Both the position numbers and the translations under genes were made by a program. This document shows positions 1-64,000 of a stretch of DNA of 64,000 bases, in pieces. The stretch is from assembly GCA_038062455.1 (NCBI GenBank), contig JBBTXE010000001.1, positions 58,371-122,370 on the forward strand. The letters are read 5' to 3'. The notes under the pieces are model-generated. The model worked only from the letters and a program-made list of their open reading frames with translations. It was not told the DNA's origin and ran no database searches. Within the stretch, counting starts at the first letter, position 1, and every line of letters begins with the position of its first letter. Origin of the DNA: Patescibacteria group bacterium (GTDB lineage Bacteria; Patescibacteriota; Microgenomatia; UBA12405).

Positions 1-488
1 TAGTATCCAGTGGTGTCGGCACCGTCACTGACAATGATGTCTTCCTGGCCACTTCGGCCAAAGCCCAAATTTTTGCCTACAATGTCCCCGTTCCCCGCTT
101 TATCCGAAATCTGGCCGATAATGAAAAAGTGCCTATCTTTGAATCAAAAATCATTTACGAAATCATCGAGGATATCCAGACCCAGGTTCTCCGTTTGCTT
201 GACCCGACCATCGAAGAGACGATTCTGGGTGAGGCCAAAATCATTGCTGAATTTAAAATCGAGAAGATTCGAATTGCCGGGATAGATGTCACTAAAGGTG
301 AAATCTCCTCCGGCGACCGTATTCATCTTAAACGCGATGACGAAATTATCAAGGATACTAAAGCAGAAGGCATTCACCAGGCTAAATTAATCGTTGACAA
401 AGCCAAGACGGGCAACCAATACGGCATCACTTTTAAGCCCTATATTGACTTTAAAATCGGTGATGTTATAATAGCCTATAAGAATTAA
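1..488 (+). CDS. infB: translation initiation factor IF-2, C-terminal part (5' end lies outside the window)
   Basis: Frame 3 is open from nt 3. The translation VSSGVGTVTDNDV...VPIFESKIIYEIIEDIQ...GDVIIAYKN matches the conserved IF-2 C-terminal domains. The neighbourhood with rpsO-pnp is typical. Confidence 0.85.
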   Translation, partial: VSSGVGTVTDNDVFLATSAKAQIFAYNVPVPRFIRNLADNEKVPIFESKIIYEIIEDIQTQVLRLLDPTIEETILGEAKIIAEFKIEKIRIAGIDVTKGEISSGDRIHLKRDDEIIKDTKAEGIHQAKLIVDKAKTGNQYGITFKPYIDFKIGDVIIAYKN

Positions 489-493
489 AAAAT

Positions 494-1321
494 ATGAAAA
501 ACTATAATATTGCAAGTATTAAGAGTTTGGTTGACAAAGCCAAGTCGGCTTTAGTAGTCGTTCCCACCCTTTCCGTTGATAACGTTGGTGCCGCTCTCGC
601 CTTGGCCCTTTCCCTTAAAAAGAGTGGCCGCGAAGTCAAAGTCTATTGTCCTCAAAAACCTGATCAAAATTACAGCAAACTAAGCGGTTTGGAATTAATC
701 ACCGATACTTATATTGCTTCTGATCTGGTTGTTTCTCTTAACTACCCCCTCAATCAAATCGAACAGGTTTCCTACAACGATGACGGTGGTCGCCTAAATT
801 TGGTCGTTAAAACCAAATTCGGTGCCGCCAAGGTGGAAAACAGCCAAATTGTTATCAACAATAGTTCCTCTTCGACTGATCTTTGTTTTATGCTTGGTGA
901 CGAATCTCCGCTTGGTGCCAATGCCTCAATCGTCAATCAGGGAGACTGGATTTTAATTTCCCCCGTTGCTGTTACCAAAACCTGGGCCAAAGCCACTTTG
1001 GTTGATGCCGATGCTCCTTTTTCCGAAATCTTTACCTTTTTATTACCCATGCTTGGGTTAAATCTGGATATCGACTCCGGCAAGGATTTGCTCATTGGGC
1101 TTCGGGTAGCCACCCAGTCCTTTAGTGTCAATGTCTCCCCCGAATCTTTCGAAGCCGGGGCTGTTTGTCTTCGGGCTACCCAACCTCCTGAAGCTGACGG
1201 CCTTGCCGCTCCCGCTTTCGCCCCCAATACTTTTGACAATCAAACCCCGATTGAAAATATCGAAAAAGGCGCCTCTTTTGTTCCGGGCACCAACAAAGCC
1301 AATCCCACCCCGGTGGTTTAA
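494..1321 (+). CDS. hypothetical protein, degenerate DHH/NrnA-like fold (catalytic DHH-type residues not conserved)
   Basis: The N-terminus IKSLVDKAKSALVVVPTLSVDNVGAALALALSLKKSGREVKVY parallels the DHH phosphoesterase N-terminal motif region, but the Asp/His metal ligands are replaced. The position after infB is where nrnA-like genes often sit. Confidence 0.4.
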   Translation: MKNYNIASIKSLVDKAKSALVVVPTLSVDNVGAALALALSLKKSGREVKVYCPQKPDQNYSKLSGLELITDTYIASDLVVSLNYPLNQIEQVSYNDDGGRLNLVVKTKFGAAKVENSQIVINNSSSSTDLCFMLGDESPLGANASIVNQGDWILISPVAVTKTWAKATLVDADAPFSEIFTFLLPMLGLNLDIDSGKDLLIGLRVATQSFSVNVSPESFEAGAVCLRATQPPEADGLAAPAFAPNTFDNQTPIENIEKGASFVPGTNKANPTPVV

Positions 1322-1323
1322 AA
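1295..1323 (+). repeat. direct repeat copy 1 (29 nt, covers the last 8 codons plus stop of ORF 494-1321)
   Basis: aaagccaatcccaccccggtggtttaaaa is identical to 1622-1650. Confidence 0.9.
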
Positions 1324-1338
1324 CTAAATATTTTTACT

Positions 1339-1608
1339 ATGGCAACAAATATCTCAAAACTGGAAACACTGTTAAGAGAAAGAGGATATAACATATATTG
1401 TAGCCCAATATTTAACCCTCCGAGAACACCCCTTGATGTACCCGTTATTAAGAATATTGGTGAGAAAGGTATTAAATGTTCTGGTGCTTTTTATGTCCCA
1501 GAGAGAACACGACTTTTTGATTGGTGTGGATCATGCCCAGCATATTCACCAGATATAAAATCCCGAGAAAGAAAAGTTAAAAACAATAACCTTCGTTTTG
1601 AAGAATAA
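1339..1608 (+). CDS. hypothetical small Cys-containing protein (cassette ORF)
   Basis: 89-aa ORF with an ATG start that fills the space between the two 29-nt repeat copies. No recognisable family. Confidence 0.4.
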   Translation: MATNISKLETLLRERGYNIYCSPIFNPPRTPLDVPVIKNIGEKGIKCSGAFYVPERTRLFDWCGSCPAYSPDIKSRERKVKNNNLRFEE

Positions 1609-1621
1609 TTCAAAAATTAAT

Positions 1622-1650
1622 AAAGCCAATCCCACCCCGGTGGTTTAAAA
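1622..1650 (+). repeat. direct repeat copy 2 (29 nt echo of the 3' end of ORF 494-1321)
   Basis: Perfect match to 1295-1323, non-coding in this context. Confidence 0.9.
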
Positions 1651-1655
1651 AGGAT

Positions 1656-1898
1656 ATGAAAATAAATTACGATAGTGCTATTTCCATCAAGGCTATCGGA
1701 TGTGGAGCCAATGCGACTATTCACAGAGGCTTAGATCAATATACTCTTAGGCGTAAGGTAGGAGACGCCAAAGGGATAAAAGAATTGTGTGGTGGATGTG
1801 TTTTCAGACGTGTTCCTGACCAACCCAATATGGCTGAAATGATTCCGGGACAAAAACGCTTGCGTGCATGTGTAGACGAAAATGCACCTACAACATAA
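1656..1898 (+). CDS. hypothetical small Cys-containing protein
   Basis: 80-aa ORF that starts 5 nt after repeat copy 2. It contains a CGGC motif; no family recognised. Confidence 0.4.
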   Translation: MKINYDSAISIKAIGCGANATIHRGLDQYTLRRKVGDAKGIKELCGGCVFRRVPDQPNMAEMIPGQKRLRACVDENAPTT

Positions 1899-1903
1899 TT
1901 CCA

Positions 1904-1912
1904 TGTTATAAT
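1904..1912 (+). promoter_or_regulatory. candidate extended -10 promoter element (TGTTATAAT) for rpsO-pnp
   Basis: Exact TGnTATAAT match about 75 nt upstream of the rpsO ATG. Confidence 0.3.
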
Positions 1913-1932
1913 CTCTCTGCACTACCTTTGGT

Positions 1933-1958
1933 ATTTCCGTAGCCATTCGGAAATTTTT
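1933..1958 (+). promoter_or_regulatory. hairpin plus T-run in the rpsO leader (weak terminator of the upstream ORF or S15 autoregulatory element)
   Basis: ATTTCCG-8 nt loop-CGGAAAT followed by TTTT. Confidence 0.3.
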
Positions 1959-1986
1959 ACTAAAACCAATCTTAGCGCTATAAACT

Positions 1987-2256
1987 ATGGCCTTAACCAC
2001 CGAAGAAAAAACGGAAATTGTTACCAAGTTTGCTCAAGCCAAAGGCGATACCGGCTCTCCTGAAATCCAAGTAGCGATTCTGTCAAAAGAAATCGACAAA
2101 CTTCAGGGACATTTAGGTGATAACAAACATGATTCACCGGCCAAAAGGGGACTATTAAGCAAAATCGCCAAAAGACGCCGGCTTCTTCGCTACCTTTCTC
2201 TTCACAATGATGACCGCTATGGTAAGTTAATCAAAGCCTTGGGTCTAAAAAAATAA
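1987..2256 (+). CDS. rpsO: 30S ribosomal protein S15
   Basis: 89 aa. GDTGSPEIQVAILS...RRRLLRYL is the S15 signature. Immediately upstream of pnp. Confidence 0.95.
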   Translation: MALTTEEKTEIVTKFAQAKGDTGSPEIQVAILSKEIDKLQGHLGDNKHDSPAKRGLLSKIAKRRRLLRYLSLHNDDRYGKLIKALGLKK

Positions 2257-2258
2257 AA

Positions 2259-4451
2259 ATGGACAATTTTTCCTTTGATCTAAAATTATCAGACGATAAG
2301 CAGATTCACCTTGAATCAGGCAAACTCGCCCCTCAAGCCAATGCTGCAGTTCTGGCCGCCTTTGGTAAAACCGTAGTTTTGGCCACCGTCGTTTTAGGGG
2401 CCGTTGACAAAAGCAAAGATTATTTTCCACTTTCAGTTGAGTTCACCGACAAACTTTACGCCGGCGGATTTATCAAAGGCGGCAAATGGGTCAAACGCGA
2501 AGGCGCCCCCTCTGATACCGCCATTCTTTTTGGTCGGATTATCGATCGGGCTATTCGTCCTCTTTTCCCCGCCGGTTTCAAACAGGAAGTTCAGGTTATG
2601 GCCACAATTTTAAGTAATGACAAAGATAATGACGTCATTATCCCTGCCTTTACGGCCGTCTCCGCCGCCCTAATGCTTTCCGATATTCCCTTTAACGGTC
2701 CGGTATCGGCTGTCCGTGTTGGCCTAAAAGAAGGCAAAATCTCTCTCTTCCCCACCGTTTCTGAACTTAAGACCTCACCTCTTGACCTACTGGTCTGCCG
2801 CGATTTAGAAGGCATCAATATGATTGAGGCCGGTGCTCAAATTGTCGATAACGACATCGTCCTTTCAGCTATTGAAGAGGCTTTCAAAACCGGCGAACAA
2901 CTAAACCGGCGGTTGACTGAATTTTCCCAAAAACACGCCAAAGCAAAAATCAAGTTCGAAGACCTCTCCCCCCCGAAAGAATTAGTAACCGAAATTTCCA
3001 AACTTATTAATCCCAACCTTGAAGAGTTTATGAAAGACGGCACCGACGGTGCTCATATTGCTGCCGAAGAAAAAATCAAAGAAATAGTTATCAGTAACTA
3101 TCAAACCCAAATTGATGCCGGTGAAATCGAAGTCGGCCAGCTTATCGATGCAGTTGATGTTTTAGTTAGACTCTATGTCCGCCAACATACCCTCGCCGGC
3201 ACCCGCTATGACCATCGCCGGCTGGATGAAATTCGGCCTCTAAATATTGAAGTCGATGTCTTGCCTTGTACCCACGGCTCCGCCCTCTTTGAACGTGGTC
3301 TGACCCAAGCTATTACCATTACCACTCTCGGTCCTCTGGCTGATCAGCAATATTTACAGGACAGCAGCGGCGAATCTACCAAGCGCTATATTCATTATTA
3401 TTCCGCTGCTCCCTTTTCCACCGGTCAGACCGGACGTTTCGGCCGTCCCGGTCGTCGGGAAATCGGTCACGGGGCTCTAGCCGAAAAAGCTCTGCTTCCG
3501 GTTCTTCCTTCAATTGAAGAGTTTCCTTACACTATTGCCCTAACATCCGAAGTTTTATCTCAAAATGGCTCCTCCTCCATGGCTTCCACCTGCGGTTCCA
3601 CCCTAAGTCTTATGGCCGCTGGTGTCCCCATCAAAGATAAAGTAGCCGGTATTTCCGTGGGCATGGTATCAGACGCTGACAAATATCTTTTATTAACCGA
3701 TATTGCCGGTCTTGAAGATCACTGCGGCGATATGGATTTTAAAATTACCGGTACCCGAACAGGTATCACTGCCATTCAACTCGATATCAAACGAATGGGC
3801 TTAAGCCTCAATATGATCCGCGATACCTTCACCGCCTCGACCAAAGCCCGTTTAGCCATTTTGGATAAAATTGATTCGATTCTTTCCGCTCCCAGAACAG
3901 AACTCTCTCCCTATGCTCCCAAAATTAAATTAATCACTCTCCCTGAAGACAAAATCGGTGAAGTGATTGGCAGCGGTGGCAAAACCATCAAAGCCCTAAT
4001 GGAAAAATTTGCTGTCCAAATCGATATTGATGATGATGGCCGGGCCTCTATTTGTTCTCAAGATATAGCTAAAATCGATGCCTGTGTCTTCCAAATCGAA
4101 TCAATGATTCGGGATATTAATATCGGTGAAGAATTTGATGGAGTAGTTACCAGAGTTGAAAACTTTGGCGCCTTTGTCGAATTTTTACCCGGTCGTGAAG
4201 CCCTCCTCCACGTTTCCGAAATGACCGGCGGCTTCTTATCTGATCCGGGAACTATCATCAAAATTGGCGATAAACTTCACGTCCGGGTTTCCGGTTTTAA
4301 CGACAATTACCAAATCAAACTTTCCGCTCCCGAATTCAAAGCCGCTCATCCTAGCAATCCTGATGCGGTACCCGGTCGTCCCCGCCCCGATTTTGACCGC
4401 AATCGCCAAAACTTCCGCAACTTCAGTCCTCCCGTCCGTCCCCGAAGATAA
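2259..4451 (+). CDS. pnp: polyribonucleotide nucleotidyltransferase (PNPase)
   Basis: 730 aa with two RNase PH-like domains, KH (IGEVIGSGGKTIK) and S1 (GVVTRVENFGAFVEF) domains. Confidence 0.97.
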   Translation: MDNFSFDLKLSDDKQIHLESGKLAPQANAAVLAAFGKTVVLATVVLGAVDKSKDYFPLSVEFTDKLYAGGFIKGGKWVKREGAPSDTAILFGRIIDRAIRPLFPAGFKQEVQVMATILSNDKDNDVIIPAFTAVSAALMLSDIPFNGPVSAVRVGLKEGKISLFPTVSELKTSPLDLLVCRDLEGINMIEAGAQIVDNDIVLSAIEEAFKTGEQLNRRLTEFSQKHAKAKIKFEDLSPPKELVTEISKLINPNLEEFMKDGTDGAHIAAEEKIKEIVISNYQTQIDAGEIEVGQLIDAVDVLVRLYVRQHTLAGTRYDHRRLDEIRPLNIEVDVLPCTHGSALFERGLTQAITITTLGPLADQQYLQDSSGESTKRYIHYYSAAPFSTGQTGRFGRPGRREIGHGALAEKALLPVLPSIEEFPYTIALTSEVLSQNGSSSMASTCGSTLSLMAAGVPIKDKVAGISVGMVSDADKYLLLTDIAGLEDHCGDMDFKITGTRTGITAIQLDIKRMGLSLNMIRDTFTASTKARLAILDKIDSILSAPRTELSPYAPKIKLITLPEDKIGEVIGSGGKTIKALMEKFAVQIDIDDDGRASICSQDIAKIDACVFQIESMIRDINIGEEFDGVVTRVENFGAFVEFLPGREALLHVSEMTGGFLSDPGTIIKIGDKLHVRVSGFNDNYQIKLSAPEFKAAHPSNPDAVPGRPRPDFDRNRQNFRNFSPPVRPRR

Positions 4452-4475
4452 CCAAAATCGTATATACTGATATCA

Positions 4476-5537
4476 ATGCCTGACCCCGACACTTTAACTA
4501 TTACCGCCGCTATTGACAAGTTAATTGCCAAAAGTAAATCTGTTCCTCTTCCCTCCGAACTAAGCAGTCGTCTTGAAGAACTTTTTTCCCAACTTCAAAT
4601 AAATTCCCGCTCCGAAGAAACATTCTGGGCTTTTTATCAGAGCACCGCCAAATACATTGATTGGATTACCCGCCTCCCTTGGAAAACTCAAAGCGACGAC
4701 ATCCTCGATACCCGGCACACCCAAGAGAAACTTGACGAAAATCATTATGGATTGCAGGATGTTAAATTAAGGATTCAGGAATATGTTTCCGTTCTATCTC
4801 TCCAAAAGACCCGTCATCCCGATCTACCCTTTCAGGCCCCCATTCTTTTATTTGTCGGATTGGTCGGCACCGGCAAAACCACCATCGCCAAATCTATTGC
4901 CGACTGTCTTAACCGAAAACTTATCCGTATTCCCTTCGGCGGTCTTGGTGATCCTCTTTATCTTCGGGGGCAGAGTCGTCTTCACCCCGAAGCCGAACCC
5001 GGAGCCATCATCCGTGGGCTGGCCACCTGCGGCACCCGAAACCCAGTTATATTACTTGACGAAATTGACAGGGTGGCTGATGGAGCTCTCAACACCATTA
5101 TGGGAGTTCTAGTTGAGCTTCTTGACCCCGAACAAAATTCCCGTTTTGCCGACTACTATCTTGATTACCCCTTTGATTTATCCCAGACCTTTTTTGTGGC
5201 CACCTGCAACAACACTTCCCGGATTGCTACCGCTGTTTTGGACCGTCTGGAAATAATTCAAATGCCTTCTTACACCGATGAGGAAAAACTTAATATAGGT
5301 CGTAGTTATCTTCTCCCCCGGGCCATCAAAGAAGCCGGTCTCAATCCGGGTGAATTAACAATTATCGACTCCGTTTGGCCCAATATTATTCGTCCCTTAG
5401 GTTTTGATGCCGGTGTCCGAACCTTAAAGCGGAATATTGAAGGACTTTGCCGCAAAACTGCCACCCTGATTTTATCCGGCCAAAAACAAGTAGTGGTTGA
5501 TGAGTCCAATGTTAAAAAATATCTGCCTCAATGGTAA
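4476..5537 (+). CDS. Lon-type AAA+ ATPase module without a protease domain
   Basis: YGLQDVKLRIQEYV, Walker A GLVGTGKTT and Walker B ILLDEIDR resemble the Lon ATPase region. The ORF ends before any Ser-Lys protease domain. Confidence 0.7.
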   Translation: MPDPDTLTITAAIDKLIAKSKSVPLPSELSSRLEELFSQLQINSRSEETFWAFYQSTAKYIDWITRLPWKTQSDDILDTRHTQEKLDENHYGLQDVKLRIQEYVSVLSLQKTRHPDLPFQAPILLFVGLVGTGKTTIAKSIADCLNRKLIRIPFGGLGDPLYLRGQSRLHPEAEPGAIIRGLATCGTRNPVILLDEIDRVADGALNTIMGVLVELLDPEQNSRFADYYLDYPFDLSQTFFVATCNNTSRIATAVLDRLEIIQMPSYTDEEKLNIGRSYLLPRAIKEAGLNPGELTIIDSVWPNIIRPLGFDAGVRTLKRNIEGLCRKTATLILSGQKQVVVDESNVKKYLPQW

Positions 5538-5545
5538 GACGAAAG

Positions 5546-5632
5546 ATGGAACAAAATTTTACCTATTTTTCTCTGGTCTTGCTCGCCATCGCTTTTATTA
5601 TTCTTCTTATCAGTCTCTACCCTTATCGCTAA
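5546..5632 (+). CDS. possible 28-aa hydrophobic micropeptide (MEQNFTYFSLVLLAIAFIILLISLYPYR)
   Basis: ATG-initiated ORF 8 nt after the previous stop. Its TAA overlaps the next ATG (TAATG). It has a single predicted TM helix. Absent from the ORF track because it is under 60 aa. Confidence 0.25.
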   Translation: MEQNFTYFSLVLLAIAFIILLISLYPYR

Positions 5633-6162
5633 TGTCGACTCTTAACTCTCAAAAACTAAAATTAAACGGTAAGACGGCGGTATTTATTGATTATGCCAAT
5701 GTCTATGGCTGGAAAAAAAGTCTAAAAAAACCCGTCGATGCCGTCAAATTATATAAATATCTCAAAACGTATCCAAATATAACTGCCATTGAATTTTATT
5801 ACGGTTCCGACGTCAATAAAAAGTCAAAAGATTTTTTAAAAGAAATCAAAACCTGCGGTTTTCAACTGGTAACTAAACCGGTTAAATATATCGATATTTC
5901 TAATACCAAAAAGCCGGTACTGATCCGTAAATGTGACTTCGATATCGAAATCTGTATGTCAGTCTATAAACACCTCGAAAGGAAAATTGACAGCTTCGTC
6001 TTTTTTTCCGGCGACGGGGACTTAATTCCGCTTTACCGTTATCTAATTGAGCACCGAAAACAGGTTATTGTTATTTACCAAAGTGGCCATTTGGGTAAAG
6101 AAATTTGGGAAACCAAAAAAGGCATCTTCAAAACTGAAATTACTAATTTTCCGGTTTTTTAA
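5632..6162 (+). CDS. NYN/LabA-like domain protein (putative RNase)
   Basis: AVFIDYANVY...FFSGDGDLIPL pattern of NYN (DUF88/LabA) domains. The internal ATG at 5632 was chosen because the upstream extension (from 5497) overlaps the previous gene. Confidence 0.7.
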   Translation: MSTLNSQKLKLNGKTAVFIDYANVYGWKKSLKKPVDAVKLYKYLKTYPNITAIEFYYGSDVNKKSKDFLKEIKTCGFQLVTKPVKYIDISNTKKPVLIRKCDFDIEICMSVYKHLERKIDSFVFFSGDGDLIPLYRYLIEHRKQVIVIYQSGHLGKEIWETKKGIFKTEITNFPVF

Positions 6163-6213
6163 CAAAAAATGTCCCCCCGATTGCTCGAGGGGCGTGATTA
6201 AAGAAATTATAAC

Positions 6214-6846
6214 ATGCCAATCGACAAACTTCAAAAACTCGAATATGTCTCCCGGCTCATAGCCAAATGTCAAAAGTGTCCTTTGTCCAAAACCGCTACC
6301 AATCCGGTTCCGGGGAGTGGCTCTCCTGATGCCAAAATTGTTTTTATCGGTGAAGCCCCCGGTTTTTTTGAAGACCAACAGGGTTTACCTTTTGTCGGTA
6401 ATTCCGGCAAACTTCTCGACAAGCTTTTAGCCAAAATAAATATTTTACGCACCGATGTTTATATCTGTAATATCCTCAAACACCGTCCACCCGAAAATCG
6501 CGACCCTCTGCCCGAGGAAATCAAGGTTTGTACTCCCTATCTCAAGGCCCAACTGGAAATTCTTCGCCCTCAAATTATTGTTACTTTGGGCCGTTTCGCC
6601 CTCAATTACTTTTTACCACTTGAAAGTATTGGCCGAATTCATGGCCAAATCAGAAAGATTTCTTGGCAGGGACTTGACGTCAACCTCATTCCCCTGTATC
6701 ATCCTTCAGCTGGATTACGCAACGGTAGCATGTTACGCGAGCTGGAATCTGACTTTCTTAAAATTGACTCATTTCTTCACCCGCAACCCTTAATCGTTAA
6801 AAGAGACCCCGTGTCTTCTGCTGTTTCCAATCCCACTTTGTTTTAA
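6214..6846 (+). CDS. uracil-DNA glycosylase, family 4
   Basis: CQKCPL...VFIGEAPG..ED..G.PFVG.SG..L...NILKHRPP motifs. Confidence 0.85.
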   Translation: MPIDKLQKLEYVSRLIAKCQKCPLSKTATNPVPGSGSPDAKIVFIGEAPGFFEDQQGLPFVGNSGKLLDKLLAKINILRTDVYICNILKHRPPENRDPLPEEIKVCTPYLKAQLEILRPQIIVTLGRFALNYFLPLESIGRIHGQIRKISWQGLDVNLIPLYHPSAGLRNGSMLRELESDFLKIDSFLHPQPLIVKRDPVSSAVSNPTLF

Positions 6847-6858
6847 TTTATTAAATTT

Positions 6859-8610
6859 ATGACTACTGATAACAAAAATCGTCCTCAACAGTATTTTGGC
6901 TCCAAAGGCCCCATTAAAAATTTAGGATCTTCCCGCGATTTTGTCCGAATTGCCTCCCTTGGCGGTTTTGGTGATGTCACCCAAAATATGTTCGTTTACG
7001 AATATTTCCCCGGCGGTAACGAGGCCCAAAGCCAAATTATTATTGTTGATTGCGGGGTTGGTTTTCCTGAAGATGATGCCTTTGGTGTCGATCTTCAAAT
7101 CCCCGATACTAAATACCTCGAAGACAGAAAAACCCGGATTTTGGGTATTTTTATTACCCACGGTCACGAGGACCATATTGGGGCCATCCGTTTTATTCTG
7201 CCAATTTTAGGTAAATCCATTCCTATTTTTGCCCCCAAAACTGCCGCCGCCTTTATTGAATCACGACTCCAGGAAAGCCAAATCCGGGCTTCTATCAAGG
7301 TCTATCAAAACGGTGATCTTTTTAACATCGGCCCCTTTACCGTCGACCCCATCCGGGTCAATCATTCCATTCCCGACACTTTCCATTTTGCTATTACTAC
7401 CCCCATTGGCATTTTTTACCACGGTTCTGATTTCAAATTTGATGTTTTCCCCCTTGATGGCAAGCCTTCTGATTTAGCCCATATCGCCCGCATTGGTGAA
7501 AAGAAAGTTGTTGCCCTGCTATCGGACTGTTTAGGGGCCGACCACGAGGGTTTTTCACCCTCCGAGTCTTCCATTGCTGAAAAATTTGAACATGATATCA
7601 AAACCGCCAAAGGCCGGGTTTTTGTTACTTCCATTAGTAGCAATATTGTCCGCTGGGGGCAGGCTATCGACTATGCCAAGAGAGCCGGTCGAAAAGTAGT
7701 GGTAGTCGGCTTCTCGGTTACCAAAGCCATTGAAATTGCCCAGACCCTAGGTTATGTCAACCTCACCGACGCTGATTTAATTCCGGTTGAGCGGGTTAAA
7801 AATTTTGCCGATAATAAGCTAATCTTTTTAGTGGCCGGTTTTGCTGGTCAGCCCAATTCAGCCCTTTCTAAAATGGTTATGGGCAAACATAAAGTCAAAA
7901 TCAGCTCCGGCGATAAAGTCATTTTCTCTTCCCCCGACTACATTCCCGGCACCTCTACTCAAATCTATGATCTAATTGATACTCTTTCCAAAATGGGGGC
8001 TGAAGTAATTTATGGTGAAGAGCAGGAGATTCATGTTTCCGGCCACGGTTATCAAAAAGAACATGCTATTTTAATTGATTTGGTTCGGCCTAAATTTTTA
8101 CTTCCCATCGGCGGCAACTTTCGTCACATCAAAAGTTACCAAACCATGGCCAAAAACATGGGTTATCGTGACGACCAGTTTATCTTTCCTGATGTCGATT
8201 CAGCCGTTACTTTTACCTCTGATGGTAAAGCTGACACCAAATACCATATTCCACTTCACAAAGTCCTTATCGATGGTTTGGGAATCGGTGATGTCGGTAC
8301 CACTGTTTTACGGGACCGAAAAACTCTGGCCGAAGAAGGTATGTTTTCCTTTGTTATTTTACTCAACAAAGACAGCGGCAAAATGTTTAAAGAACCGGTT
8401 ATTCTTTCCCGCGGCTTTGTCTTTATGAAGGAAAATACGGATCTTCTTGATTATCTCAAAAAAGAAATCATTCGAAAATTTACCCAAGTGACCAGTTCTC
8501 CGGCCAATTTTGATTTTATCCGCGAAGAACTCCAGGCCTTTCTTGAAGGGATAATTCTCCAAAAAACCGGCCGCCAGCCCATGGTTTTACCCCTGATTAT
8601 TGAGGTATAG
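6859..8610 (+). CDS. rnj: ribonuclease J (metallo-beta-lactamase/beta-CASP)
   Basis: 583 aa. THGHEDHIGA motif, beta-CASP region and C-terminal domain. Confidence 0.9.
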   Translation: MTTDNKNRPQQYFGSKGPIKNLGSSRDFVRIASLGGFGDVTQNMFVYEYFPGGNEAQSQIIIVDCGVGFPEDDAFGVDLQIPDTKYLEDRKTRILGIFITHGHEDHIGAIRFILPILGKSIPIFAPKTAAAFIESRLQESQIRASIKVYQNGDLFNIGPFTVDPIRVNHSIPDTFHFAITTPIGIFYHGSDFKFDVFPLDGKPSDLAHIARIGEKKVVALLSDCLGADHEGFSPSESSIAEKFEHDIKTAKGRVFVTSISSNIVRWGQAIDYAKRAGRKVVVVGFSVTKAIEIAQTLGYVNLTDADLIPVERVKNFADNKLIFLVAGFAGQPNSALSKMVMGKHKVKISSGDKVIFSSPDYIPGTSTQIYDLIDTLSKMGAEVIYGEEQEIHVSGHGYQKEHAILIDLVRPKFLLPIGGNFRHIKSYQTMAKNMGYRDDQFIFPDVDSAVTFTSDGKADTKYHIPLHKVLIDGLGIGDVGTTVLRDRKTLAEEGMFSFVILLNKDSGKMFKEPVILSRGFVFMKENTDLLDYLKKEIIRKFTQVTSSPANFDFIREELQAFLEGIILQKTGRQPMVLPLIIEV

Positions 8611-8621
8611 ACCGAATAGAT

Positions 8622-8652
8622 CTTGACAAAGCTTGACAAAGTATGCCATAAT
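8622..8652 (+). promoter_or_regulatory. sigma70-like promoter/operator of the TA cassette: tandem CTTGACAAAG x2, -35 TTGACA (8623-8628), 18 nt spacer, -10 CATAAT (8647-8652)
   Basis: Perfect 10-bp tandem duplication containing two TTGACA hexamers. The -10 box ends 5 nt before the ATG at 8658. Confidence 0.45.
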
Positions 8653-8657
8653 ATCTT

Positions 8658-8942
8658 ATGGCCACAGTCAATATTTCTATCACTGCCCAACAGAGCAAAA
8701 TTGTCGATCACTTTATCAAACTTTATGATTTTGAAAATAGAAGCGAGTTTTTTCGCACCCTGATTCGCTTTATTTCTCTTCGGCCTGACTTGGTTTCTCA
8801 AAGTACCACTTATCCCTTTATCGAGCCGGCCGATCGAAGTGTTAAATCGGTCATGAAGAGTTTCTCGAAAACAAAAAAATACAATCAACAGTTTTTGAAA
8901 GATTTGGAGATAGGTTTAAAGGAAAGCCAAACCTTTAATTGA
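8658..8942 (+). CDS. putative antitoxin (ribbon-helix-helix-like)
   Basis: 94 aa. The N-terminal MATVNISITAQQSKIVD beta-strand/helix pattern is typical of CopG/RHH antitoxins. Its stop overlaps the toxin start (ATGA). Confidence 0.5.
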   Translation: MATVNISITAQQSKIVDHFIKLYDFENRSEFFRTLIRFISLRPDLVSQSTTYPFIEPADRSVKSVMKSFSKTKKYNQQFLKDLEIGLKESQTFN

Positions 8943-9187
8943 TGAACAGTTTGTCTCTGACCCCCCGCCAAGACAAGTATCTTAAGGACAGGAGATTGGA
9001 AAAAAAGTTTATAAAACAACTTAATTTTCTTTTGGAAAACCCTTTTCACCCCAGTTTAAATCTTGAATTACTCGAACCCAAAGAAAAAGGTCTCTATAGC
9101 TTTCGTCTTGATCGTCAATATCGGGTTATCTTTATCTTCACCAAAGGCGATATTGAAGTTATCACTATCACCAACCATTATCGTTAA
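8939..9187 (+). CDS. RelE/ParE-family type II toxin
   Basis: 82 aa. LYSFRLDRQYRVIFIF..GDIEVITITNHY resembles the RelE/ParE core. Translationally coupled to the upstream small ORF. Confidence 0.6.
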   Translation: MMNSLSLTPRQDKYLKDRRLEKKFIKQLNFLLENPFHPSLNLELLEPKEKGLYSFRLDRQYRVIFIFTKGDIEVITITNHYR

Positions 9188-9204
9188 GTATCGAGGATTA
9201 ATTT

Positions 9205-9252
9205 AAACCGGCCGCTAACCCATGATTCTGCCCCTGATCATTGAAGGTATAG
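9205..9252 (+). repeat. diverged echo of the rnj 3' end (non-functional fragment)
   Basis: aaaccggccgcTAAcccatgattctgcccctgatcattgaaggtatag aligns with rnj 8564-8610 (TGRQPMVLPLIIEV* versus TGR*PMILPLIIEG...), with roughly four fifths of positions identical. Confidence 0.75.
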
Positions 9253-9256
9253 GTCC

Positions 9257-9664
9257 CTAAGGACTCCAGTTTCTTACTATAGGTATTTTGGTTTCAATAG
9301 GTTCCTTTGCTTTTATTTCAACCGAACAACCATCTTCAGGTCTAACCCTTCTTACTGCGATGGTGAAAGGTTCGCTATCTTCTCCATATCCTCCAACCGC
9401 TTCTCTGGTTGCCACAGGAATCCCCATATTAGCCAAGTCTTGTCTAATTTTTGCTTGTCTTTGCCATGTCGTATCAATTATTAATACAGTTGATTCAGGT
9501 TCATCAGTTAATAACTTGGCAACTTTCGCAACAGCCGGATCTAATTTAGGAGCTTTATTGTAACTCCTCCGTGCTCGAGGGATAAATTTTATTAACTCAA
9601 CCTCCTCCGGCATTGCCACTCTTACGGTTTCACCTTCCGGAATTCCGCCCCTATTTCTTGGCAT
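9257..9664 (-). CDS. hypothetical protein
   Basis: 135-aa ORF on the minority strand. No family recognised. Confidence 0.45.
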   Translation of the reverse strand: MPRNRGGIPEGETVRVAMPEEVELIKFIPRARRSYNKAPKLDPAVAKVAKLLTDEPESTVLIIDTTWQRQAKIRQDLANMGIPVATREAVGGYGEDSEPFTIAVRRVRPEDGCSVEIKAKEPIETKIPIVRNWSP

Positions 9665-9893
9665 ACAGCCGATTATAACACTAGTATCTTTTTCATATAA
9701 CCACTGTCTACTCTCGGGGTACAGGTGGGGTTATCTCGCCCGCCTTCCAACTTTATGCCAAATTAGTCGGCGGTGATATCGTTAACGATTCCAACATCAT
9801 TCATTTGCCTTGCTTCCAACTTGGGTCAGATAAAATGCTCCAGAGATTTGTAGTTGATCTGCCCGACAAATCGATCGAGGTTATTGCCAATTA

Positions 9894-9925
9894 GTAGAGA
9901 CCCCGCCGCTGCGGGGCGTCTCTAC
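9894..9925. repeat. REP-like palindrome (GTAGAGACCCCGCCGCTGCGGGGCGTCTCTAC)
   Basis: Imperfect hairpin sharing both arms with the 28-bp palindromes at 44967 and 45285. Confidence 0.7.
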
Positions 9926-9963
9926 AAAACCATCAAAAGATATATTCAAAACAATGTGACCAA

Positions 9964-9992
9964 TTGGGAAAAAGATTCATATCATTTATAAT
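9964..9992 (+). promoter_or_regulatory. candidate proS promoter: -35 TTGGGA, 17 nt spacer, -10 TATAAT, ending 5 nt before the ATG
   Basis: The hexamers and spacing can be read directly. The geometry implies a leaderless or near-leaderless mRNA. Confidence 0.4.
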
Positions 9993-9997
9993 AGGCC

Positions 9998-11419
9998 ATG
10001 GCTAAATCTCAACTTAAAGATTTCAACACTGATCTCTCCGGGTGGTTTAATGATGTCGTTTTAAAGGCCGAATTGGCCGACTATGCCCCGATCAAAGGTT
10101 GTATGGTTATTCGTCCTTACGGCTACGCCCTATGGGAAAACATTCAGAAATTTATGGACCCGCTCATTAAAAACAGGGGAGTTGAAAATGCCTATTTCCC
10201 CCTTTTCATACCCATGCACTATCTTCAAAAAGAAAAAGAACACATCGAAGGTTTTGCCCCCTTACTGGCAGTAGTTACTATAGGAGGAGGTAAAGAATTA
10301 ACCGAAAAATTGGCCGTCAGACCAACATCAGAAATGGTTATGTACGATCTGTATAAAAAATGGTTTGGCAGTTGGCGCGATTTACCGGTTCGCCTAAACC
10401 AATGGTGCAATATCGTCCGCTGGGAAAAACGAACTTACCTTTTCCTCCGCACTTCTGAATTTTTATGGCAGGAGGGTCATTGCGCCCACCTGACCCATGA
10501 ACAAAGTCAAGAAGAAGTTATCTGGGCAATTAACATGTATCAACAAACTTATCAGGAACTTATGGCTGTTTATGGAATTATTGGAGTCAAAAGCGACTCA
10601 GAAAAATTTGCCGGCGGAGCCAAAACTTACACTTTCGAATCTTTAATGCCCAGTGGCAAATCTCTCCAGGCCTGCACCTCTCACGATTTAGGCCAAAATT
10701 TTTCTAAATCCCTGGATTGGACCGTTCAGAACAAAGATGGTCAAAAAGTTCATCCTTGGCAAAATAGCTGGGGTTTCACCACTCGCAGTATCGGTGCTCT
10801 GATTATGACCCACGGTGATGAAAACGGATTAGTTCTGCCGCCCAAAATTGCCCCAATCCAGATCATTATTGTACCCATTCCCGGCCATCAGCAAGCTATT
10901 CTAAAATCGATAGAACTTTATGAAAAACTAAAAAATAATTATCGAGTTAAATTAGACAATGTTGACGGTGAAACCGCCGGTTTCAAATTTAATAAGTGGG
11001 AACTAAAAGGAGTACCTCTCCGTTTGGAAATTGGTGATGATGACGCATCTAAAGATTTAGTTACCATTTACCGTCGTGATACCGGGGCTAAAGAAAAAAT
11101 TGGTTTACTTAATTTAGAAAAATATCTCTTCTCCACCCTAGCCGGTATCCAAAACTCTTTATTTGCAAAACATAAAAAATTTACCAACGATAATACATTT
11201 TTAGTTGATTCTTACGATGAGTTTAAAAAAATTATGAGTACCACCCGGGGATTTATTTTAGCCCATTGGTGTGAAAACCCCGGTTGTGAAAACGAAATTA
11301 AAAAAGACACCAAAGCCACCACCCGCTGTCTCCCCCTGGATTCCAAAGAAGAAGAGGGTAAATGTATTCACTGTGGCAAGATTTCCCATCATCGTTGGCT
11401 CTTTGCCCTATCATACTAA
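9998..11419 (+). CDS. proS: proline--tRNA ligase (archaeal/eukaryote-like class II form)
   Basis: 473 aa. GCMVIRPYGYALWE..., class II motifs, and a C-terminal zinc-binding CENPGCE...CIHCG. Confidence 0.93.
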   Translation: MAKSQLKDFNTDLSGWFNDVVLKAELADYAPIKGCMVIRPYGYALWENIQKFMDPLIKNRGVENAYFPLFIPMHYLQKEKEHIEGFAPLLAVVTIGGGKELTEKLAVRPTSEMVMYDLYKKWFGSWRDLPVRLNQWCNIVRWEKRTYLFLRTSEFLWQEGHCAHLTHEQSQEEVIWAINMYQQTYQELMAVYGIIGVKSDSEKFAGGAKTYTFESLMPSGKSLQACTSHDLGQNFSKSLDWTVQNKDGQKVHPWQNSWGFTTRSIGALIMTHGDENGLVLPPKIAPIQIIIVPIPGHQQAILKSIELYEKLKNNYRVKLDNVDGETAGFKFNKWELKGVPLRLEIGDDDASKDLVTIYRRDTGAKEKIGLLNLEKYLFSTLAGIQNSLFAKHKKFTNDNTFLVDSYDEFKKIMSTTRGFILAHWCENPGCENEIKKDTKATTRCLPLDSKEEEGKCIHCGKISHHRWLFALSY

Positions 11420-11453
11420 TAATACTTGATACTTAATACATAATACGTAATAC
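11412..11453 (+). repeat. heptanucleotide tandem array, NTRATAC units x5-6
   Basis: catacta ataatac ttgatac ttaatac ataatac gtaatac, ending 7 nt before the ftsK ATG. Confidence 0.8.
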
Positions 11454-11460
11454 TGTATAT

Positions 11461-13581
11461 ATGCCCCGAGGTCGAAGAAAAAATCGGATTTTACCGTCTC
11501 TCAAACTTAAACCTGACACCGTCAAATCAATTTTTTTTATTTTCTTTTTAATTTTATCCCTAATATCAGTATTTTCCTTTCTTCAACAAGGGACTTTTGC
11601 CACCCAGTACAACACCCTCCTAAACCGTTTTTTTAGTTTTGCCTCGGTTATGGTTCCCTTTCTCCTTTTATTAATTTCCTTTCTTTTCGCCAAAATTAAA
11701 AGTCCTCTTAAGGAAGCCAATGTTTTTTTTGGCTTTCTTATTATGTTCGTCGCCGGTCTTAGCCTTTTTAAACAAGGCATCATCGGCCTTTTTTTGTGGG
11801 AGCAGCTGTTAGCTCTTTTTTCCTCTGAAGTTATTACTTTTATTATTTATTTCTTTGCTTTTATTGTTGGTTTTGTTGTTCTATTTGATACCAACATTGC
11901 CCAAATCTTCAAATTTTTCTCCCAGGCCTTACTCTTCATGAAAAAAATTACCTTTGGTTTATCCACTAAATCGGGAAGCAAAAAAACCAAAAGCACCCGG
12001 GGAAACGCTGTTTATTCTTCATCAGTTTCCGAAGTCCCTTCCAAAGAAAAACCCAATCAGGATGATTATGTCGTTGGACTTCCTTCGCTTGTCAAAACCA
12101 AAACCAACCCCATTTTCCCCGGTCCGCTTTTAAGTTCTTCCAGCCATCAGGCTTGGGCCTATCCGTCTCTGTCTATTTTTGATGATACTCCCGGTGCTAA
12201 AGCCGACCGCGGGGATGTTCGCAAAAATGCCGGTATTATCGAACAAACACTCGATTCATTTGGAATCACTGCTCGGGTAGCCGATGTCAACAACAGCCCT
12301 TCAGTTACTCAATACGCCCTTGAGGTGGCCTTAGGCACCAAACTGGCTAAAATCGTCAGTTTAAGTAATGACTTGGCTATGGCCCTGGCCGCCCCTGGCG
12401 GTCAAATTAGAGTTGAAGCCCCCATTCCCGGTCGTTCTCTGGTTGGCATCGAGGTTCCTAATCGTTCTCTTGAGGTTGTTCCCATCCGGGACGTCCTCGA
12501 ATCTGAAGCCATGAAGAATGCCCGCAGCAAAATCACCGTTCCTCTGGGTCTTGATGTTGCCGGTTTGCCTAAGGTGGCCGATATCAGCAAAATGCCCCAC
12601 GTTCTCATCGCCGGCCAAACCGGTTCCGGAAAATCAGTTTGTATTAATTCCTGGATTTCCACCCTTCTCTTTCGGGCCTCTCCCGATGAGGTACGTCTGA
12701 TTATGGTTGATCCCAAGAGAGTCGAATTAACCCCCTATAACGGTATTCCTCATTTACTTACTCCGGTTATCGTTGAACCGGAAAAAGTTGTTTCAGCCTT
12801 AAAATGGGCCGTTTCCGAAATGGAACACCGTTACAAAAGATTTAATGAAGTCGGCGCCAAAAACATCGAAGGCTACAACAATACCTCCGGCTTTCAATCT
12901 CTTCCCTACATTTTAATTCTTATCGATGAACTGGCCGATATTATGCTCTTTTCCCCGGCCGAAGTTGAGGACAACATTTGCCGCATTGCCCAAATGGCCC
13001 GGGCTGTCGGTATTCACTTAATTCTAGCCACCCAGCGTCCCTCGGTTAATATTATTACCGGCCTTATCAAAGCCAATATTCCCGCCCGTCTGGCCTTTGC
13101 TGTTGCTTCGATGATGGATTCCCGAGTTATTCTTGACTCCCCGGGTGCCGAAAAACTTTTGGGCCGGGGTGACATGCTCTATATTCCGCCGGATCTAGCC
13201 AAACCCATCCGGATTCAGGGTTGCTTTGTCTCCGACCGGGAAATTACCCGTTTAGTTGAGTTTCTTAAGACTCAAAGAGTTGGTGAATATAATGACGAAA
13301 TCTTAAAGCAGCCGGTCAAAAGCCCCACTACTCTCTCACCCAATGTCAACATAGTTGATGGTGAAAATCACGATGCTCTTTTTAATCAGGCTGTTGACTT
13401 AATCCGGAATACCGGCAAAGCTTCAGCCTCCTTTATGCAGCGTCACCTCAAAATCGGCTATGCCCGGGCTGCCCGGATTCTCGACGAAATGGAAAAAGCT
13501 GGTCTGATTGGTCCGGTTAAAGGCGCCAAGGCCAGAGATATACTTATCCCTCATGCCACCCCTAGTAGCAACGAAGACTGA
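11461..13581 (+). CDS. ftsK: DNA translocase FtsK/SpoIIIE
   Basis: 706 aa. N-terminal TM helices, Walker A AGQTGSGKS, LILIDELAD, and a C-terminal gamma winged-helix domain. Confidence 0.93.
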   Translation: MPRGRRKNRILPSLKLKPDTVKSIFFIFFLILSLISVFSFLQQGTFATQYNTLLNRFFSFASVMVPFLLLLISFLFAKIKSPLKEANVFFGFLIMFVAGLSLFKQGIIGLFLWEQLLALFSSEVITFIIYFFAFIVGFVVLFDTNIAQIFKFFSQALLFMKKITFGLSTKSGSKKTKSTRGNAVYSSSVSEVPSKEKPNQDDYVVGLPSLVKTKTNPIFPGPLLSSSSHQAWAYPSLSIFDDTPGAKADRGDVRKNAGIIEQTLDSFGITARVADVNNSPSVTQYALEVALGTKLAKIVSLSNDLAMALAAPGGQIRVEAPIPGRSLVGIEVPNRSLEVVPIRDVLESEAMKNARSKITVPLGLDVAGLPKVADISKMPHVLIAGQTGSGKSVCINSWISTLLFRASPDEVRLIMVDPKRVELTPYNGIPHLLTPVIVEPEKVVSALKWAVSEMEHRYKRFNEVGAKNIEGYNNTSGFQSLPYILILIDELADIMLFSPAEVEDNICRIAQMARAVGIHLILATQRPSVNIITGLIKANIPARLAFAVASMMDSRVILDSPGAEKLLGRGDMLYIPPDLAKPIRIQGCFVSDREITRLVEFLKTQRVGEYNDEILKQPVKSPTTLSPNVNIVDGENHDALFNQAVDLIRNTGKASASFMQRHLKIGYARAARILDEMEKAGLIGPVKGAKARDILIPHATPSSNED

Positions 13582-13586
13582 TTATT

Positions 13587-14180
13587 ATGAAACAAGCCGC
13601 CGACATTTTAGAAACTACTCGCCTCGATAAAGAATTAAGTTTTCAGGATCTTAGCCGCAAAACCCGCATTCCGATCCATTATTTAGAAGCTTTTGAAAAA
13701 GACAATCAAGCTGCCTTTCCGGCGGAACCTTATTGTTCACTGATGGTCAGAGAATACGCCGGCGCCCTAAATCTCAATCCGGAAAAAATATTATCTCTTT
13801 TTCGCCGTGATCATGAACATAAAAACCCTCCAACTTCCGCTACCCATCACGGTCCCGCCATTACCCCTCAAATTACCTACACTATTTTCATTATCCTCTC
13901 CTTTCTTCTTTTTTCCGGCTATCTCCTATTCGAATATGTCAAATTCAATCGACCGCCCCATTTAAAAGTCAACTGGCCCGAAGCTAAATCTAAAATTATC
14001 GAGGTTAGCGGTCAAACCGATCCGGAATCCACCATCAAAATCAATAACGATTTAGTTGTGGTTGACCTCGAAGGCAGTTTTAAAAAACAGCTTGAACTGT
14101 CCACTCCGGAGGCCAAAATTATCGTTGAATCCCGTTCTCCGGCCGGCAAAACCACGGTTACCGAAAAAATTTACAAATAG
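13587..14180 (+). CDS. RodZ-like helix-turn-helix membrane protein
   Basis: N-terminal HTH (LSFQDLSRKTRIPIHYLEAFE), a central TM helix and a C-terminal beta domain. Confidence 0.55.
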   Translation: MKQAADILETTRLDKELSFQDLSRKTRIPIHYLEAFEKDNQAAFPAEPYCSLMVREYAGALNLNPEKILSLFRRDHEHKNPPTSATHHGPAITPQITYTIFIILSFLLFSGYLLFEYVKFNRPPHLKVNWPEAKSKIIEVSGQTDPESTIKINNDLVVVDLEGSFKKQLELSTPEAKIIVESRSPAGKTTVTEKIYK

Positions 14181-14194
14181 TGTAAACTTATCCA

Positions 14195-14452
14195 ATGGAC
14201 CCAACCCAAATTATTATCACTGTCAGCATTTCCCTAATTACCCTTACCATTATTTTTTGTGCTGTCTATTTTGTCAGACTCCTTTCCGATCTTCGCCGGC
14301 TTCTTGTCAAAATCCACCCCATCATTTCCGATGCCGGATTAATCAGTAGTTCCATTGCCAAGCCGGTTTCTTCCATTTCTGAATTTGTCATGGGTTTCAA
14401 AAACGGTTTTAGTATTTTCAATAATCTTTTCCCAAAAGATAAAGAAAAATAA
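14195..14452 (+). CDS. small membrane protein (DUF948-like)
   Basis: 85 aa with an N-terminal TM helix followed by an amphipathic helix. Confidence 0.4.
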   Translation: MDPTQIIITVSISLITLTIIFCAVYFVRLLSDLRRLLVKIHPIISDAGLISSSIAKPVSSISEFVMGFKNGFSIFNNLFPKDKEK

Positions 14453-14453
14453 C

Positions 14454-14762
14454 ATGACTTGTTGTCAGGACAAAGATTGTCAATGCGGTGGGGGAAGTAG
14501 CAGTTTTGTTTTTGGATTAATAATCGGCGCTTTTTTAGCCGCCGCCGTCATCATTTTAACTTCCAAGGACAAAGACAAAATCATCAAAAACATTAGAAAT
14601 AAAATCGAGGATTTATTTAAGGACAAAATTCCCGAAATCAAAAAAAATATTCCTGAGATTAAAAAGAAAATCGCTGTTATTATTCCTGACTCTCTTTCTC
14701 CTCCTCCCGTTGTTTCCTCCCCCAAGAAACCCGTCAAACTCTTCAAACCCCCCAAAAAATAG
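14454..14762 (+). CDS. YtxH-like small membrane protein
   Basis: The internal ATG at 14454 directly follows the previous stop. FVFGLIIGAFLAAAV TM segment followed by a Lys-rich helix. The longer 14355 start overlaps the upstream gene. Confidence 0.4.
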   Translation: MTCCQDKDCQCGGGSSSFVFGLIIGAFLAAAVIILTSKDKDKIIKNIRNKIEDLFKDKIPEIKKNIPEIKKKIAVIIPDSLSPPPVVSSPKKPVKLFKPPKK

Positions 14763-14786
14763 CCCCATCCCTGCTATAATTCCCTC

Positions 14787-16541
14787 ATGAATGCCCGGGA
14801 ATTAAAAAAGCTTTTTGTTGACTTTTTTGTACCAAAAAATCACGTTGAAATTCCCTCCGCTTCCCTCATTCCTGACAATGACCCCAGTACCCTTTTTATT
14901 TCTGCCGGCATCCAGCCCCTCGTTCCCTACTTTTTAGGCAAAACCCATCCCAACGGTTCGCGATTGGTTAACGTTCAAAAATGCGTCCGTACCGGTGACA
15001 TTGATGAGGTTGGTGATACCGTTCACCACACCTTTTTTGAAATGCTGGGTAACTGGTCTTTAGGCGACTACTTTAAAAATGAAATGATCCCCTGGAGTTT
15101 TGAATTTTTGACTAAAAGCTTAAATATTCCGGCAGACAAATTAGCCATTACCTGTTTTGAGGGGGACACCGATGCTCCCCAAGACACAGAAACCGCCAGT
15201 CTCTGGGGAAAACAAGGAATATCTTCTCCAAGAATTGTATTTTTACCCAAAAAAAATAACTGGTGGGGTCCTCCCGGAATTACCGGACCTTGCGGCCCTG
15301 ATACCGAAATGTTTTATTGGACCAAAGCCTCTCCCCCTCCCCAACAATTTGACCCCAATGATTCTACTTGGGTAGAAATTTGGAATGACGTCCTAATCCA
15401 ATATTTTAAAAATGATTCCAGTAAATACGAGAAACTTGTTCAAAACAACATTGACACCGGCATGGGGGTGGAACGGACTTTGGCAGTCCTCAATGATTTT
15501 TCCGATAATTATCAGACTCCAATTTGGCAACCAATTATTAAAAAAATTGAAGAAATTTCTGGCCAAAAATATGCCGATAATTTAAATTCCATGCGGATTA
15601 TCGCCGATCATCTCCGCGCCGCTGCATTTATCATTGCCGATGGAGTCGAGCCGTCAAACAAAGAAGCCGGCTACGTTCTCCGTCGTCTGATCCGCCGTTC
15701 TGTCCGCCACGGCAAGATAATCGGCATCGAAAATAATTTCTGTCAAAATATAGCCCAATCCGTTTTAGGCAACCAAAACAATTATGCCGGTATATATCCG
15801 GAGTTAGATCAAAACCAAGAAAAAATATTAGAAATTATTGATCTGGAGGAAAACAAATTCCGAAAAACTTTAAACAGGGGATTGAATGAAATTAATAAAC
15901 TAATCAAGCGCCGTCATAACGTCAGTGGTCAAGAAGCCTTTGATCTTTATCAAAGTTTCGGTTTTCCGTTGGAGTTAATCGAGGAAGAGTTAAAGAAAAA
16001 TGATCTAAGTTTGGATATAGACGAATTTAATAAGTCAAAAGAGGAGCATATCAAGCAGTCCCGCACTCTCTCTGCTGGCAAATTCAAGTCGGGACTGGCA
16101 GATAACAGTGAAATTATTACTAAATATCACACTGCCACTCATCTTCTCCACGCTTCCCTGAGAAAAGTTTTAGGAAATCACGTTTCGCAATCCGGCTCAA
16201 ATATCACCCAAAAGCGTTTACGTTTTGACTTTAGCCATGGTCAAAAGTTAACCGATAACGAGTTAAAGCAGGTTTCCGATTTAATCAACGAGCAAATTGA
16301 AAAAAAGCTGATCGTTACCAAAGAAACCACCACCTTTGTTGAAGCTCAAAAAAGCGGCGCTTTGGCCTTTTTTGGGACCAAATATCCGGAGACTGTAACC
16401 GTCTTTTCGATTGGCAATTTTTCCCGGGAGCTATGCACCGGACCCCATGTTGATAATACGGGTATTTTAGGCAAATTTGAAATCTATAAGGAAGAATCGG
16501 CCGGATCTGAGAAACGTCGGATTTATGCTATTCTTAAGTGA
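14787..16541 (+). CDS. alaS: alanine--tRNA ligase, short form (catalytic + tRNA-recognition + editing domains, no C-Ala domain)
   Basis: FFEMLGNWSLGDYFK, an HTATHLLH...CTGPH editing zinc site; the ORF ends at 584 aa. Confidence 0.92.
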   Translation: MNARELKKLFVDFFVPKNHVEIPSASLIPDNDPSTLFISAGIQPLVPYFLGKTHPNGSRLVNVQKCVRTGDIDEVGDTVHHTFFEMLGNWSLGDYFKNEMIPWSFEFLTKSLNIPADKLAITCFEGDTDAPQDTETASLWGKQGISSPRIVFLPKKNNWWGPPGITGPCGPDTEMFYWTKASPPPQQFDPNDSTWVEIWNDVLIQYFKNDSSKYEKLVQNNIDTGMGVERTLAVLNDFSDNYQTPIWQPIIKKIEEISGQKYADNLNSMRIIADHLRAAAFIIADGVEPSNKEAGYVLRRLIRRSVRHGKIIGIENNFCQNIAQSVLGNQNNYAGIYPELDQNQEKILEIIDLEENKFRKTLNRGLNEINKLIKRRHNVSGQEAFDLYQSFGFPLELIEEELKKNDLSLDIDEFNKSKEEHIKQSRTLSAGKFKSGLADNSEIITKYHTATHLLHASLRKVLGNHVSQSGSNITQKRLRFDFSHGQKLTDNELKQVSDLINEQIEKKLIVTKETTTFVEAQKSGALAFFGTKYPETVTVFSIGNFSRELCTGPHVDNTGILGKFEIYKEESAGSEKRRIYAILK

Positions 16542-18592
16542 TGGCCGGCAATTATTATTGGCTAATTTCCATTACTTCTGAATCGACTCGGGTCTCTCTC
16601 GTCTCTTTCGACTCCACTTCCACTGATGTCAAAAGTTTGGGTCCGGAAACTGCCTGGAATAGAGACTTACCTGATAGTCTAATCCGGGCAGTCGATACTT
16701 CACTTTCCGCCGCCTCTGCCGAATACCAATTACCTGCCGATTCGGAACCGGAGGATTGTGCTTTTATTATTCCACCGCTTTGGGTGGGGGATGATGGCCG
16801 TATTTATCCGGAAATTCTGAAAAGCTTAGAACAACTCTGTAAAGAATTAAAATTTCATCCCCTGGGTTTTATTGGCGACGACGACGCCTTTGTCGAGTCA
16901 TATAGTAGCGTCGATTCTTTTCCCGGAAGTTACATTCTACTCCACCTGCTATCAGACCGTTTTCAACTAACACTCGTCTATCTTGGCAGCATCAAAAAAA
17001 GAATCACCCGGGATTTTGGTAACGATTTTTCCGTCAAGCTTCTTGAAGATACTTTAATGGAACTAAATTTTTCCTCAGCCCTTCCTCCCAAGATCATTAT
17101 AATCGGCTCTTTTACCAACTCTCTTGTCGAAGACATCAAAAATTACAATTGGGTTGAAACCAAAGATACTGAAACTTTTCTTCATCTTCCCGACATAGTC
17201 ACTATTCCGGCTCTCGATCTTCAACAACTTTTTTCCCAGACCGTTTTTCATCAACTTTCTCCACTTGGCTCGCCGAAACCTCCCGGCGAAGGCGGCCTCA
17301 ACTCGTCTGAAGTCCCGCCTCCGGAATCCAAGCCTTCCTCAACCGAATTAGAGCCGTCACCAATATCGCTCGTCCCGGTCGATGCCTCCGACTTCGGTTT
17401 TGGTGAAGAAATGCCTATTCCGGAAACTGAATCAAATTTTGTCGAAGTTACCCCGCCTTTCCCAAAACATCATTTCCGCTATTATTGGTTACTCCCGCTG
17501 GTATTACTATTTTTCGTTCCCGTTTTACCACTATACTTGGCAAAAACCGAACTTATCCTCCATTTCACCCCCATTGAGTTTAAGGATAGTTTTATTTTAA
17601 CCCTTGATTCCACCGCCGCTACCACTACCAACAATCTAATTTCCGTTTCTCAAAAAAATCTCAGTCTTTCTGTTAGTGCTTCTATCCCTACCACTGGGAA
17701 AAAAGAAATCGGGGAAAAAGCCCGGGGTGAAGTTGTTATTTTTAATAAACTCGATACTATCCAAAATTTAAATAAGGGAGTTATTTTCTCTGATCCAAAC
17801 GGCCAAAAGTTTGAACTTACCGGAAATCTTCAGGTTCCTGGAAGCACCTACAATTTAGATGCCGGAATTATTACTCTGGGTCAGGCCAAAACATCACTCA
17901 TCGCGGTTAATATCGGTCCCGAATCGAATTTACCTGCCAAGACTCAACTTATTTCCTCTAATCCTAACCATTTCGTTAAAGTCTTATCAGGCTTAACCGG
18001 TGGTACCAAAGAACAGGTTTCTATTGTTTCTGCTGAAGACCGCTCCCGGATACTGGAAATCGCCCGTCAAAACCTTCAGGAAAAAGCCAAAAATCAAATT
18101 CAATCCGAATCTGCCCCCGGTTTAACAATTTTTGATTTAACTGCCTTCTTCAATAACCCCAAAACGGATTTTAATCGGGAAATTGGTGAAGCCACTGATT
18201 CTCTGGCTCTAAATCTTTCTGCCCAAGTTAGTTTTCTTTATGTTGACACCGCCACCAAATCAAAAATTCTGTCCTTATTACTTCAAAATAACCCAAAACT
18301 ATCCGGACTCGATCCCAATTCCCTAAGTCTTAATCTTTCCTTTGTCCCCAAAGATTTAACCTCTACTAAATCCACCGGCACCCTCATTATTTCCGGACAA
18401 GGGAACCCTCAAATCGACATTAATTCTCTCCGCCGTCAGTTGGCTTTTAAAAACGATTCCGAAGTCAAAAAAATCGTTTCCGCTTTACCCCGTTTCTATA
18501 ATCTCACCGTCAAAAACAGTTTAGGGTTTATTAACCTTTTTCATCGTCTGCCAAGAAATCCCGATAAAATAACTATTGTTACTAAAAATTAA
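16541..18592 (+). CDS. hypothetical membrane protein with a baseplate-J-like C-terminal region
   Basis: About 683 aa with a central TM helix. C-terminal repeats of the GEVVIFN...IPAKTQL type recall baseplate J/gp47-like domains. The start (TGATG) overlaps the alaS stop. Confidence 0.45.
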   Translation: MAGNYYWLISITSESTRVSLVSFDSTSTDVKSLGPETAWNRDLPDSLIRAVDTSLSAASAEYQLPADSEPEDCAFIIPPLWVGDDGRIYPEILKSLEQLCKELKFHPLGFIGDDDAFVESYSSVDSFPGSYILLHLLSDRFQLTLVYLGSIKKRITRDFGNDFSVKLLEDTLMELNFSSALPPKIIIIGSFTNSLVEDIKNYNWVETKDTETFLHLPDIVTIPALDLQQLFSQTVFHQLSPLGSPKPPGEGGLNSSEVPPPESKPSSTELEPSPISLVPVDASDFGFGEEMPIPETESNFVEVTPPFPKHHFRYYWLLPLVLLFFVPVLPLYLAKTELILHFTPIEFKDSFILTLDSTAATTTNNLISVSQKNLSLSVSASIPTTGKKEIGEKARGEVVIFNKLDTIQNLNKGVIFSDPNGQKFELTGNLQVPGSTYNLDAGIITLGQAKTSLIAVNIGPESNLPAKTQLISSNPNHFVKVLSGLTGGTKEQVSIVSAEDRSRILEIARQNLQEKAKNQIQSESAPGLTIFDLTAFFNNPKTDFNREIGEATDSLALNLSAQVSFLYVDTATKSKILSLLLQNNPKLSGLDPNSLSLNLSFVPKDLTSTKSTGTLIISGQGNPQIDINSLRRQLAFKNDSEVKKIVSALPRFYNLTVKNSLGFINLFHRLPRNPDKITIVTKN

Positions 18593-18593
18593 C

Positions 18594-19319
18594 ATGGGCT
18601 ACACCTATTTAAAAAAGTCTTCACCAAAAAGTCGCCGCCATTCCCTCAAGCCCCGAAAAATTTTTGCTGTTGTTTTTTTAAGTCTAGGGGTGTTTTTATT
18701 TCTCTCCGCCGTTTTACCCATTATTCAGTTTCAATTTGAGTATTCTCTTAAATTTAATCAAATAATCAGCCCTCTTTCTTCCCGTTTTTCCGACTCCGGC
18801 TCTGTTTTAGGCGAGAATACCGATTTTACCCAGCTGTCAAATTGGTTCATACCGGGTTCCGCCGTTGTCTCAAGTAACCCTAATTTTTTTTCACCCGACA
18901 ACAAAATTGCCTCCTATTCAATCTCTATTCCTAAACTAAAAATTAGTGAGGCTGAAGTTCTTTTTGGCAGTTCAGATCTAAAAACCAGTTTAATCCAATA
19001 CCCCCAAACCGCCCTTCCGGGTCAGCTGGGTAGTTCGGTAATTTTCGGACATTCGGTTTTACCCCAGTTTTTCAATCCCAAATCCTATCTAACTATTTTT
19101 TCCACTCTCTATAAATTAAAGTTGGGTGATGAAGTTTTTGTTGATTTTGATAACGTCAAATATCGCTATTTAGTTGAGGAAATGTATGAAGTCCAACCCA
19201 CTGATCTTTCGGTGCTGGAACAACGCTTTGATGGCCGCTATCTCACCCTTATTACCTGTTCACCTCCGGGTACTTATCTTCGCCGCCTAATTGTTAAAGC
19301 CCGGATTGTAGAAATTTAA
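18594..19319 (+). CDS. sortase family transpeptidase
   Basis: N-terminal TM anchor, catalytic His (VIFGHS), TLITCSP (TLxTC) Cys motif and a conserved Arg near the C-terminus. Confidence 0.8.
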   Translation: MGYTYLKKSSPKSRRHSLKPRKIFAVVFLSLGVFLFLSAVLPIIQFQFEYSLKFNQIISPLSSRFSDSGSVLGENTDFTQLSNWFIPGSAVVSSNPNFFSPDNKIASYSISIPKLKISEAEVLFGSSDLKTSLIQYPQTALPGQLGSSVIFGHSVLPQFFNPKSYLTIFSTLYKLKLGDEVFVDFDNVKYRYLVEEMYEVQPTDLSVLEQRFDGRYLTLITCSPPGTYLRRLIVKARIVEI

Positions 19320-19855
19320 ACCTGGTTTTTTCTACTCCAATATAATTTTTCGGTCAAACCGCCCTCTCTCTCAAACTTTTCAATCATGGCTTTGATCTGT
19401 TTTTCGAGAAGATAGGTGACAATGTGGCAGAGAGTCAATAAAAAATTCGCGTTTGCCTCGGGATTATTAGATAGTTTCGCTTTGACTTTTAAGTCACCTA
19501 AGTCACTTAAGTTTCTTAAGTTACTTAAAGAATAAGCAATTGTCTGAAATTTTCCAATAATTATCGAACCTTTCTCGTAAACTTTCATTTGATGTTGTCT
19601 TAGGAAGTCTTCATAATCGGCTTGCAGTTCTTCAAAAGACGCCTTGGCTACGCCCAATAGTTTTATTTCTCCCTTTTTCGAGGTTTGGCTTTGTCCGACT
19701 CCTTCAACAATATTTTGTTTTCCTGATCTAGCGGCCTGTTCCATCTGGTCCCTTGTTCGGGATTTATAATCAATGTTTTTTTTAACAAACTCCACCGTCA
19801 AATCATGGATAATCAAAGCATATCTGTAGGTTAAAAGATATTTATATTTTTCCAT
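19316..19855 (-). CDS. four-helix-bundle protein (23S rRNA intervening-sequence-protein-like)
   Basis: YRYALIIHDLTVEFVKK...QMEQAARSGKQNIVEG...ASFEEL pattern of the four-helix-bundle (TIGR02436-like) family. Confidence 0.65.
   Translation of the reverse strand: MEKYKYLLTYRYALIIHDLTVEFVKKNIDYKSRTRDQMEQAARSGKQNIVEGVGQSQTSKKGEIKLLGVAKASFEELQADYEDFLRQHQMKVYEKGSIIIGKFQTIAYSLSNLRNLSDLGDLKVKAKLSNNPEANANFLLTLCHIVTYLLEKQIKAMIEKFEREGGLTEKLYWSRKNQV
19490..19528. repeat. 9-bp tandem repeat TAAGTYWCY x4.3 inside the four-helix-bundle gene
   Basis: taagtcacc taagtcact taagtttct taagttact taaag, translated on the minus strand as LSNLRNLSDLGDLK. Confidence 0.8.
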
Positions 19856-19876
19856 CGGTTAAAATAGAATATCACT

Positions 19877-20257
19877 ATGAAAAGTTTTTTAGCTATCGAC
19901 TATGGCACCAAAAGAATTGGTTTGGCCTATACCCAAAACAACATTATTTTTACCCTACCTCAACTCCAAAATAATAAAAACCTTTTTTCAAAAATTAAAA
20001 AAATAATCTCCGATTATCACATTCAAAAAATCTATATTGGTTTATCCGAAGGTTATGTTGCTACCCAAACTCTTGATTTTATTTCCCGGCTTAGAGGACA
20101 ATTAAGTATTCCTGTTGATACTGTTGAGGAAGCGGTATCCACTCTTGAGGCCGAATCTTTATACAAAAAGTTAGGCAAAAAGAAAAAAGAACATAAAAAA
20201 AATATTGACTCCTTTTCTGCTGCCGTGATTCTAGGTCGGGCTTTGGGGTATAATTAA
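19877..20257 (+). CDS. ruvX: Holliday junction resolvase-like protein RuvX/YqgF
   Basis: FLAIDYGTKRIGLAY N-terminal RNase H-like motif; 126 aa. Confidence 0.85.
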   Translation: MKSFLAIDYGTKRIGLAYTQNNIIFTLPQLQNNKNLFSKIKKIISDYHIQKIYIGLSEGYVATQTLDFISRLRGQLSIPVDTVEEAVSTLEAESLYKKLGKKKKEHKKNIDSFSAAVILGRALGYN

Positions 20258-20259
20258 CT

Positions 20260-20457
20260 GTGTTCAAAAATCTTATTTCTCCTATCCAAGCCTGGCTTCT
20301 ATCCCAGAGACGCTGCGTTGGTTGTGGTGAAGCCCTATCGAAAGGTAGGCGCCAAGATGTTCGGGGTCAAACGACCGTCACTTGTCGTTGTGGCCGCATC
20401 TTTATCCACGACTTCAAAAAAGGAAGCTATCGTCGGGCACTTTTTGACGAGGTCTAA
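20260..20457 (+). CDS. hypothetical zinc-ribbon protein
   Basis: 65 aa with a GTG start. CVGC...CRC cysteine pairs. The stop overlaps the mltG start (TAATG). Confidence 0.35.
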   Translation: MFKNLISPIQAWLLSQRRCVGCGEALSKGRRQDVRGQTTVTCRCGRIFIHDFKKGSYRRALFDEV

Positions 20458-21371
20458 TGAAGTGGCGTTATTTTATTGCCAGCCTGGGTACCCTCTTGCT
20501 TTTTTTAGTCGTGTCTCTGCTTGTTTTTTCCCGGCCTCAATCCTCCGACTCCTCACTTCGGCCCTTTGTTATCAATCAAGGGGAAAGTATTGTTGATATT
20601 GGCCAACGTTTGGGTAAAAATCATTTTATCACCAGCCCTCTGATTTTTATTTTTTGGACAGCATTAAGCGGACAAAAAAACAACATTAAAGCCGGAAAAT
20701 TTGATATAGCTTCTTCTTGGGATGTCAGAACCCTAATTAAAGAACTGACCACTGGCGGTACGGCCGACTATTGGTTCAAAATTATTCCCGGACAGCGCTT
20801 GGAGGAATTTACCCAAGACAATCTACTTTCGGTTGCTGATGGCAAAGAAGGTTATCTTTTCCCCGACAGTTACCTAATCCCTGAATATTTTACTCCCGAA
20901 GAAATAATCACTCTCATCACCAAAAATTTTAATCAAAAAATTAAATCTCTAAATATCAGCAGTCAAAACCTGTCAGAAATTGTCACTCTGGCCTCCCTCC
21001 TGGAAAGAGAAGCCAGAACCAAAACCGATAAGCAAAAAGTTGCCGCCGTTCTCTTAAACCGTCTCCAAGCCGGCATGCCTCTTCAGGTTGATGCCGCCGT
21101 TCAATATGGCCGCGACAGTATCGTTAAACCTTCAAAATACTGGTTGCCTCTTACCAAAACCGATTTACAAATCAACTCTCCTTTTAATACCTATCAAAAC
21201 CGCGGTCTGCCCCCGACACCCATTTGTAATCCCGGCCTCGATTCTCTCTTTGCGGCCCAAAACCCCCTACCTTCCGACAATCTCTATTACATCTCCGGCT
21301 CCGATGGTCTCATGCATTTTGCCAGTACTCTCGCCGACCACAACCAAAATATTGCCAAATATCTAAAATGA
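20457..21371 (+). CDS. mltG: endolytic murein transglycosylase MltG (YceG-like)
   Basis: N-terminal TM helix; LASLLEREA...LQVDAAVQY...SPFNTYQNRGLPPTPICNPG motifs. Confidence 0.88.
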   Translation: MKWRYFIASLGTLLLFLVVSLLVFSRPQSSDSSLRPFVINQGESIVDIGQRLGKNHFITSPLIFIFWTALSGQKNNIKAGKFDIASSWDVRTLIKELTTGGTADYWFKIIPGQRLEEFTQDNLLSVADGKEGYLFPDSYLIPEYFTPEEIITLITKNFNQKIKSLNISSQNLSEIVTLASLLEREARTKTDKQKVAAVLLNRLQAGMPLQVDAAVQYGRDSIVKPSKYWLPLTKTDLQINSPFNTYQNRGLPPTPICNPGLDSLFAAQNPLPSDNLYYISGSDGLMHFASTLADHNQNIAKYLK

Positions 21372-21937
21372 TCAGATTAGCCAAACTTCTTTCCCAAAAA
21401 GTTATTTTCAATAAATACGGCAAGAAATTAGTCGTCGATACGGTCAAACTACTCGATGGCACCACCGGTGACTGGACCTATTTCATTTGCCAACCGGGGG
21501 TAATTATTGTTTCCCTAACCCCTGGTTTAAAAATAATTTTGGTCAAACAATATCGCTACACTCTTAAAACTTTTACTTACGAAAATCCGGCGGGGGGTTG
21601 TCACCCGAATCAGATGCTAAAATCTGCTGCTAAGCAGGAACTTCTCGAAGAAACTAGTTATGTAGCTCCAAAAATTATTTCTTTGGGAACATATTACGAT
21701 CTCCCTAGTGAAACCAACCACCAATCTCAAACTTTTTTGGCTCTAAATTGTCGACTAATAGAAACACCCAAATTAGATAACGAAGCTGAAATCTATGAAG
21801 AGTTATCTGTTGAAACCCACTCATTTTTAGATATTTTCAACTCTCTTGGCCAAAAAAATTCGTTAATCAAAAGCTCCGAACATACTGCGGCTATTTTTTT
21901 GGCCCATCGCTATTTATCTTCTCGTCACTTGCTTTAA
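21368..21937 (+). CDS. NUDIX hydrolase
   Basis: Nudix box GG...SAAKQELLEETSY. Confidence 0.7.
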   Translation: MIRLAKLLSQKVIFNKYGKKLVVDTVKLLDGTTGDWTYFICQPGVIIVSLTPGLKIILVKQYRYTLKTFTYENPAGGCHPNQMLKSAAKQELLEETSYVAPKIISLGTYYDLPSETNHQSQTFLALNCRLIETPKLDNEAEIYEELSVETHSFLDIFNSLGQKNSLIKSSEHTAAIFLAHRYLSSRHLL

Positions 21938-21965
21938 TTATTCATTATTTGTTACAATAATTACA

Positions 21966-22169
21966 ATGAAAAAACCAATCGTCTATATCCTAGCTGTTTT
22001 TGGTGCTGTTTTTGTCTATTATTTACTTCGGGCTGTTTGGGGAGGGTTTTCCTCTACTGCTGCTCCCAACAAAATGGTTCAAAAAGCCAAATGTGTTGCC
22101 GAATGTCGGAAAAATGCTTTAAGTGAAAATTGTGATCAATATTGCCTAGATCAGTCATTTAATCAATAG
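21966..22169 (+). CDS. small membrane-anchored protein with a twin Cx3C motif
   Basis: 67 aa. N-terminal TM helix, then CVAEC...CDQYC. Confidence 0.4.
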   Translation: MKKPIVYILAVFGAVFVYYLLRAVWGGFSSTAAPNKMVQKAKCVAECRKNALSENCDQYCLDQSFNQ

Positions 22170-23169
22170 GTTTTTTGTTCACCAACTCGTCTAATATTCT
22201 CCACCTTCTCTTCTTTTCACTCATCGGTACGTCATCCTCATATAGTTTGGCGGAAACTGTGCCTCGCCTCGGGCTATACTTATTTATATAAGCAATTTCA
22301 AATATGACCTTTTTACAGACCGAAACTGTTTTTTGAAAAGCGGCTTCGTCCTCTCCCGGAAACCCGACAATTATATCGGTTGACAATCTTACTCCCGGAA
22401 TTTTCTTTTTAATTCTTGACACCAATTTCAAATATTCCTCTTGTGTATATCCCCGTTTCATTCTTTTCAAAATTTCATCATCACCCGACTGAAAAGGCAG
22501 ATGAATTAAGCGGTCAATATTTTTATATTTGGCGATGGTGTCAATTAGCTCATCCGAAAAATCCCAGGGGTTACTACTAATAAATGAAACTTTTTTTAGA
22601 TTTTTTTGGGCCACTGCCTCCAGTAATTTTGGGAAACTGGGCTGGTAGGAATTTACATTTTGTCCAATCAATACTACTTCTTCAAAGCCCTTGTCTATCG
22701 CTTTATCCACCTCATTTAAAATTTCCTTCATGCTTCTGGATATTTCCCGACCGCGGGAGTAGGGGACTATACAATAGGAGCAATAATTGTCGCAACCGGA
22801 GCTTATTGGAACCAATGCCGCGCTTCTATTTCTCCTTAGTGGCTCTACTTCAAAACTAATGTTTTTTATCGGCAACATCTCATCTACACCCTCGATCTTC
22901 TTTTTAGCAATCGGCACCAAACACCCGGTCAAAATAATTTTGGGTTTTTTATTCGTAATTCGTAATTCGTAATTCGTAATTTTATTGATGAGTCCATATA
23001 CTCTGTTTTCTGCCGATTCCCGGACGACACAACTATTTATAACTACCACATCTGCCTCTTTCCAATCATCTACCAATTTATCACCCTTCTCCCAAAAAAA
23101 GGTTTTTATCCTCTCCGAATCAGCTTCATTCTGAACACAACCAAAAGTCTTTATATAAATTTTCGCCAT
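22159..23169 (-). CDS. MiaB/RimO-family radical SAM methylthiotransferase (no TRAM domain)
   Basis: IKTFGCVQNEADSE N-terminal domain; radical SAM CDNYCSYC. The start at the internal ATG (MAKIYIK) avoids overlap with the neighbouring gene. Confidence 0.8.
   Translation of the reverse strand: MAKIYIKTFGCVQNEADSERIKTFFWEKGDKLVDDWKEADVVVINSCVVRESAENRVYGLINKITNYELRITNKKPKIILTGCLVPIAKKKIEGVDEMLPIKNISFEVEPLRRNRSAALVPISSGCDNYCSYCIVPYSRGREISRSMKEILNEVDKAIDKGFEEVVLIGQNVNSYQPSFPKLLEAVAQKNLKKVSFISSNPWDFSDELIDTIAKYKNIDRLIHLPFQSGDDEILKRMKRGYTQEEYLKLVSRIKKKIPGVRLSTDIIVGFPGEDEAAFQKTVSVCKKVIFEIAYINKYSPRRGTVSAKLYEDDVPMSEKKRRWRILDELVNKKPID
22951..22981 (+). repeat. heptanucleotide tandem array (ATTCGTA) x4.4 inside a CDS
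   Basis: attcgtaattcgtaattcgtaattcgtaatt, read on the minus strand as ITNYELRITN within the methylthiotransferase. Confidence 0.9.
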
Positions 23170-23174
23170 TGAGC

Positions 23175-23645
23175 CTATCTTATCACCCTGACTCCACCCA
23201 ATACCAAAAACAGTGCCATCCCCATCAATATTAGTGTCGGCCAAATTGTTCCCACCGCCGGTAAAGCCTCACTACCACCCTTTTCCACTGCCTCCCAATT
23301 AACGTTACCCGCCCCAATTGTTAGGGTAAATTTTATCTCACTGCCACTATTAGTCAGTATTACGCTATGGTCGCCGTCACTTAAGACTTCTATCGGTGTA
23401 AACACCCAATCTCCGGCACTATTGGCACTTACCTGCAAAGCCGTTCCGTCAATGTCCACTATCACGTCTCCACCGGCACCCGTTTCTCCCCGAAAAGTCG
23501 GTTGACTGCCACTGTACCACCAATGACTTATTTGTTTTCCGTCAGTACTTACATTTCCAATCGATTTCAGATTAAAACCGGCCGCCAAGGCTTCGGAAAC
23601 CGTCAAAAAAAATATTGCCATTACCAATAACCAAATTTTCTTCAT
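23175..23645 (-). CDS. secreted Ig-like-fold surface protein with a C-terminal LPAVG cell-wall sorting signal
   Basis: Signal peptide MKKIWLLVMAIFFLTVSEALA. The C-terminus is LPAVG, then a hydrophobic stretch, then RVIR. Confidence 0.6.
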   Translation of the reverse strand: MKKIWLLVMAIFFLTVSEALAAGFNLKSIGNVSTDGKQISHWWYSGSQPTFRGETGAGGDVIVDIDGTALQVSANSAGDWVFTPIEVLSDGDHSVILTNSGSEIKFTLTIGAGNVNWEAVEKGGSEALPAVGTIWPTLILMGMALFLVLGGVRVIR

Positions 23646-23709
23646 AAATAAATATTATGCCCTACCTCGTTCACTTGCAAGTCACGATTTTTCATGCCAT
23701 AGTTATCCT

Positions 23710-24648
23710 ATGGCCGATTCTAGCGACAACGATCAATTGCAAAAACAGTATCAGGAAATTTTAAATCAGTACGCCGACGCTCTTAGTAAAAATCCACCAC
23801 CCCCAGCCCCAGAAACACTGCCTCCGCCTCCGGAAATAATTCCCCCTTCTGTTTCCACGCCACCATCACCTCTTTTCTTCAAAATTCTTTTTTATTTTTC
23901 CTTACTTATCTTTTTAGCGGTCGTAATTGCGGTTGTTAAAAGTTTTACTAAAAATCAACAACCTTCCTCTAATTCTTCTCCCGCCCCTGTTCCCACTGAA
24001 ACTCAATCAGTAGCAGTTTGTGAGCTAAACGAAAATACTTATCAAATTAATGAAATTTTTTCTGCCGCCGACGGCTGTAACACCTGTGCCTGCCAACCCG
24101 ATCAACTTATTATTTGTACCCAAATTGCCTGCACTACCCCAACCAAATCCACTCCCACCAAAACCTCCACCACCCCCACCACTACATTGGTTTTTCCAAA
24201 AGTCAAATTGCTCGACACTTCCGCTTGGCAGACATATACCTGCGGTCCAATTTCCTACAAAGCTCCCGCCGATTACAGCGCCAAATGTAACTCTGACGCC
24301 GATGTTCTAATCAGCAAAAACAACGAATATTCAACCCAAGCCAATATCAACATCCGTTCTTTTGACGGTAGCTCCCGTCGGCAATATTGGATAAAGCTTC
24401 TTCAGGCCTCCCCGGCAGATGTTGAAAAATATATGCGTTTTCAGGAAACTCAATTTGGATCGATAGTAGGGCTTGACGTTTTTGCTTCCGGCGGTTGGTG
24501 GCAGGGAGGTTATGCCAGCCCAATTTTAATCGCCTTCGGCAAAACTATCGTGGCCATTCATGGCGGTCGGACATTTGATGATCAAACCAACCAAATCTCC
24601 CGTTGGGATTTTACCGACACCATTGCCTCAACAATTAAATTAAAATAA
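23710..24648 (+). CDS. hypothetical membrane-anchored protein (Pro-rich N-terminus, Cys-rich module, Thr/Pro linker)
   Basis: 312-aa ORF with one TM helix and a DGCNTCAC...CTQIAC cysteine cluster. Confidence 0.5.
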   Translation: MADSSDNDQLQKQYQEILNQYADALSKNPPPPAPETLPPPPEIIPPSVSTPPSPLFFKILFYFSLLIFLAVVIAVVKSFTKNQQPSSNSSPAPVPTETQSVAVCELNENTYQINEIFSAADGCNTCACQPDQLIICTQIACTTPTKSTPTKTSTTPTTTLVFPKVKLLDTSAWQTYTCGPISYKAPADYSAKCNSDADVLISKNNEYSTQANINIRSFDGSSRRQYWIKLLQASPADVEKYMRFQETQFGSIVGLDVFASGGWWQGGYASPILIAFGKTIVAIHGGRTFDDQTNQISRWDFTDTIASTIKLK

Positions 24649-24658
24649 AGTATTTTTT

Positions 24659-25123
24659 ATGAAACAATCAAACCGTCTAGTCATTATTCTTTTCTCCCTC
24701 GTTGCCGTTCTTTTTGTCACGGTTTTTTACCTACTATATATAATAAACATCCCCAAACCGCTTCCCCCAATTTATGAAGAAGTTTTAGGAATTCAAATTA
24801 ATACCTGTTGCTCTTGTCCCACTCGAATTTCTTCTTCTTTAATCGGCACCGATGGTTGGGTTATCTATGAAAAAGGCAAAAATTATTCTCAATTTCTCCC
24901 TGAAAAATGTAAACCCACTGTTTGTCAGCCCTGTCCTCCTCTTGAAGAGGAGCTCTCTTCTCTGCCTGATTCAGATCTTCGTCGGGGTTGGTATTGGGGT
25001 ACGGAGGATCAAAAGCAACTAGGCACCCCCGATACTTGGGTATTCACCGAAGCCGGCCGAGGCTCCTGTTGGCACGATCCGAATAATGACTGTAGTTTTT
25101 CCCCTTCAGAAGCCGCCTATTAG
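24659..25123 (+). CDS. hypothetical membrane-anchored Cys-rich protein
   Basis: 154-aa ORF with an N-terminal TM helix and multiple CxxC-type pairs. Confidence 0.5.
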   Translation: MKQSNRLVIILFSLVAVLFVTVFYLLYIINIPKPLPPIYEEVLGIQINTCCSCPTRISSSLIGTDGWVIYEKGKNYSQFLPEKCKPTVCQPCPPLEEELSSLPDSDLRRGWYWGTEDQKQLGTPDTWVFTEAGRGSCWHDPNNDCSFSPSEAAY

Positions 25124-25146
25124 CTAAACTGATCCAAATCATCTTC

Positions 25147-25175
25147 TTGCTCTAGGTATAATATGTGTGTATAAT
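25147..25175 (+). promoter_or_regulatory. candidate rpoBC promoter: -35 TTGCTC, 17 nt spacer, -10 TATAAT
   Basis: Hexamers read directly. A second TATAAT lies at 25157-25162. Confidence 0.35.
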
Positions 25176-25238
25176 CTACAAATTCGGCGAGCGGTTGGTA
25201 CATAACTCGTCTATTAGCAATACAACTCAAACTATTTG

Positions 25239-28200
25239 ATGCCTTCCGCCAAAAGAATCAACTGGGGTAAAATTTATCCTGACATTCCTCAACTAGATCT
25301 ATTGGCCGTTCAAAAAGAGTCCTGGGAAGAATTTTTCAAAAAAGATTTAATTAACACCATCCATTCCGTTTCTCCGGTTTCCGATTACACCGGCAACAAC
25401 TGGGTTCTCGAATTAGGAGATATTTCCTTTGATAAAGTTAACGTTACTCCGGCCACCGCCCGACTTAAGGGATTAAATTACACCATTCCGGTAACAATCA
25501 AGGCCCGACTGACCAATAAACGAACTGGCCTAGTCAAGGAAGAAGAGGTCTTTTTACTCAATCTTCCGGCCATGACCCCTCAAGCCACTTTCATTATCAA
25601 TGGTATTGAGAGGGGAGTTATCAATCAACTCGTCCGTTCTCCCGGTGTTTATTTTACCGGCACTGCCGATCCGGCTACCGGTAAAACCCTTTGCAATGCC
25701 GAAATTAGACCGGTCCGTGGTTCTTGGCTCGAGTTTTTTGTCGGCAAAAAAGATGTAATCTTTGCCCGTATCGACCGCAAAAAGAAAGTCCCAGCCACTG
25801 TCATTATCCGGGCTGCCACCGCCTTTCCCGACAAACAAATTATTTCAGAGCTCGGCGATTTTATCCAATCCACTCTAAATGCTGATACCACCAAAACCCA
25901 GGAAGAATCGCTTTTGGAGTTTTACCGTAAACTCCGCCCGGGTGAACCGGTAGTTTTGGAAAACGCCCAAAAGTTTTTTCAGGAACGTTTTTTTGATCTC
26001 CGCACTTACGAACTGGGTAACGTCGGCCGACACAAAGTCAACAAAAAATTTAGTTTTAATTTCAGTGATTCTGATAAAACCAATTGGGTTTTGAGAAATG
26101 AGGATCTTCTGGCCACTGTCAAACATTTAATTAAACTTCAAAAAGACGAAACCAGAATTTTTGACGACATTGATTCATTGGGAAACCGCCGTCTTCGCCG
26201 TTGTGGCGAAATTGTGGCTCAAGTTGCTCTCCGTCCGGCCATGGCCAGATTTGAACGCATGGTCAAGGAGAGAATGAGTTTAATTTCCACCAAAGAAAAA
26301 CCTCAACCCTCCCAAATGATCAACCCCCAACCCTTAATTTCTGCCCTTAATACCTTTTTTAGAAGCAATCAGTTATCCGCCATTCTTGACCAGACCAATC
26401 CCTTATCCGAACTTGATCTTCTGCGCCGGGTGACCGTTGTTGGTGTCGGTGGTTTAACCCGCGAGCGGGCGGCCTTTTCTATCCGCGATGTTCACAGTTC
26501 CCAATACGGCCGTATCTGCACTGTCCGTTCCCCTGAAGGTCCCAATATCGGCTTAGTTACTTATCTCGCTCTCTATGCCAAAGTCGACAAATACGGTTTT
26601 ATTTTGGCTCCCTTTAGAAAAATCGAGAAAAACGGCAAAAATTACCAAGTTAGCAACGAAATTGTCTACCTTGATGCCGACGACGAGTTTAACCACCGCA
26701 CCACCCATCTGGGCATTAAAATCGACTCTAAAGGCTGTATCCAGCAGCAATGGGTTCCCCTGCGTTTTCAGGGAGAATTTATTGAAGGTCCACTTAATCT
26801 TGTCAAGTATATTGATATGGTCCCCAACGAAATCGTCGGTACCTCCGCTTCTCTCATTCCCTTTATTGATCACGATGATGCCACCCGGGCTCTGATGGGT
26901 TCTCACATGCAGACTCAAGCAGTGCCGCTTGTCACTACCGAAGCTCCCATTGTTGGTACCGGCATGGAAACGACCATTGCTTCAGCTATGGACCGCTCCC
27001 TAGTCGCCCTAAAATCTGGTACGGTCAAATATGTTGACGCTGGGAAAATTATTATCGATGATCTCACTTACGAAACCTTAAAATTTGCCAGAACTTCTCC
27101 CTATGGTACCTGTTATAACCACCGGGTTTTGGTTGATGTCGGCGATAAGGTCAAGAAAGGTGAAATAATTGCCGATGGTCCGGCTACTTTTGAAGGCGAG
27201 TTATCCATCGGCCGCAATCTTTTAGTTGCCTATGCCTCCATCGACGGTCTGGGTTACGAGGATTCTTTTTTAATTTCCGACCGTTTAGTTAAGGAAGATG
27301 TTCTAACCAGTATTCAAATTTACGAATATCAAGCCAACGTTGTTGAAACCAAATTGGGCAGCGAAGAGCTGACTAAAGATATTCCCAATGTTTCCGAAAC
27401 CGAATTAGCCAAACTGACCGAAGACGGAATTGTTATGATCGGTGCCACCGTTGGTCCCAATGATATTTTAGTCGGTAAAGTCGAACCCCGGGGTGAAAAG
27501 GAATTAACCGCCGAAGAAAGACTCCTTCGGGCTATTTTTGGCGAAAAAGCCCGGGAAGTTAAAGATACCTCGCTTCGTATTCCTAACGGCGAAGGTGGAG
27601 TCGTCATTAAAATTGATATTTTAGACAAAGATGAAGGTGATGATCTTGACCCGGGTGTCAACAAAGTAGTCAAGGTCTATGTTGCCCAAATCCGTCGGAT
27701 TCAGGAGGGCGACAAAATTGCCGGTCGTCATGGAAATAAGGGAGTCATTTGCCGGATAATGCCCTCATATGATATGCCGCGCCTCGCCGATGGCACTCCG
27801 GTCGACATGGTTATGTCCCCTCTCTCCGTTATTGCCCGGATGAACCTTGGTCAAATTTTAGAGGTAACCTTGGCCGCCGCCGGCTACCGTCTCGGTAAAA
27901 AATACGCCGTTCCTGTTTTTGAAAAATATTCTGAAGACCAAATTAGTGCCGAACTCAAAGTCGCCGGTCTGACTCCCACCGGTAAAACCCGGCTCTTTGA
28001 TGGCCGCACCGGCGAAGCCTACGATCAGGATGTAGTTGTTGGTATCGGTTATATTCTCAAACTGGTCCACATGGTTGATGACAAAGTTCACGCCCGCTCT
28101 ACTGGTCCTTACTCCCTCGTCACTCAACAGCCCCTGGGGGGTAAAGCCCGAATGGGGGGGCAGCGTCTGGGTGAAATGGAAGTCTGGGCCCTGGAAGCTC

Positions 28201-28493
28201 ATCAAGCCGCCCATACCCTCCAAGAAATGTTGACCATCAAATCTGACGATATCGAGGGTCGGACTCATGCTTTCCAGGCTATTATCAAAGGTCAACCCAT
28301 TCCCGAACCGGCCATTCCCGAATCCTTCAAAGTTCTAACCAAAGAATTAGCCGGTTTGGCCATCGATATTTCTCCTGTTGGCGTTAGAGAGACCATTATT
28401 ACCGCCGAACCCGAAACTCCTCCGCCACCTCAAATTGATGTTGACTCTCAAAATTCGCTTGAAGGTTTAAACGAAAAAAAAACCAATGTTTAA
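25239..28493 (+). CDS. rpoB: DNA-directed RNA polymerase subunit beta
   Basis: About 1084 aa with conserved beta-subunit blocks throughout (e.g. GRHGNKGV, GGQRLGEMEVWALEA). Confidence 0.97.
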   Translation: MPSAKRINWGKIYPDIPQLDLLAVQKESWEEFFKKDLINTIHSVSPVSDYTGNNWVLELGDISFDKVNVTPATARLKGLNYTIPVTIKARLTNKRTGLVKEEEVFLLNLPAMTPQATFIINGIERGVINQLVRSPGVYFTGTADPATGKTLCNAEIRPVRGSWLEFFVGKKDVIFARIDRKKKVPATVIIRAATAFPDKQIISELGDFIQSTLNADTTKTQEESLLEFYRKLRPGEPVVLENAQKFFQERFFDLRTYELGNVGRHKVNKKFSFNFSDSDKTNWVLRNEDLLATVKHLIKLQKDETRIFDDIDSLGNRRLRRCGEIVAQVALRPAMARFERMVKERMSLISTKEKPQPSQMINPQPLISALNTFFRSNQLSAILDQTNPLSELDLLRRVTVVGVGGLTRERAAFSIRDVHSSQYGRICTVRSPEGPNIGLVTYLALYAKVDKYGFILAPFRKIEKNGKNYQVSNEIVYLDADDEFNHRTTHLGIKIDSKGCIQQQWVPLRFQGEFIEGPLNLVKYIDMVPNEIVGTSASLIPFIDHDDATRALMGSHMQTQAVPLVTTEAPIVGTGMETTIASAMDRSLVALKSGTVKYVDAGKIIIDDLTYETLKFARTSPYGTCYNHRVLVDVGDKVKKGEIIADGPATFEGELSIGRNLLVAYASIDGLGYEDSFLISDRLVKEDVLTSIQIYEYQANVVETKLGSEELTKDIPNVSETELAKLTEDGIVMIGATVGPNDILVGKVEPRGEKELTAEERLLRAIFGEKAREVKDTSLRIPNGEGGVVIKIDILDKDEGDDLDPGVNKVVKVYVAQIRRIQEGDKIAGRHGNKGVICRIMPSYDMPRLADGTPVDMVMSPLSVIARMNLGQILEVTLAAAGYRLGKKYAVPVFEKYSEDQISAELKVAGLTPTGKTRLFDGRTGEAYDQDVVVGIGYILKLVHMVDDKVHARSTGPYSLVTQQPLGGKARMGGQRLGEMEVWALEAHQAAHTLQEMLTIKSDDIEGRTHAFQAIIKGQPIPEPAIPESFKVLTKELAGLAIDISPVGVRETIITAEPETPPPPQIDVDSQNSLEGLNEKKTNV

Positions 28494-31400
28494 ATTCAAA
28501 AACATGCTCGATTTTACGGGCATTAAAATCAAACTAGCCTCACCCGAGGAAATTCTTTCCTGGTCCAATGGTGAAGTTCTTAAACCGGAAACTATTAATT
28601 ACCGTTCCTGGCGTCCGGAAAAAGACGGTCTTTTTTGTGAAAAAATCTTTGGTCCGAGTCATGATTATGAGTGTTATTGTGGTAAGTACAAAAAAATCCG
28701 ATTCAAAGGTGTAATTTGTGACAAATGCGGCGTCGAAGTTACTACTTCAAAAGTCCGCCGCGAACGCATGGGTCATATATCTTTGGCCGCTCCCATCGTT
28801 CATCTCTGGTATCTTCGCAATACCCCCTCGCCCATCAGCGTCATTTTAGATGTTCCCCAAAAAGAACTCGAATCAGTTGTCTATTTCACTAAATATTTGG
28901 TCACTTCCGTTGATAACGACAAACGGAAAGAGGCTCTCAGCAATTTGGAAACCAATTCCCAAAAACGTCAGACTCAAATTGATATCGACACCAAGACCAG
29001 TATTGAAAAAACCAAGACTTTAGTTGTTGCTGACAATAAAGAATTTAAAAATAAAATAAAAAATCCCGAGCAGTTGCTAATTGCTCAAAAAGAACGCGAT
29101 GTCCGTTTCAAACAGGATGTCCAAAAACTGGAAAACAAAGCCTCCGCCGAAAAAAACCGGATTCAAAGCTTGATGAACTTTCTGGAGGATAAAATCAAGT
29201 CTCTGCGGGTCCTGTCCGTCCTAACCGACGAAGAAGAATTTTATTTGGCCCAATTTAAGTCTAATATTTTCTACGAGGCCAAAATGGGTGCCGAAAGTCT
29301 TTTGGAAGTCCTGGGTCAACTTGATCTGCCCGCTACTGTCAAAGATCTCAAAAAAGAATTAGCCAAAACCAGTAGCAAACTCAAAAAAAAGAAAATCATG
29401 TACAAAATCCGGATCTTAAACGGCATGATAGGCGAAGAAATTGATCCCTCCTGGGTAGTGCTTCGAAACGTTCCGGTAATTCCGCCTGATCTTCGTCCCA
29501 TGGTTCAGCTCACCGGCGGCCGTTTTGCCACCTCTGATTTAAATGATCTTTACCGCCGTTTAATAAACCGCAACAACCGTCTCAAAAAACTTATTAAATT
29601 AAGCGCCCCGGAAATCATTTTAAGAAACGAAAAACGGATGCTTCAGGAATCGGTTGACATTCTCATTGATGCTCAAAAAAGTGCCAAAAATAAACGCAAA
29701 AACAATGTCAAACGTCTTCCCCGTTCCCTTTCCGACCTGCTCCGTAGCAAAAAAGGCCGTTTTCGCCGCAATCTTTTAGGTAAACGGGTTGATTATTCCG
29801 GTCGTTCCGTTGTGGTTGTCGGTCCGGAATTAAAATTAAATCAGGTTGGCCTTCCCAAGGAAATTGCTCTGGAAATGTATCGCCCCTTCGTTTTACGGGA
29901 ATTAATGAACATCGGACTGGCCGCTAATATCAAAAGTGCCAAAAATCTCATTGATCATCGGGTCAACGAGGTTTACGATATTCTCGAGCGGGTTACTAAA
30001 AATACTTATGTTCTTCTTAACCGGGCTCCCACTCTTCATAAATTATCCATTCAAGCCTTTAAGCCGGTACTGGTTGACGGTTTGGCTATTCGAATCCACC
30101 CCTGTGTTTGTAAAGGTTTTAATGCCGATTTTGACGGAGACCAAATGGGAGTTCATTTACCCCTCTCGGAATTATCCCAAAAAGAGGCCAAAAAACTCAT
30201 GCTGCCTTCCAAAAATTTGCTCAAACCGGCTGACGGTTCCCCAATATCCATTCCCTCCCAGGAAATGGCTGTCGGTTGTTATTACATTACCTCGGTTAGA
30301 ACCGAGGATTTGGCCAAGCAAGAAAAAACTGACTTTAAGGGTCTATCAATTATGGCCGATGATGCCGAAGTTACTCTAGCCTATCAATCCGCGAAAATTA
30401 AACTTCGGGAACTTATTGCCGTTCGCCATCAGGGAAAATTAATTAAAACTACTTACGGCCGTCTCTGGTTTAATTCAGTCTTACCCCCAGAATTCGAATA
30501 TATAAATCAACCCATGGCCGGTAGTAAAGCCCTAAATGATTTAATTGTCCACTCTCTGGAAATTGCCGGCCGACTCAAAACCGTCAAACTTATTGACTCC
30601 CTCAAGGATATCGGCTTTGCCGGCTTTACTCTATCGGGGCTTTCTCTGTCAATGGCTGATTGTGGCTATCTTCCCGGGAAAGAAAAAATCATTCAGACTG
30701 CTGACAAACGGATAGCCGAAATTAACGATAATTTTATAATGGGTCTGATTAGCAACGATGAGCGGAAGCGCCTCTGTCAAAGTATTTGGATGGAAGTCAC
30801 CGAGGATATCGCTGAAAAAACCTGGGCCACCCTGGATATTGATTCTCCTATCCGGGTAGTTTCCAATGCCGGTATCAAGCGGGCCAGTAAAGATCAGATC
30901 AAACAACTTTCCGGCATGAGGGGTCTCATGGTCGACCCCACCGGCAAAATCGTTCAACTGCCAACCAAATCAAATTTCCGCGAAGGACTCTCGGTTTTTG
31001 AATACATTACCGGTGCCAGGGGTACTCGCAAGGGTTTAGCTGACACTGCTCTGCGCACCGCCGATGCCGGTTATCTTACCCGTCGACTTGTCGACAGCGC
31101 CCATGTGGCCATCACTCACGAGGACGATTGCGGCACCACTAAATTTTGGGCAGTAAACCGCAATGAAAAAGGCCGGGAAAAATTCTTTGGCCGTCGGCTT
31201 TTAGGTCGGGTCTTAGGTACTGATGTCATCAATTCCAAAGGAAAAATCATTGTCAAAAAAGGAACTCCTGTCGACAACCATCTTCAGATTTTAATTGAAA
31301 ATTCTGATATCAATACTGTCGAAGTCCGATCTCCTCTGACCTGCAAATCCAAATATGGACTTTGCCGCCAGTGTTACGGTTGGGACTTATCCAACCGAAA

Positions 31401-32223
31401 ATTAGTCAAACTTGGTGTTCCGGTAGGGGTTATCGCCGCTCAATCTATTGGCGAGCCGGGAACTCAATTAACCCTTCGGACCAAGCATACCGGTGGAGTC
31501 CTGGGTGTTGACGTAACGCAGGGTTTACCCCGTGTTCAGGAACTTTTTGAAGTCCGAACCCCCAAACTTCCCTCTCCATTAGCTGAAATTGGCGGCAAGA
31601 TTAAGGTTAAAGAATCTGTCGACGGATATGAAGTTAAAGTTGCCGGTAAAGACAAAAACAATGCTGCCAAAACCGTTACTTATATACTCCCCAGCAATGT
31701 CACTCTATTAGTTGCCGATGGCGATCTGATAGTTTCCGGCACCCAACTTTGTTCCGGTCCTCTTGACGTCAGAGAAATTTTGGAAGTCAGTGGACTTGAG
31801 AGTGCCCAAAAATATCTCATCAATTGTATTCAAGGTGTTTACGAATCCCAGGGTATTTCCATCCATGACAAACATCTTGAAGTTATCGTTAAAGAAATGA
31901 GTGACAAGCTCAAAATTGAAGATCCGGGCGATACCAATTTCCTTTACGGTCAAATTGTCACCCGGGCTGTCTATCAGGACGAAAACGATCAGGCCAAAGC
32001 CAAACCCGACGGTAAAGTTGCCAAAGGCAAAAAGGTTTTGCTTGGCCTAATTCAATCTTCTCTGACTACCGGTTCCTGGCTATCAGCCGCTTCTTTCCAG
32101 CAAACCACTTCAGTTTTAACTGAAGCCTCGCTTTTAGGTGAGGTCGATCACTTGATTGGGCTAAAGGAAAATGTTATTATCGGACGTCTCATTCCGGTCG
32201 GAAAAGACGCAAAAATTCAGTAA
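28486..32223 (+). CDS. rpoC: DNA-directed RNA polymerase subunit beta'
   Basis: 1245 aa. Zinc finger CYCGKYKK...CDKCG, catalytic NADFDGDQM. Overlaps the rpoB stop by 8 nt. Confidence 0.97.
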   Translation: MFKFKNMLDFTGIKIKLASPEEILSWSNGEVLKPETINYRSWRPEKDGLFCEKIFGPSHDYECYCGKYKKIRFKGVICDKCGVEVTTSKVRRERMGHISLAAPIVHLWYLRNTPSPISVILDVPQKELESVVYFTKYLVTSVDNDKRKEALSNLETNSQKRQTQIDIDTKTSIEKTKTLVVADNKEFKNKIKNPEQLLIAQKERDVRFKQDVQKLENKASAEKNRIQSLMNFLEDKIKSLRVLSVLTDEEEFYLAQFKSNIFYEAKMGAESLLEVLGQLDLPATVKDLKKELAKTSSKLKKKKIMYKIRILNGMIGEEIDPSWVVLRNVPVIPPDLRPMVQLTGGRFATSDLNDLYRRLINRNNRLKKLIKLSAPEIILRNEKRMLQESVDILIDAQKSAKNKRKNNVKRLPRSLSDLLRSKKGRFRRNLLGKRVDYSGRSVVVVGPELKLNQVGLPKEIALEMYRPFVLRELMNIGLAANIKSAKNLIDHRVNEVYDILERVTKNTYVLLNRAPTLHKLSIQAFKPVLVDGLAIRIHPCVCKGFNADFDGDQMGVHLPLSELSQKEAKKLMLPSKNLLKPADGSPISIPSQEMAVGCYYITSVRTEDLAKQEKTDFKGLSIMADDAEVTLAYQSAKIKLRELIAVRHQGKLIKTTYGRLWFNSVLPPEFEYINQPMAGSKALNDLIVHSLEIAGRLKTVKLIDSLKDIGFAGFTLSGLSLSMADCGYLPGKEKIIQTADKRIAEINDNFIMGLISNDERKRLCQSIWMEVTEDIAEKTWATLDIDSPIRVVSNAGIKRASKDQIKQLSGMRGLMVDPTGKIVQLPTKSNFREGLSVFEYITGARGTRKGLADTALRTADAGYLTRRLVDSAHVAITHEDDCGTTKFWAVNRNEKGREKFFGRRLLGRVLGTDVINSKGKIIVKKGTPVDNHLQILIENSDINTVEVRSPLTCKSKYGLCRQCYGWDLSNRKLVKLGVPVGVIAAQSIGEPGTQLTLRTKHTGGVLGVDVTQGLPRVQELFEVRTPKLPSPLAEIGGKIKVKESVDGYEVKVAGKDKNNAAKTVTYILPSNVTLLVADGDLIVSGTQLCSGPLDVREILEVSGLESAQKYLINCIQGVYESQGISIHDKHLEVIVKEMSDKLKIEDPGDTNFLYGQIVTRAVYQDENDQAKAKPDGKVAKGKKVLLGLIQSSLTTGSWLSAASFQQTTSVLTEASLLGEVDHLIGLKENVIIGRLIPVGKDAKIQ

Positions 32224-32226
32224 ATA

Positions 32227-32649
32227 ATGCCCACAATTAATCAATTAATCCGAAAAAAAAGAATCGTTCGTCGGGAAAAACTTAAATCGGTTGCCCTTCG
32301 GGGTAATTTCAACAGTCTTAAAAATACTCTTGTTCCTACCTACAATCCCCAGAAAAAAGGTGTTGTCACTGTTGTCAAAACCATGACTCCCAAAAAACCT
32401 CATTCGGCTCTCCGCAAAGTTGCCAAAATCCGTTTGAGTAATCACTCCACTATTACTGCCTACATTCCCGGTATTGGCCACAATCTGGCCGAACATGGCA
32501 TCGTTTCTATCCGGGCCGGCCGGGTCCGTGACCTTCCCGGTATCCGTTATCACGTTATTCGGGGCCGCTATGATGCTTCTCCGGTGGCCGGCCGTCTTCA
32601 GTCCCGCAGTAAATACGGTGTCAAACGTCCCGCCAAAGCCACTGCCTAA
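32227..32649 (+). CDS. rpsL: 30S ribosomal protein S12
   Basis: [10 protein letters not shown]...[10 protein letters not shown] signature. Confidence 0.97.
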
Positions 32650-32690
32650 CTTTATAAACTTTACAAACTTTTTAACTTTATAAACTCAAA
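32648..32690 (+). repeat. 8-9 bp tandem repeat AACTTTAY(A) x5 filling the rpsL-rpsG spacer
   Basis: aactttat a aactttac a aacttttt aactttat a aactcaaa. Confidence 0.7.
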
Positions 32691-32692
32691 CA

Positions 32693-33175
32693 ATGTCTAG
32701 AAAAGGTCAAACTAAAATTCGTCGTCTCGAACCCGACACTCTCTACCAGAGTCCGATTGTCGCCAAATTAATTAATCGCAGTCTTAAAGACGGCAAAAAA
32801 ACTGCCGCTCAAAATCAGGTCTATAAAGCTCTGGAAATTTTGAAAAAAGAATCTAAATCCGAAGACGTTTTAACCACTCTCGAACAGGCTCTGGATAATA
32901 TCAAACCCAAGGTTGAGGTCCGCCCCCGCCGAATCGGTGGCGCTGTCTATCAAGTGCCGACTCCGGTTCGGGGTTCCCGCCAATATTCCCTGGCCATCCG
33001 TTGGCTGGTCACTGCCGCCCGGGCCCGGGCTAACAAACAATATCATACTTATGGTGAAAAACTGGCCGCCGAACTATTTTCAGCTTTCAATGGTGAAGGC
33101 GCCGCTGTTACCAAACGAAGTGAAGTTGAACGTATGGCCGAGGCCAACAAGGCGTTTTCACATATGCGTTGGTAA
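32693..33175 (+). CDS. rpsG: 30S ribosomal protein S7
   Basis: 160 aa. PDTLYQSPIVAKLIN...AEANKAFSHMRW. Confidence 0.97.
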   Translation: MSRKGQTKIRRLEPDTLYQSPIVAKLINRSLKDGKKTAAQNQVYKALEILKKESKSEDVLTTLEQALDNIKPKVEVRPRRIGGAVYQVPTPVRGSRQYSLAIRWLVTAARARANKQYHTYGEKLAAELFSAFNGEGAAVTKRSEVERMAEANKAFSHMRW

Positions 33176-33180
33176 ACTTC

Positions 33181-33960
33181 CTATAAACCTCTTGCCACTC
33201 TCCTTAAAACAACATTAGTTGTTTGTTCTGGGGTCAAAAAATGGGGAACTTGATAAGAGTCAGTATCCCTAACAAGACCTAACATGTACGGGTAAAGTGC
33301 TTTTCTAACTTCCATCGCCGACAATTCCCTTGTAGATGTAAGAAAAGAAGTGTGTAGCTCTGGCCGGTGCTTAAATAGACGAATAATATCAACTGGCCCA
33401 TCCGCTTGCATTCTGGTTATTATTTTCAACCAATAGGGGTTTTCAACATTAGCACACCAAACAGCTGGAGCAATCCGCCTATGGATCTGCAAATAATGTT
33501 CTTCGTCCGGAACATCAACTTCCTTCTCAGGCAAAAGAATCACGGCATCAACCAAACCCGACGTTGACCATAATTGTTCTCTCTGTTCAATATTAACGAT
33601 TGGCTGTCTTCCTTTTTGTCTGACAATATATGAATCTGGCTCCAGCATTAAAACAAAAGGTGTGTTTATGTCTGCCGTCAGAGCTCTAACCTCTCGCATT
33701 TCTGATACGGCCCACATATGTCCCCGGGTTCCCTCAAACCCACCCGACATTACCATCTTCCGAGCATTTTTAAAGTCACCATCAAAAATTGCACTATTCT
33801 CTTGCGCTAGACCACTATCAAACGAAAGGTTAAAAACTGGACAAGGCGGTTGGGTAAAACCCTCCCTTAGTAAAGGCAAACAATTGATGACCCAATTGGC
33901 CACCTTCCAACTCCTCCAATTTTCCCTAATATCATTCTCTACTTCATTTCTTGCGCCCAT
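33181..33960 (-). CDS. hypothetical protein with a cytidylyltransferase-like (RfaE-II/TagD-like) core and a degenerate HxGH motif
   Basis: KMVMSGGFEGTRGHMWAV...IVRQKGRQPIVNIEQREQLWSTSGLVDAVILLP parallels nucleotidyltransferase motifs GxFDxxHxGH ... R...L..L..VD.V. Confidence 0.35.
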   Translation of the reverse strand: MGARNEVENDIRENWRSWKVANWVINCLPLLREGFTQPPCPVFNLSFDSGLAQENSAIFDGDFKNARKMVMSGGFEGTRGHMWAVSEMREVRALTADINTPFVLMLEPDSYIVRQKGRQPIVNIEQREQLWSTSGLVDAVILLPEKEVDVPDEEHYLQIHRRIAPAVWCANVENPYWLKIITRMQADGPVDIIRLFKHRPELHTSFLTSTRELSAMEVRKALYPYMLGLVRDTDSYQVPHFLTPEQTTNVVLRRVARGL

Positions 33961-34004
33961 TTTTTATGAAGACAGTACAACTTAACGAACAAAGTATATC
34001 AAAA

Positions 34005-34043
34005 GCCAAAGCCAATAAAGCCTTTTCTCACATGAGGTGGTAA
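34005..34043 (+). repeat. echo of the rpsG 3' end (AKANKAFSHMRW*), non-functional fragment
   Basis: Codon-by-codon comparison with 33137-33175. The ten residues ANKAFSHMRW are identical, with six synonymous codon changes, the same stop, and a similar first few nt after the stop. Confidence 0.8.
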
Positions 34044-34056
34044 ATTTCAGGTCTCC

Positions 34057-34443
34057 TTACACATCTCCAACCACTGCTCCGAAAGTTTTCTTCTCCAGAT
34101 TCTCAATTCTATCGGTATTACTAGTTGTCTGGTGGCCGATAATCTCCCTGTATTCTCGACTCTCTTTTATCTCCAGTGCGAAAGTATCCACCGCATTCAT
34201 AATCTCTGATTTCCAATCGAGGAGTTTATTTTCAAGTTCTTTTATTCGATTTTCAACTTTCACCTCAATCAACCCTTCCAATCTCTTATTTTGTTCTTCA
34301 AGTTTTACATCCATTACCTCTCCAAGTTTCTTCTCTTGGGCCACAAGCTTGGTATCAATAAATCCGGTTAACCTTTTATCCTGAGCCTCAAGCTTGGTCT
34401 CGATCAGTTTTGAAATTTCCGAAATCAGTTTCGTATCATCCAT
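34057..34443 (-). CDS. hypothetical coiled-coil protein with four 15-aa tandem repeats
   Basis: TKLEAQDKRLTGFID / TKLVAQEKKLGEVMD / VKLEEQNKRLEGLIE / VKVENRIKELENKLL. Confidence 0.5.
   Translation of the reverse strand: MDDTKLISEISKLIETKLEAQDKRLTGFIDTKLVAQEKKLGEVMDVKLEEQNKRLEGLIEVKVENRIKELENKLLDWKSEIMNAVDTFALEIKESREYREIIGHQTTSNTDRIENLEKKTFGAVVGDV
34219..34398 (-). repeat. 45-nt in-frame tandem repeat x4 within the coiled-coil ORF
   Basis: Derived from the 15-aa periodicity of the translation (aa 16-75). Confidence 0.6.
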
Positions 34444-34447
34444 GAAA

Positions 34448-34864
34448 TTATTCTACCACTAAAATCTTTCCCGATTTTATATCCTCAAAAAACTTTTTTG
34501 TTCCCGGATATAGTGGTAAATTCAACGCTTCATCAACCGTAAACCAACCGTATTCCGAAATCTCACCACTATCAAATTTCATTTCCTGATTTTCTTTCAT
34601 TTCCACCAACCAAAACGACACGGTTTTTACCTTCGTATCCGCCGCCACTGTAACCAGTTTTTTTAACGGTACTACTTCTACCCCAATTTCTTCCTTTGTC
34701 TCCCTAATAACAGCACTTTCTTCATTTTTATCCTCCGGATTTAATCGTCCATGTGGTGGTCCCCAATGTCCATTCAATAAATCTCTCGCCTCCTTTATCA
34801 TCAAAAACTTACCATCTTTTTTTATTACCGCCACCACCCCATGACTACTAAAATCTATATCCAT
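34448..34864 (-). CDS. NUDIX hydrolase
   Basis: Nudix box GHWGPPHGRLNPEDKNEESAVIRETKEEIGVEV. Confidence 0.8.
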   Translation of the reverse strand: MDIDFSSHGVVAVIKKDGKFLMIKEARDLLNGHWGPPHGRLNPEDKNEESAVIRETKEEIGVEVVPLKKLVTVAADTKVKTVSFWLVEMKENQEMKFDSGEISEYGWFTVDEALNLPLYPGTKKFFEDIKSGKILVVE

Positions 34865-34866
34865 AG

Positions 34867-36567
34867 TTATTTTTTAAGATACGACCAAAGCAAACTAAAA
34901 TCGTTTGGTTCCAAAACAATCATTTTACAACGTTGATAGTAGGTATATCCTTCTTGTAGTTTTTTGGAGAGCGATTTCTGGCCACCATCTTTTTCATTAA
35001 AAAGAACCAACTTCTTGCCCTTGAGTAAAATATGTTCAAGGGAAATAAATTTCTTTTCTTGAAAATTAAATCGGTTTTGAAATAAACCCAAACCAAGACT
35101 TGTTGTTCCCAAAGCCGAAAAACCCACGATTTTTAGTTTTGGATTTATTTTTTTCAAATTTTCGAGAAGTTTATTTAAGTCGTCAAGGATTTTAATGTAA
35201 TAATTTTCGGTCAGAAAAAGTTTTTCCATGTGGTAGTTATGCAATGCAATTTCATTGTCTTTTTTGATGTCAAAAATATCTTTAGAACCCAAATCGGATT
35301 CAGACAATGTTCCATTCATAACTTTTTGCCAACTCGAACTTTTTAATGGCACAAATGCACAAACCCCGACAATTTTTCCACCAAACTCATAGACCATACC
35401 AAACTCCGGATTATTCGCATACCATGCTCCCATATTAGTTGGGGTAACAGGGTTTTGGGTGGGATAAACACGATTGTCAAAACCAAGTATCCGCCTATAA
35501 TCGCCTTTATCTATTGGACGGAGGTTTACTGACAACCATTGTTTTTTATTAGGGACAATCATTGGTTCGTATCCTGGACCCGTTAATGGTGTTTTGACGA
35601 TACGGAAATCAAGTTTCACCACATTTCTAGGAAATCCGCGTAAATAGTTTTCAATATTTCGGGCAAAACTTTCCTGTTTAGTCGCCGTAGCCTCTTCAGT
35701 AGTAAAACCGATTGGGAGATGAATAACGCAATTGCTAAGATGTTTGAGAACCTCTAATTGTTTCGCTTCAACCTCATCAGAATGATCAAAAATAAAGGTC
35801 ATATCATTTTTATTTAGTCTGTTAACTAATGCGTCAAAGCTTATAAGTTCCATTGGACTTGGGTTTATCAGAACCGCTCCTTTCTTTATCAAATTTATTT
35901 TCTCCCCATCTAAAAAATTTTTCGTCTCTGAGTTGAGGGAAATGTTTAGGGTAATAAAATCAGATGTTCGAATTAATTTATCTAATTCCATATACTCAAT
36001 GCCTAGATTTTTTTCTTCCGTTTCTTTTCTTCGTCTTGACCAATATCTGACATTTGCCCCAAAAGCTTTGGCAATTTCAGCGGTGCGATGCCCAATGTTA
36101 CCCAGACCAATTACCCCAAAACTTTTACCTTTTATTTCCACTCCGACAAATGTTGACCCGGAATAATTGCCCCGCCTTGCTTCATTTTTCTCCCGTTCTA
36201 TCTCCCGTATCTGATCAAAAATCCATCCAAAAGTCATCTCTACCACACCTTCGGTTGCGTAGTCTCTGACATTTGTAACTACAATCTTTTTGGAGTTACA
36301 ATACGCCAAATCTATCCCTCCGGTTCCGGTACCAAGCATCCCAATATATTTAAGATTAGGAACCATGCCAATAAACTCTTTGGTGATCTTGTCTCCGACC
36401 GGTTTTAAAAGCAGGGCATCGGCATTTTTTAGTTCAGATTGTAACTTAGGGTCATCTTTCGAGATTAAAACTTTATTTATAGTTAAAGGATCAATCCGGT
36501 GCCAATACTGTGTCCAAAGTTCAGATCCGCGATAGTTGAGAAAGACCATTTTCTTGAATTTGGTCAT
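34867..36567 (-). CDS. fusion protein: D-isomer-specific 2-hydroxyacid dehydrogenase domain plus a C-terminal GNAT-like/unknown domain
   Basis: NAD-binding GVIGLGNIGHRTAEIAKAFGANV and a downstream catalytic region in the first ~310 aa. The remaining ~250 aa has an acetyltransferase-like beta-strand pattern (GKIVGVCAFVPL). Confidence 0.6.
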   Translation of the reverse strand: MTKFKKMVFLNYRGSELWTQYWHRIDPLTINKVLISKDDPKLQSELKNADALLLKPVGDKITKEFIGMVPNLKYIGMLGTGTGGIDLAYCNSKKIVVTNVRDYATEGVVEMTFGWIFDQIREIEREKNEARRGNYSGSTFVGVEIKGKSFGVIGLGNIGHRTAEIAKAFGANVRYWSRRRKETEEKNLGIEYMELDKLIRTSDFITLNISLNSETKNFLDGEKINLIKKGAVLINPSPMELISFDALVNRLNKNDMTFIFDHSDEVEAKQLEVLKHLSNCVIHLPIGFTTEEATATKQESFARNIENYLRGFPRNVVKLDFRIVKTPLTGPGYEPMIVPNKKQWLSVNLRPIDKGDYRRILGFDNRVYPTQNPVTPTNMGAWYANNPEFGMVYEFGGKIVGVCAFVPLKSSSWQKVMNGTLSESDLGSKDIFDIKKDNEIALHNYHMEKLFLTENYYIKILDDLNKLLENLKKINPKLKIVGFSALGTTSLGLGLFQNRFNFQEKKFISLEHILLKGKKLVLFNEKDGGQKSLSKKLQEGYTYYQRCKMIVLEPNDFSLLWSYLKK

Positions 36568-36623
36568 ATTAGGAATTATATAACTTTTTGAATCTTGAGT
36601 TTTCTTTATGCTATCCTTATTTA

Positions 36624-37931
36624 ATGTCTCTATTTGGTGGTCACCGGGTGGTTATTTGGCCCAAGGCCAAAACGCTTGATATCTATCTTTCCCGATCAGA
36701 TGACAATATCCTCTCTTTTGACATCAATCTCTGGCAAGCCTTAGCCGATACCGAAATCACCCGTCTCTCTCAATTTTTAAAAAGTAACCATTTTACCTCC
36801 GCCACCGTTTTAATCGAGGACAACGTTGTTTTTACCAAATCCTTTATTTACGATCAGGCCGTCACCTCCCTTGACCCAAGAGAAGTTGTGGCTTTAGCCA
36901 AAGATATGGTTTCTTTTGACATCGACCTCAGCTCGGTCACCTTCGAGCTTGTTCCCAAAGGCGACAAAACCCTGGTCCAAACCCGGATATTTAATCAAAA
37001 AAAATTAGCCCCACTTCTGAAAAATCTGTCCCTTCTTAACTTAAAACTAAAATACTCTGCCGTTTCCGAAAGCTTGGCCAAAATTTTCTCCCGCTTTTAC
37101 CAAAAACCCTTTTTTGTCTTTTATCCTTTGGCAGATGATTCTGAATACATCGCCGCCCTTTGTGCTAAAGACAAGGTCTATTTTACCTCTCCTATCAAAA
37201 AGGCTCTTCCCGAAGTCAAAAAGATAATCAATTATTCCAAATCTTATTTTAGTACCCAAATTTCCAAAGTTTTTCTTCCTGAAAGTATTGCTGCCAACCT
37301 CGATCTGCCCGATGTTGACAAAACTACCTATGTCGAATCCCAAGTTAACATCGATATAAATTTACCCAGTAACCTCCCTCTGCCGGTAGCTGGTATAATA
37401 GGAGTACCTATGGAAAACAAAAAAAACATCCTTCCAATTATTGCTGTTTTTCTCTTCACCGCCATTATCGCCGCCGTTATTGTTTGGGTGGTTTTAACCC
37501 AGAGCAATAAAAGCAGTGATGTTACCAATCCTTCCGCCGATTTAATTACCCCCGTTTCCTCAATCGATCTTTCCCCGACTCCGGCAGTAACAGTCGTCAT
37601 GCCGTCTAAAGCTCTAAAGTTCCAAGTGCTGAATGCTACTGATATCAGCGGTCAGGCTGCCACCATCAAGGCCGAATTAGTTAAACTGGGTTTTAGTAGT
37701 GTCACTGTCGGTAATTCCCAGGGGGCAGTTACCGGCAACGAAATTCAGTTAAAATCAGCCCTATCAACCAGTTCTGCTTATTTTAAGTCCAAAATAGCCG
37801 GATTTGCTGATGCTGCTGTCGGTGAGTTAAAAACCAATTCTACTTATGATGTTATTTTCATTATCGGTGTTGACTTAAAAACCGGTCAACCTTCGGCTAC
37901 CGCCACTCCCCAATTAACCCCCGCCCAATGA
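36624..37931 (+). CDS. membrane protein with a LytR_C (LytR/CpsA/Psr C-terminal) domain
   Basis: TM helix ILPIIAVFLFTAIIAAVIVWVVL. C-terminal KFQVLNATDISGQAATIKAELVKLGF...VIFIIGVD. ATG at 36624 chosen; a TTG at 36588 is possible. Confidence 0.55.
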   Translation: MSLFGGHRVVIWPKAKTLDIYLSRSDDNILSFDINLWQALADTEITRLSQFLKSNHFTSATVLIEDNVVFTKSFIYDQAVTSLDPREVVALAKDMVSFDIDLSSVTFELVPKGDKTLVQTRIFNQKKLAPLLKNLSLLNLKLKYSAVSESLAKIFSRFYQKPFFVFYPLADDSEYIAALCAKDKVYFTSPIKKALPEVKKIINYSKSYFSTQISKVFLPESIAANLDLPDVDKTTYVESQVNIDINLPSNLPLPVAGIIGVPMENKKNILPIIAVFLFTAIIAAVIVWVVLTQSNKSSDVTNPSADLITPVSSIDLSPTPAVTVVMPSKALKFQVLNATDISGQAATIKAELVKLGFSSVTVGNSQGAVTGNEIQLKSALSTSSAYFKSKIAGFADAAVGELKTNSTYDVIFIIGVDLKTGQPSATATPQLTPAQ

Positions 37932-38944
37932 AGATACTAGTCACCGGCGGTTCCGGCTTTATCGGATCCAATTTTGTCCGTTTTTGGCTTTCCCGGCATC
38001 CCGACGACGAAGTTTCCAATCTCGATAAACTCACTTATGCCGCCAATCCCCAAAGCCTTAGCGATGTTGCCGCCAATCCTCACTATCACTTTGTCCGGGG
38101 CGATATTTGTGATCCCCTGGCAGTTGACAATTTTGTCTCTTCGGGTATTGAATTAATTGTCCATTTTGCCGCCGAATCTCACGTTGATCGTTCGTTGGAT
38201 GACCCGGAGGCTTTTCTTAAAACCAATATTTTTGGCACCCATCTTCTCCTTGAAGCCGCCAAAAAATATCAAATTCGTTTTCACCACATCTCCACCGATG
38301 AAGTTTACGGTGCTCTCCCCCTCAATTCACCGGTCAAATTTAGCGAAACCACTCCCTATGATCCCCGCTCTCCCTATTCGGCCTCCAAAGCCGCTTCTGA
38401 TCATTTTGTTATGGCCTATTATCATTCTTTCGGATTATCGGTAACCATCACCAATTGTTCCAACAATTACGGCCCGTATCAGTCCCCGGAAAAATTTATT
38501 CCCCGAATGATCACCAATTTAATTGACGGTCAAAAAATTCCTATTTATGGCGATGGCCTCTATGTCCGCGATTGGCTCTATGTCGCCGACCACTGTAGTG
38601 CAATTGAGGCAGTGATTCAAAAAGGGGAAATCGGTCAAACTTACAATGTCGGCGGCTTAGTCAAAGATGTTCCCAACATCGAGATTGCCCAAACTATTTT
38701 AAAATTAATGTCCAAAGATGAATCCAGTGTTGAACACGTTCCTGACCGTCCCGGTCACGACCGCCGCTATTCGGTTGATTGGTCCAAAATAAATTCCAAA
38801 CTTGGCTGGCAGCCATCACTCACTTTCGAAGAGGGGATTGCGGCCACGATTTCATGGTATCAGGACAATGAATCATGGTGGCGGCCGATGAAAACCGAAG
38901 CCGAAGAATTTTACCGCCATCTGGCCGCCTCTCGAAAAAAATAA
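37928..38944 (+). CDS. rfbB: dTDP-glucose 4,6-dehydratase
   Basis: MKILVTGGSGFIGSNF, YSASKAASD catalytic YxxxK, and the family-typical C-terminus. Confidence 0.93.
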   Translation: MKILVTGGSGFIGSNFVRFWLSRHPDDEVSNLDKLTYAANPQSLSDVAANPHYHFVRGDICDPLAVDNFVSSGIELIVHFAAESHVDRSLDDPEAFLKTNIFGTHLLLEAAKKYQIRFHHISTDEVYGALPLNSPVKFSETTPYDPRSPYSASKAASDHFVMAYYHSFGLSVTITNCSNNYGPYQSPEKFIPRMITNLIDGQKIPIYGDGLYVRDWLYVADHCSAIEAVIQKGEIGQTYNVGGLVKDVPNIEIAQTILKLMSKDESSVEHVPDRPGHDRRYSVDWSKINSKLGWQPSLTFEEGIAATISWYQDNESWWRPMKTEAEEFYRHLAASRKK

Positions 38945-38965
38945 AATCTGCTACAATCTTTCTGT

Positions 38966-39526
38966 ATGATGAAATTTACTCCTCTATCTTTGTCGGGATT
39001 AATGTTAATCGAACCCCAAGTCTTTGGTGACGACCGCGGTTTTTTTATGGAAACATATTCCAAAAAAGAATTCACCCAAAACGGTATTAATATCGATTTT
39101 GTTCAGGATAATCATTCCCGGTCCGGCAATGGTGTTCTCCGTGGCCTTCACTTCCAAAAACCCCCTTTTGCCCAGGCCAAATTAATTCGGGTAAGCATGG
39201 GTGAAGTTCTCGATGTGGCAGTCGACATCCGCCCCGATTCTTCCACCTTTGGCAAATGGGATTCAGCCCATCTTTCAGCCGAAAATAAAAAAATGCTTTT
39301 TATTCCAGTCGGTTTTGCCCATGGTTTTTATTGTCTGACTGAAATTGTTGATTTCCAATACAAATGCAGCTCTTTCTATGATAAAGAGTCCGAAAGCGGT
39401 TTTTTATGGAACGACCCCGATGTCAATGTTGGTTGGTTGGCAGCGTCTCCTGTTCTCTCCGAAAAAGATAAATTACTGCCTTCCTTCAAATCCCAAATCA
39501 AGGATCTCAAAAAACTTGTCTGGTAA
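38966..39526 (+). CDS. rfbC: dTDP-4-dehydrorhamnose 3,5-epimerase
   Basis: FGDDRGFFMETY...VLRGLHFQ..P.AQAKL.RV..G...DVAVDIR signature. Confidence 0.92.
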   Translation: MMKFTPLSLSGLMLIEPQVFGDDRGFFMETYSKKEFTQNGINIDFVQDNHSRSGNGVLRGLHFQKPPFAQAKLIRVSMGEVLDVAVDIRPDSSTFGKWDSAHLSAENKKMLFIPVGFAHGFYCLTEIVDFQYKCSSFYDKESESGFLWNDPDVNVGWLAASPVLSEKDKLLPSFKSQIKDLKKLVW

Positions 39527-39535
39527 TTTTTATAA

Positions 39536-39570
39536 ATTATACGTAATACTTGATACTTAATACTTAATAC
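39536..39570 (+). repeat. heptanucleotide tandem array, NTRATAC units x5
   Basis: attatac gtaatac ttgatac ttaatac ttaatac, ending 5 nt before the rfbD ATG. Confidence 0.8.
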
Positions 39571-39575
39571 GTCTT

Positions 39576-40454
39576 ATGAAAATCATCGCCACCGGTATCA
39601 CCGGCTTAGTTGGTTCCCGAATTTCAGAGCTTAACCCCGATCTTTCTTTTGCCGATATTTCCATTGAATCCGGCATCAGTATTCTGGATCCAGTGGCTTT
39701 AGAAAAAGTATTTACTAACAACCCCGACGCTGTCACCGTTTTACATTTAGCCGCCTTTACTGATGTTAATGGGGCTTGGTCACAAAATAAAGACCAAAAT
39801 GGTTTATGTTTCCAGTTAAATGTCACCGGTACTCAAAATATTGTCAATCTATGTAAAAAATATGGTAAATATTTAATTCACATTTCTACCGATTATGTTT
39901 TTGACGGCACCAAGGAAGGAAAATATTTAGAAACCGATACCTCCAGTCCGATCGAATGGTATGGTGAAACCAAATATTTAGCTGAAAAAGTCGTCCTCGA
40001 TTCCGGCATCAAAGCCGCCATCCTTCGTCTGGCTTTTCCTTATCGCGCCTCTTTCGAGCCCAAAAAAGATATTGTCCGAAAATTAATTGACGGTTTTAAG
40101 GTCGGCAAACTTTATCCCCAATGGACCGATCATTTTACCTCACCCACCTTTATTGATGATATCGCTGTCGCTGTCCGTAAATTTATCGACAACCAATACA
40201 CCGGTATCTACCATTGTTGCGGCTCTTCCGCCCAGTCACCCTTTGATATGTGTCAATTAATTGCCGAAGTTTTTGGGTTTGATAAATCGTTAATTGTCGC
40301 CTCAACTTTGGCTGAATTTCTTACCACCCAGGCTCCTGGTTCCCGCCCTTGGCAAAAAAATCTCTCCCTCGATAATTCTAAAATTACCGCTCTGGGTATC
40401 AAAATGAAAACTCTCCGCGAAGGCCTTGAAGAGATGAAACGTCAGCTTTCTTAG
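39576..40454 (+). CDS. rfbD: dTDP-4-dehydrorhamnose reductase
   Basis: Rossmann N-terminus GITGLVGS, HISTDYVFDG, YGETKYLAE catalytic motif. Confidence 0.85.
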   Translation: MKIIATGITGLVGSRISELNPDLSFADISIESGISILDPVALEKVFTNNPDAVTVLHLAAFTDVNGAWSQNKDQNGLCFQLNVTGTQNIVNLCKKYGKYLIHISTDYVFDGTKEGKYLETDTSSPIEWYGETKYLAEKVVLDSGIKAAILRLAFPYRASFEPKKDIVRKLIDGFKVGKLYPQWTDHFTSPTFIDDIAVAVRKFIDNQYTGIYHCCGSSAQSPFDMCQLIAEVFGFDKSLIVASTLAEFLTTQAPGSRPWQKNLSLDNSKITALGIKMKTLREGLEEMKRQLS

Positions 40455-41634
40455 CCACCTTCTCCCCCTCCCGCACCCCAAAGTTAATCCCCCTATCTTC
40501 CGGATAAATATTGGCAAAATTCACGTTGATAATTTTTCCGGCTGTTTTTTGATAATTGATAATTGAGTGTTGATAATTGGCATCAACGATATGTTGCGCA
40601 TATTTAAATTTGAAAATATTTTTCTCTGAAATTTGTTTTTTATCAAAATCGGGTAAAATCTTTTTCAAATAATCAAAAAACTCCTGCCAAATTATTTTGT
40701 CATCAACTTTAAAATATCTATGGTTTTGAGGAAGATAGGTGCCAAGATAATAGACTTGTTTTTCTTGGTACTGAGTACTTGGTACTAAGTTCGTGTGTTG
40801 AATCATCGCCACGAAAGGGGATTTGGGATCAGTAATATTATGCCAATAAAATTTACTCAAATTTTGAGTTGATGAAAACACTGCCGTTATTGCCCCCAAA
40901 TAATCAACATTTAGTAACGCTTCCGAACTGATCACTGTATCGTAATTCGTAATTCGTAATTCGTAATTCGTAATTTTTGTATTTAGCTTTATTTCTCCCC
41001 CCAACTTCTTAATTCTCTTTTTCAGTTCTTTGATTATTTGCCCAAATCCCCCCATTAAATAACCCAATTTTTCACCACCTTTTTCGCTCGAATTGGCTCG
41101 GGTGTGAATTCGGGCCCAGAGCCAGGCCATCGAAATATCCTGATATCGATTGGCAAATTTTCCTTTTAATAACGGCTCCCAAATAATTTCATAGGCTCTT
41201 TCTCCACACCACTTTTTCATCCATTGATAGGCTAAAACATTTTCAAACTTCTGCCACTTTTTTTCTTTTTCCAAATAAATCTTTACTAAACCCAAACGAA
41301 CTTTGTCAAAAATATTTAACGGCTTAAAATGCAGTAAATCTATTGCCCCATTAAATGGCCACATTTTTTTACCAAAATATATCGCCGTTGATCCGTTAAA
41401 CCATTTTAATTTTGACGATAGTCCCAAGTCTTCAATTAATTCGATAATATATTTATCGGTTTTAAAAATATGATGATAGGCTTTCTCCAAACCCTTCCCC
41501 TCAATTTTAAAAGACCCCAAAAGTCCGCCCAATTCCTTTTCTTTTTCAAAAATCGTCACCTCGTGTCCCGCTTGTAATAATCGATACCCTGCCACCAATC
41601 CGGTTATTCCGGCTCCGATAATTGCTACCTTCAT
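40399..41634 (-). CDS. FAD/NAD(P)-binding oxidoreductase (amine oxidase/protoporphyrinogen-oxidase-like)
   Basis: MKVAIIGAGITGLVAGYRL...IFEKEKELGG dinucleotide-binding motif. Its 3' end overlaps rfbD convergently by 56 nt. Confidence 0.7.
   Translation of the reverse strand: MKVAIIGAGITGLVAGYRLLQAGHEVTIFEKEKELGGLLGSFKIEGKGLEKAYHHIFKTDKYIIELIEDLGLSSKLKWFNGSTAIYFGKKMWPFNGAIDLLHFKPLNIFDKVRLGLVKIYLEKEKKWQKFENVLAYQWMKKWCGERAYEIIWEPLLKGKFANRYQDISMAWLWARIHTRANSSEKGGEKLGYLMGGFGQIIKELKKRIKKLGGEIKLNTKITNYELRITNYDTVISSEALLNVDYLGAITAVFSSTQNLSKFYWHNITDPKSPFVAMIQHTNLVPSTQYQEKQVYYLGTYLPQNHRYFKVDDKIIWQEFFDYLKKILPDFDKKQISEKNIFKFKYAQHIVDANYQHSIINYQKTAGKIINVNFANIYPEDRGINFGVREGEKVAKKADVSSLQGLRGEFSF
40938..40975 (+). 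repeat. heptanucleotide tandem array (ATTCGTA) x4 perfect, plus degenerate/partial units, inside a CDS
   Basis: tatcgta attcgta attcgta attcgta attcgta att, read on the minus strand as KITNYELRITNYD. Confidence 0.9.
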
Positions 41635-41655
41635 TGTGCTAAAATTTTATCATTT

Positions 41656-42429
41656 ATGAAACTCACTGTTTTAGGTTGTGGTTCTTTCTTCGTTAGTGCT
41701 AATCAAACCGCCTCGGCCTTTCTGCTAGAAACCGCCGGAAAGAAGATATTGATTGATTGTGGTCCCGGCACTCTGGTTCGTCTTTCAGAACAGAAAGTAA
41801 AACTTGAGGACATCGATTATGTTTTTCTCACCCACTTCCACCCCGATCATTCCTCCGACTTGTTCCCCCTATTCATGAATTATAAATTGACTGATTTTTT
41901 TACTCCGGGCACTTTGACCAAATTTCCTGAATTCTTTGGCCCCGAAGGTTTTGATAAATTTTTTCTTGATTATTCTCACTTATGTCAATTACACAGTTAT
42001 GAAAACTGGAAAAAAATTAAACTTAATGACCATCAACCGGAAATTAAATTAGGTAATATCACTGTTAAAACCTTTAAAGTTGATCACAATGCTTTTGGTA
42101 TATTTGCCAAGGCCTATGCTCTTCGTTTCGAGGCCGAGGGTAAAACCATTGTCTTTTCCGGGGATAGTGCCATTTGCCCCGGTATCAGGCAAGCTTGTCA
42201 AGGAGCCGATCTTTTTGTTTGTGATACATCCTATCCTAAGGGTAAAAGCGCTCCTTCCCATATGGATACTATAGATATTGGTAATATTTGCCAGGCAGGT
42301 AAAGTCAAAAAAGTAGTGTTAACCCACTTTTATCCTCAGTTTGCTGATAGCGATTTTGTTTCTGAAATAAAAGAAAACTTTAATGGTGAAGTTGAAAGCT
42401 GCCACGACGGCCTGAAATTAGAATTTTAG
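41656..42429 (+). CDS. MBL-fold metallo-hydrolase (RNase Z-like)
   Basis: LTHFHPDHSSDL metal-binding motif; 257 aa. Confidence 0.7.
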   Translation: MKLTVLGCGSFFVSANQTASAFLLETAGKKILIDCGPGTLVRLSEQKVKLEDIDYVFLTHFHPDHSSDLFPLFMNYKLTDFFTPGTLTKFPEFFGPEGFDKFFLDYSHLCQLHSYENWKKIKLNDHQPEIKLGNITVKTFKVDHNAFGIFAKAYALRFEAEGKTIVFSGDSAICPGIRQACQGADLFVCDTSYPKGKSAPSHMDTIDIGNICQAGKVKKVVLTHFYPQFADSDFVSEIKENFNGEVESCHDGLKLEF

Positions 42430-42511
42430 GTCGGGCATTGTAAATTTATTTTCCCATTGCTATGATACTATGTTTATACTTCAGCTTTAATTATTATAAT
42501 AATTTATCTAA

Positions 42512-42546
42512 AAAATACGTAATACTTAATACGTAATACTTGATAC
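42512..42546 (+). repeat. heptanucleotide tandem array, NTRATAC units x5
   Basis: aaaatac gtaatac ttaatac gtaatac ttgatac, ending 9 nt before the fusA ATG. Confidence 0.8.
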
Positions 42547-42555
42547 TATTTTTAT

Positions 42556-44667
42556 ATGCCCGATGCGATTCAAGTCACCAAAAACCGGATTGTAACCATG
42601 GACAAGGTCCGAAACATCGGTATTATTGCCCATATAGACGGCGGCAAAACTACCACCACCGAACGTCTCCTTTTCTATACCGGCAAAATTCACAAAATCG
42701 GTTCCGTCGATGAAGGTACTACTACCACCGATTCCATGATTCAGGAGCGGGAGCGGGGGATTACTATCCAGTCTGCCTGTATCACTACCTTTTGGAAACA
42801 ATACCGTATTAACATTATTGACACTCCCGGCCATGTTGACTTTACTGCCGAGGTTGAACGTTCTCTTCGGGTGTTGGATGGCGCCATTATGATTTTTGAC
42901 GGTAACGCCGGTGTTCAGGCCCAATCCGAAACCGTTTGGCGCCAAGCCGACAAATATGGAGTTCCCAGAATTGCCTTTGTCAATAAAATGGACAAAATCG
43001 GTGCCTCTTTTACCAAAACCCTAGACTCCATCACCCAAAAACTCCGAGCTCCGATTGTGCCGGTAGTTATCCCGGTCGGTGAAGAGCATGCCCATATCGG
43101 AGTCATCGACCTAATGGAAATGAAAATGATTGTTTACGACAAAGATCCCGAGGGTATGGAATTCAGTGTCAAAGAAATTTCTCCGGAATATGCCAAAACG
43201 GCGAAAATTGCCCGGGCCCACATGGTCGAAAAAATTTCCGGTGTGAATGATTTGTTGATGGAGAAATTTCTAAATAACCAGGATATTTCTGTTCTCGAAC
43301 TTAAATCCGCTCTCCGTCAAGCCACTATTGCCCGCAAACTCTTTCCGGTTTTTTGTGGCGCCGCTTGGCGTAACAAAGGTATTCATCCGATTCTTGACGC
43401 TATTATTGACTATTTACCATCTCCTGTCGATTTGCCCCCAATCGAAGGTTTTGATGTCAACGGTGGTGACAAAATCACCCGAAAACCGGAAAACAATGAT
43501 CCTTTTTCCGGTCTCTTATTTAAAGTCCAATCCGATCCCCACGTTGGCACTCTATCTTATGTCCGGGTTTATTCCGGCGTGGTCAAATCCGGCTCTGAAG
43601 TCTATAACTCTACCCGCCAAAAAAGTGAACGTATCGGCCGCCTATTATTAATGCATGCCGACAAAAGGGAGGGGATTGAGGAAGGTTTTGCCGGAGAAAT
43701 TATTGCTTGTATTGGCCTCAAAGAATCCTACACCGGCGACACTCTCTGCGACAAATTTGCCCCCATTTCCCTGTCTCCGATTCAATTTCCCGATCCGGTA
43801 ATCTCACTTTCTATCGAACCGGAAACAACCGATGATCAGGAAAAAATGAGTCAAGCCCTCAACCGGCTGAGTCAGGAAGATCCCACTTTTAAAGTTTCCT
43901 ACAATCAGGAAACCGGTCAATCAATTATTGCCGGTATGGGTGAACTGTATCTGGAAATTATCGTTGACCGTCTCAAGCGTGAATTTGGCGTCAATGTTAA
44001 AACCGGTGTCCCCCAAGTGGCCTACCGGGAAACTATTTCGGCTCACGCCGAAGGCGAGGGAAAATATATCCATCAGTCCGGCGGTCATGGTCAATATGGC
44101 CACTGTAAAATCAAAGTCGAACCCAAAAACCGCGGTGAAGGGATTGAATTTGTCAATGCTATCAAAGGTGGAGCCATTCCCGGCAACTTTATTCCGGCTA
44201 TTGAAAAAGGAGTCCGGGAAACTTTAACTAAGGGAATTATTGCCGGTTATCCGGCAACCGATATTAAAGTTACCGTCTTTGATGGTTCCTACCATGATGT
44301 TGACTCTTCGGAACAGGCCTTTAAATTAGCCGGGTCCTACGCCATCAAAGACGCCTTTATTTTAGCCAGCCCCATAGTTCTCGAGCCCATCATGAAAATG
44401 GAGGTAGCCACTCCCTCCGACTTTTTAGGCACTGTTATCGGCGATCTTTCTTCCCGACGCGGTCAAATTGGCGGTACTACCGATTCTTTTGGTTTCACCA
44501 TCGTCAATGTCACTATTCCTCTAGAAGCTGTTCGCGGCTACGCCACCGTCATTCGGTCACTCACTCAAGGCCGCGGTTCTTTTTACATGGAACCCAGCCA
44601 CTACGATCCCGTCCCCCGCGATATCCAGGAAAAACTGACCATCAAAACTTCTGACAAAAAAGAATAA
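42556..44667 (+). CDS. fusA: translation elongation factor G
   Basis: 703 aa. AHIDGGKTTTTE, DTPGHVDF, NKMD GTPase motifs and domains II-V. Confidence 0.97.
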   Translation: MPDAIQVTKNRIVTMDKVRNIGIIAHIDGGKTTTTERLLFYTGKIHKIGSVDEGTTTTDSMIQERERGITIQSACITTFWKQYRINIIDTPGHVDFTAEVERSLRVLDGAIMIFDGNAGVQAQSETVWRQADKYGVPRIAFVNKMDKIGASFTKTLDSITQKLRAPIVPVVIPVGEEHAHIGVIDLMEMKMIVYDKDPEGMEFSVKEISPEYAKTAKIARAHMVEKISGVNDLLMEKFLNNQDISVLELKSALRQATIARKLFPVFCGAAWRNKGIHPILDAIIDYLPSPVDLPPIEGFDVNGGDKITRKPENNDPFSGLLFKVQSDPHVGTLSYVRVYSGVVKSGSEVYNSTRQKSERIGRLLLMHADKREGIEEGFAGEIIACIGLKESYTGDTLCDKFAPISLSPIQFPDPVISLSIEPETTDDQEKMSQALNRLSQEDPTFKVSYNQETGQSIIAGMGELYLEIIVDRLKREFGVNVKTGVPQVAYRETISAHAEGEGKYIHQSGGHGQYGHCKIKVEPKNRGEGIEFVNAIKGGAIPGNFIPAIEKGVRETLTKGIIAGYPATDIKVTVFDGSYHDVDSSEQAFKLAGSYAIKDAFILASPIVLEPIMKMEVATPSDFLGTVIGDLSSRRGQIGGTTDSFGFTIVNVTIPLEAVRGYATVIRSLTQGRGSFYMEPSHYDPVPRDIQEKLTIKTSDKKE

Positions 44668-44675
44668 AATGTTCT

Positions 44676-45278
44676 GTGGTCGTTGACGATCCTTTTCGTT
44701 TTGCTGATAAATTTGCCGTCAAATCATCCCGTTTACCAAATTGGGACTACTCATCTCCCGGAATATATTTCAATACTATTTGCACTCTCAATCACAATAA
44801 TTTCTTTGGAAAAATTGTTGATAATAAAATGGTTTTGTCGACTTGCGGTCAGATTGCTCGCGATGAATTAATTAAAACAATTCAAATTCGAAACAATATT
44901 TCCATCGACCTGTGGGTAATAATGCCCAACCATATTCATCTGTTAATCACCATTTATGATTGTCATGTAGAGACGCCCCGCGGGGCGTCTCTACGAATAA
45001 ACCCCACGTCTCTACAGCAAAATAAAGTGATAACCATATCTCAAGAAAAACGCGAGTTGTTTCAGAGGTTAAATACCAAATCAAATCAAATAGTCCCGAA
45101 AATGATTAATCAATTTAAATCACGTGTCACTCTGGTTTGCAGACAAAACAATTTCTTTTTCGCCTGGCAATCTCGTTTTTATGATGAAATCATCAAAGAC
45201 AATCAACGGTTTATGGTAGTTAAACACTATATTCAAAACAATATTGCTAACTGGAACAAAGATAAATTCTATCGATAA
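44676..45278 (+). CDS. IS200/IS605-like HUH Y1 transposase, REP-associated (RayT-like)
   Basis: HUH motif PNHIHLL and the catalytic Tyr region WQSRFYDEII. Flanked by, and interrupted in-frame by, 28-bp palindromes. The GTG start is uncertain. Confidence 0.7.
   Translation: MVVDDPFRFADKFAVKSSRLPNWDYSSPGIYFNTICTLNHNNFFGKIVDNKMVLSTCGQIARDELIKTIQIRNNISIDLWVIMPNHIHLLITIYDCHVETPRGASLRINPTSLQQNKVITISQEKRELFQRLNTKSNQIVPKMINQFKSRVTLVCRQNNFFFAWQSRFYDEIIKDNQRFMVVKHYIQNNIANWNKDKFYR
44967..44994. repeat. REP-like perfect 28-bp palindrome GTAGAGACGCCCCGCGGGGCGTCTCTAC (inside the RayT-like ORF)
   Basis: Self-complementary. Translated as VETPRGASL. The next ~22 nt resemble the sequence following the 45285 copy. 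Confidence 0.9.
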
Positions 45279-45284
45279 TAATCC

Positions 45285-45312
45285 GTAGAGACGCCCCGCG
45301 GGGCGTCTCTAC
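45285..45312. repeat. REP-like perfect 28-bp palindrome (downstream of the RayT-like ORF)
   Basis: Identical to 44967-44994. Confidence 0.9.
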
Positions 45313-45440
45313 AACTAACCCCCACATCTTTACTGATTTGAATTGATAAGAGAAATTGTAAATCAGCCATATTGCAAAGCTAGCCACCTACTGATACAAT
45401 TCTAAAGCGTTTTCCGCTATTTCTTAATGGTGGGATAATG

Positions 45441-45446
45441 TATAAT
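45441..45446 (+). promoter_or_regulatory. candidate -10 box (TATAAT) upstream of tuf
   Basis: Exact hexamer 55 nt upstream of the tuf ATG. No convincing -35 element. Confidence 0.25.
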
Positions 45447-45501
45447 CTTAATTGTTATAAATTTTCCGAAAAATCGGAAGACATTTTAAAACTAAAAAAA
45501 T

Positions 45502-46674
45502 ATGGCAGGCACATATCAAAGAACCAAGCCCCATGTTAATGTCGGCACTATCGGTCACGTTGACCATGGTAAGACTACCTTAACTGCGGCTATTACAAAA
45601 ATTCAGGGGAATCCCAAGTCCTATGCGGATATTGCTAAGGGTGGAACCGTTCGTGACGCTAGCAAAATCGTTACCATCGCTATCTCTCACGTTGAATACG
45701 AGACTGCCAAAAGGCACTATGCCCACATCGATTGTCCCGGTCACGCTGATTATGTCAAAAACATGATCACCGGTGCCGCTCAAATGGACGGTGCTATTCT
45801 CGTCGTTTCTGCTCCTGACGGCCCCATGCCTCAAACCCGTGAGCACGTATTGCTTGCCAAACAAGTCAATGTCCCGGCTCTGGTGGTTTATCTTAACAAG
45901 TGTGATTTAGTCACTGATCCGGAATTCTTAGATCTCGTCGAAATGGAAATCCGCGATCTTCTCAAGAAATATCAATATCCGGGTGATGAAATCCCCATTA
46001 TTCGCGGTTCGGCTCTCAAGGCCCTTAACGGTGATGCCGACGGGATTGAATCCATTAAAAAATTAATGGAAACCCTCGACACTTATATTTCCGAGCCCAA
46101 GCGCGAACTTGACCAGCCCTTTTTGATGCCTATCGAGGACGTTTTTTCCATTAAGGGTCGTGGCACCGTTGCCACCGGTCGTATCGAGCGTGGTGTTGTC
46201 AAAGTCAACGACGAAATTGAAGTTGTCGGCCTTCGCGACACCAAAAAGATCGTCGTCACCGGTGTGGAAATGTTCCACAAATCACTTGATCAGGGTCAGG
46301 CCGGCGACAATGTCGGTATTCTTCTCCGCGGTGTTGAAAAAGACGATATCGAACGCGGCCAGGTTTTGGCCAAAATCGGTACCATCACTCCTCACACCGA
46401 GTTTAAAGCCGAAATCTATTTACTTAAAAAAGAGGAAGGCGGTCGTCACACTCCGGTTTTTACCGGTTACCGGCCCCAGGTATTTATTCGGACCACCGAT
46501 GTTACCGGTGAAGTTACTCTTCCCGAGGGAGTAGAGATGGTTATGCCGGGAGATAATGCCAATGTTTTGGTTAAATTAATCAAAGCTGTCGCCATGGAAA
46601 AAGGTCAGCGCTTCGCTATCCGCGAGGGCGGTCTGACCGTTGGTGCCGGTGCTATCACCGAAATTATTAAATAA
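45502..46674 (+). CDS. tuf: translation elongation factor Tu
   Basis: 390 aa. [22 protein letters not shown] motifs. Confidence 0.98.
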
Positions 46675-46681
46675 AATCAAA

Positions 46682-46699
46682 CCCCCGCTTCGGCGGGGG
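46682..46699 (+). terminator. GC-rich hairpin after tuf (CCCCCGC-TTCG-GCGGGGG)
   Basis: 7-bp GC stem with a TTCG tetraloop 8 nt after the tuf stop. The downstream tract is A/T-rich, though not a pure T-run. Confidence 0.5.
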
Positions 46700-46798
46700 G
46701 AATAATTTAAAAAATAAATTAATAATTAATAATTTAAAAAAATAAGTTCGATTTCTTTAGACATTAGAAATTAGGATTTAGAAATTTTTTGTATTAGT

Positions 46799-47110
46799 AT
46801 GGCTAAAGGTACCCGTATTCGAATTCGACTCAAGTCTTTTGACCATCGCCTCATTGATGAGGCAGCGGTCAAAATTGTCGAAGCTGCCGTTACCGCCGGC
46901 GCCAGTGTCCAGGGACCCATTCCTCTTCCTACCAGCCGTAAACTTATTACTGTTTTGACTAGCCCTCATACCGATAAAAACGCCCGTGAACACTATCAGA
47001 TCTTAACCCACAAACGCCTTATTGATATTATTAGTGCCAGTCTACGTACTGTTGACAGCCTTCAACATTTGGATCTACCCTCCGGAGTCGAAGTCGAAGT
47101 TAAAATGTAA
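46799..47110 (+). CDS. rpsJ: 30S ribosomal protein S10
   Basis: [14 protein letters not shown]...GPIPLPT signature; first gene of the S10 operon. Confidence 0.97.
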
Positions 47111-47118
47111 TTTTTCCC

Positions 47119-47685
47119 ATGATTTCAGGATTTATCGCCAAAAAGAAGGCAATGACCAGTGTTTATAGCCCTGAGGGTAAACGGATTGGGGTGACCGCAC
47201 TTCTAGCCAAACCCGTCAAAGTCAGTAGCCTTAAAACCGTTACCAAAAATGGTTATCAGGCTGTAGAGGTCGCCTTCGGCGTCAAAGGCCATAAGGAATT
47301 TTCCCCCATCTCTGAGACTTTCCCTGAAATAAACACCGAAATTTCAGTTGATTTGGTTTTTTCCCCCGGCGATATCGTTACTGCCACCGCCAAAACTAAA
47401 GGTCGCGGTTTTGCCGGTGTTATTAAAAGATGGGGTTTTCACCGTCAGCCGGTATCCGGCGGACAATCAGATCGGGTCCGGGCCCCCGGTTCAATCGGCG
47501 CCCAAACCCCGGGTAAAGTCATTAAGGGTAAAAAAATGCCGGGACATTATGGCAATGCCACCAAAACAATTACCGGCCTAAAAATTGTGTCTTTAAATAA
47601 AGAAACACATTTAATTTACGTTAGTGGTTCAGTTCCCGGAGCTTTCAATTCCTGGGTCACTCTCAAAAAAGTTCATGAAAACTGA
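47119..47685 (+). CDS. rplC: 50S ribosomal protein L3 (short, 188 aa)
   Basis: KGRGFAGVIKRWGF...GSIG motifs; operon position. Confidence 0.93.
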   Translation: MISGFIAKKKAMTSVYSPEGKRIGVTALLAKPVKVSSLKTVTKNGYQAVEVAFGVKGHKEFSPISETFPEINTEISVDLVFSPGDIVTATAKTKGRGFAGVIKRWGFHRQPVSGGQSDRVRAPGSIGAQTPGKVIKGKKMPGHYGNATKTITGLKIVSLNKETHLIYVSGSVPGAFNSWVTLKKVHEN

Positions 47686-48307
47686 TTTATACAATCTAAA
47701 AGGGGAAAAAATCGGGGATTTGACTCTTCCCAAATCCGTCTTCGGGGCCAAAATAAACGAAACCTTAATTTCCCAAGCCATTCGGGTTCTATTAAGCCGT
47801 CGCCGGAGTGCTCATGCTAAAACCAAACACCGCGGCGAGGTTGCCGGAAGCACTAAAAAAATGTGGGCCCAAAAAGGTACCGGTAGAGCCCGACATAGTA
47901 CTGCCAAAGCTCCTCAATTTGTCGGTGGAGGCAGCGCCCACGGACCCCGGGGCAATCGAAACTTCACCCTCAAGCTAACCAAAAGAATGAAAGTTGTCGC
48001 TCTCAAATCCGTTCTCTCCAAATTTGCCAAAGAAAAAGCGCTGCTGGCCATTGATAAAATCAGCCGCCTTTCTCCCAAGACTAAAGTTGCCCAAAATTTG
48101 GTTTACAAACTGGAAGAAGCCAACAAACTATTAGCCGACAGCCGCCGGATTGGGATTGTCACTACCGCTACTCTACCGTCGGTCAAACGGGCCTTTGGAA
48201 ATATACCGGGTCTTACCCTACTTTCTTTATCTTCCCTCAACCCCTACAATTTATCGTCTCAAAATTTTCTCATCTTTACCAAGAAAGCTATTAATAAACT
48301 AAAATAA
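47675..48307 (+). CDS. rplD: 50S ribosomal protein L4
   Basis: Internal ATG giving MKTDLYNLKGEKIG...; the KKMWAQKGTGRARH motif. The longer 47624 start overlaps rplC. Confidence 0.92.
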   Translation: MKTDLYNLKGEKIGDLTLPKSVFGAKINETLISQAIRVLLSRRRSAHAKTKHRGEVAGSTKKMWAQKGTGRARHSTAKAPQFVGGGSAHGPRGNRNFTLKLTKRMKVVALKSVLSKFAKEKALLAIDKISRLSPKTKVAQNLVYKLEEANKLLADSRRIGIVTTATLPSVKRAFGNIPGLTLLSLSSLNPYNLSSQNFLIFTKKAINKLK

Positions 48308-48309
48308 TC

Positions 48310-48597
48310 ATGTATTTAAAACGACCTCTTATTACCGAGAAAGCCATTACTGCCCAAAGTAAAGGGAAATATTCTTTTGTGGTTGAATTTGGTGCCTCCA
48401 AGGGTCAAATATTTAACGAATTTTTTCACTATTTTGGAATTAAACCTCAAAAAGTAAACACCTATCGGATTAAAGGTAAAGTCAAAACCAATTGGAAAAC
48501 CCGAAAATCCTCCCCCCGCCCCGACATTAAAAAAGCCGTAGTTACCATTTCCCGGGATCAGAAAATTGATCTTTTAACCCTAAAAAATGAGAAATAA
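48310..48597 (+). CDS. rplW: 50S ribosomal protein L23
   Basis: LKRPLITEKA...KYSFVV pattern; operon position. Confidence 0.9.
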   Translation: MYLKRPLITEKAITAQSKGKYSFVVEFGASKGQIFNEFFHYFGIKPQKVNTYRIKGKVKTNWKTRKSSPRPDIKKAVVTISRDQKIDLLTLKNEK

Positions 48598-49327
48598 ATT
48601 ATTTTCTATCAAAAAGAAACAAAGCGGCCGCGACGCCAGAGGCCATGTCTCTGTCCGACACCGTGGCGGCGAACACAAACGCTTTTTGCGTCTCCTCGAT
48701 TGGCAAAGAGCCAAGAAGGACATCAAGGCTAAGGTCACCTCTATTGAATATGATCCCAATCGTACCGCTTCTATCGCTCTTCTTACCTATTCAGACGGCG
48801 CTAAAAAATATATTCTGGCCAGCAGTCTTTTAAAACTTGGCGATGTGGTTGTTTATTCCGATACCGCTCCTATCAAAGACGGCAACAAATTGCCTCTAAA
48901 AAACATCCCCGTTGGTACTCCTTTTCATTGTTTGGAATACCGGCCCGGTTCTCAAGCCCAAATAATTAAAAGCGCCGGCTCCGCCGCTTATCTTCAAAGT
49001 ATTGATGGGCACATCGCCATCGTCAAATTACCCTCCGGTGAACTTAGAATATTTTCCAGTAACTGTACCGCCGTTATCGGCCAAGTTAGCAATGTCGACC
49101 ACTCCAATCAAAAAATGACCAAAGCCGGAGATTCCCGCCATCGGGGAATTCGTCCCGCTGTTCGCGGTGTGGCCCAGAATCCCCGTTCCCACCCCCATGG
49201 CGGCGGTGAGGGTCGGTCCTCAATCGGTATGAATCCTAAGACTCCTTGGGGTAAAGTTGCCATGGGCAAAAAAACCCGAAAACACAAAAAACATTCCAAC
49301 CGGTTAATTATTAAAAGAAGGAAGTAA
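48587..49327 (+). CDS. rplB: 50S ribosomal protein L2 (N-terminally short, 246 aa)
   Basis: VRHRGGEHKRFLR, IEYDPNRTA, and a C-terminal GGGEGRS motif. Confidence 0.93.
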   Translation: MRNKLFSIKKKQSGRDARGHVSVRHRGGEHKRFLRLLDWQRAKKDIKAKVTSIEYDPNRTASIALLTYSDGAKKYILASSLLKLGDVVVYSDTAPIKDGNKLPLKNIPVGTPFHCLEYRPGSQAQIIKSAGSAAYLQSIDGHIAIVKLPSGELRIFSSNCTAVIGQVSNVDHSNQKMTKAGDSRHRGIRPAVRGVAQNPRSHPHGGGEGRSSIGMNPKTPWGKVAMGKKTRKHKKHSNRLIIKRRK

Positions 49328-49338
49328 TCTATCAATTA

Positions 49339-49373
49339 ATTCGTAATTCGTAATTCGTAATTGATAATTAATT
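49339..49373 (+). repeat. heptanucleotide tandem array: ATTCGTA x3, ATTGATA, ATTAATT
   Basis: Ends 4 nt before the rpsS ATG. Shares a 23-nt stretch (attcgtaattcgtaattgataatta) with the 53477 array. Confidence 0.85.
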
Positions 49374-49377
49374 AAAT

Positions 49378-49647
49378 ATGTCCCGCTCCAGCAAAAAAGG
49401 TCCCTATATTGATCCCCGGCTTTTAGAAAAGATTGCCAAAACCAAAGAGGTTATCAATACCTATTCCCGCCGTTGTCAGGTTGCTCCTGAATTTGTTGGT
49501 CGCACCTTTGGAGTTCATAATGGTCGAAAGTTCATTAGTGTTTATATTACCGAAGACATGGTCGGCCACCGCCTGGGTGAATTTTCACCCACCCGTACCT
49601 TTAAAGGTCACGGTCGGGTGGTCAAGCGGGTTATTGAAAAAACCTAA
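49378..49647 (+). CDS. rpsS: 30S ribosomal protein S19
   Basis: [12 protein letters not shown]...[16 protein letters not shown]. Confidence 0.96.
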
Positions 49648-49654
49648 AAATTAT

Positions 49655-50056
49655 ATGACTACTGTTAAAACTAAAATTACTGCTCCAAAAGTTGTGGCGT
49701 CTCCGGTGTTTAAAGAATCAATATTTATTGACAAAAATCTTCAGATTTCTCCCCGTAAACTCCGGCTACTTGTCAACACTATCAAAAAACTTTCGGTATT
49801 ATCGGTTCTTCCCCGTCTGCAATTAACCAATACCAAAGCCGCCAGGATTTTAACCAAGAGCCTAAAGACTGCCGTTGCCACTGCCAAAAATAACTATAAA
49901 CTTTCCCCCGACACTCTCTCTTTCGTCTCTTTTAAAGTTGATGAAGGTCCTAAAACCAAACGAATGGACAAATCTCACGGATCCCGCTTTGCCCGTGGTA
50001 TCATCACCCGTCGCCACAGTCGTTTAACCATTGTCCTTCGAGGGCAAACTAAATAA
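49655..50056 (+). CDS. rplV: 50S ribosomal protein L22
   Basis: Internal ATG after the rpsS stop; ISPRKLRLLVNTIK motif. The 49433 start would overlap rpsS out of frame. Confidence 0.9.
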   Translation: MTTVKTKITAPKVVASPVFKESIFIDKNLQISPRKLRLLVNTIKKLSVLSVLPRLQLTNTKAARILTKSLKTAVATAKNNYKLSPDTLSFVSFKVDEGPKTKRMDKSHGSRFARGIITRRHSRLTIVLRGQTK

Positions 50057-50066
50057 AAAATTAAAT

Positions 50067-50708
50067 ATGGGACAAAAAGTTAATCCTCTCTCATTCAGAT
50101 TAAAAACTTCACCTACTGCTCCCGAGTGGCAGTCTTCCTGGTTTGCCAATAAATATAAATATCCCATTCTTCTTCTCGAAGATAAACGCATCCGTGATTT
50201 TATTCAAAAAAAGCTTTCTTCTGCCGGTATTGTTTCTATCCGTATCGAGCGCTCGGTTAAAAAGATTAAAATTATTTTAGTTGTTAGTCGGCCGGGGTTG
50301 GTTATCGGCCGCGGCGGCAAAGAACTTGAAGCCTTAAAAAATGACATTCAAAAATTATTAACCCGCTCCTCTGCCAAAATAAACATTGATATTCAGGTTG
50401 AAGAGTTTAGAAATGTTGATTTTTCCGCCAAACTCATCGCCGAAAAAATATCTTATCAGCTTCAAAAACGCATGCCCCATCGCCGGGTTATTTTGGGAGC
50501 CATGGAAAAATCAATGGGTGCCGGGGCTAAAGGAATCAAAATTGTTCTTTCCGGTCGTATCAATGGTGCCGAAATTAGCCGTCGGGAGAAATTTTCCCAG
50601 GGAACCGTTCCCCTAAGCACTATCAAATCCCACATTGATTATTTTGAACAACCCTGTTTAACCCGCTCTGGCTATATCGGTATTAAAGTTTATCTTTGTT
50701 TAGCTTAA
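50067..50708 (+). CDS. rpsC: 30S ribosomal protein S3
   Basis: MGQKVNPLSFRL start; KH domain RPGLVIGRGGKE. Confidence 0.95.
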   Translation: MGQKVNPLSFRLKTSPTAPEWQSSWFANKYKYPILLLEDKRIRDFIQKKLSSAGIVSIRIERSVKKIKIILVVSRPGLVIGRGGKELEALKNDIQKLLTRSSAKINIDIQVEEFRNVDFSAKLIAEKISYQLQKRMPHRRVILGAMEKSMGAGAKGIKIVLSGRINGAEISRREKFSQGTVPLSTIKSHIDYFEQPCLTRSGYIGIKVYLCLA

Positions 50709-50750
50709 ATATGAATATATTTTTTATTTATTTAAATAATCAGCCTAACG

Positions 50751-50772
50751 CCCTGCCCTGTTAAGGGAAGGG
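50751..50772 (+). other. hairpin in the unusually long rpsC-rplP spacer (CCCTGCCCT-GTTA-AGGGAAGGG)
   Basis: 9-bp stem with one mismatch, followed by the purine-rich taggtgaagggtttaattt and then the ATG. Confidence 0.3.
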
Positions 50773-50791
50773 TAGGTGAAGGGTTTAATTT

Positions 50792-51196
50792 ATGTTACAA
50801 CCCGGTCGTACCAAATATCGAAAAGCCTTTCGGGGCAGGATGCGTGGTCTCTCGGCCGGCAATTTGGTCAACTTTGGTGACTACGGTCTCAAGGCCATGG
50901 CCTGCGGCTGGGTAACCAGCAACCAAATCGAAGCCGCCCGTCGGGCTATTACCCATGCTACTAAAAGAAATGGCCGGATGTGGATTAGAATTTTTCCCGA
51001 CAAACCTTTTACCCAAAAAGGCGCCGGCGCCCCCTTAGGTTCCGGCAAAGGCGATGTCAAAGGTTATGTTGCCGTTATCCGTCCCGGTCGGATTTTGTTC
51101 GAAGTTACTGGAATTCCTGAAAAAGAGGCTCATGAAGCTCTCCGATTGGCCGGTGCCAAATTGCCCATCGTTACCAAAATTGTTTCAAAACTATGA
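50792..51196 (+). CDS. rplP: 50S ribosomal protein L16
   Basis: MLQPGRTKYRKAFRGR start. Confidence 0.97.
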   Translation: MLQPGRTKYRKAFRGRMRGLSAGNLVNFGDYGLKAMACGWVTSNQIEAARRAITHATKRNGRMWIRIFPDKPFTQKGAGAPLGSGKGDVKGYVAVIRPGRILFEVTGIPEKEAHEALRLAGAKLPIVTKIVSKL

Positions 51197-51402
51197 AAAA
51201 ATCTGATAAAATAGCCATGACTTCCAAATCAACCACTGAACTTCAAAAAATCTTGGTTGAGAAAAATAAACAACTTTTTGAGGCCAAGGCCAAACAATTT
51301 TTAGGAAGTCTTAAGGATACCTCCATTTTTAAAAAAATCCGTTTTGAGATTGCCTTTGTCTCTTCTCTTATAAAACGTCACCAAAATGCCAGAACTAAAT
51401 AA
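51193..51402 (+). CDS. rpmC: 50S ribosomal protein L29
   Basis: 69 aa helical protein; TTELQKIL...LFEAKAK; operon position. Confidence 0.85.
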   Translation: MKKSDKIAMTSKSTTELQKILVEKNKQLFEAKAKQFLGSLKDTSIFKKIRFEIAFVSSLIKRHQNARTK

Positions 51403-51640
51403 AACCATCGGCAAAATATTTACAGGCAAAGTCGTCTCCGACAAGATGACCAATACTTTAGTGGTGTCCCTTGACTATAAATTCCGCCACCCCCGTTATC
51501 AAAAAATTGTCAAACGCCACCAAAAGATTTACGCTGAAAACAACCTAGGCGCCAAAGTGGGCGATATAGTCAAAGTCCGCGAAGTCCGGCCGCTAAGCCA
51601 CTTAAAAAGATTTACTACCGTTGAAATAATTAATAAATAA
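51386..51640 (+). CDS. rpsQ: 30S ribosomal protein S17
   Basis: GKVVSDKMTNTLVV...HPRYQKIVKR...VGDIVKVREVRPLS. Confidence 0.93.
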   Translation: MPELNKTIGKIFTGKVVSDKMTNTLVVSLDYKFRHPRYQKIVKRHQKIYAENNLGAKVGDIVKVREVRPLSHLKRFTTVEIINK

Positions 51641-51652
51641 CCGACTAACCAT

Positions 51653-52021
51653 ATGTTACAACTACGAACTATTATTAAACCGGCTGACAACTGCGGCGCC
51701 AAGTCCGTCCAAATAATGCATATCTACGTTGGTTCCAAACACAAACAGGCTGGTATCGGCGATATCGTATTAGGGGTAGTTAAAGAAGCTATCCCCAATG
51801 CTTTAGTCAAGAAAAAGGAAAAAGTCAGAGTAGTTATTGTTCGGACTAAAAAAGAAATAGGGCGGCGCGATGGTTCTTATATCCGTTTCAGCGACAACGC
51901 CGGTATAATCATCGACACCCAAAACAATCCCCGGGGTACCCGTATTTTTGGCCCAATTGCTCGGGAAATTAAAGATGCCGGTTTTAATAAAATTGCCTCT
52001 ATGGCCAGGGAGGTCTATTAA
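51653..52021 (+). CDS. rplN: 50S ribosomal protein L14
   Basis: MLQLRTIIKPADNCGAK...; 122 aa. Confidence 0.97.
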   Translation: MLQLRTIIKPADNCGAKSVQIMHIYVGSKHKQAGIGDIVLGVVKEAIPNALVKKKEKVRVVIVRTKKEIGRRDGSYIRFSDNAGIIIDTQNNPRGTRIFGPIAREIKDAGFNKIASMAREVY

Positions 52022-52024
52022 CTT

Positions 52025-52345
52025 ATGAAAATTTTAAAAGGCGACCAAATCCGGGTTTTGATTGGTAAAGACAAAGGCCGAAGCGGGGAAGTGATCAAAA
52101 CTTTCCCTAAAACAGGTAAAGTTATTGTCAAAGGACTAAATCTCTTTAAAAAACACCTAAAACCAAGCCGGGGTCAAAAGGGCGGTATTGTTGAAAAAGA
52201 GAGGGCCTATCAAGCCTCAAAAGTCATTGTCCTTTGTCCCGGTTGTCAAAAACCGATTAGGATTGCCTACACCATTGACAAAAACGGCCATAAATTAAGA
52301 CTTTGCCGTAAGTGCAAAACTCCGCTTACCCAAATAAGAAAATAA
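52025..52345 (+). CDS. rplX: 50S ribosomal protein L24 (with CPGC...CRKC cysteine pairs)
   Basis: KGDQIRVLIGKDKGRSGEV KOW motif; operon position. Confidence 0.92.
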   Translation: MKILKGDQIRVLIGKDKGRSGEVIKTFPKTGKVIVKGLNLFKKHLKPSRGQKGGIVEKERAYQASKVIVLCPGCQKPIRIAYTIDKNGHKLRLCRKCKTPLTQIRK

Positions 52346-52347
52346 AA

Positions 52348-52878
52348 ATGATCTACACCCCTGCAGAAATAAATAAAAAACTAGTTAAAGTATTTGGGCC
52401 CAAAAAGAATTTTTTTTCCATGCCCCGGCTAAATAAAGTCGTTCTCAATTACCGTGTTCCCGAGGCTCGGGAAAGTCAGGAAGCGCTTTTAGCCGCCGAA
52501 AAAGAACTCATGGCTATCGCCGGCCAAAAACCCCGTCTGACCCGTTCCAAAAAGTCAATTTCTACCTTCAAACTTCGTCAAAACGACCCCCTGGCCCTAA
52601 AAGTAACTCTTCGGGGGAAGCGGATGTATCAGTTTGTCGCCAAACTTTTTAATTTAGTTTTACCCCAACTTCGTGATTTCAAAGGCATGTCAACCTCCGC
52701 CTTTGATCAAAACGGAAACTACTCTCTTACTATCCGCGATCAGACCTATTTTCCTGAAGTTAACTTAAATATTGTCAGTAAAATCCGCAGTCTCGAAGTC
52801 ACTCTCAACATCTCTGCTACTTCAGTTGCCGATTCAAAAATGTTATTATCCACCCTGGGTTTTCCATTTCAAAAATAA
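52348..52878 (+). CDS. rplE: 50S ribosomal protein L5
   Basis: Internal ATG directly after the rplX stop; a conserved L5 core pattern (TLRG..MY.F...L). Confidence 0.9.
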   Translation: MIYTPAEINKKLVKVFGPKKNFFSMPRLNKVVLNYRVPEARESQEALLAAEKELMAIAGQKPRLTRSKKSISTFKLRQNDPLALKVTLRGKRMYQFVAKLFNLVLPQLRDFKGMSTSAFDQNGNYSLTIRDQTYFPEVNLNIVSKIRSLEVTLNISATSVADSKMLLSTLGFPFQK

Positions 52879-52884
52879 CCTTAT

Positions 52885-53070
52885 ATGGCCAGATTAACCA
52901 AAAAAATTCGGGAATTAAAAAAACTTCGCTTTAAGACCCGCTATCATAATCGTTGCCACCTCTGTGGTCGGGGACGGGCCTATATCCGCCTTTTTGGTCT
53001 CTGTCGTCTTTGTTTTAGAAAATTAGCCGATACCGGTATGTTGCCCGGTGTTAAAAAAGCCAGCTTTTAA
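52885..53070 (+). CDS. rpsN: 30S ribosomal protein S14, zinc-binding type Z
   Basis: 61 aa; CHLCGR...CRLCFR. Confidence 0.95.
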
Positions 53071-53073
53071 CCT

Positions 53074-53442
53074 ATGATTAACTCTCTTTCCTGCGACCTT
53101 TTTATCCGAATCAAAAATGCTTCTCTAAGTGGTAAAAAAACTATTACCGCCCCTTTTTCTTCTTTTTCTGAAAACATTTTAATAAAACTTAAATCCCATG
53201 GTTTTATAGCGGGATTTTCTGTTGACAAAGACAAAAAAAGTTTTGTCATCACTTCTCCCCGGGTTACTGACATCCGTCTTTTATCCAAACCCGGCTGCCG
53301 CCTATACAGTAAACACTCCTCTCTCCCTTGGGGAAAAACTCAAAATTCACTAATTATTGTTTCCACCTCGGCGGGTCTTCTTTCCCAAAAAGAAGCTGCT
53401 GTCAAAAAACTCGGCGGTGAACTTATTGCTGAAATTTATTAA
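53074..53442 (+). CDS. rpsH: 30S ribosomal protein S8
   Basis: Operon position; IRIKNA...GGELIAEIY pattern. Confidence 0.92.
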   Translation: MINSLSCDLFIRIKNASLSGKKTITAPFSSFSENILIKLKSHGFIAGFSVDKDKKSFVITSPRVTDIRLLSKPGCRLYSKHSSLPWGKTQNSLIIVSTSAGLLSQKEAAVKKLGGELIAEIY

Positions 53443-53476
53443 TAAATAGTTTATTTTTTAAAAAATAAAAAATTAA

Positions 53477-53511
53477 ATTCGTAATTCGTAATTGATAATT
53501 AATAATTAATA
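53477..53511 (+). repeat. heptanucleotide tandem array: ATTCGTA x2, ATTGATA, ATTAATA x2
   Basis: Ends 3 nt before the rplF ATG. Confidence 0.85.
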
Positions 53512-53514
53512 CAT

Positions 53515-54054
53515 ATGTCCCGAATTGGCAATAAAATTATAACTATTCCCGAAAACGTCACCGTTACCGTTGGCAATCGTCTGGCTACGGTTAAGGGTCC
53601 CAAAGGCGAACTAACTCTTAATCTACCTATCAAAATCGACGTTGAGGTAAGAGATAATCAAATAATTGTTTCCCGCCAAGGTAATGATAAAAAAACCCGT
53701 TCCTGCCACGGTTCTACCCGGGCCCATCTCCAAAACATGATTACCGGAGTTGTCACTCCCTGGGTGAAACAATTAGAAATTCGGGGTACCGGTTACAAGG
53801 CTTCGGTTGACGGCCATAAATTAAATGTATCCGCCGGCTTTATCCATCCGGTTTTTATTACCGCACCCGAAGGTATCGAATTTCAGGTTATCGAAGACAC
53901 CAAGGTCACTGTCACCGGAATCGACAAAACTATCGTCGGTCAGGTAGGGAGCAATATCCGTAAAATCAAACCCCCCGAACCTTACAAAGGCAAGGGTATC
54001 CGTTACCTTAATGAATTTATTAAACTAAAGGCCGGTAAAACCGCCAAAGCCTAA
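53515..54054 (+). CDS. rplF: 50S ribosomal protein L6
   Basis: MSRIGNKIITIPENV...EPYKGKGIRY. Confidence 0.96.
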   Translation: MSRIGNKIITIPENVTVTVGNRLATVKGPKGELTLNLPIKIDVEVRDNQIIVSRQGNDKKTRSCHGSTRAHLQNMITGVVTPWVKQLEIRGTGYKASVDGHKLNVSAGFIHPVFITAPEGIEFQVIEDTKVTVTGIDKTIVGQVGSNIRKIKPPEPYKGKGIRYLNEFIKLKAGKTAKA

Positions 54055-54060
54055 ATAAAA

Positions 54061-54408
54061 ATGACTATAATTCATAATCAAAAATTGCGCCGACTGGCCC
54101 GAGTCCGGGGTAAAATCAAGGCCAATCTTGGTATTCCCCGTCTGTCAGTACACCGGAGCAATTGTCACATCTGGGTTCAAATAATTGACGACAAACACGG
54201 CCGGACTCTTGCTTCCGTTTCTACCAAATCTCTCAAACTCAAAGAGGGGACTAAAACAGAAAAGGCGGAAATTGTTGGCCAGGCTATTGCCGCTCTGGCC
54301 CTAAAAGAAAAGATTATCAAAGTCCGCTTTGACCGTGGTCTTTACCGCTACCACGGGCGGGTAAAGGCTCTGGCTGAAGCGGCCAGAATTGGTGGTTTAG
54401 ATTTTTAA
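54061..54408 (+). CDS. rplR: 50S ribosomal protein L18
   Basis: PRLSVHRSN.HIWVQIIDD...FDRGLYRYHGRVKALAEAAR. Confidence 0.95.
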   Translation: MTIIHNQKLRRLARVRGKIKANLGIPRLSVHRSNCHIWVQIIDDKHGRTLASVSTKSLKLKEGTKTEKAEIVGQAIAALALKEKIIKVRFDRGLYRYHGRVKALAEAARIGGLDF

Positions 54409-54412
54409 AAAT

Positions 54413-54889
54413 ATGGACAACAATCAATACAATAAACGAGCCTCTTTTGAAAGGTTCCAGAAGCCTGTTAGTGAGTTTACTGAAAAAGTAGTTCAAATCA
54501 AACGCGTTTCCAAAAAAACTAAAGGCGGCAATCAGATTGCTTTTACTGCCCTGGTGGTTTCCGGTGACAAAAAATCCCGTGTCGGTGTCGGTCACGGTCG
54601 GGCCAAAAGTGTGGCTGACGCCATTCAGAAAGCCATTAAACGAGCCCAAAAATCAATGTACACCGTTCCTATTGTTGACGGCACAATTTCCAATTCCCTC
54701 AAATTAAAATTCAAAGGTGCTATCATTTTAATCCGCCCGGGCAAAAAAGGAAGCGGCCTTATCGCCGGCGGTCCGGTCCGATCAGTTGTTGAACTGGCTG
54801 GAATTAAAGATATTGTCAGTAAAATCATCGGCTCCCGAAACAAATCAGTTAATGTTTGGGCTACCTTTCGGGCTCTCAAAATGCTCTAA
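54413..54889 (+). CDS. rpsE: 30S ribosomal protein S5
   Basis: VVQIKRVSKKTKGG...GVGHGRAK...PGKKGSGLIAGGPVR. Confidence 0.95.
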   Translation: MDNNQYNKRASFERFQKPVSEFTEKVVQIKRVSKKTKGGNQIAFTALVVSGDKKSRVGVGHGRAKSVADAIQKAIKRAQKSMYTVPIVDGTISNSLKLKFKGAIILIRPGKKGSGLIAGGPVRSVVELAGIKDIVSKIIGSRNKSVNVWATFRALKML

Positions 54890-54893
54890 ATTC

Positions 54894-55349
54894 ATGAAAA
54901 TTTTAAGCCAACTTAAACCAATTGTTTCCAAAGCCGCCAAACGGGTTGGCCGGGGTATCGGTTCTGGTGTTGGCGGTCACACCACCGGCCGGGGTGCCAA
55001 AGGCGACAAGGTTCGGGGGAAAACCAAATTAACTTTTGACGGTACCAAAATAAAAAAATCCTGGATAAAGCGCCTCCCTTTCCTTCGCGGCAAACATCGT
55101 ACCTTGGCCTTAAATAAATTTCAAACCCTAACCCTTACCCAAATTGACAAAGTTTACCAATCGGGTGACACCATCAATCTCAAAAATATTTTTGAGAAAT
55201 TCCCTCAACTTAATACCCGGATGTATAAATTAGGGGTCAAAATATTGTCCACCGGCGAAATTACCAAAACTTTCACTTTTCAAAAAATAAAATTGACAAA
55301 ATCCGCTGCCGGGAAAGTTATCACTGCCGGTGGTAAGATAGAAGAGTAA
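54894..55349 (+). CDS. rplO: 50S ribosomal protein L15
   Basis: Internal ATG 4 nt after the rpsE stop; KRVGRGIGSGVGGHTTGRGAKG motif. Confidence 0.93.
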   Translation: MKILSQLKPIVSKAAKRVGRGIGSGVGGHTTGRGAKGDKVRGKTKLTFDGTKIKKSWIKRLPFLRGKHRTLALNKFQTLTLTQIDKVYQSGDTINLKNIFEKFPQLNTRMYKLGVKILSTGEITKTFTFQKIKLTKSAAGKVITAGGKIEE

Positions 55350-56630
55350 ATGAATCGTCTGACTCGTGGCTTATCACTCTACCTTGAAGGCCTCAAAACC
55401 CCAGTTCTTAAAAAAAAGATTTTAATCACTCTTGGTATTTTAGTCTTCTTTCGATTTTTGGCCCATATCCCTGTTCCGGGAGTAAATCTTGTTCTACTTA
55501 AAAGTTTCTTTGCTCAAAATCAGTTTCTCTCTCTTTTGGACATTTTTTCCGGCGGAACTCTGGCCAATTTTTCCATTGCCGCCCTGGGTCTAAATCCCTA
55601 TATCAACGCCTCAATTATGCTTCAAATGCTGGGATTTGTCATTCCCGAATTAAAAGCTCTTCAAAAAGAAGGGGAGTATGGTCGGGCCAAGCTCAATCAA
55701 TACACCCGTATTCTCACTATTCCCCTGTCAGCTTTCCAGGCTCTGGCTATGTACGGTATTCTTCATTCCCAAAAGATAATTGGCACCCTTAATCCTTTAA
55801 CCATGGTAGCTCTGGTTACCAGTATGGTTACCGGCACTATGCTCATGATTTTCTTAGGCGAATTAATTAATGATTATGGTATCGGCAACGGTATATCGGT
55901 TATCATTTTTGCCGGAATTATTGCCCGTCTTCCGGTTAGTCTTTTTCAGACCTTAACTCTCTCTGATTTTAGTAATCCCGAAAATCTTTTTAATATTCTT
56001 CTTTTTGCTGCCATTGCCTTTGGGATTATTATTTCGGTAGTTATGGTCGAAGAGGCGGTTTTAAGAGTGCCGATTAACTACGCCCGTCGCTCTCAAACTA
56101 CCTATCTTCCCATCAAGGTCAATGTCGCCGGGGTCATGCCCATTATTTTTGCTGTATCTCTGGCTTCTATTCCTTCCCTCCTGGGTCAGGCTCTTTCCCG
56201 AAGTTCCAATCAGGCCCTCGCTTCAATTGCTCTAAATATCAGCCGGATTTTTTCCCAGACCAGTTTGGTTCACATTGTTTTTTATTTTGTTTTAGTCATC
56301 GCCTTTACTTATTTTTACGCTTCGGTTGTCTTTCGTCCCAAAGATGTGGCCGATGAACTCCGTAAATCCGGTGGTTTTATCCCCGGTATCCGTCCCGGAA
56401 TTACCACTGAAAAAAGACTCGAGTTTTTACTCAATCGGGTAGTGTTAATCGGTGCTGTCTTTCTAGGTTTAATTGCCGTTGTTCCGTCTCTTTTAGAGCG
56501 GATGACCGGTATTTCCACTTTATCCATTGGCGGTACTTCAGTTTTAATCGTGGTTTCAGTTATTCTTGAATTGACCCGTAAAATCGAAAACGTGGTTCAA
56601 ATGTACCATTACGAAAAATTAAGTTACTAA
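55350..56630 (+). CDS. secY: preprotein translocase subunit SecY
   Basis: 426 aa, ten TM segments, IPVPGV and [12 protein letters not shown] motifs. Confidence 0.96.
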
Positions 56631-57211
56631 TGAACCATCGTTATCTTATTGAAATAAAAAAGCTTCAAGATTTGTTTAAACCATTGGGTTTTGAGGTTGC
56701 TGTCGGTGGGGGATTGGCCTACGATGCCTATATTGGAAAATTTAGCCGTCCTCATGGTGATTTGGACATTGATATTATTGGTAAAGTTGATCACAAAACT
56801 GGTTTTACCACTGTTTCAAAATCAGTTTTTAAAACTTATCCAAACATTTCGACTGTAAAAAACAATCGCCTTATTGTTGAAGATGGTAAATTTGTCATTG
56901 ACATTGAGTATGTCCAAATTATTGATGAATCGAAAAATATCTATCAATATGCTGACGGTTGTTACACTTATCCTGTAGTAACTTATTTGCACAATCGAGG
57001 GAAAATCGGCAAATATATTTTTACTATCGAAAATCCAAATTCTCTCTTCGTCATCAAATTACTTCAACCAATTCTCGGGAAAAAATCAATTCGTTTAAAA
57101 GATGTTCACGACCTAAAACTAATTCGTCCCTATCTCGATTTTGATCAATTGATTAAATCGTGCGAATTCGAATTAAATTATTTCAAAGAACGGCTGAATA
57201 AAACTAAATGA
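56630..57211 (+). CDS. nucleotidyltransferase (aminoglycoside/lincosamide nucleotidyltransferase-like fold)
   Basis: GGGLAYDAYIGKFSRPHGDLDIDI matches the GG...R.H.D.D motif of minimal NTases. The start overlaps the secY stop. Confidence 0.55.
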   Translation: MNHRYLIEIKKLQDLFKPLGFEVAVGGGLAYDAYIGKFSRPHGDLDIDIIGKVDHKTGFTTVSKSVFKTYPNISTVKNNRLIVEDGKFVIDIEYVQIIDESKNIYQYADGCYTYPVVTYLHNRGKIGKYIFTIENPNSLFVIKLLQPILGKKSIRLKDVHDLKLIRPYLDFDQLIKSCEFELNYFKERLNKTK

Positions 57212-57849
57212 AATATAATTTAATAAACTCCCCTTTTGAAGGGGAGATCCCGAGCAGAGCGAGGGAAAGGGGTTTAAATCTTTTCATCATCGGACCCTCC
57301 GGCTGCGGTAAATCTACTCAAGCCAAACTCATTGCCGATAAATACCATTTGACTTATTTCTCCATGGGCCAGCTTCTTCGGGATGAAATTGCCTCTGGTT
57401 CCGGTTTTGGTCTCGAAGCCAAATCCTATTTAGATCGGGGTGTTTGGGTTCCCGATGATCTGACTTTTGATGTTCTGATTAGTAAACTTAAATCTATAAA
57501 TTTTCAAAATTTTATTATCGATGGTTTTCCCCGGGTATTAAATCAGGGAAAAATTATTGAATTCTTTCTAAAAAAACAGTCAAAACCGTTTTCCTTATTA
57601 ATTCATCTCGAAGTCAGTCAGCAGGAAATAACCGCTCGGCGACAAATTGAAGGAGAGTCTTTTCAGGATGCCAATCGCTCCGACAATACTCCCGAAGCTA
57701 TCAAACAACGCCAACTTTCTTACGACGAAACCATTAATCCAATTAAAGATTACTTCCAATCTATCGGCAAATTTTGTGACGTCGACGGTAACCGCCCCGT
57801 TAAACCTATTTTTGCTGATATATGTTTAGCCATTGATTCCCTTAAATAA
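57208..57849 (+). CDS. adk: adenylate kinase with a ~25-aa N-terminal extension
   Basis: P-loop GPSGCGKSTQA, and LRDEI...G..VPD. No in-frame start codon closer to the P-loop. Confidence 0.85.
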   Translation: MKYNLINSPFEGEIPSRARERGLNLFIIGPSGCGKSTQAKLIADKYHLTYFSMGQLLRDEIASGSGFGLEAKSYLDRGVWVPDDLTFDVLISKLKSINFQNFIIDGFPRVLNQGKIIEFFLKKQSKPFSLLIHLEVSQQEITARRQIEGESFQDANRSDNTPEAIKQRQLSYDETINPIKDYFQSIGKFCDVDGNRPVKPIFADICLAIDSLK

Positions 57850-57850
57850 T

Positions 57851-58243
57851 ATGCTCCAAATTCCAAAAGACATAAAAGACCTACTCGAGAAATCTATTAT
57901 TGCTTTTGGTACCTGCGACAAAACCATGCGACCCAATATTATTACCATTGCTTCCTGTCAGGTAGTTGGTCCCAATCAAGTTTTATTTACCGATTATTTT
58001 TTTAATAAAACTTACAAAAACCTCCTTGAAAATAGCCAGGTGGCTTTATCCTTTTGGGATCAGGATGGTAAAAAAGCCTATCAACTCAAGGGAAACGCTC
58101 AATATATGACTTCAGGTGACTGGAAAAAAAGAGTTGATAATGACCCCGCCAACGCCGGCCTTGTCTACAACGCCGCTGTTTTAGTCAACGTTACCGAAAT
58201 TTGGGATTTGGCCGACCCCAAATTAATTTGTTCTCAAGATTAA
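57851..58243 (+). CDS. pyridoxamine 5'-phosphate oxidase-like FMN-binding protein
   Basis: Split-barrel pattern (PNIITIASCQVVG...VALSFWD...AYQLKGNAQY). ATG immediately after the adk stop. Confidence 0.55.
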   Translation: MLQIPKDIKDLLEKSIIAFGTCDKTMRPNIITIASCQVVGPNQVLFTDYFFNKTYKNLLENSQVALSFWDQDGKKAYQLKGNAQYMTSGDWKKRVDNDPANAGLVYNAAVLVNVTEIWDLADPKLICSQD

Positions 58244-58256
58244 TAATTTAAATTAA

Positions 58257-58463
58257 ATGAAAGATCAAGCCACAGTCCGAGGTTTGGTTACTGAAGTTTT
58301 ACCCGATCAACTTTTCCGGGTTAAACTCGAAGACGATAGACTTATCGTCTGCTATATAGCCGGTCGTTTAAAACTTAACCACATTCGTTGTCTGGCCGGT
58401 GACAATGTATCTCTGGTTTTGTCACCCGACGGCAACAAAGGTCGCATCGTTTACCGCGGCTAA
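58257..58463 (+). CDS. infA: translation initiation factor IF-1
   Basis: 68 aa S1-like; VTEVLPDQLFRVKLEDDRLIVCYIAGRLK. Confidence 0.93.
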   Translation: MKDQATVRGLVTEVLPDQLFRVKLEDDRLIVCYIAGRLKLNHIRCLAGDNVSLVLSPDGNKGRIVYRG

Positions 58464-58526
58464 TTTTATGTAATTTACCCTTTGATATTGGGGTAACTTT
58501 AGGGTACAATACCAAAGTTCATCTCT

Positions 58527-58640
58527 ATGAAGGTTAAATCGAGTATCCGCCGTCGCTGTAAAAAATGTCTCATCGTCATCAGACGCGGCCTTCGCCGGGT
58601 TATCTGTTCTACCAAGCGGCACAATCAAAAACAAGGGTAA
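58527..58640 (+). CDS. rpmJ: 50S ribosomal protein L36
   Basis: Hand-translated 37 aa, MKVKSSIRRRCKKCLIVIRRGLRRVICSTKRHNQKQG. Not in the ORF track (too short). Canonical position between infA and rpsM. Confidence 0.9.
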   Translation: MKVKSSIRRRCKKCLIVIRRGLRRVICSTKRHNQKQG

Positions 58641-58642
58641 AT

Positions 58643-59062
58643 ATGAGAATATCCGGAGTGGAACTTCCTGATTCAGAACGCGCTGAAATTGGTTTAACCC
58701 GTTTCTATGGCATTGGTCTAAAAAATGTATTAAATCTGGCTAAAAAAGCTGGAATTAACCTAGACACCCGCATTAAAGATTTTACCCGTGACAATGTCAG
58801 TAATTTGATGAAAGCCTTGGAAACTTTCACCGTCGAAGGTGATTTAAAAAAAGAAGTCCGGGAAAACATCGACCGCCTCAAAGCCATTCGCTGTTATCAG
58901 GGAATCCGCCATATTGTCAGTTTACCGGTTCGTGGTCAGCGAACCAAAAGCAATGCCCGTACCCGCAAAGGTAAAAGAAAAACCGTTGGTTCTCTTACCA
59001 AAGAAGCCTGGGCTAAAATTGAAACTCAGCAAAAAACTGCCGAAGTTACCAAAAACAGCTAA
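58643..59062 (+). CDS. rpsM: 30S ribosomal protein S13
   Basis: Internal ATG giving [10 protein letters not shown]...YGIGLKN...[13 protein letters not shown]. Confidence 0.94.
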
Positions 59063-59064
59063 CT

Positions 59065-59496
59065 ATGACTACCACCACCCCTGTCGAAAAAAAATCACCA
59101 TCCGAAACTCCCAAAATTATTTCCAAAAAGAAAGTCATTACCAAATCTTTCGCCGAAGCCAAGCTTTTTATTAAATCCACCTTTAATAACACTCTAGTCA
59201 CTGTCACTGATCCCAAAGGCAACACCCTTGCTTGGTCCTCATCCGGCCGCTGTGGTTTCAAAGGATCCCGCAAATCAACCCCTTTCGCCGCCACCACTGC
59301 CATCGAACGTGCTTTAGAAGAGGCAAAAAAATATGGTATCAAAACATTATCAGTTTATTTAAAAGGTCCGGGAACCGGTCGCGACGCTGCTCTGCGCTAT
59401 CTTCGCGCCAAGCGTGATTTTGAAGTCTCCTTAATCGCCGATATTACCCAGATTCACCACAACGGCCCTCGTCCCCCTAAACAAAGGCGCGCCTAA
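59065..59496 (+). CDS. rpsK: 30S ribosomal protein S11
   Basis: [34 protein letters not shown]. Confidence 0.95.
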
Positions 59497-59502
59497 AAAT
59501 TT

Positions 59503-60138
59503 ATGTCCAGATCCACCGTCGATACTAAATGTCGTCTCTGCCGCACCGAAGGTGCCAAACTTTTTCTCAAAGGCGCCCGGTGTCTTTCCGTCAAATGTCC
59601 CCTGGAGAAAAAAGGTGCCATTATTCCCGGTATGCATGGTCTTAAACGTGCCAAAAAGTTAAGTGACTACGGTCGGCAGCTTCGGGCCAAACAAAAAGCC
59701 AAACGTTTTTACGGAGGATTAACTGAAACTCAATTCAAAAATTACTATACCAAAGCCAAAAAACTCAAAGGACTTGTCGGAACCAACCTTTTGACTCTAC
59801 TTGAACGCCGACTGGACAACGTCGTCTATTCCGCCGGTTTAAGTCTGTCCCGTTCTCACGCCCGATCCCTGGTTTCTCATCGCCAGGTTTTAGTTAACAG
59901 CGCTCCGTTAAATATTGCCTCATATAGTGTCAAAGTAGGCGACCTTGTCGCTCTTAATAAAAACACTGCCGCCAAAATTGGAGATCTGATTAGACTTTCT
60001 GACAAAGATTTTAAAGCCCCCCAGTGGCTTGATTTGGGAAAATCAAAATTTTCCGTTAAAATAATCTCTTTACCTATTATCGATCCGATTCTATTGGGTA
60101 TCGATATAAATTTAATTATTGAATATTATTCCAGATAA
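59503..60138 (+). CDS. rpsD: 30S ribosomal protein S4
   Basis: CRLCRTEG zinc-type N-terminus, S4 RNA-binding domain (LERRLDNVVY). Confidence 0.94.
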   Translation: MSRSTVDTKCRLCRTEGAKLFLKGARCLSVKCPLEKKGAIIPGMHGLKRAKKLSDYGRQLRAKQKAKRFYGGLTETQFKNYYTKAKKLKGLVGTNLLTLLERRLDNVVYSAGLSLSRSHARSLVSHRQVLVNSAPLNIASYSVKVGDLVALNKNTAAKIGDLIRLSDKDFKAPQWLDLGKSKFSVKIISLPIIDPILLGIDINLIIEYYSR

Positions 60139-60150
60139 AAGGAGACCCTT

Positions 60151-61071
60151 ATGATCGACACCAGCCGATTTCATCTCAAAACTATTAAACAAACCGACAC
60201 TTTCGGAAAGTTCGAGCTTAGTCCTTTGATTGGTGGTTTTGGCCATACTTTAGGTAATTCCCTTCGTAGGGTACTTTTAATCACCATTCCCGGGGCCGCC
60301 ATCACCCGAATCCGGGTTAACGGTGCCAGTCATCTCTTTACCACTCTTACCGGTGTCAAAGAGGACCTCGTTGAGGTCTCCTTAAATCTAAAAAAAGTTA
60401 AATTTGTTTACAACCGCGAAGAACCCACCACCCTAATCCTCGAGAAAAAAGGCAAAGGGATAGTAACCGCCGGTGACATCGCCGACAGTGAAATTTGTAA
60501 AGTTGCCAATCCTGACTTAGTAATTGCTACTCTAACCGACCACAAAGCCAACCTAAAGATTGAAATGACTGTTGAGCGCGGTGTCGGTTATACTTTAGCT
60601 AAAGAACAAAAAACTGATATTGTTGGTGAAATTATCCTCGACGCCACCTTCACTCCCGTGCTCAGAGCTAATTATTCTATTGAACCGACCCGTTTAGGAA
60701 AAAAATCCAATTACGACAAGTTAACCATGGAAATCTGGACTGACGCTTCAGTTAGTCCGGAAACTGCCCTTAAAACCGCTGCTAAAGATTTGATCAATTC
60801 CCTAAATCAAATTGTCGACACCCGTGAATTTGATGACGAAGTGGTGACTCTGTCTGCCCACCCCGGTTCTCAATTATCTGATATTTCCGTCGAAGAAATC
60901 GAGCTGCCTCTCCGGGTTACCAATGCTCTAAAAAAAGCTGATTTTAATACTATTGACACTCTGATCAAGGCCGGTCGGGGAGAAGTCAGCAAGTCTCGGA
61001 ATGTCGGCGAAAAATCACTAAAAGTTATTGATGCTTGGCTCAAAAATAAGGGCTATTCCTGGAGCAAATAA
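60151..61071 (+). CDS. rpoA: DNA-directed RNA polymerase subunit alpha
   Basis: GHTLGNSLRRVLL N-terminal domain and a C-terminal domain with ELPLRVTNALK. AAGGAG Shine-Dalgarno upstream. Confidence 0.95.
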   Translation: MIDTSRFHLKTIKQTDTFGKFELSPLIGGFGHTLGNSLRRVLLITIPGAAITRIRVNGASHLFTTLTGVKEDLVEVSLNLKKVKFVYNREEPTTLILEKKGKGIVTAGDIADSEICKVANPDLVIATLTDHKANLKIEMTVERGVGYTLAKEQKTDIVGEIILDATFTPVLRANYSIEPTRLGKKSNYDKLTMEIWTDASVSPETALKTAAKDLINSLNQIVDTREFDDEVVTLSAHPGSQLSDISVEEIELPLRVTNALKKADFNTIDTLIKAGRGEVSKSRNVGEKSLKVIDAWLKNKGYSWSK

Positions 61072-61074
61072 ACC

Positions 61075-61488
61075 ATGCGTCATCGGATTTTTGGTCGCCG
61101 GCTTAATCGAACCCATAATCAGCGCCAGGCGTTGTTTCGAAGTCTTCTGCGTAGTCTCTTTACCCACGGAGCCGTCACTACTACTGCCGCCAAAGCCAAA
61201 TCAATTAGTAACTCGGCTGAAAAAATAGCCACCTTAGCTGTCAAAAATAATTTGACATCCTTCCGGCGGATAAATAAAATTTTTAACAACCGTCAATTTG
61301 TAGCCGAGTTAATTACCCGTATCAATACTACTTTTACCGATCAAAACTCAAACTTTTTCCGTTTTGACAATGTTGGTTATCGCCAAGGTGATAATTCTCT
61401 TCAAGTCAAGCTAAGTTTAACCAAAGCCTATTCCAAGTTGGAAGAAAAGAAAACTAAAAAGAAAGTTACTAAAGAGGAGGCAAAATGA
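61075..61488 (+). CDS. rplQ: 50S ribosomal protein L17
   Basis: MRHRIFGRRLNRTHNQRQALFRSL. Confidence 0.94.
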   Translation: MRHRIFGRRLNRTHNQRQALFRSLLRSLFTHGAVTTTAAKAKSISNSAEKIATLAVKNNLTSFRRINKIFNNRQFVAELITRINTTFTDQNSNFFRFDNVGYRQGDNSLQVKLSLTKAYSKLEEKKTKKKVTKEEAK

Positions 61489-61904
61489 AACCCAAAAGCA
61501 CTATCGTTAAAGAAAAATTAATCGTCCGAAAATGGCATCTTATCGATTTATCGGGTAAAATCCTCGGTCGCGCCTCGGTTGAAATCGCTCATTTATTAAT
61601 GGGCAAAGACAAAGCCTCCTTTTCCTTCAATCGTGATGACGGTGATTATGTAGTGGCTATAAATGCCAGTAAAATTGTAACCACCGGCAACAAACTTAAA
61701 GACAAAATATACTATCACCATACGGGTTTTGCCGGGCACTTACGGGAAATGTCGCTTAAAAACTTACTTCAAAAAGATGCTCGTTTAGTTATTTCCCACG
61801 GAGTTGCTGGAATGTTACCCAAAAATACCTTCCGCCCCCGTCGTCTCGTCCGTTTAAAAATTTTTATTGGCCCGGAACACCCCTATGCCGACAAAATCAA
61901 GTAA
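61485..61904 (+). CDS. rplM: 50S ribosomal protein L13
   Basis: RKWHLIDLSGKILGRASVEIAHLLMGK...YYHHTGFAG. Confidence 0.94.
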   Translation: MKPKSTIVKEKLIVRKWHLIDLSGKILGRASVEIAHLLMGKDKASFSFNRDDGDYVVAINASKIVTTGNKLKDKIYYHHTGFAGHLREMSLKNLLQKDARLVISHGVAGMLPKNTFRPRRLVRLKIFIGPEHPYADKIK

Positions 61905-62286
61905 AAAATATACCTACGCCGTTGGTCGGCGTAAAGCCGCTGTGGCCACCGTCAAACTTTTTTCCGGAAAAGGGGAATCAACTGTTAACAAAATAGAGGT
62001 ATCCAAATATTTCCCCACTACCTTTATTTATCTTGATAAACCTTTTATTAAAACCGATACCTTAAATAAATATTACTTCGAAGCTAAAATTGTTGGTGGC
62101 GGCAAAGAGGGGCAACGTGAAGCCTTGACTCTGGCCTTATCCCGGGCTCTAAAGATCATTAACGTTGACTACACTGCCCCCCTCCGTCAAGCAGGTCTTT
62201 TAACCGTTGATTCCCGGGTCCGCCAAAGGCGGATGGTCGGCACCGGCGGCAAAAGTCGTCGCCAAAAACAATCTCCTAAGCGGTAA
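61885..62286 (+). CDS. rpsI: 30S ribosomal protein S9
   Basis: ATG at 61885 (a TTG at 61867 is possible); GRRKAAVATVKL...GGGKEGQREAL...RQKQSPKR. Confidence 0.93.
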   Translation: MPTKSSKKYTYAVGRRKAAVATVKLFSGKGESTVNKIEVSKYFPTTFIYLDKPFIKTDTLNKYYFEAKIVGGGKEGQREALTLALSRALKIINVDYTAPLRQAGLLTVDSRVRQRRMVGTGGKSRRQKQSPKR

Positions 62287-62294
62287 AATTGTAT

Positions 62295-63089
62295 ATGTCC
62301 TGGTTGGTTTCTCTTTTTTTAGGCCTCCTTCAAGGTCTGACCGAATTTTTACCTGTCTCTTCCTCCGGTCATCTCAATCTGGCCCAACATTTTCTTAAAT
62401 TTACCCCTTCCTTGTCTCTCGATGTTTTTCTCAACGCCGCTACCCTTTTATCAGTTCTTGTATTTTTTCGTGGCCAAATAAAATATTTTATAAAAAATAT
62501 AAAATATATTTTTATTGCCACCATACCGGCGGCAGTAGTTGGTATCTTTTTCAAAAACCAAATTAGCCACCTCTTTTCTTCAATTCAATTTCTCCCCTTC
62601 TTTTTTCTGGTTACTTCTGTCTTTCTATTTTCCACCCGTTTTGCCAAAAACAAATCGTTTTTAAACTATAAAAATGCCCTGATTATCGGTCTGGTTCAAG
62701 CTCTGGCCCTCCTCCCCGGCGTTTCCCGTTCCGGAGCCACCATTGCCGCCGCCCTTTTGTTAGGGATAAGCTCTATTGACGCCTTCAAATTTTCCTTCTG
62801 TTTATTTATTCCTGCTTCCCTCGGTGCTCTAATTTTAGATTTTCCCGGTATTTCTTCTCTCGCCTTCACCTCACCCCTCTTAATTTCCTTTGTTATTGCC
62901 TTTTTTGTCGGTCTTTGGGCTCTTCAAATACTCAAGCTTGTTGTCAATAAAAAATCTTTCTGGCTTTTCGGTATTTATACGCTTTTAGTGGCTCTTTTAT
63001 CTTTCATGGTGCTACAACAATTGTTTTCCAAAACTAATACACAGTTGGTCAATATCCAACAAATCAAAACCACTATGTTTCAGGGCTGA
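62295..63089 (+). CDS. uppP: undecaprenyl-diphosphate phosphatase
   Basis: GLLQGLTEFLPVSSSGHL and PGVSRSGATI motifs. Confidence 0.92.
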   Translation: MSWLVSLFLGLLQGLTEFLPVSSSGHLNLAQHFLKFTPSLSLDVFLNAATLLSVLVFFRGQIKYFIKNIKYIFIATIPAAVVGIFFKNQISHLFSSIQFLPFFFLVTSVFLFSTRFAKNKSFLNYKNALIIGLVQALALLPGVSRSGATIAAALLLGISSIDAFKFSFCLFIPASLGALILDFPGISSLAFTSPLLISFVIAFFVGLWALQILKLVVNKKSFWLFGIYTLLVALLSFMVLQQLFSKTNTQLVNIQQIKTTMFQG

Positions 63090-63629
63090 TTCAATGGCCA
63101 TTGTCACTTCTGGCGGCTTTTGGCAACTAACATGTTTTACCCAGGCCTCACGATTCACCGCTCTAATTAACCCTTCCGGATCAACCGGCACACTCTCTAC
63201 TCCCTTGGGCGTTGATTTGGTTTTGGCGCCTCTCGGTGTCGTCGGGCTGGTCTGGCCGGTGGTTAGTGAATAAAGTTGATTGTTGGCTACTAATATAGTG
63301 ATATCGATATTTAATCTGGCAGCGGCCACCAAATGGGACAAACCCTCTCCATAAATTCCGCCGTCTCCGCCGACCACCACCACTTTTAATTCCGGTCTGG
63401 CCAGTTTTATTCCCACCGCCGTCGGCACTGATCGACCATGAAGTTAATGAACTCCAAAAACTTTCAGAAAATCAGCCATATTGCCGATACAGCCAATGTC
63501 ATAAACAATTACCAAGTCTTTTAAATCAATTTTTTGATTAATTATCGCTTGCTGGAGGCCGGTATAAATCACAAAATCCTGACACCCCGGACACCAAGTC
63601 GGCACTATTTTTGACTTTAAATTGATCAT
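63012..63629 (-). pseudogene. 2-oxoacid:ferredoxin oxidoreductase beta subunit (TPP-binding) interrupted by one in-frame TAA
   Basis: ORFs 63444-63629 (..WCPGCQD..FGVH) and 63012-63428 (PTAVGIKLARPE..GGDGG..) are in the same frame. Read-through gives FGVH*LHGRSVPTAVGIKLA, which spans the conserved H-x-L-HGR motif. Confidence 0.7.
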
Positions 63630-63646
63630 TGATTATTGTCCCGATG

Positions 63647-64000
63647 TCAATCGGGATCCGCCTTTGGCGGAATAATTGATAATTCTTTGCGGATCTCTTC
63701 CGCAAAGAAAGGTCTCCCATCATATTTTAATATCGTCTTATCAAAATTAATTGCCAATTCCGATCTTAATAATCGTCCCAACTGGCCTGTGGCATTATTC
63801 TCAACCAATATTTTTGTTTTAAAAGCATTTATAATTTTTCCTATTTCTTTATTCAACGGCCAGAGCATTTTTATCTGTAAATAAGCATATTTATCACTAT
63901 CTCTTATTGCTTCTAAAAGCGCTCCCTTGGTTGACCCCCAGGAAACAATCAAGATACTCGCCTTTTTATTTCCATAATAATTAAATATATCTTTTTCATT
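63647..64000 (-). CDS. 2-oxoacid:ferredoxin oxidoreductase alpha subunit, C-terminal part (5' end outside the window)
   Basis: The frame is open to the window edge. IVSWGSTKGALLEA...LVENNATGQL...KYDGRPF matches the domain III pattern of KorA/PorA. Confidence 0.75.
   Translation of the reverse strand, partial: NEKDIFNYYGNKKASILIVSWGSTKGALLEAIRDSDKYAYLQIKMLWPLNKEIGKIINAFKTKILVENNATGQLGRLLRSELAINFDKTILKYDGRPFFAEEIRKELSIIPPKADPD

Follow-up and report, generated by a model that had tools for sequence, protein, structure and literature searches.

The question raised by this locus is why a perfect tandem array of a seven-nucleotide unit lies in frame within the gene of a conserved enzyme, and whether it is an inserted element, a protein module, a switch or an ordinary repeat. 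The locus was studied in a stretch of 64,000 nucleotides (the window) from a Microgenomates/Shapirobacteria-like Patescibacteria genome of groundwater origin. The initial annotation had placed an (ATTCGTA)n array at 40938-40975, in frame in a minus-strand gene for an FAD oxidoreductase; tandem repeat detection (TRF) and translation both confirmed it, with the coordinates correct to 2-3 nt. The gene and its array are as follows.

40399..41634, minus strand: PPO/PDS-like FAD-dependent oxidoreductase of 411 aa (NF005560/PRK07233 family), on the strand opposite to its neighbours
40940..40975, minus strand: site 1 array, (ATTCGTA)x5.1 on the plus strand and (TACGAAT)n on the sense strand of the gene, in frame

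The array (plus-strand letters TCGTAATTCGTAATTCGTAATTCGTAATTCGTAATT) was reported by TRF with period 7, 100% matches and a score of 72. The minus strand of 40939-40977 is translated into KITNYELRITNYD, i.e., K220-D232 (aa 220-232) of the ORF; ITNYELRITNYD is the peptide of the array proper, and K220 comes from a degenerate flanking unit. An assembly artefact was ruled out by the independent contig L001, which is 99.98% identical, gap-free and carries the same array. The ORF matched NCBIfam NF005560 at 1.3e-122 as well as Pfam Amino_oxidase and NAD_binding_8, and its more than 2000 homologues have a normal length of 390-415 aa. Its AF2 model (pLDDT 87) has a PPO/PDS fold with TM values of 0.75-0.78. 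With pLDDT and indel patterns taken as a proxy for the solvent exposure of the arrays, aa 221-230 form a dip in the confidence of the model (pLDDT 71), flanked by blocks at 95-97 and 87. Site 1 was hypervariable in an alignment of 31 orthologues, and the array was absent from the nearest ones (75-80% identity), which hold unrelated short sequences there, such as the linker KMSGEF in the 80% orthologue; across 70 orthologues the segment measured 12-30 aa and was unrelated in sequence. The array thus occupies a length-variable linker that the closest orthologues fill differently. Membership of a conserved oxidoreductase domain, which would have spoken against an origin at the DNA level, was checked, and the hypervariable linker does not show it.

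A second coding array, preceded by the same AAA ATT ACG context, had also been claimed, and it is real. It lies in another minus-strand gene.

22159..23169, minus strand: MiaB-like radical-SAM methylthiotransferase without a TRAM domain, on the strand opposite to its neighbours
22951..22981, minus strand: MiaB array, (ATTCGTA)x4.4, in frame, aa 88-98, KITNYELRITN

The true start of this MiaB is likely M26 (336 aa, as in P0361). The TRAM domain is missing in all MiaB orthologues of the clade; a pseudogene or frameshift, which its absence might suggest, was rejected, with 120 of 120 orthologues having 318-379 aa and the same end point. The codons of the site 1 array are identical between periods and to those of the MiaB array, with zero synonymous variation. 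The initial annotation had argued from the two arrays for an insert at the DNA level rather than for convergence at the protein level. The DNA-level identity stands, since the nucleotide-perfect unit is also found in non-coding leaders at 49337 and 53476 and the closest orthologues lack it at site 1. A discrete inserted element does not: the flanks of the coding arrays are unrelated past a degenerate unit, without termini or target duplication, and the K-I-T context, present at both genes, is a degenerate eighth unit, AAAAATT. In MiaB the array is not even a net insert but takes the place of the end of a helix, making up the C-terminus of helix 77-96 and the turn that follows. Nor is it recent, all orthologues read at the DNA level (77-99% identity) having kept four units. 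The units of these orthologues vary (ACGAATT, ACAAATT or ACTAATT), and the constant number of units with varying unit sequence indicates concerted evolution under a length constraint.

The FAD oxidoreductase gene holds a further array.

40549..40579, minus strand: site 2, a degenerate heptamer array in the FAD ORF, TTGATAA-type on the plus strand and CAATTAT-type on the sense strand

Site 2 encodes N353-Q362, NYQHSIINYQ, and is occupied in orthologues by ACGAATT, AAGTACA or CAATTAT arrays; for example, L002, L004, L005 and L006 carry arrays of different units there. In more distant orthologues heptamer arrays occur at site 1 or at this second site, and at least 6 aa of the cyclic YELRITN were found at one of the two in 17 of 120 orthologues. 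The array sites are conserved across orthologues of 59-86% identity, the site 2 arrays persisting down to 59%. Aromatic residues of the family are retained by the arrays: NYD at site 1 stands in place of the conserved [FY]-D, and NYELRITNY at site 2 resembles the DYEKKIPDY motif of distant homologues. Filtering at the protein level is therefore visible.

The position of the arrays in ORFs follows a simple logic of frame and strand. Whichever of the three frames is used, ATTCGTA runs into stop codons, while its complement TACGAAT stays open and (TACGAAT)n encodes the cyclic YELRITN; the reading frame common to both genes is therefore automatic and uninformative. All three in-ORF arrays of the window are in reverse orientation and, the forward orientation being barred from ORFs, three of the ten orientations in the window are forced. 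According to our computations, a change of one or two units leads to a stop within 10-25 codons, and only changes of three units preserve the frame.

These coding arrays are part of a larger set. The 14-mer ATTCGTAATTCGTA, with at most one mismatch, had nine matches in the window, all on the plus strand, versus 0.04 expected, a count reached in none of 100 shuffles. Among periods 3-13, period 7 was the only one enriched in the window (7-10 arrays versus 0-3), and the ATTCGTA unit itself occurs at four loci, two coding and two non-coding. The latter two and four arrays of other units lie in front of genes.

11420..11454, plus strand: TAATACT-type array filling an intergenic gap, ending 6 nt before the ftsK ATG (11461)
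39539..39570, plus strand: TAATACT-type array, ending 5 nt before the rmlD ATG (39576)
42514..42547, plus strand: TAATACG/TAATACT array, ending 8 nt before the fusA ATG (42556)
46757..46786, plus strand: TTAGAAA-type array, ending 12 nt before the rpsJ ATG (46799)
49337..49369, plus strand: non-coding forward array, TAATTCG x3.7 passing into TAATTGA/TAATTAA, ending 8 nt before the rpsS ATG (49378)
53476..53511, plus strand: non-coding forward array, AATTCGT x2.6 and then TAATTGA/TAATTAA units, ending 3 nt before the rplF ATG (53515)

All six end 3-12 nt upstream of an ATG and lack a Shine-Dalgarno (SD) sequence. Rfam had zero matches in the window, and RNA structure was predicted on neither strand (z-scores +1.1 and -0.8). 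The only candidates for plus-strand ORFs started by the coding arrays, a frame of 11 codons past 40975 and an ORF of 49 aa past 22981 that is not conserved, were rejected. GC skew did not help to define the leading strand, being negative throughout on the strand rich in genes.

The same pattern was found in relatives. In 450 kb of related Patescibacteria DNA period 7 alone was enriched (13 arrays versus at most one for every other period), with AATTACG as the commonest unit (10 of about 31 arrays). Leader arrays were forward in eight cases, reverse in one (L130) and ambiguous in two. In-ORF arrays numbered about 16 in about 56 kb of FAD genes versus at most two weak ones in about 380 kb of other coding DNA, and the FAD and MiaB genes of relatives are usually alone on their strand within 10 kb on either side. 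The MiaB gene of the relative L131 contains a reverse TAACTGA-type array, (ATCAGTT)n. Relatives also hold other in-frame dispersed elements, namely the palindromic element NPSKSPFDKGD and, within arrays, hairpins rich in GC. Beyond this lineage, the identical unit is present in many unrelated phyla, with (ATTCGTA)3 in many Nostocales genomes. TAATTCG arrays of other phyla are mostly intergenic; 6 of 131 lie in ORFs, all six in reverse. Near start codons 19 were forward and 13 reverse, and 93 lay elsewhere in intergenic DNA, so the association with start codons is not universal. A search of 5.8 billion proteins with (YELRITN)6 retrieved only "hypothetical proteins" of 30-75 aa, most of them from cyanobacteria; these are spurious ORFs that run across long arrays between genes, and the search is silent on real host proteins.

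Based on these results, the site 1 array is real but largely an ordinary repeat. It is best explained as a heptamer microsatellite born by slippage and filtered by frame and protein constraints, and as one locus of a heptamer direct-repeat family that runs through the whole lineage; we give each of these two statements a probability of about 0.7. Replication slippage would make and homogenise the 7-nt tandem copies from A/T-rich AATTAY-like seeds, which would be common in the Asn-Tyr, Lys-Ile and Asn-Phe codons of this low-GC genome. The stops of the TAATTCG strand confine such arrays to the space between genes, where they abut start codons, and the open complementary strand lets them persist in ORFs only in reverse orientation, where the gain or loss of one or two units truncates the protein and only changes of three keep the frame. 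Within proteins they sit only in low-confidence linkers, whose length is seen to vary and which may tolerate them, the encoded peptide keeping the few constrained linker residues, an aromatic and Asp. The coding array thus probably has no function of its own and is a tolerated, frame-locked microsatellite. However, several observations sit uneasily with this reading. Slippage itself was not observed, the copy number being uniform in near-identical assemblies. A neutral repeat should decay, yet the MiaB site and its number of units persist to 77% identity and the site 2 arrays of the FAD gene to 59%. Moreover, in-ORF arrays are concentrated in two genes, both lone on the opposite strand, which a simple model of any tolerant loop does not predict, and slippage alone leaves the identical unit in many unrelated phyla unexplained.

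The closest description in the literature is by MacGregor (2015; PMC4679880), who reported heptamer direct repeats with the unit TAACTGA from marine Beggiatoaceae as well as from some Cyanobacteria and Bacteroidetes, and the present array is another member of this known heptamer class. TAACTGA has forward stops in all frames and adjoins starts without a ribosome-binding site (RBS), including that of fusA and others in the interior of ribosomal-protein operons, and its reverse occurs in ORFs (PMC4679880). Both repeats are tandem 7-nt units beginning with TAA, encode a cyclic peptide in reverse (LSVISYQ there, YELRITN here), lie mostly a few nt upstream of RBS-less starts with a minority in reverse in ORFs, and have no predicted RNA structure. 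They differ in the units, which here are TAATTCG, TAATACT and TTAGAAA, and in the host, here Patescibacteria. Moreover, the in-ORF copies are here found in the middle of conserved enzymes at sites that are kept, whereas those of TAACTGA were chiefly seen in hypothetical ORFs or at the ends of proteins (PMC4679880). It was reported that heptamers are the most abundant class of long simple sequence repeats with units of 5-11 nt, for which slippage was proposed (Mrazek, Guo & Shah 2007, as summarised in PMC4679880 and PMC4692102). Like the repeats here, those of that survey, as far as summarised, over-represent period 7 and are mostly intergenic; coding regions there usually have units in multiples of three, unlike the 7-nt unit kept in frame here, and Patescibacteria lay outside that survey. 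The present arrays share the traits of this class: they are tandem beyond chance, enriched at period 7, found in ORFs only in reverse and placed in leaders in the sense orientation.

Heptamers are also known as the STRR repeats of heterocystous cyanobacteria, where the STRR1, STRR2 and STRR3 units CCCCAGT, TTGGTCA and CAACAGT serve as intergenic fingerprinting targets. The cyanobacterial STRR heptamers go back to Mazel et al. in 1990, as cited in PMC4692102, and are not known to form in-frame segments that are conserved in proteins. The unit ATTCGTA and its Patescibacteria host place the present array outside the STRR. Other heptamer repeats, GGGGA(T/C)T and GGGAATC, were described by Rehm 2015 (PMC4692102). 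Both groups resemble the present repeats in being dispersed tandem heptamers, but differ in unit, in organism and in the G-quadruplex potential that is lacking here.

The alternatives to the microsatellite reading have to be judged against the same data. Because the unit length is not a multiple of three, the tracts of four to five units are perfect and changes of one or two units bring early stops, the arrays might be taken for a contingency switch turning the oxidoreductase and MiaB off and on by slippage. Heptamer tracts drive phase variation in Haemophilus hmw1A, where the copy number of 7-bp promoter repeats alters expression, as outlined in PMC8262952 and PMC12721329. Such a switch is improbable here. 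The copy number at the population level was compared among near-identical ENA assemblies and was the same in L001 (99.98%), L128 and L129 (99.4%) and a fourth assembly, P0362, so that the frame-shifting unit change of contingency loci comes without their polymorphism; a scan of JGI metagenome contigs with the exact flanks and 1-9 units gave 0 matches because the organism is absent from those metagenomes. All MiaB orthologues examined have four units, the 90% cluster of the FAD oxidoreductase has a single member and no truncated variants, the tracts are short and the genes encode housekeeping-type enzymes and not surface structures. It is also improbable, and a little more so, that selection on the protein led the two enzymes to acquire (YELRITN)n separately as a functional structural module, for example an amphipathic hairpin or helix. 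The recurrence of the peptide in MiaB as well as at both array sites of the oxidoreductase family, the preserved aromatic positions and the DYEKKIPDY-like site 2 would fit such a module, but the codons are identical between periods and genes, the array DNA is also present in non-coding leaders and lies mainly between genes in other phyla, orthologues use unrelated sequences or heptamer units giving different peptides, and the segment is modelled at low confidence. It is very improbable that the heptamers came in with a small inserted mobile element (MITE-, RPE- or SDR-like). The in-frame dispersed elements of relatives and the identical unit in distant phyla could point that way; however, an alignment of four loci had no similarity outside the array and one degenerate unit, no inverted termini and no target duplication, and the lengths and units of the arrays vary continuously between loci and species. 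Rickettsia palindromic elements (RPE) are mobile palindromes of 100-150 bp with defined ends. Like the present arrays, they are DNA repeats tolerated in frame in conserved proteins, at permissive surface positions in their hosts, but the present array is a 36-nt tandem microsatellite without termini.

The orientation of the arrays raises one further possibility. The ten arrays of period 7 in the window all have their TAA-bearing or TAAT-first strand on the plus strand. The three within ORFs are confined to two genes of the sparsely occupied minus strand and absent from plus-strand genes, the coding DNA amounting to 8.6 kb on the minus and 53.7 kb on the plus strand. The arrays could then be DNA or RNA sites on the dominant plus strand for a factor that recognises leader arrays, and the FAD and MiaB copies "forward" elements that opposite-strand genes happen to read; we regard both proposals as unlikely. 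The in-ORF copies could, e.g., control or punctuate transcription that runs antisense to lone opposite-strand genes or reads through them. The lone position of the relatives' FAD and MiaB genes, the near absence of arrays from their other ORFs, the conserved array sites of orthologues and the lack of any terminator-like site found between rmlD and the convergent FAD gene would fit. More broadly, there is a slender chance that one sequence-specific factor reads the arrays, replacing SD-type signals in an SD-poor, largely leaderless genome; that the arrays would then be cis-elements of the dominant transcription or replication strand of the chromosome is a doubtful proposition, and that the FAD and MiaB copies are selected at the DNA or RNA level, for antisense or collision control, is equally so. 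Such selection would explain both the persistence of the sites and of the unit number to 59-77% identity and the lone opposite-strand hosts. However, only two independent genes are involved and their synteny is conserved, so that orientation and gene identity are confounded, and three of the ten orientations are forced in any case. After the 40940 array there is neither a start codon nor an ORF on the plus strand, a consensus scan for an antisense promoter had no promoter-like site at this array, and the leader array of L130 is reversed. The scan gave 16 promoter-like sites in the region versus 9.8 +/- 3.6 expected, one of them, TTGATA-17-GATAAT at 40549-40577, being generated by the repeat of site 2.

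These arrays extend the range of heptamer direct repeats, a poorly understood class found in Beggiatoaceae, Cyanobacteria, Bacteroidetes and Xanthomonas, to the ultra-small genomes of Patescibacteria, and the positional grammar is shared, with forward copies at RBS-less starts and reverse copies in ORFs. For annotators and builders of protein families, YELRITN-like low-complexity segments and short spurious ORFs spanning such arrays are to be regarded as products of DNA repeats. The series of orthologues is a compact natural data set for a frame-locked, non-triplet microsatellite evolving in concert within essential-type enzymes. If the strand-specific reading were true, the arrays would be a so far unknown signal for the control of translation or transcription in SD-poor bacteria.

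A heptamer array with the + strand sequence TCGTAATTCGTAATTCGTAATTCGTAATTCGTAATT occupies positions 40940-40975 (period 7, 5.1 copies, 100% matches, TRF score 72). The initial annotation had placed it at 40938-40975, in frame in a minus-strand oxidoreductase gene; those limits were correct to within 2-3 nt, and the observation itself was confirmed by TRF and by the translation of K220-D232, KITNYELRITNYD. In gene sense the array reads AAA ATT ACG AAT TAC GAA TTA CGA ATT ACG AAT TAC GAT. The window contains nine matches, each on the + strand, to the 14-mer ATTCGTAATTCGTA (≤1 mismatch), versus 0.04 expected, and none of 100 shuffles contained nine or more. The heptamer arrays and the host ORF are as follows.

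40399..41634, minus strand: ORF of the FAD oxidoreductase (411 aa), host of the 40940-40975 array (site 1)
40549-40579, minus strand, same ORF: degenerate CAATTAT-type array (site 2), N353-Q362, NYQHSIINYQ
22951-22981, in the minus-strand MiaB-like gene: (ATTCGTA)x4.4, KITNYELRITN, with AAA ATT ACG lead-in
49337-49369, plus strand: non-coding ATTCGTA array ending 8 nt upstream of the rpsS ATG
53476-53511, plus strand: non-coding ATTCGTA array ending 3 nt upstream of the rplF ATG
TAATACT-type arrays: ending 5-8 nt upstream of the ftsK, rmlD and fusA ATGs
TTAGAAA array: ending 12 nt upstream of the rpsJ ATG

The host ORF is a genuine gene. It matches NCBIfam NF005560 (1.3e-122) and Pfam Amino_oxidase and NAD_binding_8, has over 2000 homologues with lengths of 390-415 aa, and its AF2 model (pLDDT 87) adopts a protoporphyrinogen-oxidase/phytoene-desaturase fold (TM 0.75-0.78). 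An identical protein is encoded by an NCBI MAG labelled 'Patescibacteria group bacterium', and those relatives that carry a name belong to Candidatus Shapirobacteria. The array is not an assembly artefact, since L001, an independent Hainich groundwater contig (99.98% identity), is gap-free over it. The ORF and the convergent rmlD share a 56-nt overlap (40399-40454), and its C-terminal ~15 residues (…SSLQGLRGEFSF) are missing in orthologues and have pLDDT <50, which probably reflects a recent stop-codon shift.

Because 7 and 3 share no common factor, a heptamer array comes back into frame after 21 nt and encodes one cyclic heptapeptide in all frames. (TAATTCG)n, the forward orientation, contains TAA in each of the three frames, whereas its complement (CGAATTA)n is stop-free and gives YELRITN in every frame. 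Copies within ORFs must therefore be reversed and read ...ITNYELR..., and the common frame of the two coding arrays is thus automatic; TAATACT-type units, with stops on both strands, are never coding. The second coding array with the AAA ATT ACG context that had been reported from an unrelated enzyme is real, and lies in the gene of a MiaB-like radical-SAM methylthiotransferase. When the flanks were compared, as had been proposed at the time, the only shared extra was AAA ATT, a degenerate eighth unit (AAAAATT vs ACGAATT). No similarity beyond this unit, no termini and no target duplications were found around the two coding and two non-coding arrays, which favours a microsatellite and argues against a discrete mobile insert. 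The original interpretation holds in part: that this is a DNA-level repeat stands, but a discrete inserted element, or independent events without protein constraint, does not.

In an alignment of 31 FAD oxidoreductase orthologues, site 1 occupies a hypervariable linker between a conserved GGxIxLN strand and the [FY]-D-K-[VI]-IS motif, which, going by the PPO/PDS fold, is probably part of the beta-meander in the FAD domain. Segments such as KMSGEF, RISGKF and DEKELLKNF stand here in the closest orthologues (80-75% identity), members with ≤45% identity have 27-30 aa, and at the DNA level ~37 nt of array in the window face ~19 nt in the 80% orthologue. With such variation in sequence and length, the array is not a conserved part of the family's domain. 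The conserved aromatic-Asp pair is encoded by its final codons, AAT TAC GAT. Structure prediction, suggested earlier as a check on both proteins, gives a loop plus short helix for the FAD array (pLDDT 71 at aa 221-230; flanking blocks 95-97 and 87) and, for the MiaB array, the C-terminal end of a predicted helix (77-96) and the next turn.

At site 2, three orthologous loci (L004, L005, L006) have (ACGAATT)3-4, read as NYQLRITNYEL or NYELRITNYEF, another (L002) has (AAGTACA)4, and others have CAATTAT-type units giving NYQSSIINFQS. Cyclic YELRITN of at least six residues is present at site 1 or site 2 in 17 of 120 orthologues. Tyr354, which is nearly invariant, and another Tyr seven positions on are both retained by the site 2 arrays, and NYELRITNY is similar to a motif found in distant homologues, DYEKKIPDY. 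The choice of heptamers admissible there is therefore filtered by the protein. Protein P0090 reads ELRITN-PPAGRAG-YEL, and in locus L143 (2698-2760) a GC-rich hairpin, CCGCCAGAGGCGGGCAGGCG, lies within a heptamer array within the FAD ORF (NYQL-PARGGQAS-YELN). This is reminiscent of the small dispersed repeats that reportedly insert into Nostoc heptamer arrays (Elhai 2008). A further in-frame dispersed element in relatives, AATCCCTCTAAATCTCCCTTTGACAAGGGAGACTT, is translated as NPSKSPFDKGD and has an 8-bp inverted repeat (TCTCCCTT/AAGGGAGA); its hosts, in different species, are FAD oxidoreductase site 1 or 2, a MiaB variable site and other ORFs.

L006, 2553-2603: NPSKSPFDKGD element
L139, 10652-10702: NPSKSPFDKGD element
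L150, 12051-12101: NPSKSPFDKGD element
L155, 12986-13036: NPSKSPFDKGD element
L160, 11018-11068: NPSKSPFDKGD element
L207, 830-880: NPSKSPFDKGD element

Compared with Bacteroides MiaB (7MJV), the MiaB array takes the place of the end of the helix that follows the second cluster cysteine and adds only ~3 residues net. Orthologues of 99%, 86% and 77% identity have exactly four units at this position, with differing unit sequences, and other orthologues have unrelated linkers.

Window MiaB: ACGAATT x4
L130 MiaB (86%-identity relative): ACGAATT, ACAAATT, ACGAATT, ACGAATA
L131 MiaB (another relative): ACTAATT, ACAAATT, ACTAATT, ACTAATG

The array is thus old, and four fixed units of changing sequence are the signature of concerted evolution under length and frame constraint. 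The window MiaB (22159-23169) and all 120 listed orthologues (318-379 aa; MiaB alignment A2) lack the C-terminal TRAM domain and terminate directly after the radical-SAM core; since all are alike, a frameshift was ruled out and the absence is a clade trait.

In simulations, gain or loss of one or two units led to a stop codon within 10-25 codons in both enzymes, and changes of three units retained the frame. The comparison of copy number among populations proposed initially could be made in near-identical assemblies and showed no variation: the window copy numbers recur in L001, in L128 and L129, and in a fourth assembly (that of protein P0362). The 90% cluster of the FAD oxidoreductase has one member, and a flank-anchored scan of JGI metagenomes gave no matches, the organism being absent from those data.

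The heptamers are a genome-wide family. By a sliding exact-periodicity test, period 7 accounted for 7-10 arrays in the window, versus 0-3 for every other period from 3 to 13, and the period 14 signal merely mirrors it. In 450 kb flanking orthologous genes of related metagenomic Patescibacteria it was the sole enriched period (13 arrays vs ≤1 for others). Among the arrays of relatives, the most frequent unit is AATTACG (10 of ~31 distinct arrays). Intergenic arrays in these relatives adjoin start codons in sense orientation in eight clear cases, with two ambiguous and one exception, L130 18361-18413, where AATTACT/ATTTACT units on the sense strand form a reverse, stop-free array 5 nt upstream of an ATG. 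No Shine-Dalgarno sequence was found in the array-bearing leaders of rpsS, rplF, ftsK, rmlD, fusA and rpsJ. Overall the window is SD-poor: among its 79 genes, seven have one, equal to the 6% background, and 26 have a TAnnnT (-10-like) hexamer 5-10 nt upstream of the start, against a 9% background; leaderless mRNAs are therefore probably common. Two 9-nt tandem arrays of 4.4 copies were also observed: AACTTTATA (32648-32686) ends 6 nt upstream of the rpsG ATG (32693), and TTAAGTTAC (19489-19528) is in frame in the minus-strand ORF 19316..19855, encoding SNLRNLSDLGDL. GC skew is negative all along the + strand (-0.07 to -0.23), even though this strand carries about 86% of the window's coding DNA, with rpoBC and the ribosomal-protein operons among it.

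The best explanation, to which we assign a probability of roughly 0.7, is a slippage-generated heptamer microsatellite: replication slippage would generate the repeat, and stop-codon content, reading frame and loop tolerance would filter which arrays persist. The FAD genes, ~56 kb in total, contain about 16 in-ORF arrays and MiaB contains several, versus at most two weak ones in ~380 kb of other coding DNA. As the FAD and MiaB genes are usually the sole gene on their own strand within 10 kb on either side, this concentration could possibly indicate a strand-specific DNA- or RNA-level role. However, given that only two gene families are involved and synteny is conserved, the pattern is inseparable from tolerant loops with AATTAY seeds in both proteins, and such a role seems quite improbable. 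Neither array strand folded as RNA beyond shuffles (z-scores +1.1 and -0.8), the window had no Rfam matches, no promoter-like site was created at 40940, and no meaningful + strand ORF followed the FAD or MiaB array.

More widely, at least 120 species-representative genomes contain (ATTCGTA)3, compared with ~0.3 expected by our estimate for a 21-mer in 596 Gb. Hosts among the matches listed include many Nostocales, Bacteroidota, Acidobacteriota, Chloroflexota, Planctomycetota and one Shapirobacteria; among these matches the arrays are mostly intergenic without start-codon preference, and the 6 of 131 located in ORFs are all reversed. Nine loci from several unrelated phyla (L016, L018, L042, L053, L071, L082, L090, L100, L102) carry a TAATTCG array with an ACGAATT array close by on that strand, so that the pair makes up a long inverted repeat, and Nostoc arrays are often split by ~30-nt GC-rich inserts. 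In public protein databases, at least 130 'hypothetical proteins' of 30-75 aa (P0121-P0240 among them) consist of little beyond translated ATTCGTA arrays; some bear the wrong label 'alpha/beta hydrolase', and all are likely annotation artefacts.

Mrazek et al. (2007), as relayed in PMC4679880 and PMC4692102, identified heptanucleotides as the most abundant class of long SSRs in prokaryotes and proposed polymerase-related slippage as their origin. MacGregor (2015; PMC4679880) described TAACTGA direct repeats in Beggiatoaceae, Cyanobacteria and Bacteroidetes: copies in forward orientation carry stops in every frame and lie a few nt upstream of RBS-less start codons, among them fusA and sites internal to ribosomal-protein operons, and reverse copies in 11 ORFs encode LSVISYQ. 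The positional grammar is essentially that of the window heptamers, and a reverse array of this type also occurs in the MiaB of a relative, where (ATCAGTT)n, the reverse complement of TAACTGA, lies at a second variable site (L131 1010-1048; QLSVNSYELRN). Our literature search found no paper tying such repeats to Patescibacteria. The window heptamers thus belong with the already described heptamer direct repeats; what is new is the host phylum, the TAATTCG unit, and arrays that sit mid-protein in conserved enzymes, locked in frame and conserved among orthologues.

Follow-up and report, generated by a model that had tools for sequence, protein, structure and literature searches.

The STRR heptanucleotide repeats of heterocystous cyanobacteria were reportedly introduced by Mazel et al. 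in 1990. They often form longer and more G/C-rich arrays than those considered here, and none of them is known to lie directly against a start codon. Elements of another kind, A/U-rich and present in single copies, serve as enhancers or standby sites that work independently of a Shine-Dalgarno sequence, among them the bS1-dependent leaders and the epsilon element of T7 gene 10 (UUAACUUUA). Heptads are also known as protein targets, since the omega ribbon-helix-helix repressor of pSM19035 binds WATCACW heptads. Heptad repeats have been described in the ctx promoter as well (10.1101/2021.05.14.444153).

The closest described system is the TAACTGA heptamer, which forms direct repeats in marine Beggiatoaceae and in some Cyanobacteria and Bacteroidetes (MacGregor, 2015; PMC4679880). 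The repeats come as 2–6 tandem copies, mostly forward, a few nucleotides before starts from which a Shine-Dalgarno sequence is usually absent (PMC4679880). They are encountered before fusA and inside ribosomal protein operons, and “split” sets hold related heptamers (PMC4679880). Forward copies carry stops, reverse copies are translated inside open reading frames (ORFs), and 169 sets are present in a genome of ~5330 genes (PMC4679880). A translational role via S1 or a cold-shock protein was proposed, without experimental test (PMC4679880).

A search of a literature library for such arrays in CPR/Patescibacteria found no report. This article describes them in a window of 64,000 nucleotides (the whole stretch of DNA that was analysed) from a Patescibacteria group bacterium, with the array that precedes fusA as its point of departure. 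That array belongs to a dispersed class of short tandem-repeat cassettes, with units of 7–9 nt, which in Shapirobacteria and other Microgenomates abut start codons in the sense orientation, at the site that a Shine-Dalgarno sequence would normally occupy. The same anatomy is met in a CPR lineage with tiny genomes, complete with several unit families, cassettes at non-orthologous genes, and essential targets (EF-G, S7, S19, L6, and FtsK). The matter bears both on how bacteria poor in Shine-Dalgarno sites recruit ribosomes to internal cistrons, and on why STRR/TAACTGA-like heptamers accumulate in some phyla.

The Array Upstream of fusA

The array, the gene that it precedes and the promoter-like motifs around it are all on the forward strand:

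42458..42466, + strand: TGcTATGAT, upstream extended −10-like motif
42473..42500, + strand: TTTATA-16-TATAAT, promoter-like site (10/12 matches) just 5′ of the array, with TATAAT at 42495-42500
42512..42546, + strand: fusA array, five heptamers [A/G/T]T[A/G]ATAC (Tandem Repeats Finder and pattern search)
42541..42549, + strand: TGaTACTAT, extended −10-like motif made of the last unit plus TAT, 6 nt 5′ of the ATG (motif search)
42556..44667, + strand: fusA (EF-G), without a Shine-Dalgarno site (Pfam domains)

The five units read aaaatac, gtaatac, ttaatac, gtaatac, and ttgatac, exactly as the initial annotation had given them. They are followed by tatttttat and by the ATG at 42556, which places 9 nt between the end of the array and the start codon. 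Tandem Repeats Finder agrees, reporting a period of 7 (4.9 copies, 85% matches) as well as a period of 14 (94% matches). The ORF at 42556-44667 encodes EF-G with the full set of EF-G Pfam domains, and its nearest relatives (74–91% identity) are mostly labelled Candidatus Shapirobacteria or other Microgenomates (CPR). The genome to which the window belongs is one of Candidatus Shapirobacteria. When positions 42536-42552 were inspected for a Shine-Dalgarno site of fusA, GGAG, GAGG, and AGGA were all absent. Further upstream, relatives keep the first of the listed motifs as TGnTATCAT / TGCTATGAT, ~90–100 nt 5′ of the fusA ATG. The array itself lies 3′ of the conserved promoter-like motifs (42458-42466 and 42473-42500), an arrangement that speaks for a leader.

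The array had also been held to mark the distal boundary of an island inserted in the str operon, a view that did not survive comparison with the relatives. The rpsG-fusA gap amounts to 3.3–9.7 kb in every Shapirobacteria-like locus, shrinking to 28–138 nt only in more distant Microgenomates, and the sequence common to the window and to its closest relative, locus L041, resumes at 42436, ~75 nt 5′ of the array. An apparent insertion of ~550 nt in the fusA of relatives proved to be an artefact, which goes back to the G domain encoded by the neighbouring tuf. A Y1-transposase-like ORF beside fusA was considered as a candidate mobiliser, and no connection between it and the arrays was found. An Rfam scan of the whole window gave 0 matches at the gathering threshold, the arrays thus corresponding to no known RNA family.

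Sister Arrays and the Wider Class

Near-identical arrays had been announced before ftsK and rfbD, and both are indeed present:

11420..11454, + strand: TAATAC-type array of ftsK, filling the 41-nt proS-ftsK spacer, 6 nt 5′ of the ATG at 11461
39537..39570, + strand: TAATAC-type array of rfbD, in the 49-nt rfbC-rfbD spacer, 5 nt 5′ of the ATG at 39576

The pattern TAATACNTAATAC, searched as two units with at most one mismatch, has 13 matches in the window, all of them on the + strand, whereas dinucleotide shuffles yield 0.29 on average and never more than 2. Across the fusA, ftsK, and rfbD arrays the ATAC core is constant in 15/15 units, changes being confined to positions 1, 2, and 7. Each of the three contains exactly one TTGATAC unit, at a position that differs from one array to the next. 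Do these units form a single family with those of the ATTCGTA type, one base apart, as had been suggested? The shared placement speaks for it, as does the AATTCGT array that replaces the TAATAC type at fusA in L041, but the relation by one base holds only for the G units (GTAATAC and GTAATTC). The two types are mixed in no array of the window, and mixed in one unrelated metagenome contig (L156).

In total, arrays of 3.3–5.1 copies occupy 11 sites in the window. Other than the TAATAC type, these include:

22951..22981, + strand: ATTCGTA array within a MiaB-like ORF of the minus strand, where its reverse orientation is translated as KITNYELRITN
32648..32686, + strand: AACTTTATA cassette (period 9), filling the rpsL-rpsG spacer, 6 nt 5′ of the rpsG ATG at 32693
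40549..40579, + strand: TTGATAA array inside a minus-strand amine-oxidase ORF, stop-free in the orientation of the ORF
40940..40975, + strand: ATTCGTA array inside the same amine-oxidase ORF, translated as KITNYELRITNY
46757..46786, + strand: TTAGAAA array, 12 nt 5′ of the rpsJ ATG at 46799 and 3′ of the tuf terminator hairpin
49337..49369, + strand: TAATTCG array with a GATAATT tail, at the rplB-rpsS junction, 8 nt 5′ of the rpsS ATG at 49378
53476..53511, + strand: AATTCGT array with a GATAATT/AATAATT tail, 3 nt 5′ of the rplF ATG at 53515

Three more are found in 6.7 kb of left flank from the same genome, namely AAAATTG between grpE and dnaK, AATTGAT ending 2 nt before nusA, and TTGAAAA over the infB start. 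Unit types among the arrays include ATAC, AATTCGT, and ACTTTATAA. The seven start-proximal arrays of the window leave gaps of 3–12 nt to the start codon, and five of them sit in gene-cluster junctions without a consensus promoter (proS-ftsK, rpsL-rpsG, rfbC-rfbD, rplB-rpsS, and rpsH-rplF).

For a view of the clade, tandem repeats of at least three copies were collected from 797 kb of DNA, made up of 43 Microgenomates loci and the window. The commonest periods are 7 (29 arrays) and 8 (16 arrays). Out of 35 intergenic arrays, 26 end −3 to 13 nt before an ORF-opening ATG, in the sense orientation, compared with 8.9% of random 30-nt segments of non-coding DNA that are equally near an ATG (binomial p ~1e-20). 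Together with the excess of TAATACNTAATAC matches over shuffles, this upholds the earlier claim that the arrays are non-random and gene-proximal. In an unconditional within-spacer test 13/19 arrays are nearer the start (p = 0.17); the comparison of distances to the ATG with random placement is preferred, because the ORF map behind the within-spacer test was crude and is known to contain three or more miscalls.

The sense strand of the arrays consists of 40% A, 42% T, 13% C, and only 5% G, compared with 15% G and 16% C in non-array start-proximal DNA; 19 arrays have more C than G, and 7 more G than C. When the regions from −45 to +15 were folded, those bearing an array had a median of −4.4 kcal/mol, vs. 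−5.95 (p = 4e-4) and −5.35 (p = 0.012) in regions without one. This weak folding is an effect of composition (low G) and not of the repeat architecture. The idea that the architecture lowers RNA structure beyond what composition does was rejected, Z-scores against dinucleotide shuffles being ~0. Stops in all three frames were likewise examined as a selected feature of the forward strand: they occur in 20/29 arrays on the forward strand and in 18/29 on the reverse, and since the strands are alike the feature is not a selected one.

Start Signals in a Lineage With Few Shine-Dalgarno Sites

Shine-Dalgarno sites are rarely used in this lineage, where promoters of the leaderless type are frequent. 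A match of at least 4 nt to AGGAGGT precedes 7/56 genes in the window and 17% of clade ORFs, vs. 63% in Firmicutes control loci. No such match was found upstream of the array-bearing genes of the window, and the seven matching genes are all array-free. High expression is expected of EF-G and of ribosomal proteins S7, S19, L6, and S10, so efficient initiation is still needed at these genes in the absence of a Shine-Dalgarno site.

A leaderless type of signal can be followed through the clade in the form of TGnTAnnnT. Among the 222 clade genes whose spacer is 40 nt or longer, 27 carry this motif 5–8 nt before the ATG, where it peaks, its frequency being near zero at other gaps. The TGaTACTAT of fusA, with its gap of 6 nt, has the geometry of 30 other clade TGnTAnnnT sites, and its hexamer TACTAT falls within the range seen at the clade peak (e.g., TACCAT, TATACT, and TAACAT). 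An extended −10 defined as TGn plus TAnnnT, 5–8 nt from the start, is found in one array out of 29, that of fusA.

Conservation, Turnover, and Spread

Arrays upstream of fusA, again abutting the ATG, recur in the relatives with units that change from locus to locus: AATTCGT in L041, L002, L008, and L025, CTATTAA or ACTAATT in L005, L006, and L019, TCTAAAGC in L010-L013, and AATTACT in L023. The array of L041, the closest relative, occupies the orthologous fusA site. At rpsL-rpsG, rplB-rpsS, rpsH-rplF, and tuf-rpsJ most relatives have spacers of 1–10 nt and arrays are present only sporadically; the arrays are dispensable at orthologous junctions. Copy-number polymorphism, for which the initial annotation had proposed to look, was found in none of six other assemblies, which come from different samples and have identical EF-G: the fusA, amine-oxidase, and rpsJ arrays keep the same number of copies in all of them, the differences seen in L081 and L082 (assemblies of ~2.4x coverage) being homopolymer deletions.

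The two minus-strand ORFs that contain ATTCGTA arrays are unrelated, and the reverse orientation of these arrays is stop-free in every frame. At the position of the array, the amine-oxidase ortholog of L041 has ordinary non-repeat sequence of similar length, which implies that the array replaced coding DNA in this gene. Between genomes, AATTCGT arrays have a polar tail (…AATTCGTAATTGATAATT…) common to different genes. The ACTTTATA cassette keeps the order of its variant units before S7 in the window, S12 in L011, and L16 in L008 and L018, that is to say at non-orthologous genes of genomes whose ribosomal proteins are only 62–72% identical.

The spread does not end with the Microgenomates. A search for (NYELRIT)n returned 130 short ORFs, with Nostocales, Tannerella, and a WWE3 bacterium among the named sources. 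The AATTACG family is also found in these three, sometimes at a distance from start codons. In a Tolypothrix spacer, nine copies of AATTACG stand beside an STRR1-like GGGGA(C/T)T array; they run in the opposite orientation, with ~100 nt between them and the next gene. A WWE3 spacer combines GTAATTC (x5), GTAACTG (x3), and TTTACGC (x~25), and is the only place where a GTAACTG array was seen.

What the Arrays May Do

Our tentative preference is to regard the fusA array as a transcribed, G-poor leader or spacer which has no Shine-Dalgarno site and acts as a ribosome landing region. The reading starts from the placement, orientation, composition, and weak folding of the arrays, from the lack of Shine-Dalgarno sites beside them, and from their recurrence across genes and genomes. 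From sequence features of this kind we infer that the arrays would be transcribed and would recruit ribosomes, possibly with the help of a trans-acting factor. At fusA the array would form the final ~45 nt of the 5′ leader, while the arrays of ftsK, rfbD, rpsG, rpsS, and rplF would be transcribed as intercistronic spacers. The resulting RNA, A/U-rich, nearly G-free, and weakly folded, would offer the 30S subunit a landing region independent of any Shine-Dalgarno pairing. The mediator could be an OB-fold protein that binds single strands, for instance bS1 or one with cold-shock domains, covering ~7 nt per domain; no candidate array-binding protein was identified. The last fusA unit, which builds an extended −10, could additionally fire a leaderless mRNA. 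Across families it is the sense strand that is depleted in G, which favours a role of RNA over one of duplex DNA, and five of the seven window arrays lie in cluster junctions that have no consensus promoter. The constant ATAC core, the order of variant units kept by the ACTTTATA cassette, and the precedent of the TAACTGA repeats also speak for the leader reading. On the other side, a selfish or neutral repeat under purifying selection could show the same placement and G-depletion, the array families also occur inside ORFs and, in a cyanobacterium, far from starts and in the other orientation, the arrays can be missing from orthologous junctions, and weak folding follows from low G alone.

Could the heptamers instead supply the core promoter elements of leaderless, or nearly leaderless, mRNAs? 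As an account of the fusA array we hold this to be unlikely, even though single sites argue for it. The last fusA unit gives TGaTACTAT inside the sharp clade peak, and in the ftsK array one finds TTGATA-17-AATACT-6-ATG, where the TTGATAC unit would be the −35 and a later unit, AATACT, the −10. The nusA array of the same genome, directly 3′ of a terminator hairpin, reads TTGATA-17-GAAAAT-7-ATG. Moreover, TTGA(T/A)A occurs in several arrays of the window genome, and TTGATAA-like units are self-phased for −35-like and −10-like hexamers, because 6 + 17 = 23 = 2 mod 7. On the strength of the fusA, ftsK, and nusA sites and of these self-phased units, promoters may make a contribution in the window genome. 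The fusA array is not the row of phased −10 candidates that the initial annotation saw in it, since TAATAC ends without the T that a −10 box requires; only its last unit, together with the bases that follow, builds such a motif. A search of the rfbD array found no promoter-like site. In the 31 start-proximal arrays of the clade, −35/−10-like sites number 4, vs. 5.6 in shuffles, and those correctly placed 2 vs. 1.15; out of 29 arrays, one contains TGnTAnnnT and none TAnAAT. Many arrays also lie within conserved ribosomal protein operons, and stronger conserved motifs stand 5′ of the fusA array. Binding of a protein to the duplex is a different matter, and a very unlikely one: a heptad-binding DNA regulator would co-regulate fusA, ftsK, and rfbD, the models for such an operator being the omega repressor and, in Vibrio cholerae, ToxR/H-NS, which act on TTTTGAT heptads in the promoter of ctxAB. 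Four to five contiguous 7-bp units with a constant four-base core and variable edges do resemble an array of sites, and three TAATAC arrays stand before three different genes. But one small genome contains many unrelated unit families, each of which would need its own regulator, the arrays are intercistronic and without promoters, and the G-depletion favours RNA. A scan of 20 ORFs of the window found no ribbon-helix-helix or other candidate gene near the arrays.

Cassettes of the STRR type might also be selfish or neutral, spreading by copy-paste or slippage and persisting where they do no harm, without any function of their own. The harmless sites would be leaders and spacers devoid of Shine-Dalgarno sequences and, in reverse orientation, permissive loops of proteins. 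The sporadic occurrence at orthologous junctions, the swap of unit families at the fusA site, the replacement of coding sequence by arrays in two unrelated ORFs, the identical cassettes at non-orthologous sites, and the presence of the AATTACG family in other phyla, sometimes remote from starts, all suit this account. So does a metagenome scan for TAATACNTAATACNTAATAC, where only 22/131 TAATAC arrays precede an ORF, although with this low share and a heterogeneous mix of source organisms the scan is not a clean test. What makes the account improbable is that the distance between array and ATG is tight (2–13 nt) despite 50–110 nt of free spacer, that the orientation is consistently sense, with all TAATAC matches on the + strand, and that the core positions of the units are constant. 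Spacers of 40–70 nt without a Shine-Dalgarno site would, furthermore, be tolerable in essential and highly expressed genes only if they supported initiation, and neither a mobilising enzyme nor terminal structures came to light. Slippage could in principle have a use of its own, in a contingency locus where changes in copy number bring about phase variation. Short tandem repeats near promoters or starts are the classical substrate for this, an example being the 7-bp repeats of Haemophilus (PMC12721329). Such a role is disfavoured here and hardly credible, as the copy number is the same in the six other assemblies, where only homopolymer errors in the two of low coverage differ, the targets are housekeeping genes, and the units are imperfect.

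The leader reading can be carried further. Repeats of 7–9 nt abutting start codons would then be a portable substitute for the Shine-Dalgarno site, spread by copy-paste from gene to gene, recurrent in phyla that rarely use such sites (CPR, Cyanobacteria, Bacteroidetes, and Beggiatoaceae), and read by a dedicated single-strand-binding OB-fold protein, one domain per ~7-nt unit, which would hand the mRNA to the ribosome. This is a long shot, but if true, ribosome recruitment would have gained an element of a new class. Orthologous junctions that have an array or are free of one, as well as the swaps between unit families, constitute a set of natural variants that could tell a role in translation from one in transcription or from no role at all. 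Groundwater metatranscriptomes from the same site, the Hainich, may exist; the organism is present in assemblies ERZ1292616 and ERZ1292620 and in runs ERR3858110 and ERR3858112.

Comparison With Described Systems

How do these arrays stand beside the described systems? With the omega and ctxAB operators they have in common contiguous 7-bp units upstream of genes, but they differ in unit sequence, in having no cognate protein known here, in their intercistronic sites, and in the G-depletion of the sense strand. An epsilon-like string, TTAACTTTA, occurs without mismatch in the rpsG cassette, whereas the elements of the window are tandem arrays and not single copies. Compared with leaderless extended −10 promoters, only the 3′-most fusA unit contributes to such a motif; it is missing from the remaining four and from most arrays elsewhere.

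They resemble STRR in that families of tandem heptamers are scattered over non-coding DNA, and the AATTACG/ATTCGTA family is also found in Nostocales; the host here is however no cyanobacterium, and the units are other than STRR1-3. TAACTGA repeats are alike in their tandem copies, in their forward placement by starts, in the absence of Shine-Dalgarno sites, in the choice of fusA and ribosomal genes, and in the reverse copies inside ORFs. Forward units of the window contain TAA, as forward TAACTGA copies carry stops, and the reverse orientation is read as KITNYELRITN in the MiaB-like and amine-oxidase ORFs. Unlike that system, the units found here are TAATACN, AATTCGT, TTAGAAA, ACTTTATA, and others instead of TAACTGA, several families coexist per genome, and periods of 8 and 9 occur too. 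The host is a member of the CPR whose genome is small and rich in leaderless promoters, and the density is higher, with at least 10 start-proximal arrays in ~71 kb. Judged by an anatomy that parallels TAACTGA closely and STRR in part, the CPR arrays are best regarded as a variant of a kind of element already described, though still unexplained.

The str operon around fusA

In the window, rpsG and fusA are 9.4 kb apart (33176-42555), and in every Shapirobacteria-like locus of the comparison set (L001-L043) they are separated by 3.3-9.7 kb with a content that varies from one locus to the next, whereas in the more distant Microgenomates of the same set the separation is only 28-138 nt. It follows from this contrast that the str operon was split long ago, across the whole clade. 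An MBL-fold gene (41656-42429) is missing at that place from L041, the closest relative. Squeezed between fusA and tuf is a 200-aa ORF (44676-45278, +) with a partial match to the IS200-like Y1 transposase (PF01797, 26.7 bits, residues 63-93); L041 is likewise without a corresponding ORF there.

Many relatives (L003, L012, L013, L017, L018, L026, and L029) carry, ~60-100 nt upstream of fusA, a conserved promoter-like motif, TGnTATCAT, with a G+C-rich hairpin and a T-run within ~15 nt after it. Attenuation or 5′ stabilisation is a possible role for this element; the hairpin is missing from the window upstream of fusA. Farther along, the L30 gene is absent between rpsE and rplO (window 54413-55349; locus L213 3339-4275), a familiar ribosomal protein gap in CPR bacteria.

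Promoter-like motifs near start codons

Throughout the clade, the extended -10 motif TGnTAnnnT ends 5-8 nt before start codons, examples in the window being 9664(-), 9998, 14787, 38966, and 41634(-)/41656. This spacing is the signature of widespread, predicted leaderless mRNAs in this CPR clade. Two perfect tandem copies of the 10-bp sequence CTTGACAAAG occupy 8622-8641; they provide a TTGACA upstream of a CATAAT box, which ends 5 nt before the ATG at 8658.

Heptamer and other tandem arrays

Further arrays are found in the flank to the left of the window (L211, same genome):

L211 1043-1076: AAAATTG array, between grpE and dnaK
L211 4642-4677: AATTGAT array, after a terminator hairpin, 2 nt before nusA
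L211 5788-5817: TTGAAAA array, spanning the infB start

Since 23 = 2 mod 7, units of the TTGATAA/TTGAAAA type are putative self-phased -35/-10 pairs. Other arrays lie inside minus-strand ORFs of the window:

22951-22981: perfect ATTCGTA array, in the MiaB-like gene (22159-23244, -)
40940-40975: perfect ATTCGTA array, in the amine-oxidase gene (40399-41634, -)
19489-19528: TTAAGTYAC array, period 9, 4.4 copies, in ORF 19316-19855 (-)

Both ATTCGTA arrays are translated as KITNYELRITN, and at the amine-oxidase site L041 has non-repeat sequence of similar length. The ORF with the period-9 array matches the 23S rRNA intervening-sequence protein family only weakly, with a score below the threshold.

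Locus L046, which comes from a MAG, holds ~20 arrays of period 7 over its entire 15.7 kb, including three occurrences of a composite in which ATAACAC and TGTTCCA arrays are ~20 nt apart. Several heptamer families in succession build some spacers:

WWE3, L207 1320-1625: GTAATTC x5, GTAACTG x3, TTTACGC x~25
Tolypothrix, L208 1440-1690: GGGGA(C/T)T array, STRR1-like; AATTACG x9; CCCATGC x3

A shared ribosomal-protein cassette

The ACTTTATA cassette presents its variant units in identical order across genomes, ahead of different ribosomal protein genes (S7, S12, S19, and L16):

Window: 32648-32686
L011: 3580-3625, 4049-4099
L008: 17616-17649, 19060-19078
L018: 17435-17460

Within this cassette stands the string TTAACTTTA, which is identical to the T7 epsilon enhancer.

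Follow-up and report, generated by a model that had tools for sequence, protein, structure and literature searches.

The 64-kb window analysed here, by which we mean the whole stretch of DNA, contains a gene for a RayT/TnpAREP-like Y1 HUH endonuclease that carries a perfect REP palindrome in frame within its coding sequence, with an identical copy just beyond its stop codon. Comparison with homologues revealed that it is the nucleic acid of this palindrome, rather than the peptide it encodes, that is conserved. The locus is probably a REPtron of the TnpAY1 subclass 2.4 kind (equal to RAYT Group 4 of Bertels et al. 2017, PMC5581495), in which the internal REP resides as a tolerated passenger. 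[quoted passage not shown] In this respect the locus is a rediscovery, which extends the feature to a lineage of the Candidate Phyla Radiation (CPR) whose genome is very small and poor in REPs.

The gene occupies positions 44676-45278 of the forward strand, has a GTG start and encodes 200 amino acids of the TnpAY1 subclass 2.4 type. Pfam, PDB and AlphaFold/Foldseek evidence agree on a RayT/TnpAREP-type Y1 HUH protein, as originally predicted. The ORF scores 26.7 against Y1_Tnp (PF01797), for which the gathering cutoff is 23, its top PDB sequence match by profile alignment is E. coli TnpAREP (4er8), and the AlphaFold model (pTM 0.70) retrieves the ISDra2, TnpAREP and IS608 transposases (2xm3, 4er8 and 2vic) in Foldseek with a probability of 1.00. 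The NCBIfam model NF047646 (REP_Tyr_transpos), which was probably built on proteobacterial RAYTs, gives 41.5 bits, below its equivalog cutoff of 80, and there is no match to NF033573 (E = 0.18, 12 bits against a cutoff of 55).

The HUH motif, P84-N85-H86-I87-H88 (44925-44939, forward strand), conforms to the NH[IFV]H signature and aligns with the HUH strand of 4er8; P84, N85, H86 and H88 are invariant in our alignment (A1). A WQxRFxD motif (W164-Q165-S-R-F-Y-D-E; 45165-45188, forward strand) aligns with W94/Q95/E100 of 4er8, and its counterpart in E. coli TnpAREP is the GTAG-recognition region (PMC6006769). Residues W164-Q165, the counterparts of W94-Q95, are invariant in A1. The catalytic Tyr motif is Y185-I-Q-N-N-I (YIxNN[P/V/I]; 45228-45245, forward strand), in which Y185 is the aligned counterpart of the catalytic Y115 in 4er8 and is separated from H88 by 97 residues. 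A1 shows no variation at Y185 and N189; the residue following NN is I here, and in the 36-sequence clade it can be P, V or I. The original prediction correctly recognised PNHIHLL as the HUH motif, but its proposed Tyr motif, RFYDEII, belongs to the WQxRFxD region: homologues have either Y or H at residue 169, but the Tyr at 185 (within HYIQNN) never changes.

The upstream neighbour is fusA (EF-G; 42556-44667, forward strand), identified from the ORF list and from the Pfam families of the identical gene on contig L001, and the downstream neighbour is tuf (EF-Tu; 45502-46674, forward strand; ORF list), so the gene does split the fusA-tuf junction. The end coordinate first given for the gene, 45335, runs past the ORF and takes in the downstream REP and its tail. 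No hairpin is present upstream of the RayT gene because fusA, including its stop codon, ends 9 nt before the RayT start. A promoter-like site is found ahead of tuf at 45372-45400. A conserved placement between fusA and tuf was rejected, as the position is common only to the near-identical contig L001, and four close homologues are located elsewhere (between peptidase genes, beside a cupin gene, between the genes for RNase J and proS, and after dnaB). Related genomes have the gene in different places, the fusA-tuf site being one that is specific to a lineage. L001 is an independent assembly of the same species (99.2% identical, with 121 gap openings in 20 kb and 2.4x coverage) that possesses the same arrangement, with REP-like sequence at both REP sites. 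It cannot serve as evidence of independent, natural variation in the REPs, since the two copies and their immediate surroundings account for 7 of its 17 mismatches, and real variation and hairpin-induced sequencing error are indistinguishable.

The internal REP (GTAGAGACGCCCCGCGGGGCGTCTCTAC; 44967-44994, forward strand) is a perfect 28-nt palindrome, present at the coordinates first given. It respects the reading frame, follows the HUH motif and precedes the catalytic Tyr, and it codes for V98-L106 (VETPRGASL). It is a GTAG-footed REP of the “double foot” type, and being a palindrome it therefore presents a GTAG foot on both strands. The same 28 nt recur 7 nt after the RayT stop codon (45285-45312, forward strand). 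The REP hairpin pattern is GTAGAGAC...GTCTCTAC, and the downstream double-foot REP, GTAGAGACG...CGTCTCTAC, adjoins the gene. The similarity 3' of each palindrome noted earlier is also real: each 28-nt REP is followed by a 21-nt tail, and together they form a 49-nt direct repeat (44967-45015 and 45285-45333) with 90% identity. The internal tail (44995-45015, forward strand), which codes for residues ~107-113, consists of an A/T-rich spacer and a direct copy of the right half-arm (CCCCACGTCTCTAC), while the downstream tail (45313-45333, forward strand) contains a degenerate right half-arm (CCCCACATCTTTAC); the end of the tail is formed by a third right half-arm (CGTCTCTAC / CATCTTTAC). This layout of REP plus 21-nt tail is also found in L083, L084 and L094.

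As single-stranded DNA both hairpins have a folding energy of about -14 kcal/mol (z = -4.9 and -5.9 relative to shuffled sequences). A search of the 64 kb that tolerated up to 3 mismatches placed the 28-mer at these two sites only, and none of 100 dinucleotide-preserving shuffles gave any match, by which a chance origin was rejected. A search of Rfam gave no credible match to a known RNA family (best E = 0.52, 23 bits against a gathering score of 229). The downstream REP was also considered as an intrinsic terminator for the forward strand and rejected, as no T-run follows it and the terminator scan scores the minus strand only.

A double-foot REP is located between the HUH and WQ motifs in 38 of 64 family genes, which represent many phyla. 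These internal REPs are read in the VET frame in 26 cases and in the xRD frame in 14, and never in the frame that contains a TAG stop. The Shapirobacteria-like near clade has its internal REP at the same codon position in 98 of 104 proteins, with degenerate copies in the other six, and the encoded peptides are VET..xSL (54), xRD..VST (33) and VET..VST (14). The same DNA arms are therefore translated in two frames to give unrelated peptides, and the segment is maintained at the same place as palindromic DNA, not as the peptide VETPRGASL. The idea that a whole REP unit was copied into this gene has to be revised, because a position that is fixed throughout the clade is not a private recent event; copying from the downstream site into the gene is accordingly not borne out for this locus. 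In a set of 25 distinct internal 28-mers, pairing holds for 97.4% of cells, and compensatory double changes, which affect the upper stem, are present in 7 of the 14 pairs; the covariation score was reached by none of 500 shuffles. Upper stems are equally intact in internal and external copies (perfect in 29/40 and 37/53 respectively), and the core of the internal REP is more similar to REPs flanking the same gene (0.87) than to those of other loci (0.54).

The internal REP is situated in a variable segment that connects the HUH strand to the following helix and is long in this subclass but short in E. coli TnpAREP. In the AlphaFold model residues 99-119 have a pLDDT below 50 and no secondary structure, and the entire loop 94-121 is devoid of secondary structure, so that VETPRGASL and the tail are predicted to lie in a disordered loop. 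According to the profile alignment, residues 96-143 match only ~10 residues of 4er8.

Several features described for subclass 2.4 in PMC6006769 are shared by this gene. The NH[IFV]H, WQ and YIxNN motifs of Table 1 in that paper are all present, and the protein is of comparable length (~194 aa there, 200 aa here). The HuH-to-Y distance, which has a median of 88 aa in the subclass owing to a variable beta3-alphaC insertion, is likewise enlarged (97 aa), and short DNA repeats occur in the variable region. Double-foot REPs (GT[AG]G...C[TC]AC) adjoin the gene, and there is an in-frame REP between HuH and Y, here at codons 98-106. The REP copy number is low, as in RAYT Group 4, for which Bertels et al. 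report ~14 occurrences of the flanking 16-mer per replicon (PMC5581495). Because the ORF fits these features we assign it to subclass 2.4 as a new member. In contrast, the host belongs to the CPR, probably to Candidatus Shapirobacteria, whereas the paper names Cyanobacteria, Bacteroidetes “and various phyla”; the Tyr motif is YIQNNI rather than YIxNNP (class 2 signature Y---NP); the gene is located in the fusA-tuf junction; and the REP has a 21-nt half-arm tail. Analyses of frame, covariation, concerted evolution and nucleotide identity such as those given here were not found in the available portions of PMC6006769. A literature search with RAYT/REPIN and “Candidate Phyla Radiation” returned no paper on RayT genes in CPR bacteria, and nothing newer than the 2018 paper was found on subclass 2.4 or on RayT in the CPR.

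As judged from its family, RayT would be a single-domain enzyme of the HUH/Y1 type, an endonuclease-ligase of single-stranded DNA. From what its analogues do, namely E. coli TnpAREP and the TnpA proteins of IS608 and ISDra2, it would be expected to bind its cognate REP folded as a hairpin on single-stranded DNA, with the WQxRFxD region reading the GTAG foot, and to use Tyr185 and the His86/His88 metal site to cut and rejoin the strand beside the hairpin. Sequence- and structure-specific binding and cleavage of single-stranded REP DNA have been demonstrated only for E. coli TnpAREP, as cited in PMC3733652 and PMC6006769. The protein would tolerate the internal REP because the coded peptide lies in the predicted disordered loop, and only reading frames that avoid the TAG stop would survive. 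The internal copy may then be an ordinary member of the REP family of the genome, kept equal to the flanking copy because it would still be open to exchange with other REPs, either through RayT-mediated turnover or through gene conversion, while recognition by RayT would constrain the REP sequence itself.

Passive tolerance alone leaves unexplained the density of REPs within the gene, their near identity between distant homologues, the clade-wide position and the loci in which only an internal copy is present. It is possible, though on balance unlikely, that the internal REP is instead a selected cis-acting part of the gene. It could act as an autoregulatory operator or attenuator, with RayT binding the hairpin formed by its own coding sequence, as DNA or as mRNA, or alternatively with the 14-bp stem limiting full-length expression; in a second version it could be a protected “master copy” that renews the genomic REPs. 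A selected element would agree with the identity of the internal REP (28/28, 27/28 and 27/28 nt) to those of homologues with 63%, 57% and 53% protein identity, since third codon positions in these three gene pairs are near saturation, being only 46-52% identical. REP density is ~3 per kb in the HUH-WQ segment, ~70x the 0.043 per kb of the corresponding far flanks, and it also exceeds that of the near flanks. The universal, fixed position in the near clade, the maintenance of stems by compensatory changes and the many loci that have an internal REP and no copy within 300 nt of the gene point in the same direction.

Other observations are less readily reconciled with a cis-acting role. The remaining 26 of the 64 family genes have no double-foot copy, yet some of these (L031, L062, L068 and L073) are still REP-flanked; members of the family have the REP anywhere from 6 to 76 codons beyond the HUH motif, with between 0 and 3 copies per gene. 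The same 28-mer is also found in metagenomes within long ORFs of unrelated housekeeping genes (IF-2, LeuRS, Dus-like and KsgA-like), and in-frame residence therefore needs no special function. Identity across genomes can moreover stem from RayT recognition, which would constrain the whole REP family, and PMC6006769 reads the internal REPs of subclass 2.4 as insertions with little impact on protein activity. We therefore prefer the interpretation of the internal REP as a tolerated passenger, although its use in two frames, the compensatory stems, the identity despite saturated synonymous sites and the enrichment over flanks sharpen the question of passive insertion. If the REP were a selected cis element, the gene and its substrate would form a single self-referential unit. 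A small genome with a handful of REPs would provide a clean system in which to ask what RayT does to REPs.

A looser pattern identified a third, imperfect double-foot REP (GTAGAGACCCCGCCGCTGCGGGGCGTCTCTAC; 9894-9925, forward strand; -13 kcal/mol, z = -5.3). It abuts a relic of a second RayT 3' end (YKTIKRYIQNNVTNWEKDSYHL*; 9923-9991, forward strand), located 7 nt upstream of proS, which comprises 21 codons with 48% identity to RayT residues 179-199 (tblastn). L084 has an intact RayT gene upstream of proS. The 64-kb window has three REPs altogether, each of them associated with a RayT gene or with the RayT relic. Rearrangements that end at a REP evidently occur, and the 49-nt direct repeats bracket the Tyr-coding half of the gene, as would be required if the internal and downstream REPs were the ends of an excisable 318-nt unit (44967-45284) analogous to the ends of IS200/IS605 elements, with RayT cutting out or inverting its own Tyr-coding part as a self-limiting switch. 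This is very improbable, however, as no excised or deleted variant was seen and L001 has the same arrangement; many homologues possess the internal REP and lack the downstream one, and the relic retains the 3' end of the gene, the opposite of what excision leaves. Although every close homologue has the segment in the same alignment position, it is scarcely credible that VETPRGASL is a selected protein motif with an incidental palindrome (rejected on two-frame use and base-pair covariation, and with the peptide in a predicted disordered loop), a product of chance (no match in the shuffles) or an assembly artefact (REP-like sequence at both sites in L001).

The sequence of this organism covered here comprises the window and an overlapping 72-kb contig, and within the window the REP shows no visible spread. 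The palindrome is repeated elsewhere, contrary to the refuting condition first set out: in addition to the degenerate copy in the window, a related 949-kb contig has six exact copies, four of which gave no match to RayT over the stretches that were recovered. One intergenic copy is present in L084 and one in L085. The longer repeat that surrounds free REP copies of related genomes has no match in the 64-kb window.

E. coli TnpAREP/RAYT with its REP-BIME system (4ER8, subclass 2.2) resembles the locus in its Y1 HUH fold, its GTAG-footed hairpin substrate and the flanking of the gene by cognate REPs, and equivalents of W94, Q95 and Y115 are kept. Its REPs, by contrast, are long, bulged, single-foot and found only outside the gene, its motifs are DHLH, WE and YIHYNP, and it has ~10 residues where RayT has 48 (residues 96-143). 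The TnpA proteins of the IS200/IS605 family (IS608 and ISDra2, subclass 1.1), which are among the top Foldseek matches, share the fold and chemistry and recognise hairpins on single-stranded DNA. Their Y motif is Y...Q (Y[IV]ENQ) and not YIQNN, and their two distinct end hairpins flank the whole element, whereas none is present upstream here. They are also mobile, multi-copy identical units, often with tnpB, whereas the second RayT copy of the window amounts to a relic of 21 codons. GTAG REPs inside coding regions have been described as intragenic REPs by Di Nocera et al. 2013 (PMC3733652). The host gene here differs in being the presumed transposase of the REP itself, and residence is clade-wide and fixed in position, rather than sporadic as in those cases.

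The open reading frame at 44676-45278 (+; 200 codons, GTG start), which lies between fusA (42556-44667, +) and tuf (start at 45502, +), is identified as a RayT/TnpAREP-type Y1 HUH endonuclease by four lines of evidence drawn from sequence comparison and structure prediction. Its match to the Pfam Y1_Tnp family exceeds the cutoff, and the best NCBIfam match is the REP-associated tyrosine transposase model, at 41.5 bits, under the equivalog cutoff of 80. The top solved structure for a profile of 36 homologues is E. coli TnpAREP (4er8), and an AlphaFold model of the protein (pTM 0.70) matches the ISDra2, TnpAREP and IS608 transposases with a Foldseek probability of 1.00. In the alignment with 4er8, W164-Q165 corresponds to W94-Q95, and Y185 to the catalytic Y115. 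The original prediction took RFYDEII as the tyrosine motif, but this sequence belongs to the WQxRFxD region, which is linked to GTAG recognition in PMC6006769; the catalytic residue is Y185 (HYIQNN), which is invariant in the 36-sequence alignment, with Y or H at the position of Y169. Every family-invariant residue of the aligned homologues is present, so the gene looks intact.

Within this gene, a GTAG-footed palindromic repeat (REP), GTAGAGACGCCCCGCGGGGCGTCTCTAC, occupies 44967-44994 (+), in frame and coding for VETPRGASL, and an identical copy lies 7 nt past the stop codon (45285-45312, +), both as originally described; the internal copy also falls between the HUH and tyrosine motifs when Y185 is taken as the tyrosine. 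The similarity noticed after each palindrome proved to be a 49-nt direct repeat of 90% identity, made up of the 28-nt palindrome and a 21-nt tail with a further, third copy of the right half-arm at its end. Folded as single-stranded DNA, each hairpin has an energy of about -14 kcal/mol (z-scores around -5 to -6). No further match to GTAGAGACGCCCCGCGGGGCGTCTCTAC with up to three mismatches occurs in the 64 kb, and shuffled sequences gave none. Between the downstream REP and tuf we observed a promoter-like site (45372-45400, +; TTGCAA, 17-nt spacer, TACAAT, extended TG), so that tuf may possess a promoter of its own on the far side of the inserted RayT gene.

An in-gene REP is an already published hallmark of subclass 2.4 of the TnpAY1 family, and the locus is a new member of that subclass, in a lineage of the Candidate Phyla Radiation (CPR). 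The family was divided into subclasses by Quentin, Siguier, Chandler and Fichant in 2018 (PMC6006769). Their subclass 2.4, equivalent to Bertels group 4, has the motifs NH[IFV]H, WQ and YIxNNP, a median length of 194 aa, a median HuH-to-Y distance of 88 aa and, between beta3 and alphaC, a variable insertion. Its hosts are Cyanobacteria, Bacteroidetes and various other phyla, its REPs have a “double foot” (5' GT[AG]G and 3' C[TC]AC), and its variable region holds short DNA repeats; these authors regard the insert as a peripheral extension that affects activity little. Our protein agrees in all criteria compared except that its Y motif ends in I rather than P; members of its clade have P, V or I there. 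The original interpretation of the locus is essentially right, apart from the misassigned tyrosine motif. We found no further paper on subclass 2.4, and searches combining RAYT/REPIN with “Candidate Phyla Radiation” found none on RayT in CPR bacteria.

A protein search returned 226 relatives, and those that are named belong to Candidatus Shapirobacteria. All 36 aligned homologues have a hairpin-type peptide in an equivalent position, some 8 residues past HLLI, in the forms VETPxxASL, CRDVxxNVST or VETPRWDVST. Among 104 near-clade proteins having both HUH and WQ motifs, 98 contain a recognisable REP peptide, which is degenerate in the remaining 6; the classes are VET..xSL (54), xRD..VST (33), VET..VST (14) and VET..RLY (2), all of which represent the same DNA arms, GTAGAGAC...GTCTCTAC, in different frames. 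At the DNA level, 80 loci from species genomes and four Shapirobacteria loci yielded, with the window gene, 64 cleanly delimited RayT genes. In 38 of these, one or more double-foot REPs (with one mismatch at most in each foot) lie between HUH and WQ, and single-foot REP pairs occur there in several of the others. In 26 cases the GTAG begins on the first base of a codon and in 14 on the second; a start on the third base, which would put a TAG stop in frame, is never seen. REPs number about 3 per kb in the HUH-WQ segment, compared with 0.043 per kb in the far flanking parts of these loci; only two matches fall elsewhere in the extended ORFs, both probably upstream of the true start.

The internal hairpin is conserved as a nucleic acid. 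In 25 distinct internal 28-mers, covariation is seen in the upper six base pairs, the 8-nt foot being almost invariant, with 97.4% of cells paired and compensatory double changes at 7 of 14 pairs. The observed covariation score was reached in 0 of 500 shuffles and slid controls collapse; since the 28-mers were selected by their feet only, pairing of the upper stem is independent evidence. Internal copies also belong to the REP family of their own genome: their mean core similarity is 0.87 to REPs flanking the same gene against 0.54 to those of other loci, the same-locus match being clear in about 11 of 13 loci with both kinds, although a few of the scanned hairpins may not be true REPs. Upper stems are perfect in 29/40 internal and 37/53 external copies, so intactness is equal. 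The window gene shares 63% protein identity, 46% third-position identity and 28/28 REP positions with its homologue in L082; the corresponding values are 57%, 52% and 27/28 for L085, and 53%, 47% and 27/28 for L083. The exact 28-mer is also present in three more RayT genes of 48-57% protein identity.

Outside this gene, the exact 28-mer was found in 32 metagenome stretches. One 949-kb contig has six copies, two inside RayT genes and four without a RayT match in the stretches recovered. The few copies of the REP observed here agree with the low abundance of group 4 flanking repeats, some 14 occurrences per replicon (Bertels et al., PMC5581495). Long ORFs of metagenome contigs that contain the 28-mer resemble housekeeping genes, from reading of their translations only, IF-2 (two contigs), leucyl-tRNA synthetase, dihydrouridine synthase and KsgA (L100 2518-2545, L112 1625-1652, L111 9176-9203, L104 351-378 and L114 14551-14578), which extends the intragenic REPs of Di Nocera et al. 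(PMC3733652). Six non-RayT copies (L087, L093, L096, L098, L105 and L116; alignment A3), four of them on the 949-kb contig, have similar sequence for about 50 nt to either side, so the dispersed unit in those genomes is a longer element, roughly 130 nt in length, built around a REP core; this longer element is absent from the window.

The internal REP lies in a predicted disordered loop. Residues 94-121 of the AlphaFold model have no secondary structure, and the stretch with pLDDT below 50 (99-119), which follows the HUH strand (86-93) and precedes a helix (123-132), is the part coded by the REP and its tail. As query residues 96-143 match only about ten residues of 4er8 in the profile alignment, residues ~95-115 count as an insertion relative to E. 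coli TnpAREP and IS200-type proteins, a point that the original prediction had raised. By analogy with E. coli TnpAREP and IS608/ISDra2, RayT would bind the folded REP on single-stranded DNA through the GTAG foot, and would cleave and rejoin it with Y185 and the HUH metal site. A permissive loop may allow the internal REP to be tolerated, continued RayT-mediated turnover or gene conversion may keep it identical to genomic REPs, and RayT recognition may constrain its sequence. Our measurements sharpen the question of what the internal REP does. A function of its own, as autoregulatory hairpin or master copy, is favoured by its enrichment in the HUH-WQ segment, its fixed position and its identity across diverged genes, but seems unlikely given that 26 of the 64 genes lack a double-foot internal copy, that position and copy number vary, and that the same REP lies in frame in unrelated genes. 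An excisable cassette, whose ends would be the two direct copies, is supported by no variant; L001, a 99.2%-identical contig of the same species, has the same arrangement.

The fusA-tuf position is not kept in close homologues, which lie at four different places; only L001 has it. An imperfect double-foot REP, GTAGAGACCCCGCCGCTGCGGGGCGTCTCTAC, found with a looser pattern at 9894-9925 (+), is directly followed by a 21-codon relic of a second RayT 3' end, YKTIKRYIQNNVTNWEKDSYHL*, which lies within 9894-9991 (+) and whose end is 7 nt before proS. Upstream of it there is no N-terminal RayT part, and this looks like a deletion ending at the REP. L084 has an intact RayT homologue directly upstream of proS. 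Thus the lineage formerly possessed a second RayT at this site, most of which is gone.

L001 (10001-10720 compared with 44676-45335) differs at both REPs, the internal one being GTAGAGATCGACCGCGGGGCGTCTCTAC and the downstream one cut to 24 nt, and its RayT ORF is truncated by a one-base deletion in an A-run. This contig is indel-rich and of 2.4x coverage, and 7 of 17 mismatches to the window in 20 kb lie in or beside REPs, where real hypervariability and hairpin-related sequencing error are not distinguishable. Direct copies of the neighbouring half-arm often precede or follow REPs (L084 10634-10833, L053 ~5280-5350, L005 7100-8000, window 44995-45015 and 45313-45333); they are probably the “short repeats” of Fig. 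S6 in PMC6006769, and possible origins are hairpin slippage or iterative cleavage and joining. A run of 8.7 tandem 21-nt units (CTACGTCTCTACATATTCAAA) comes after the downstream REP in L084. Taking all loci together, a half-arm copy is found within 40 nt of 33 of 147 REPs, and the opposite-arm control gives 5.
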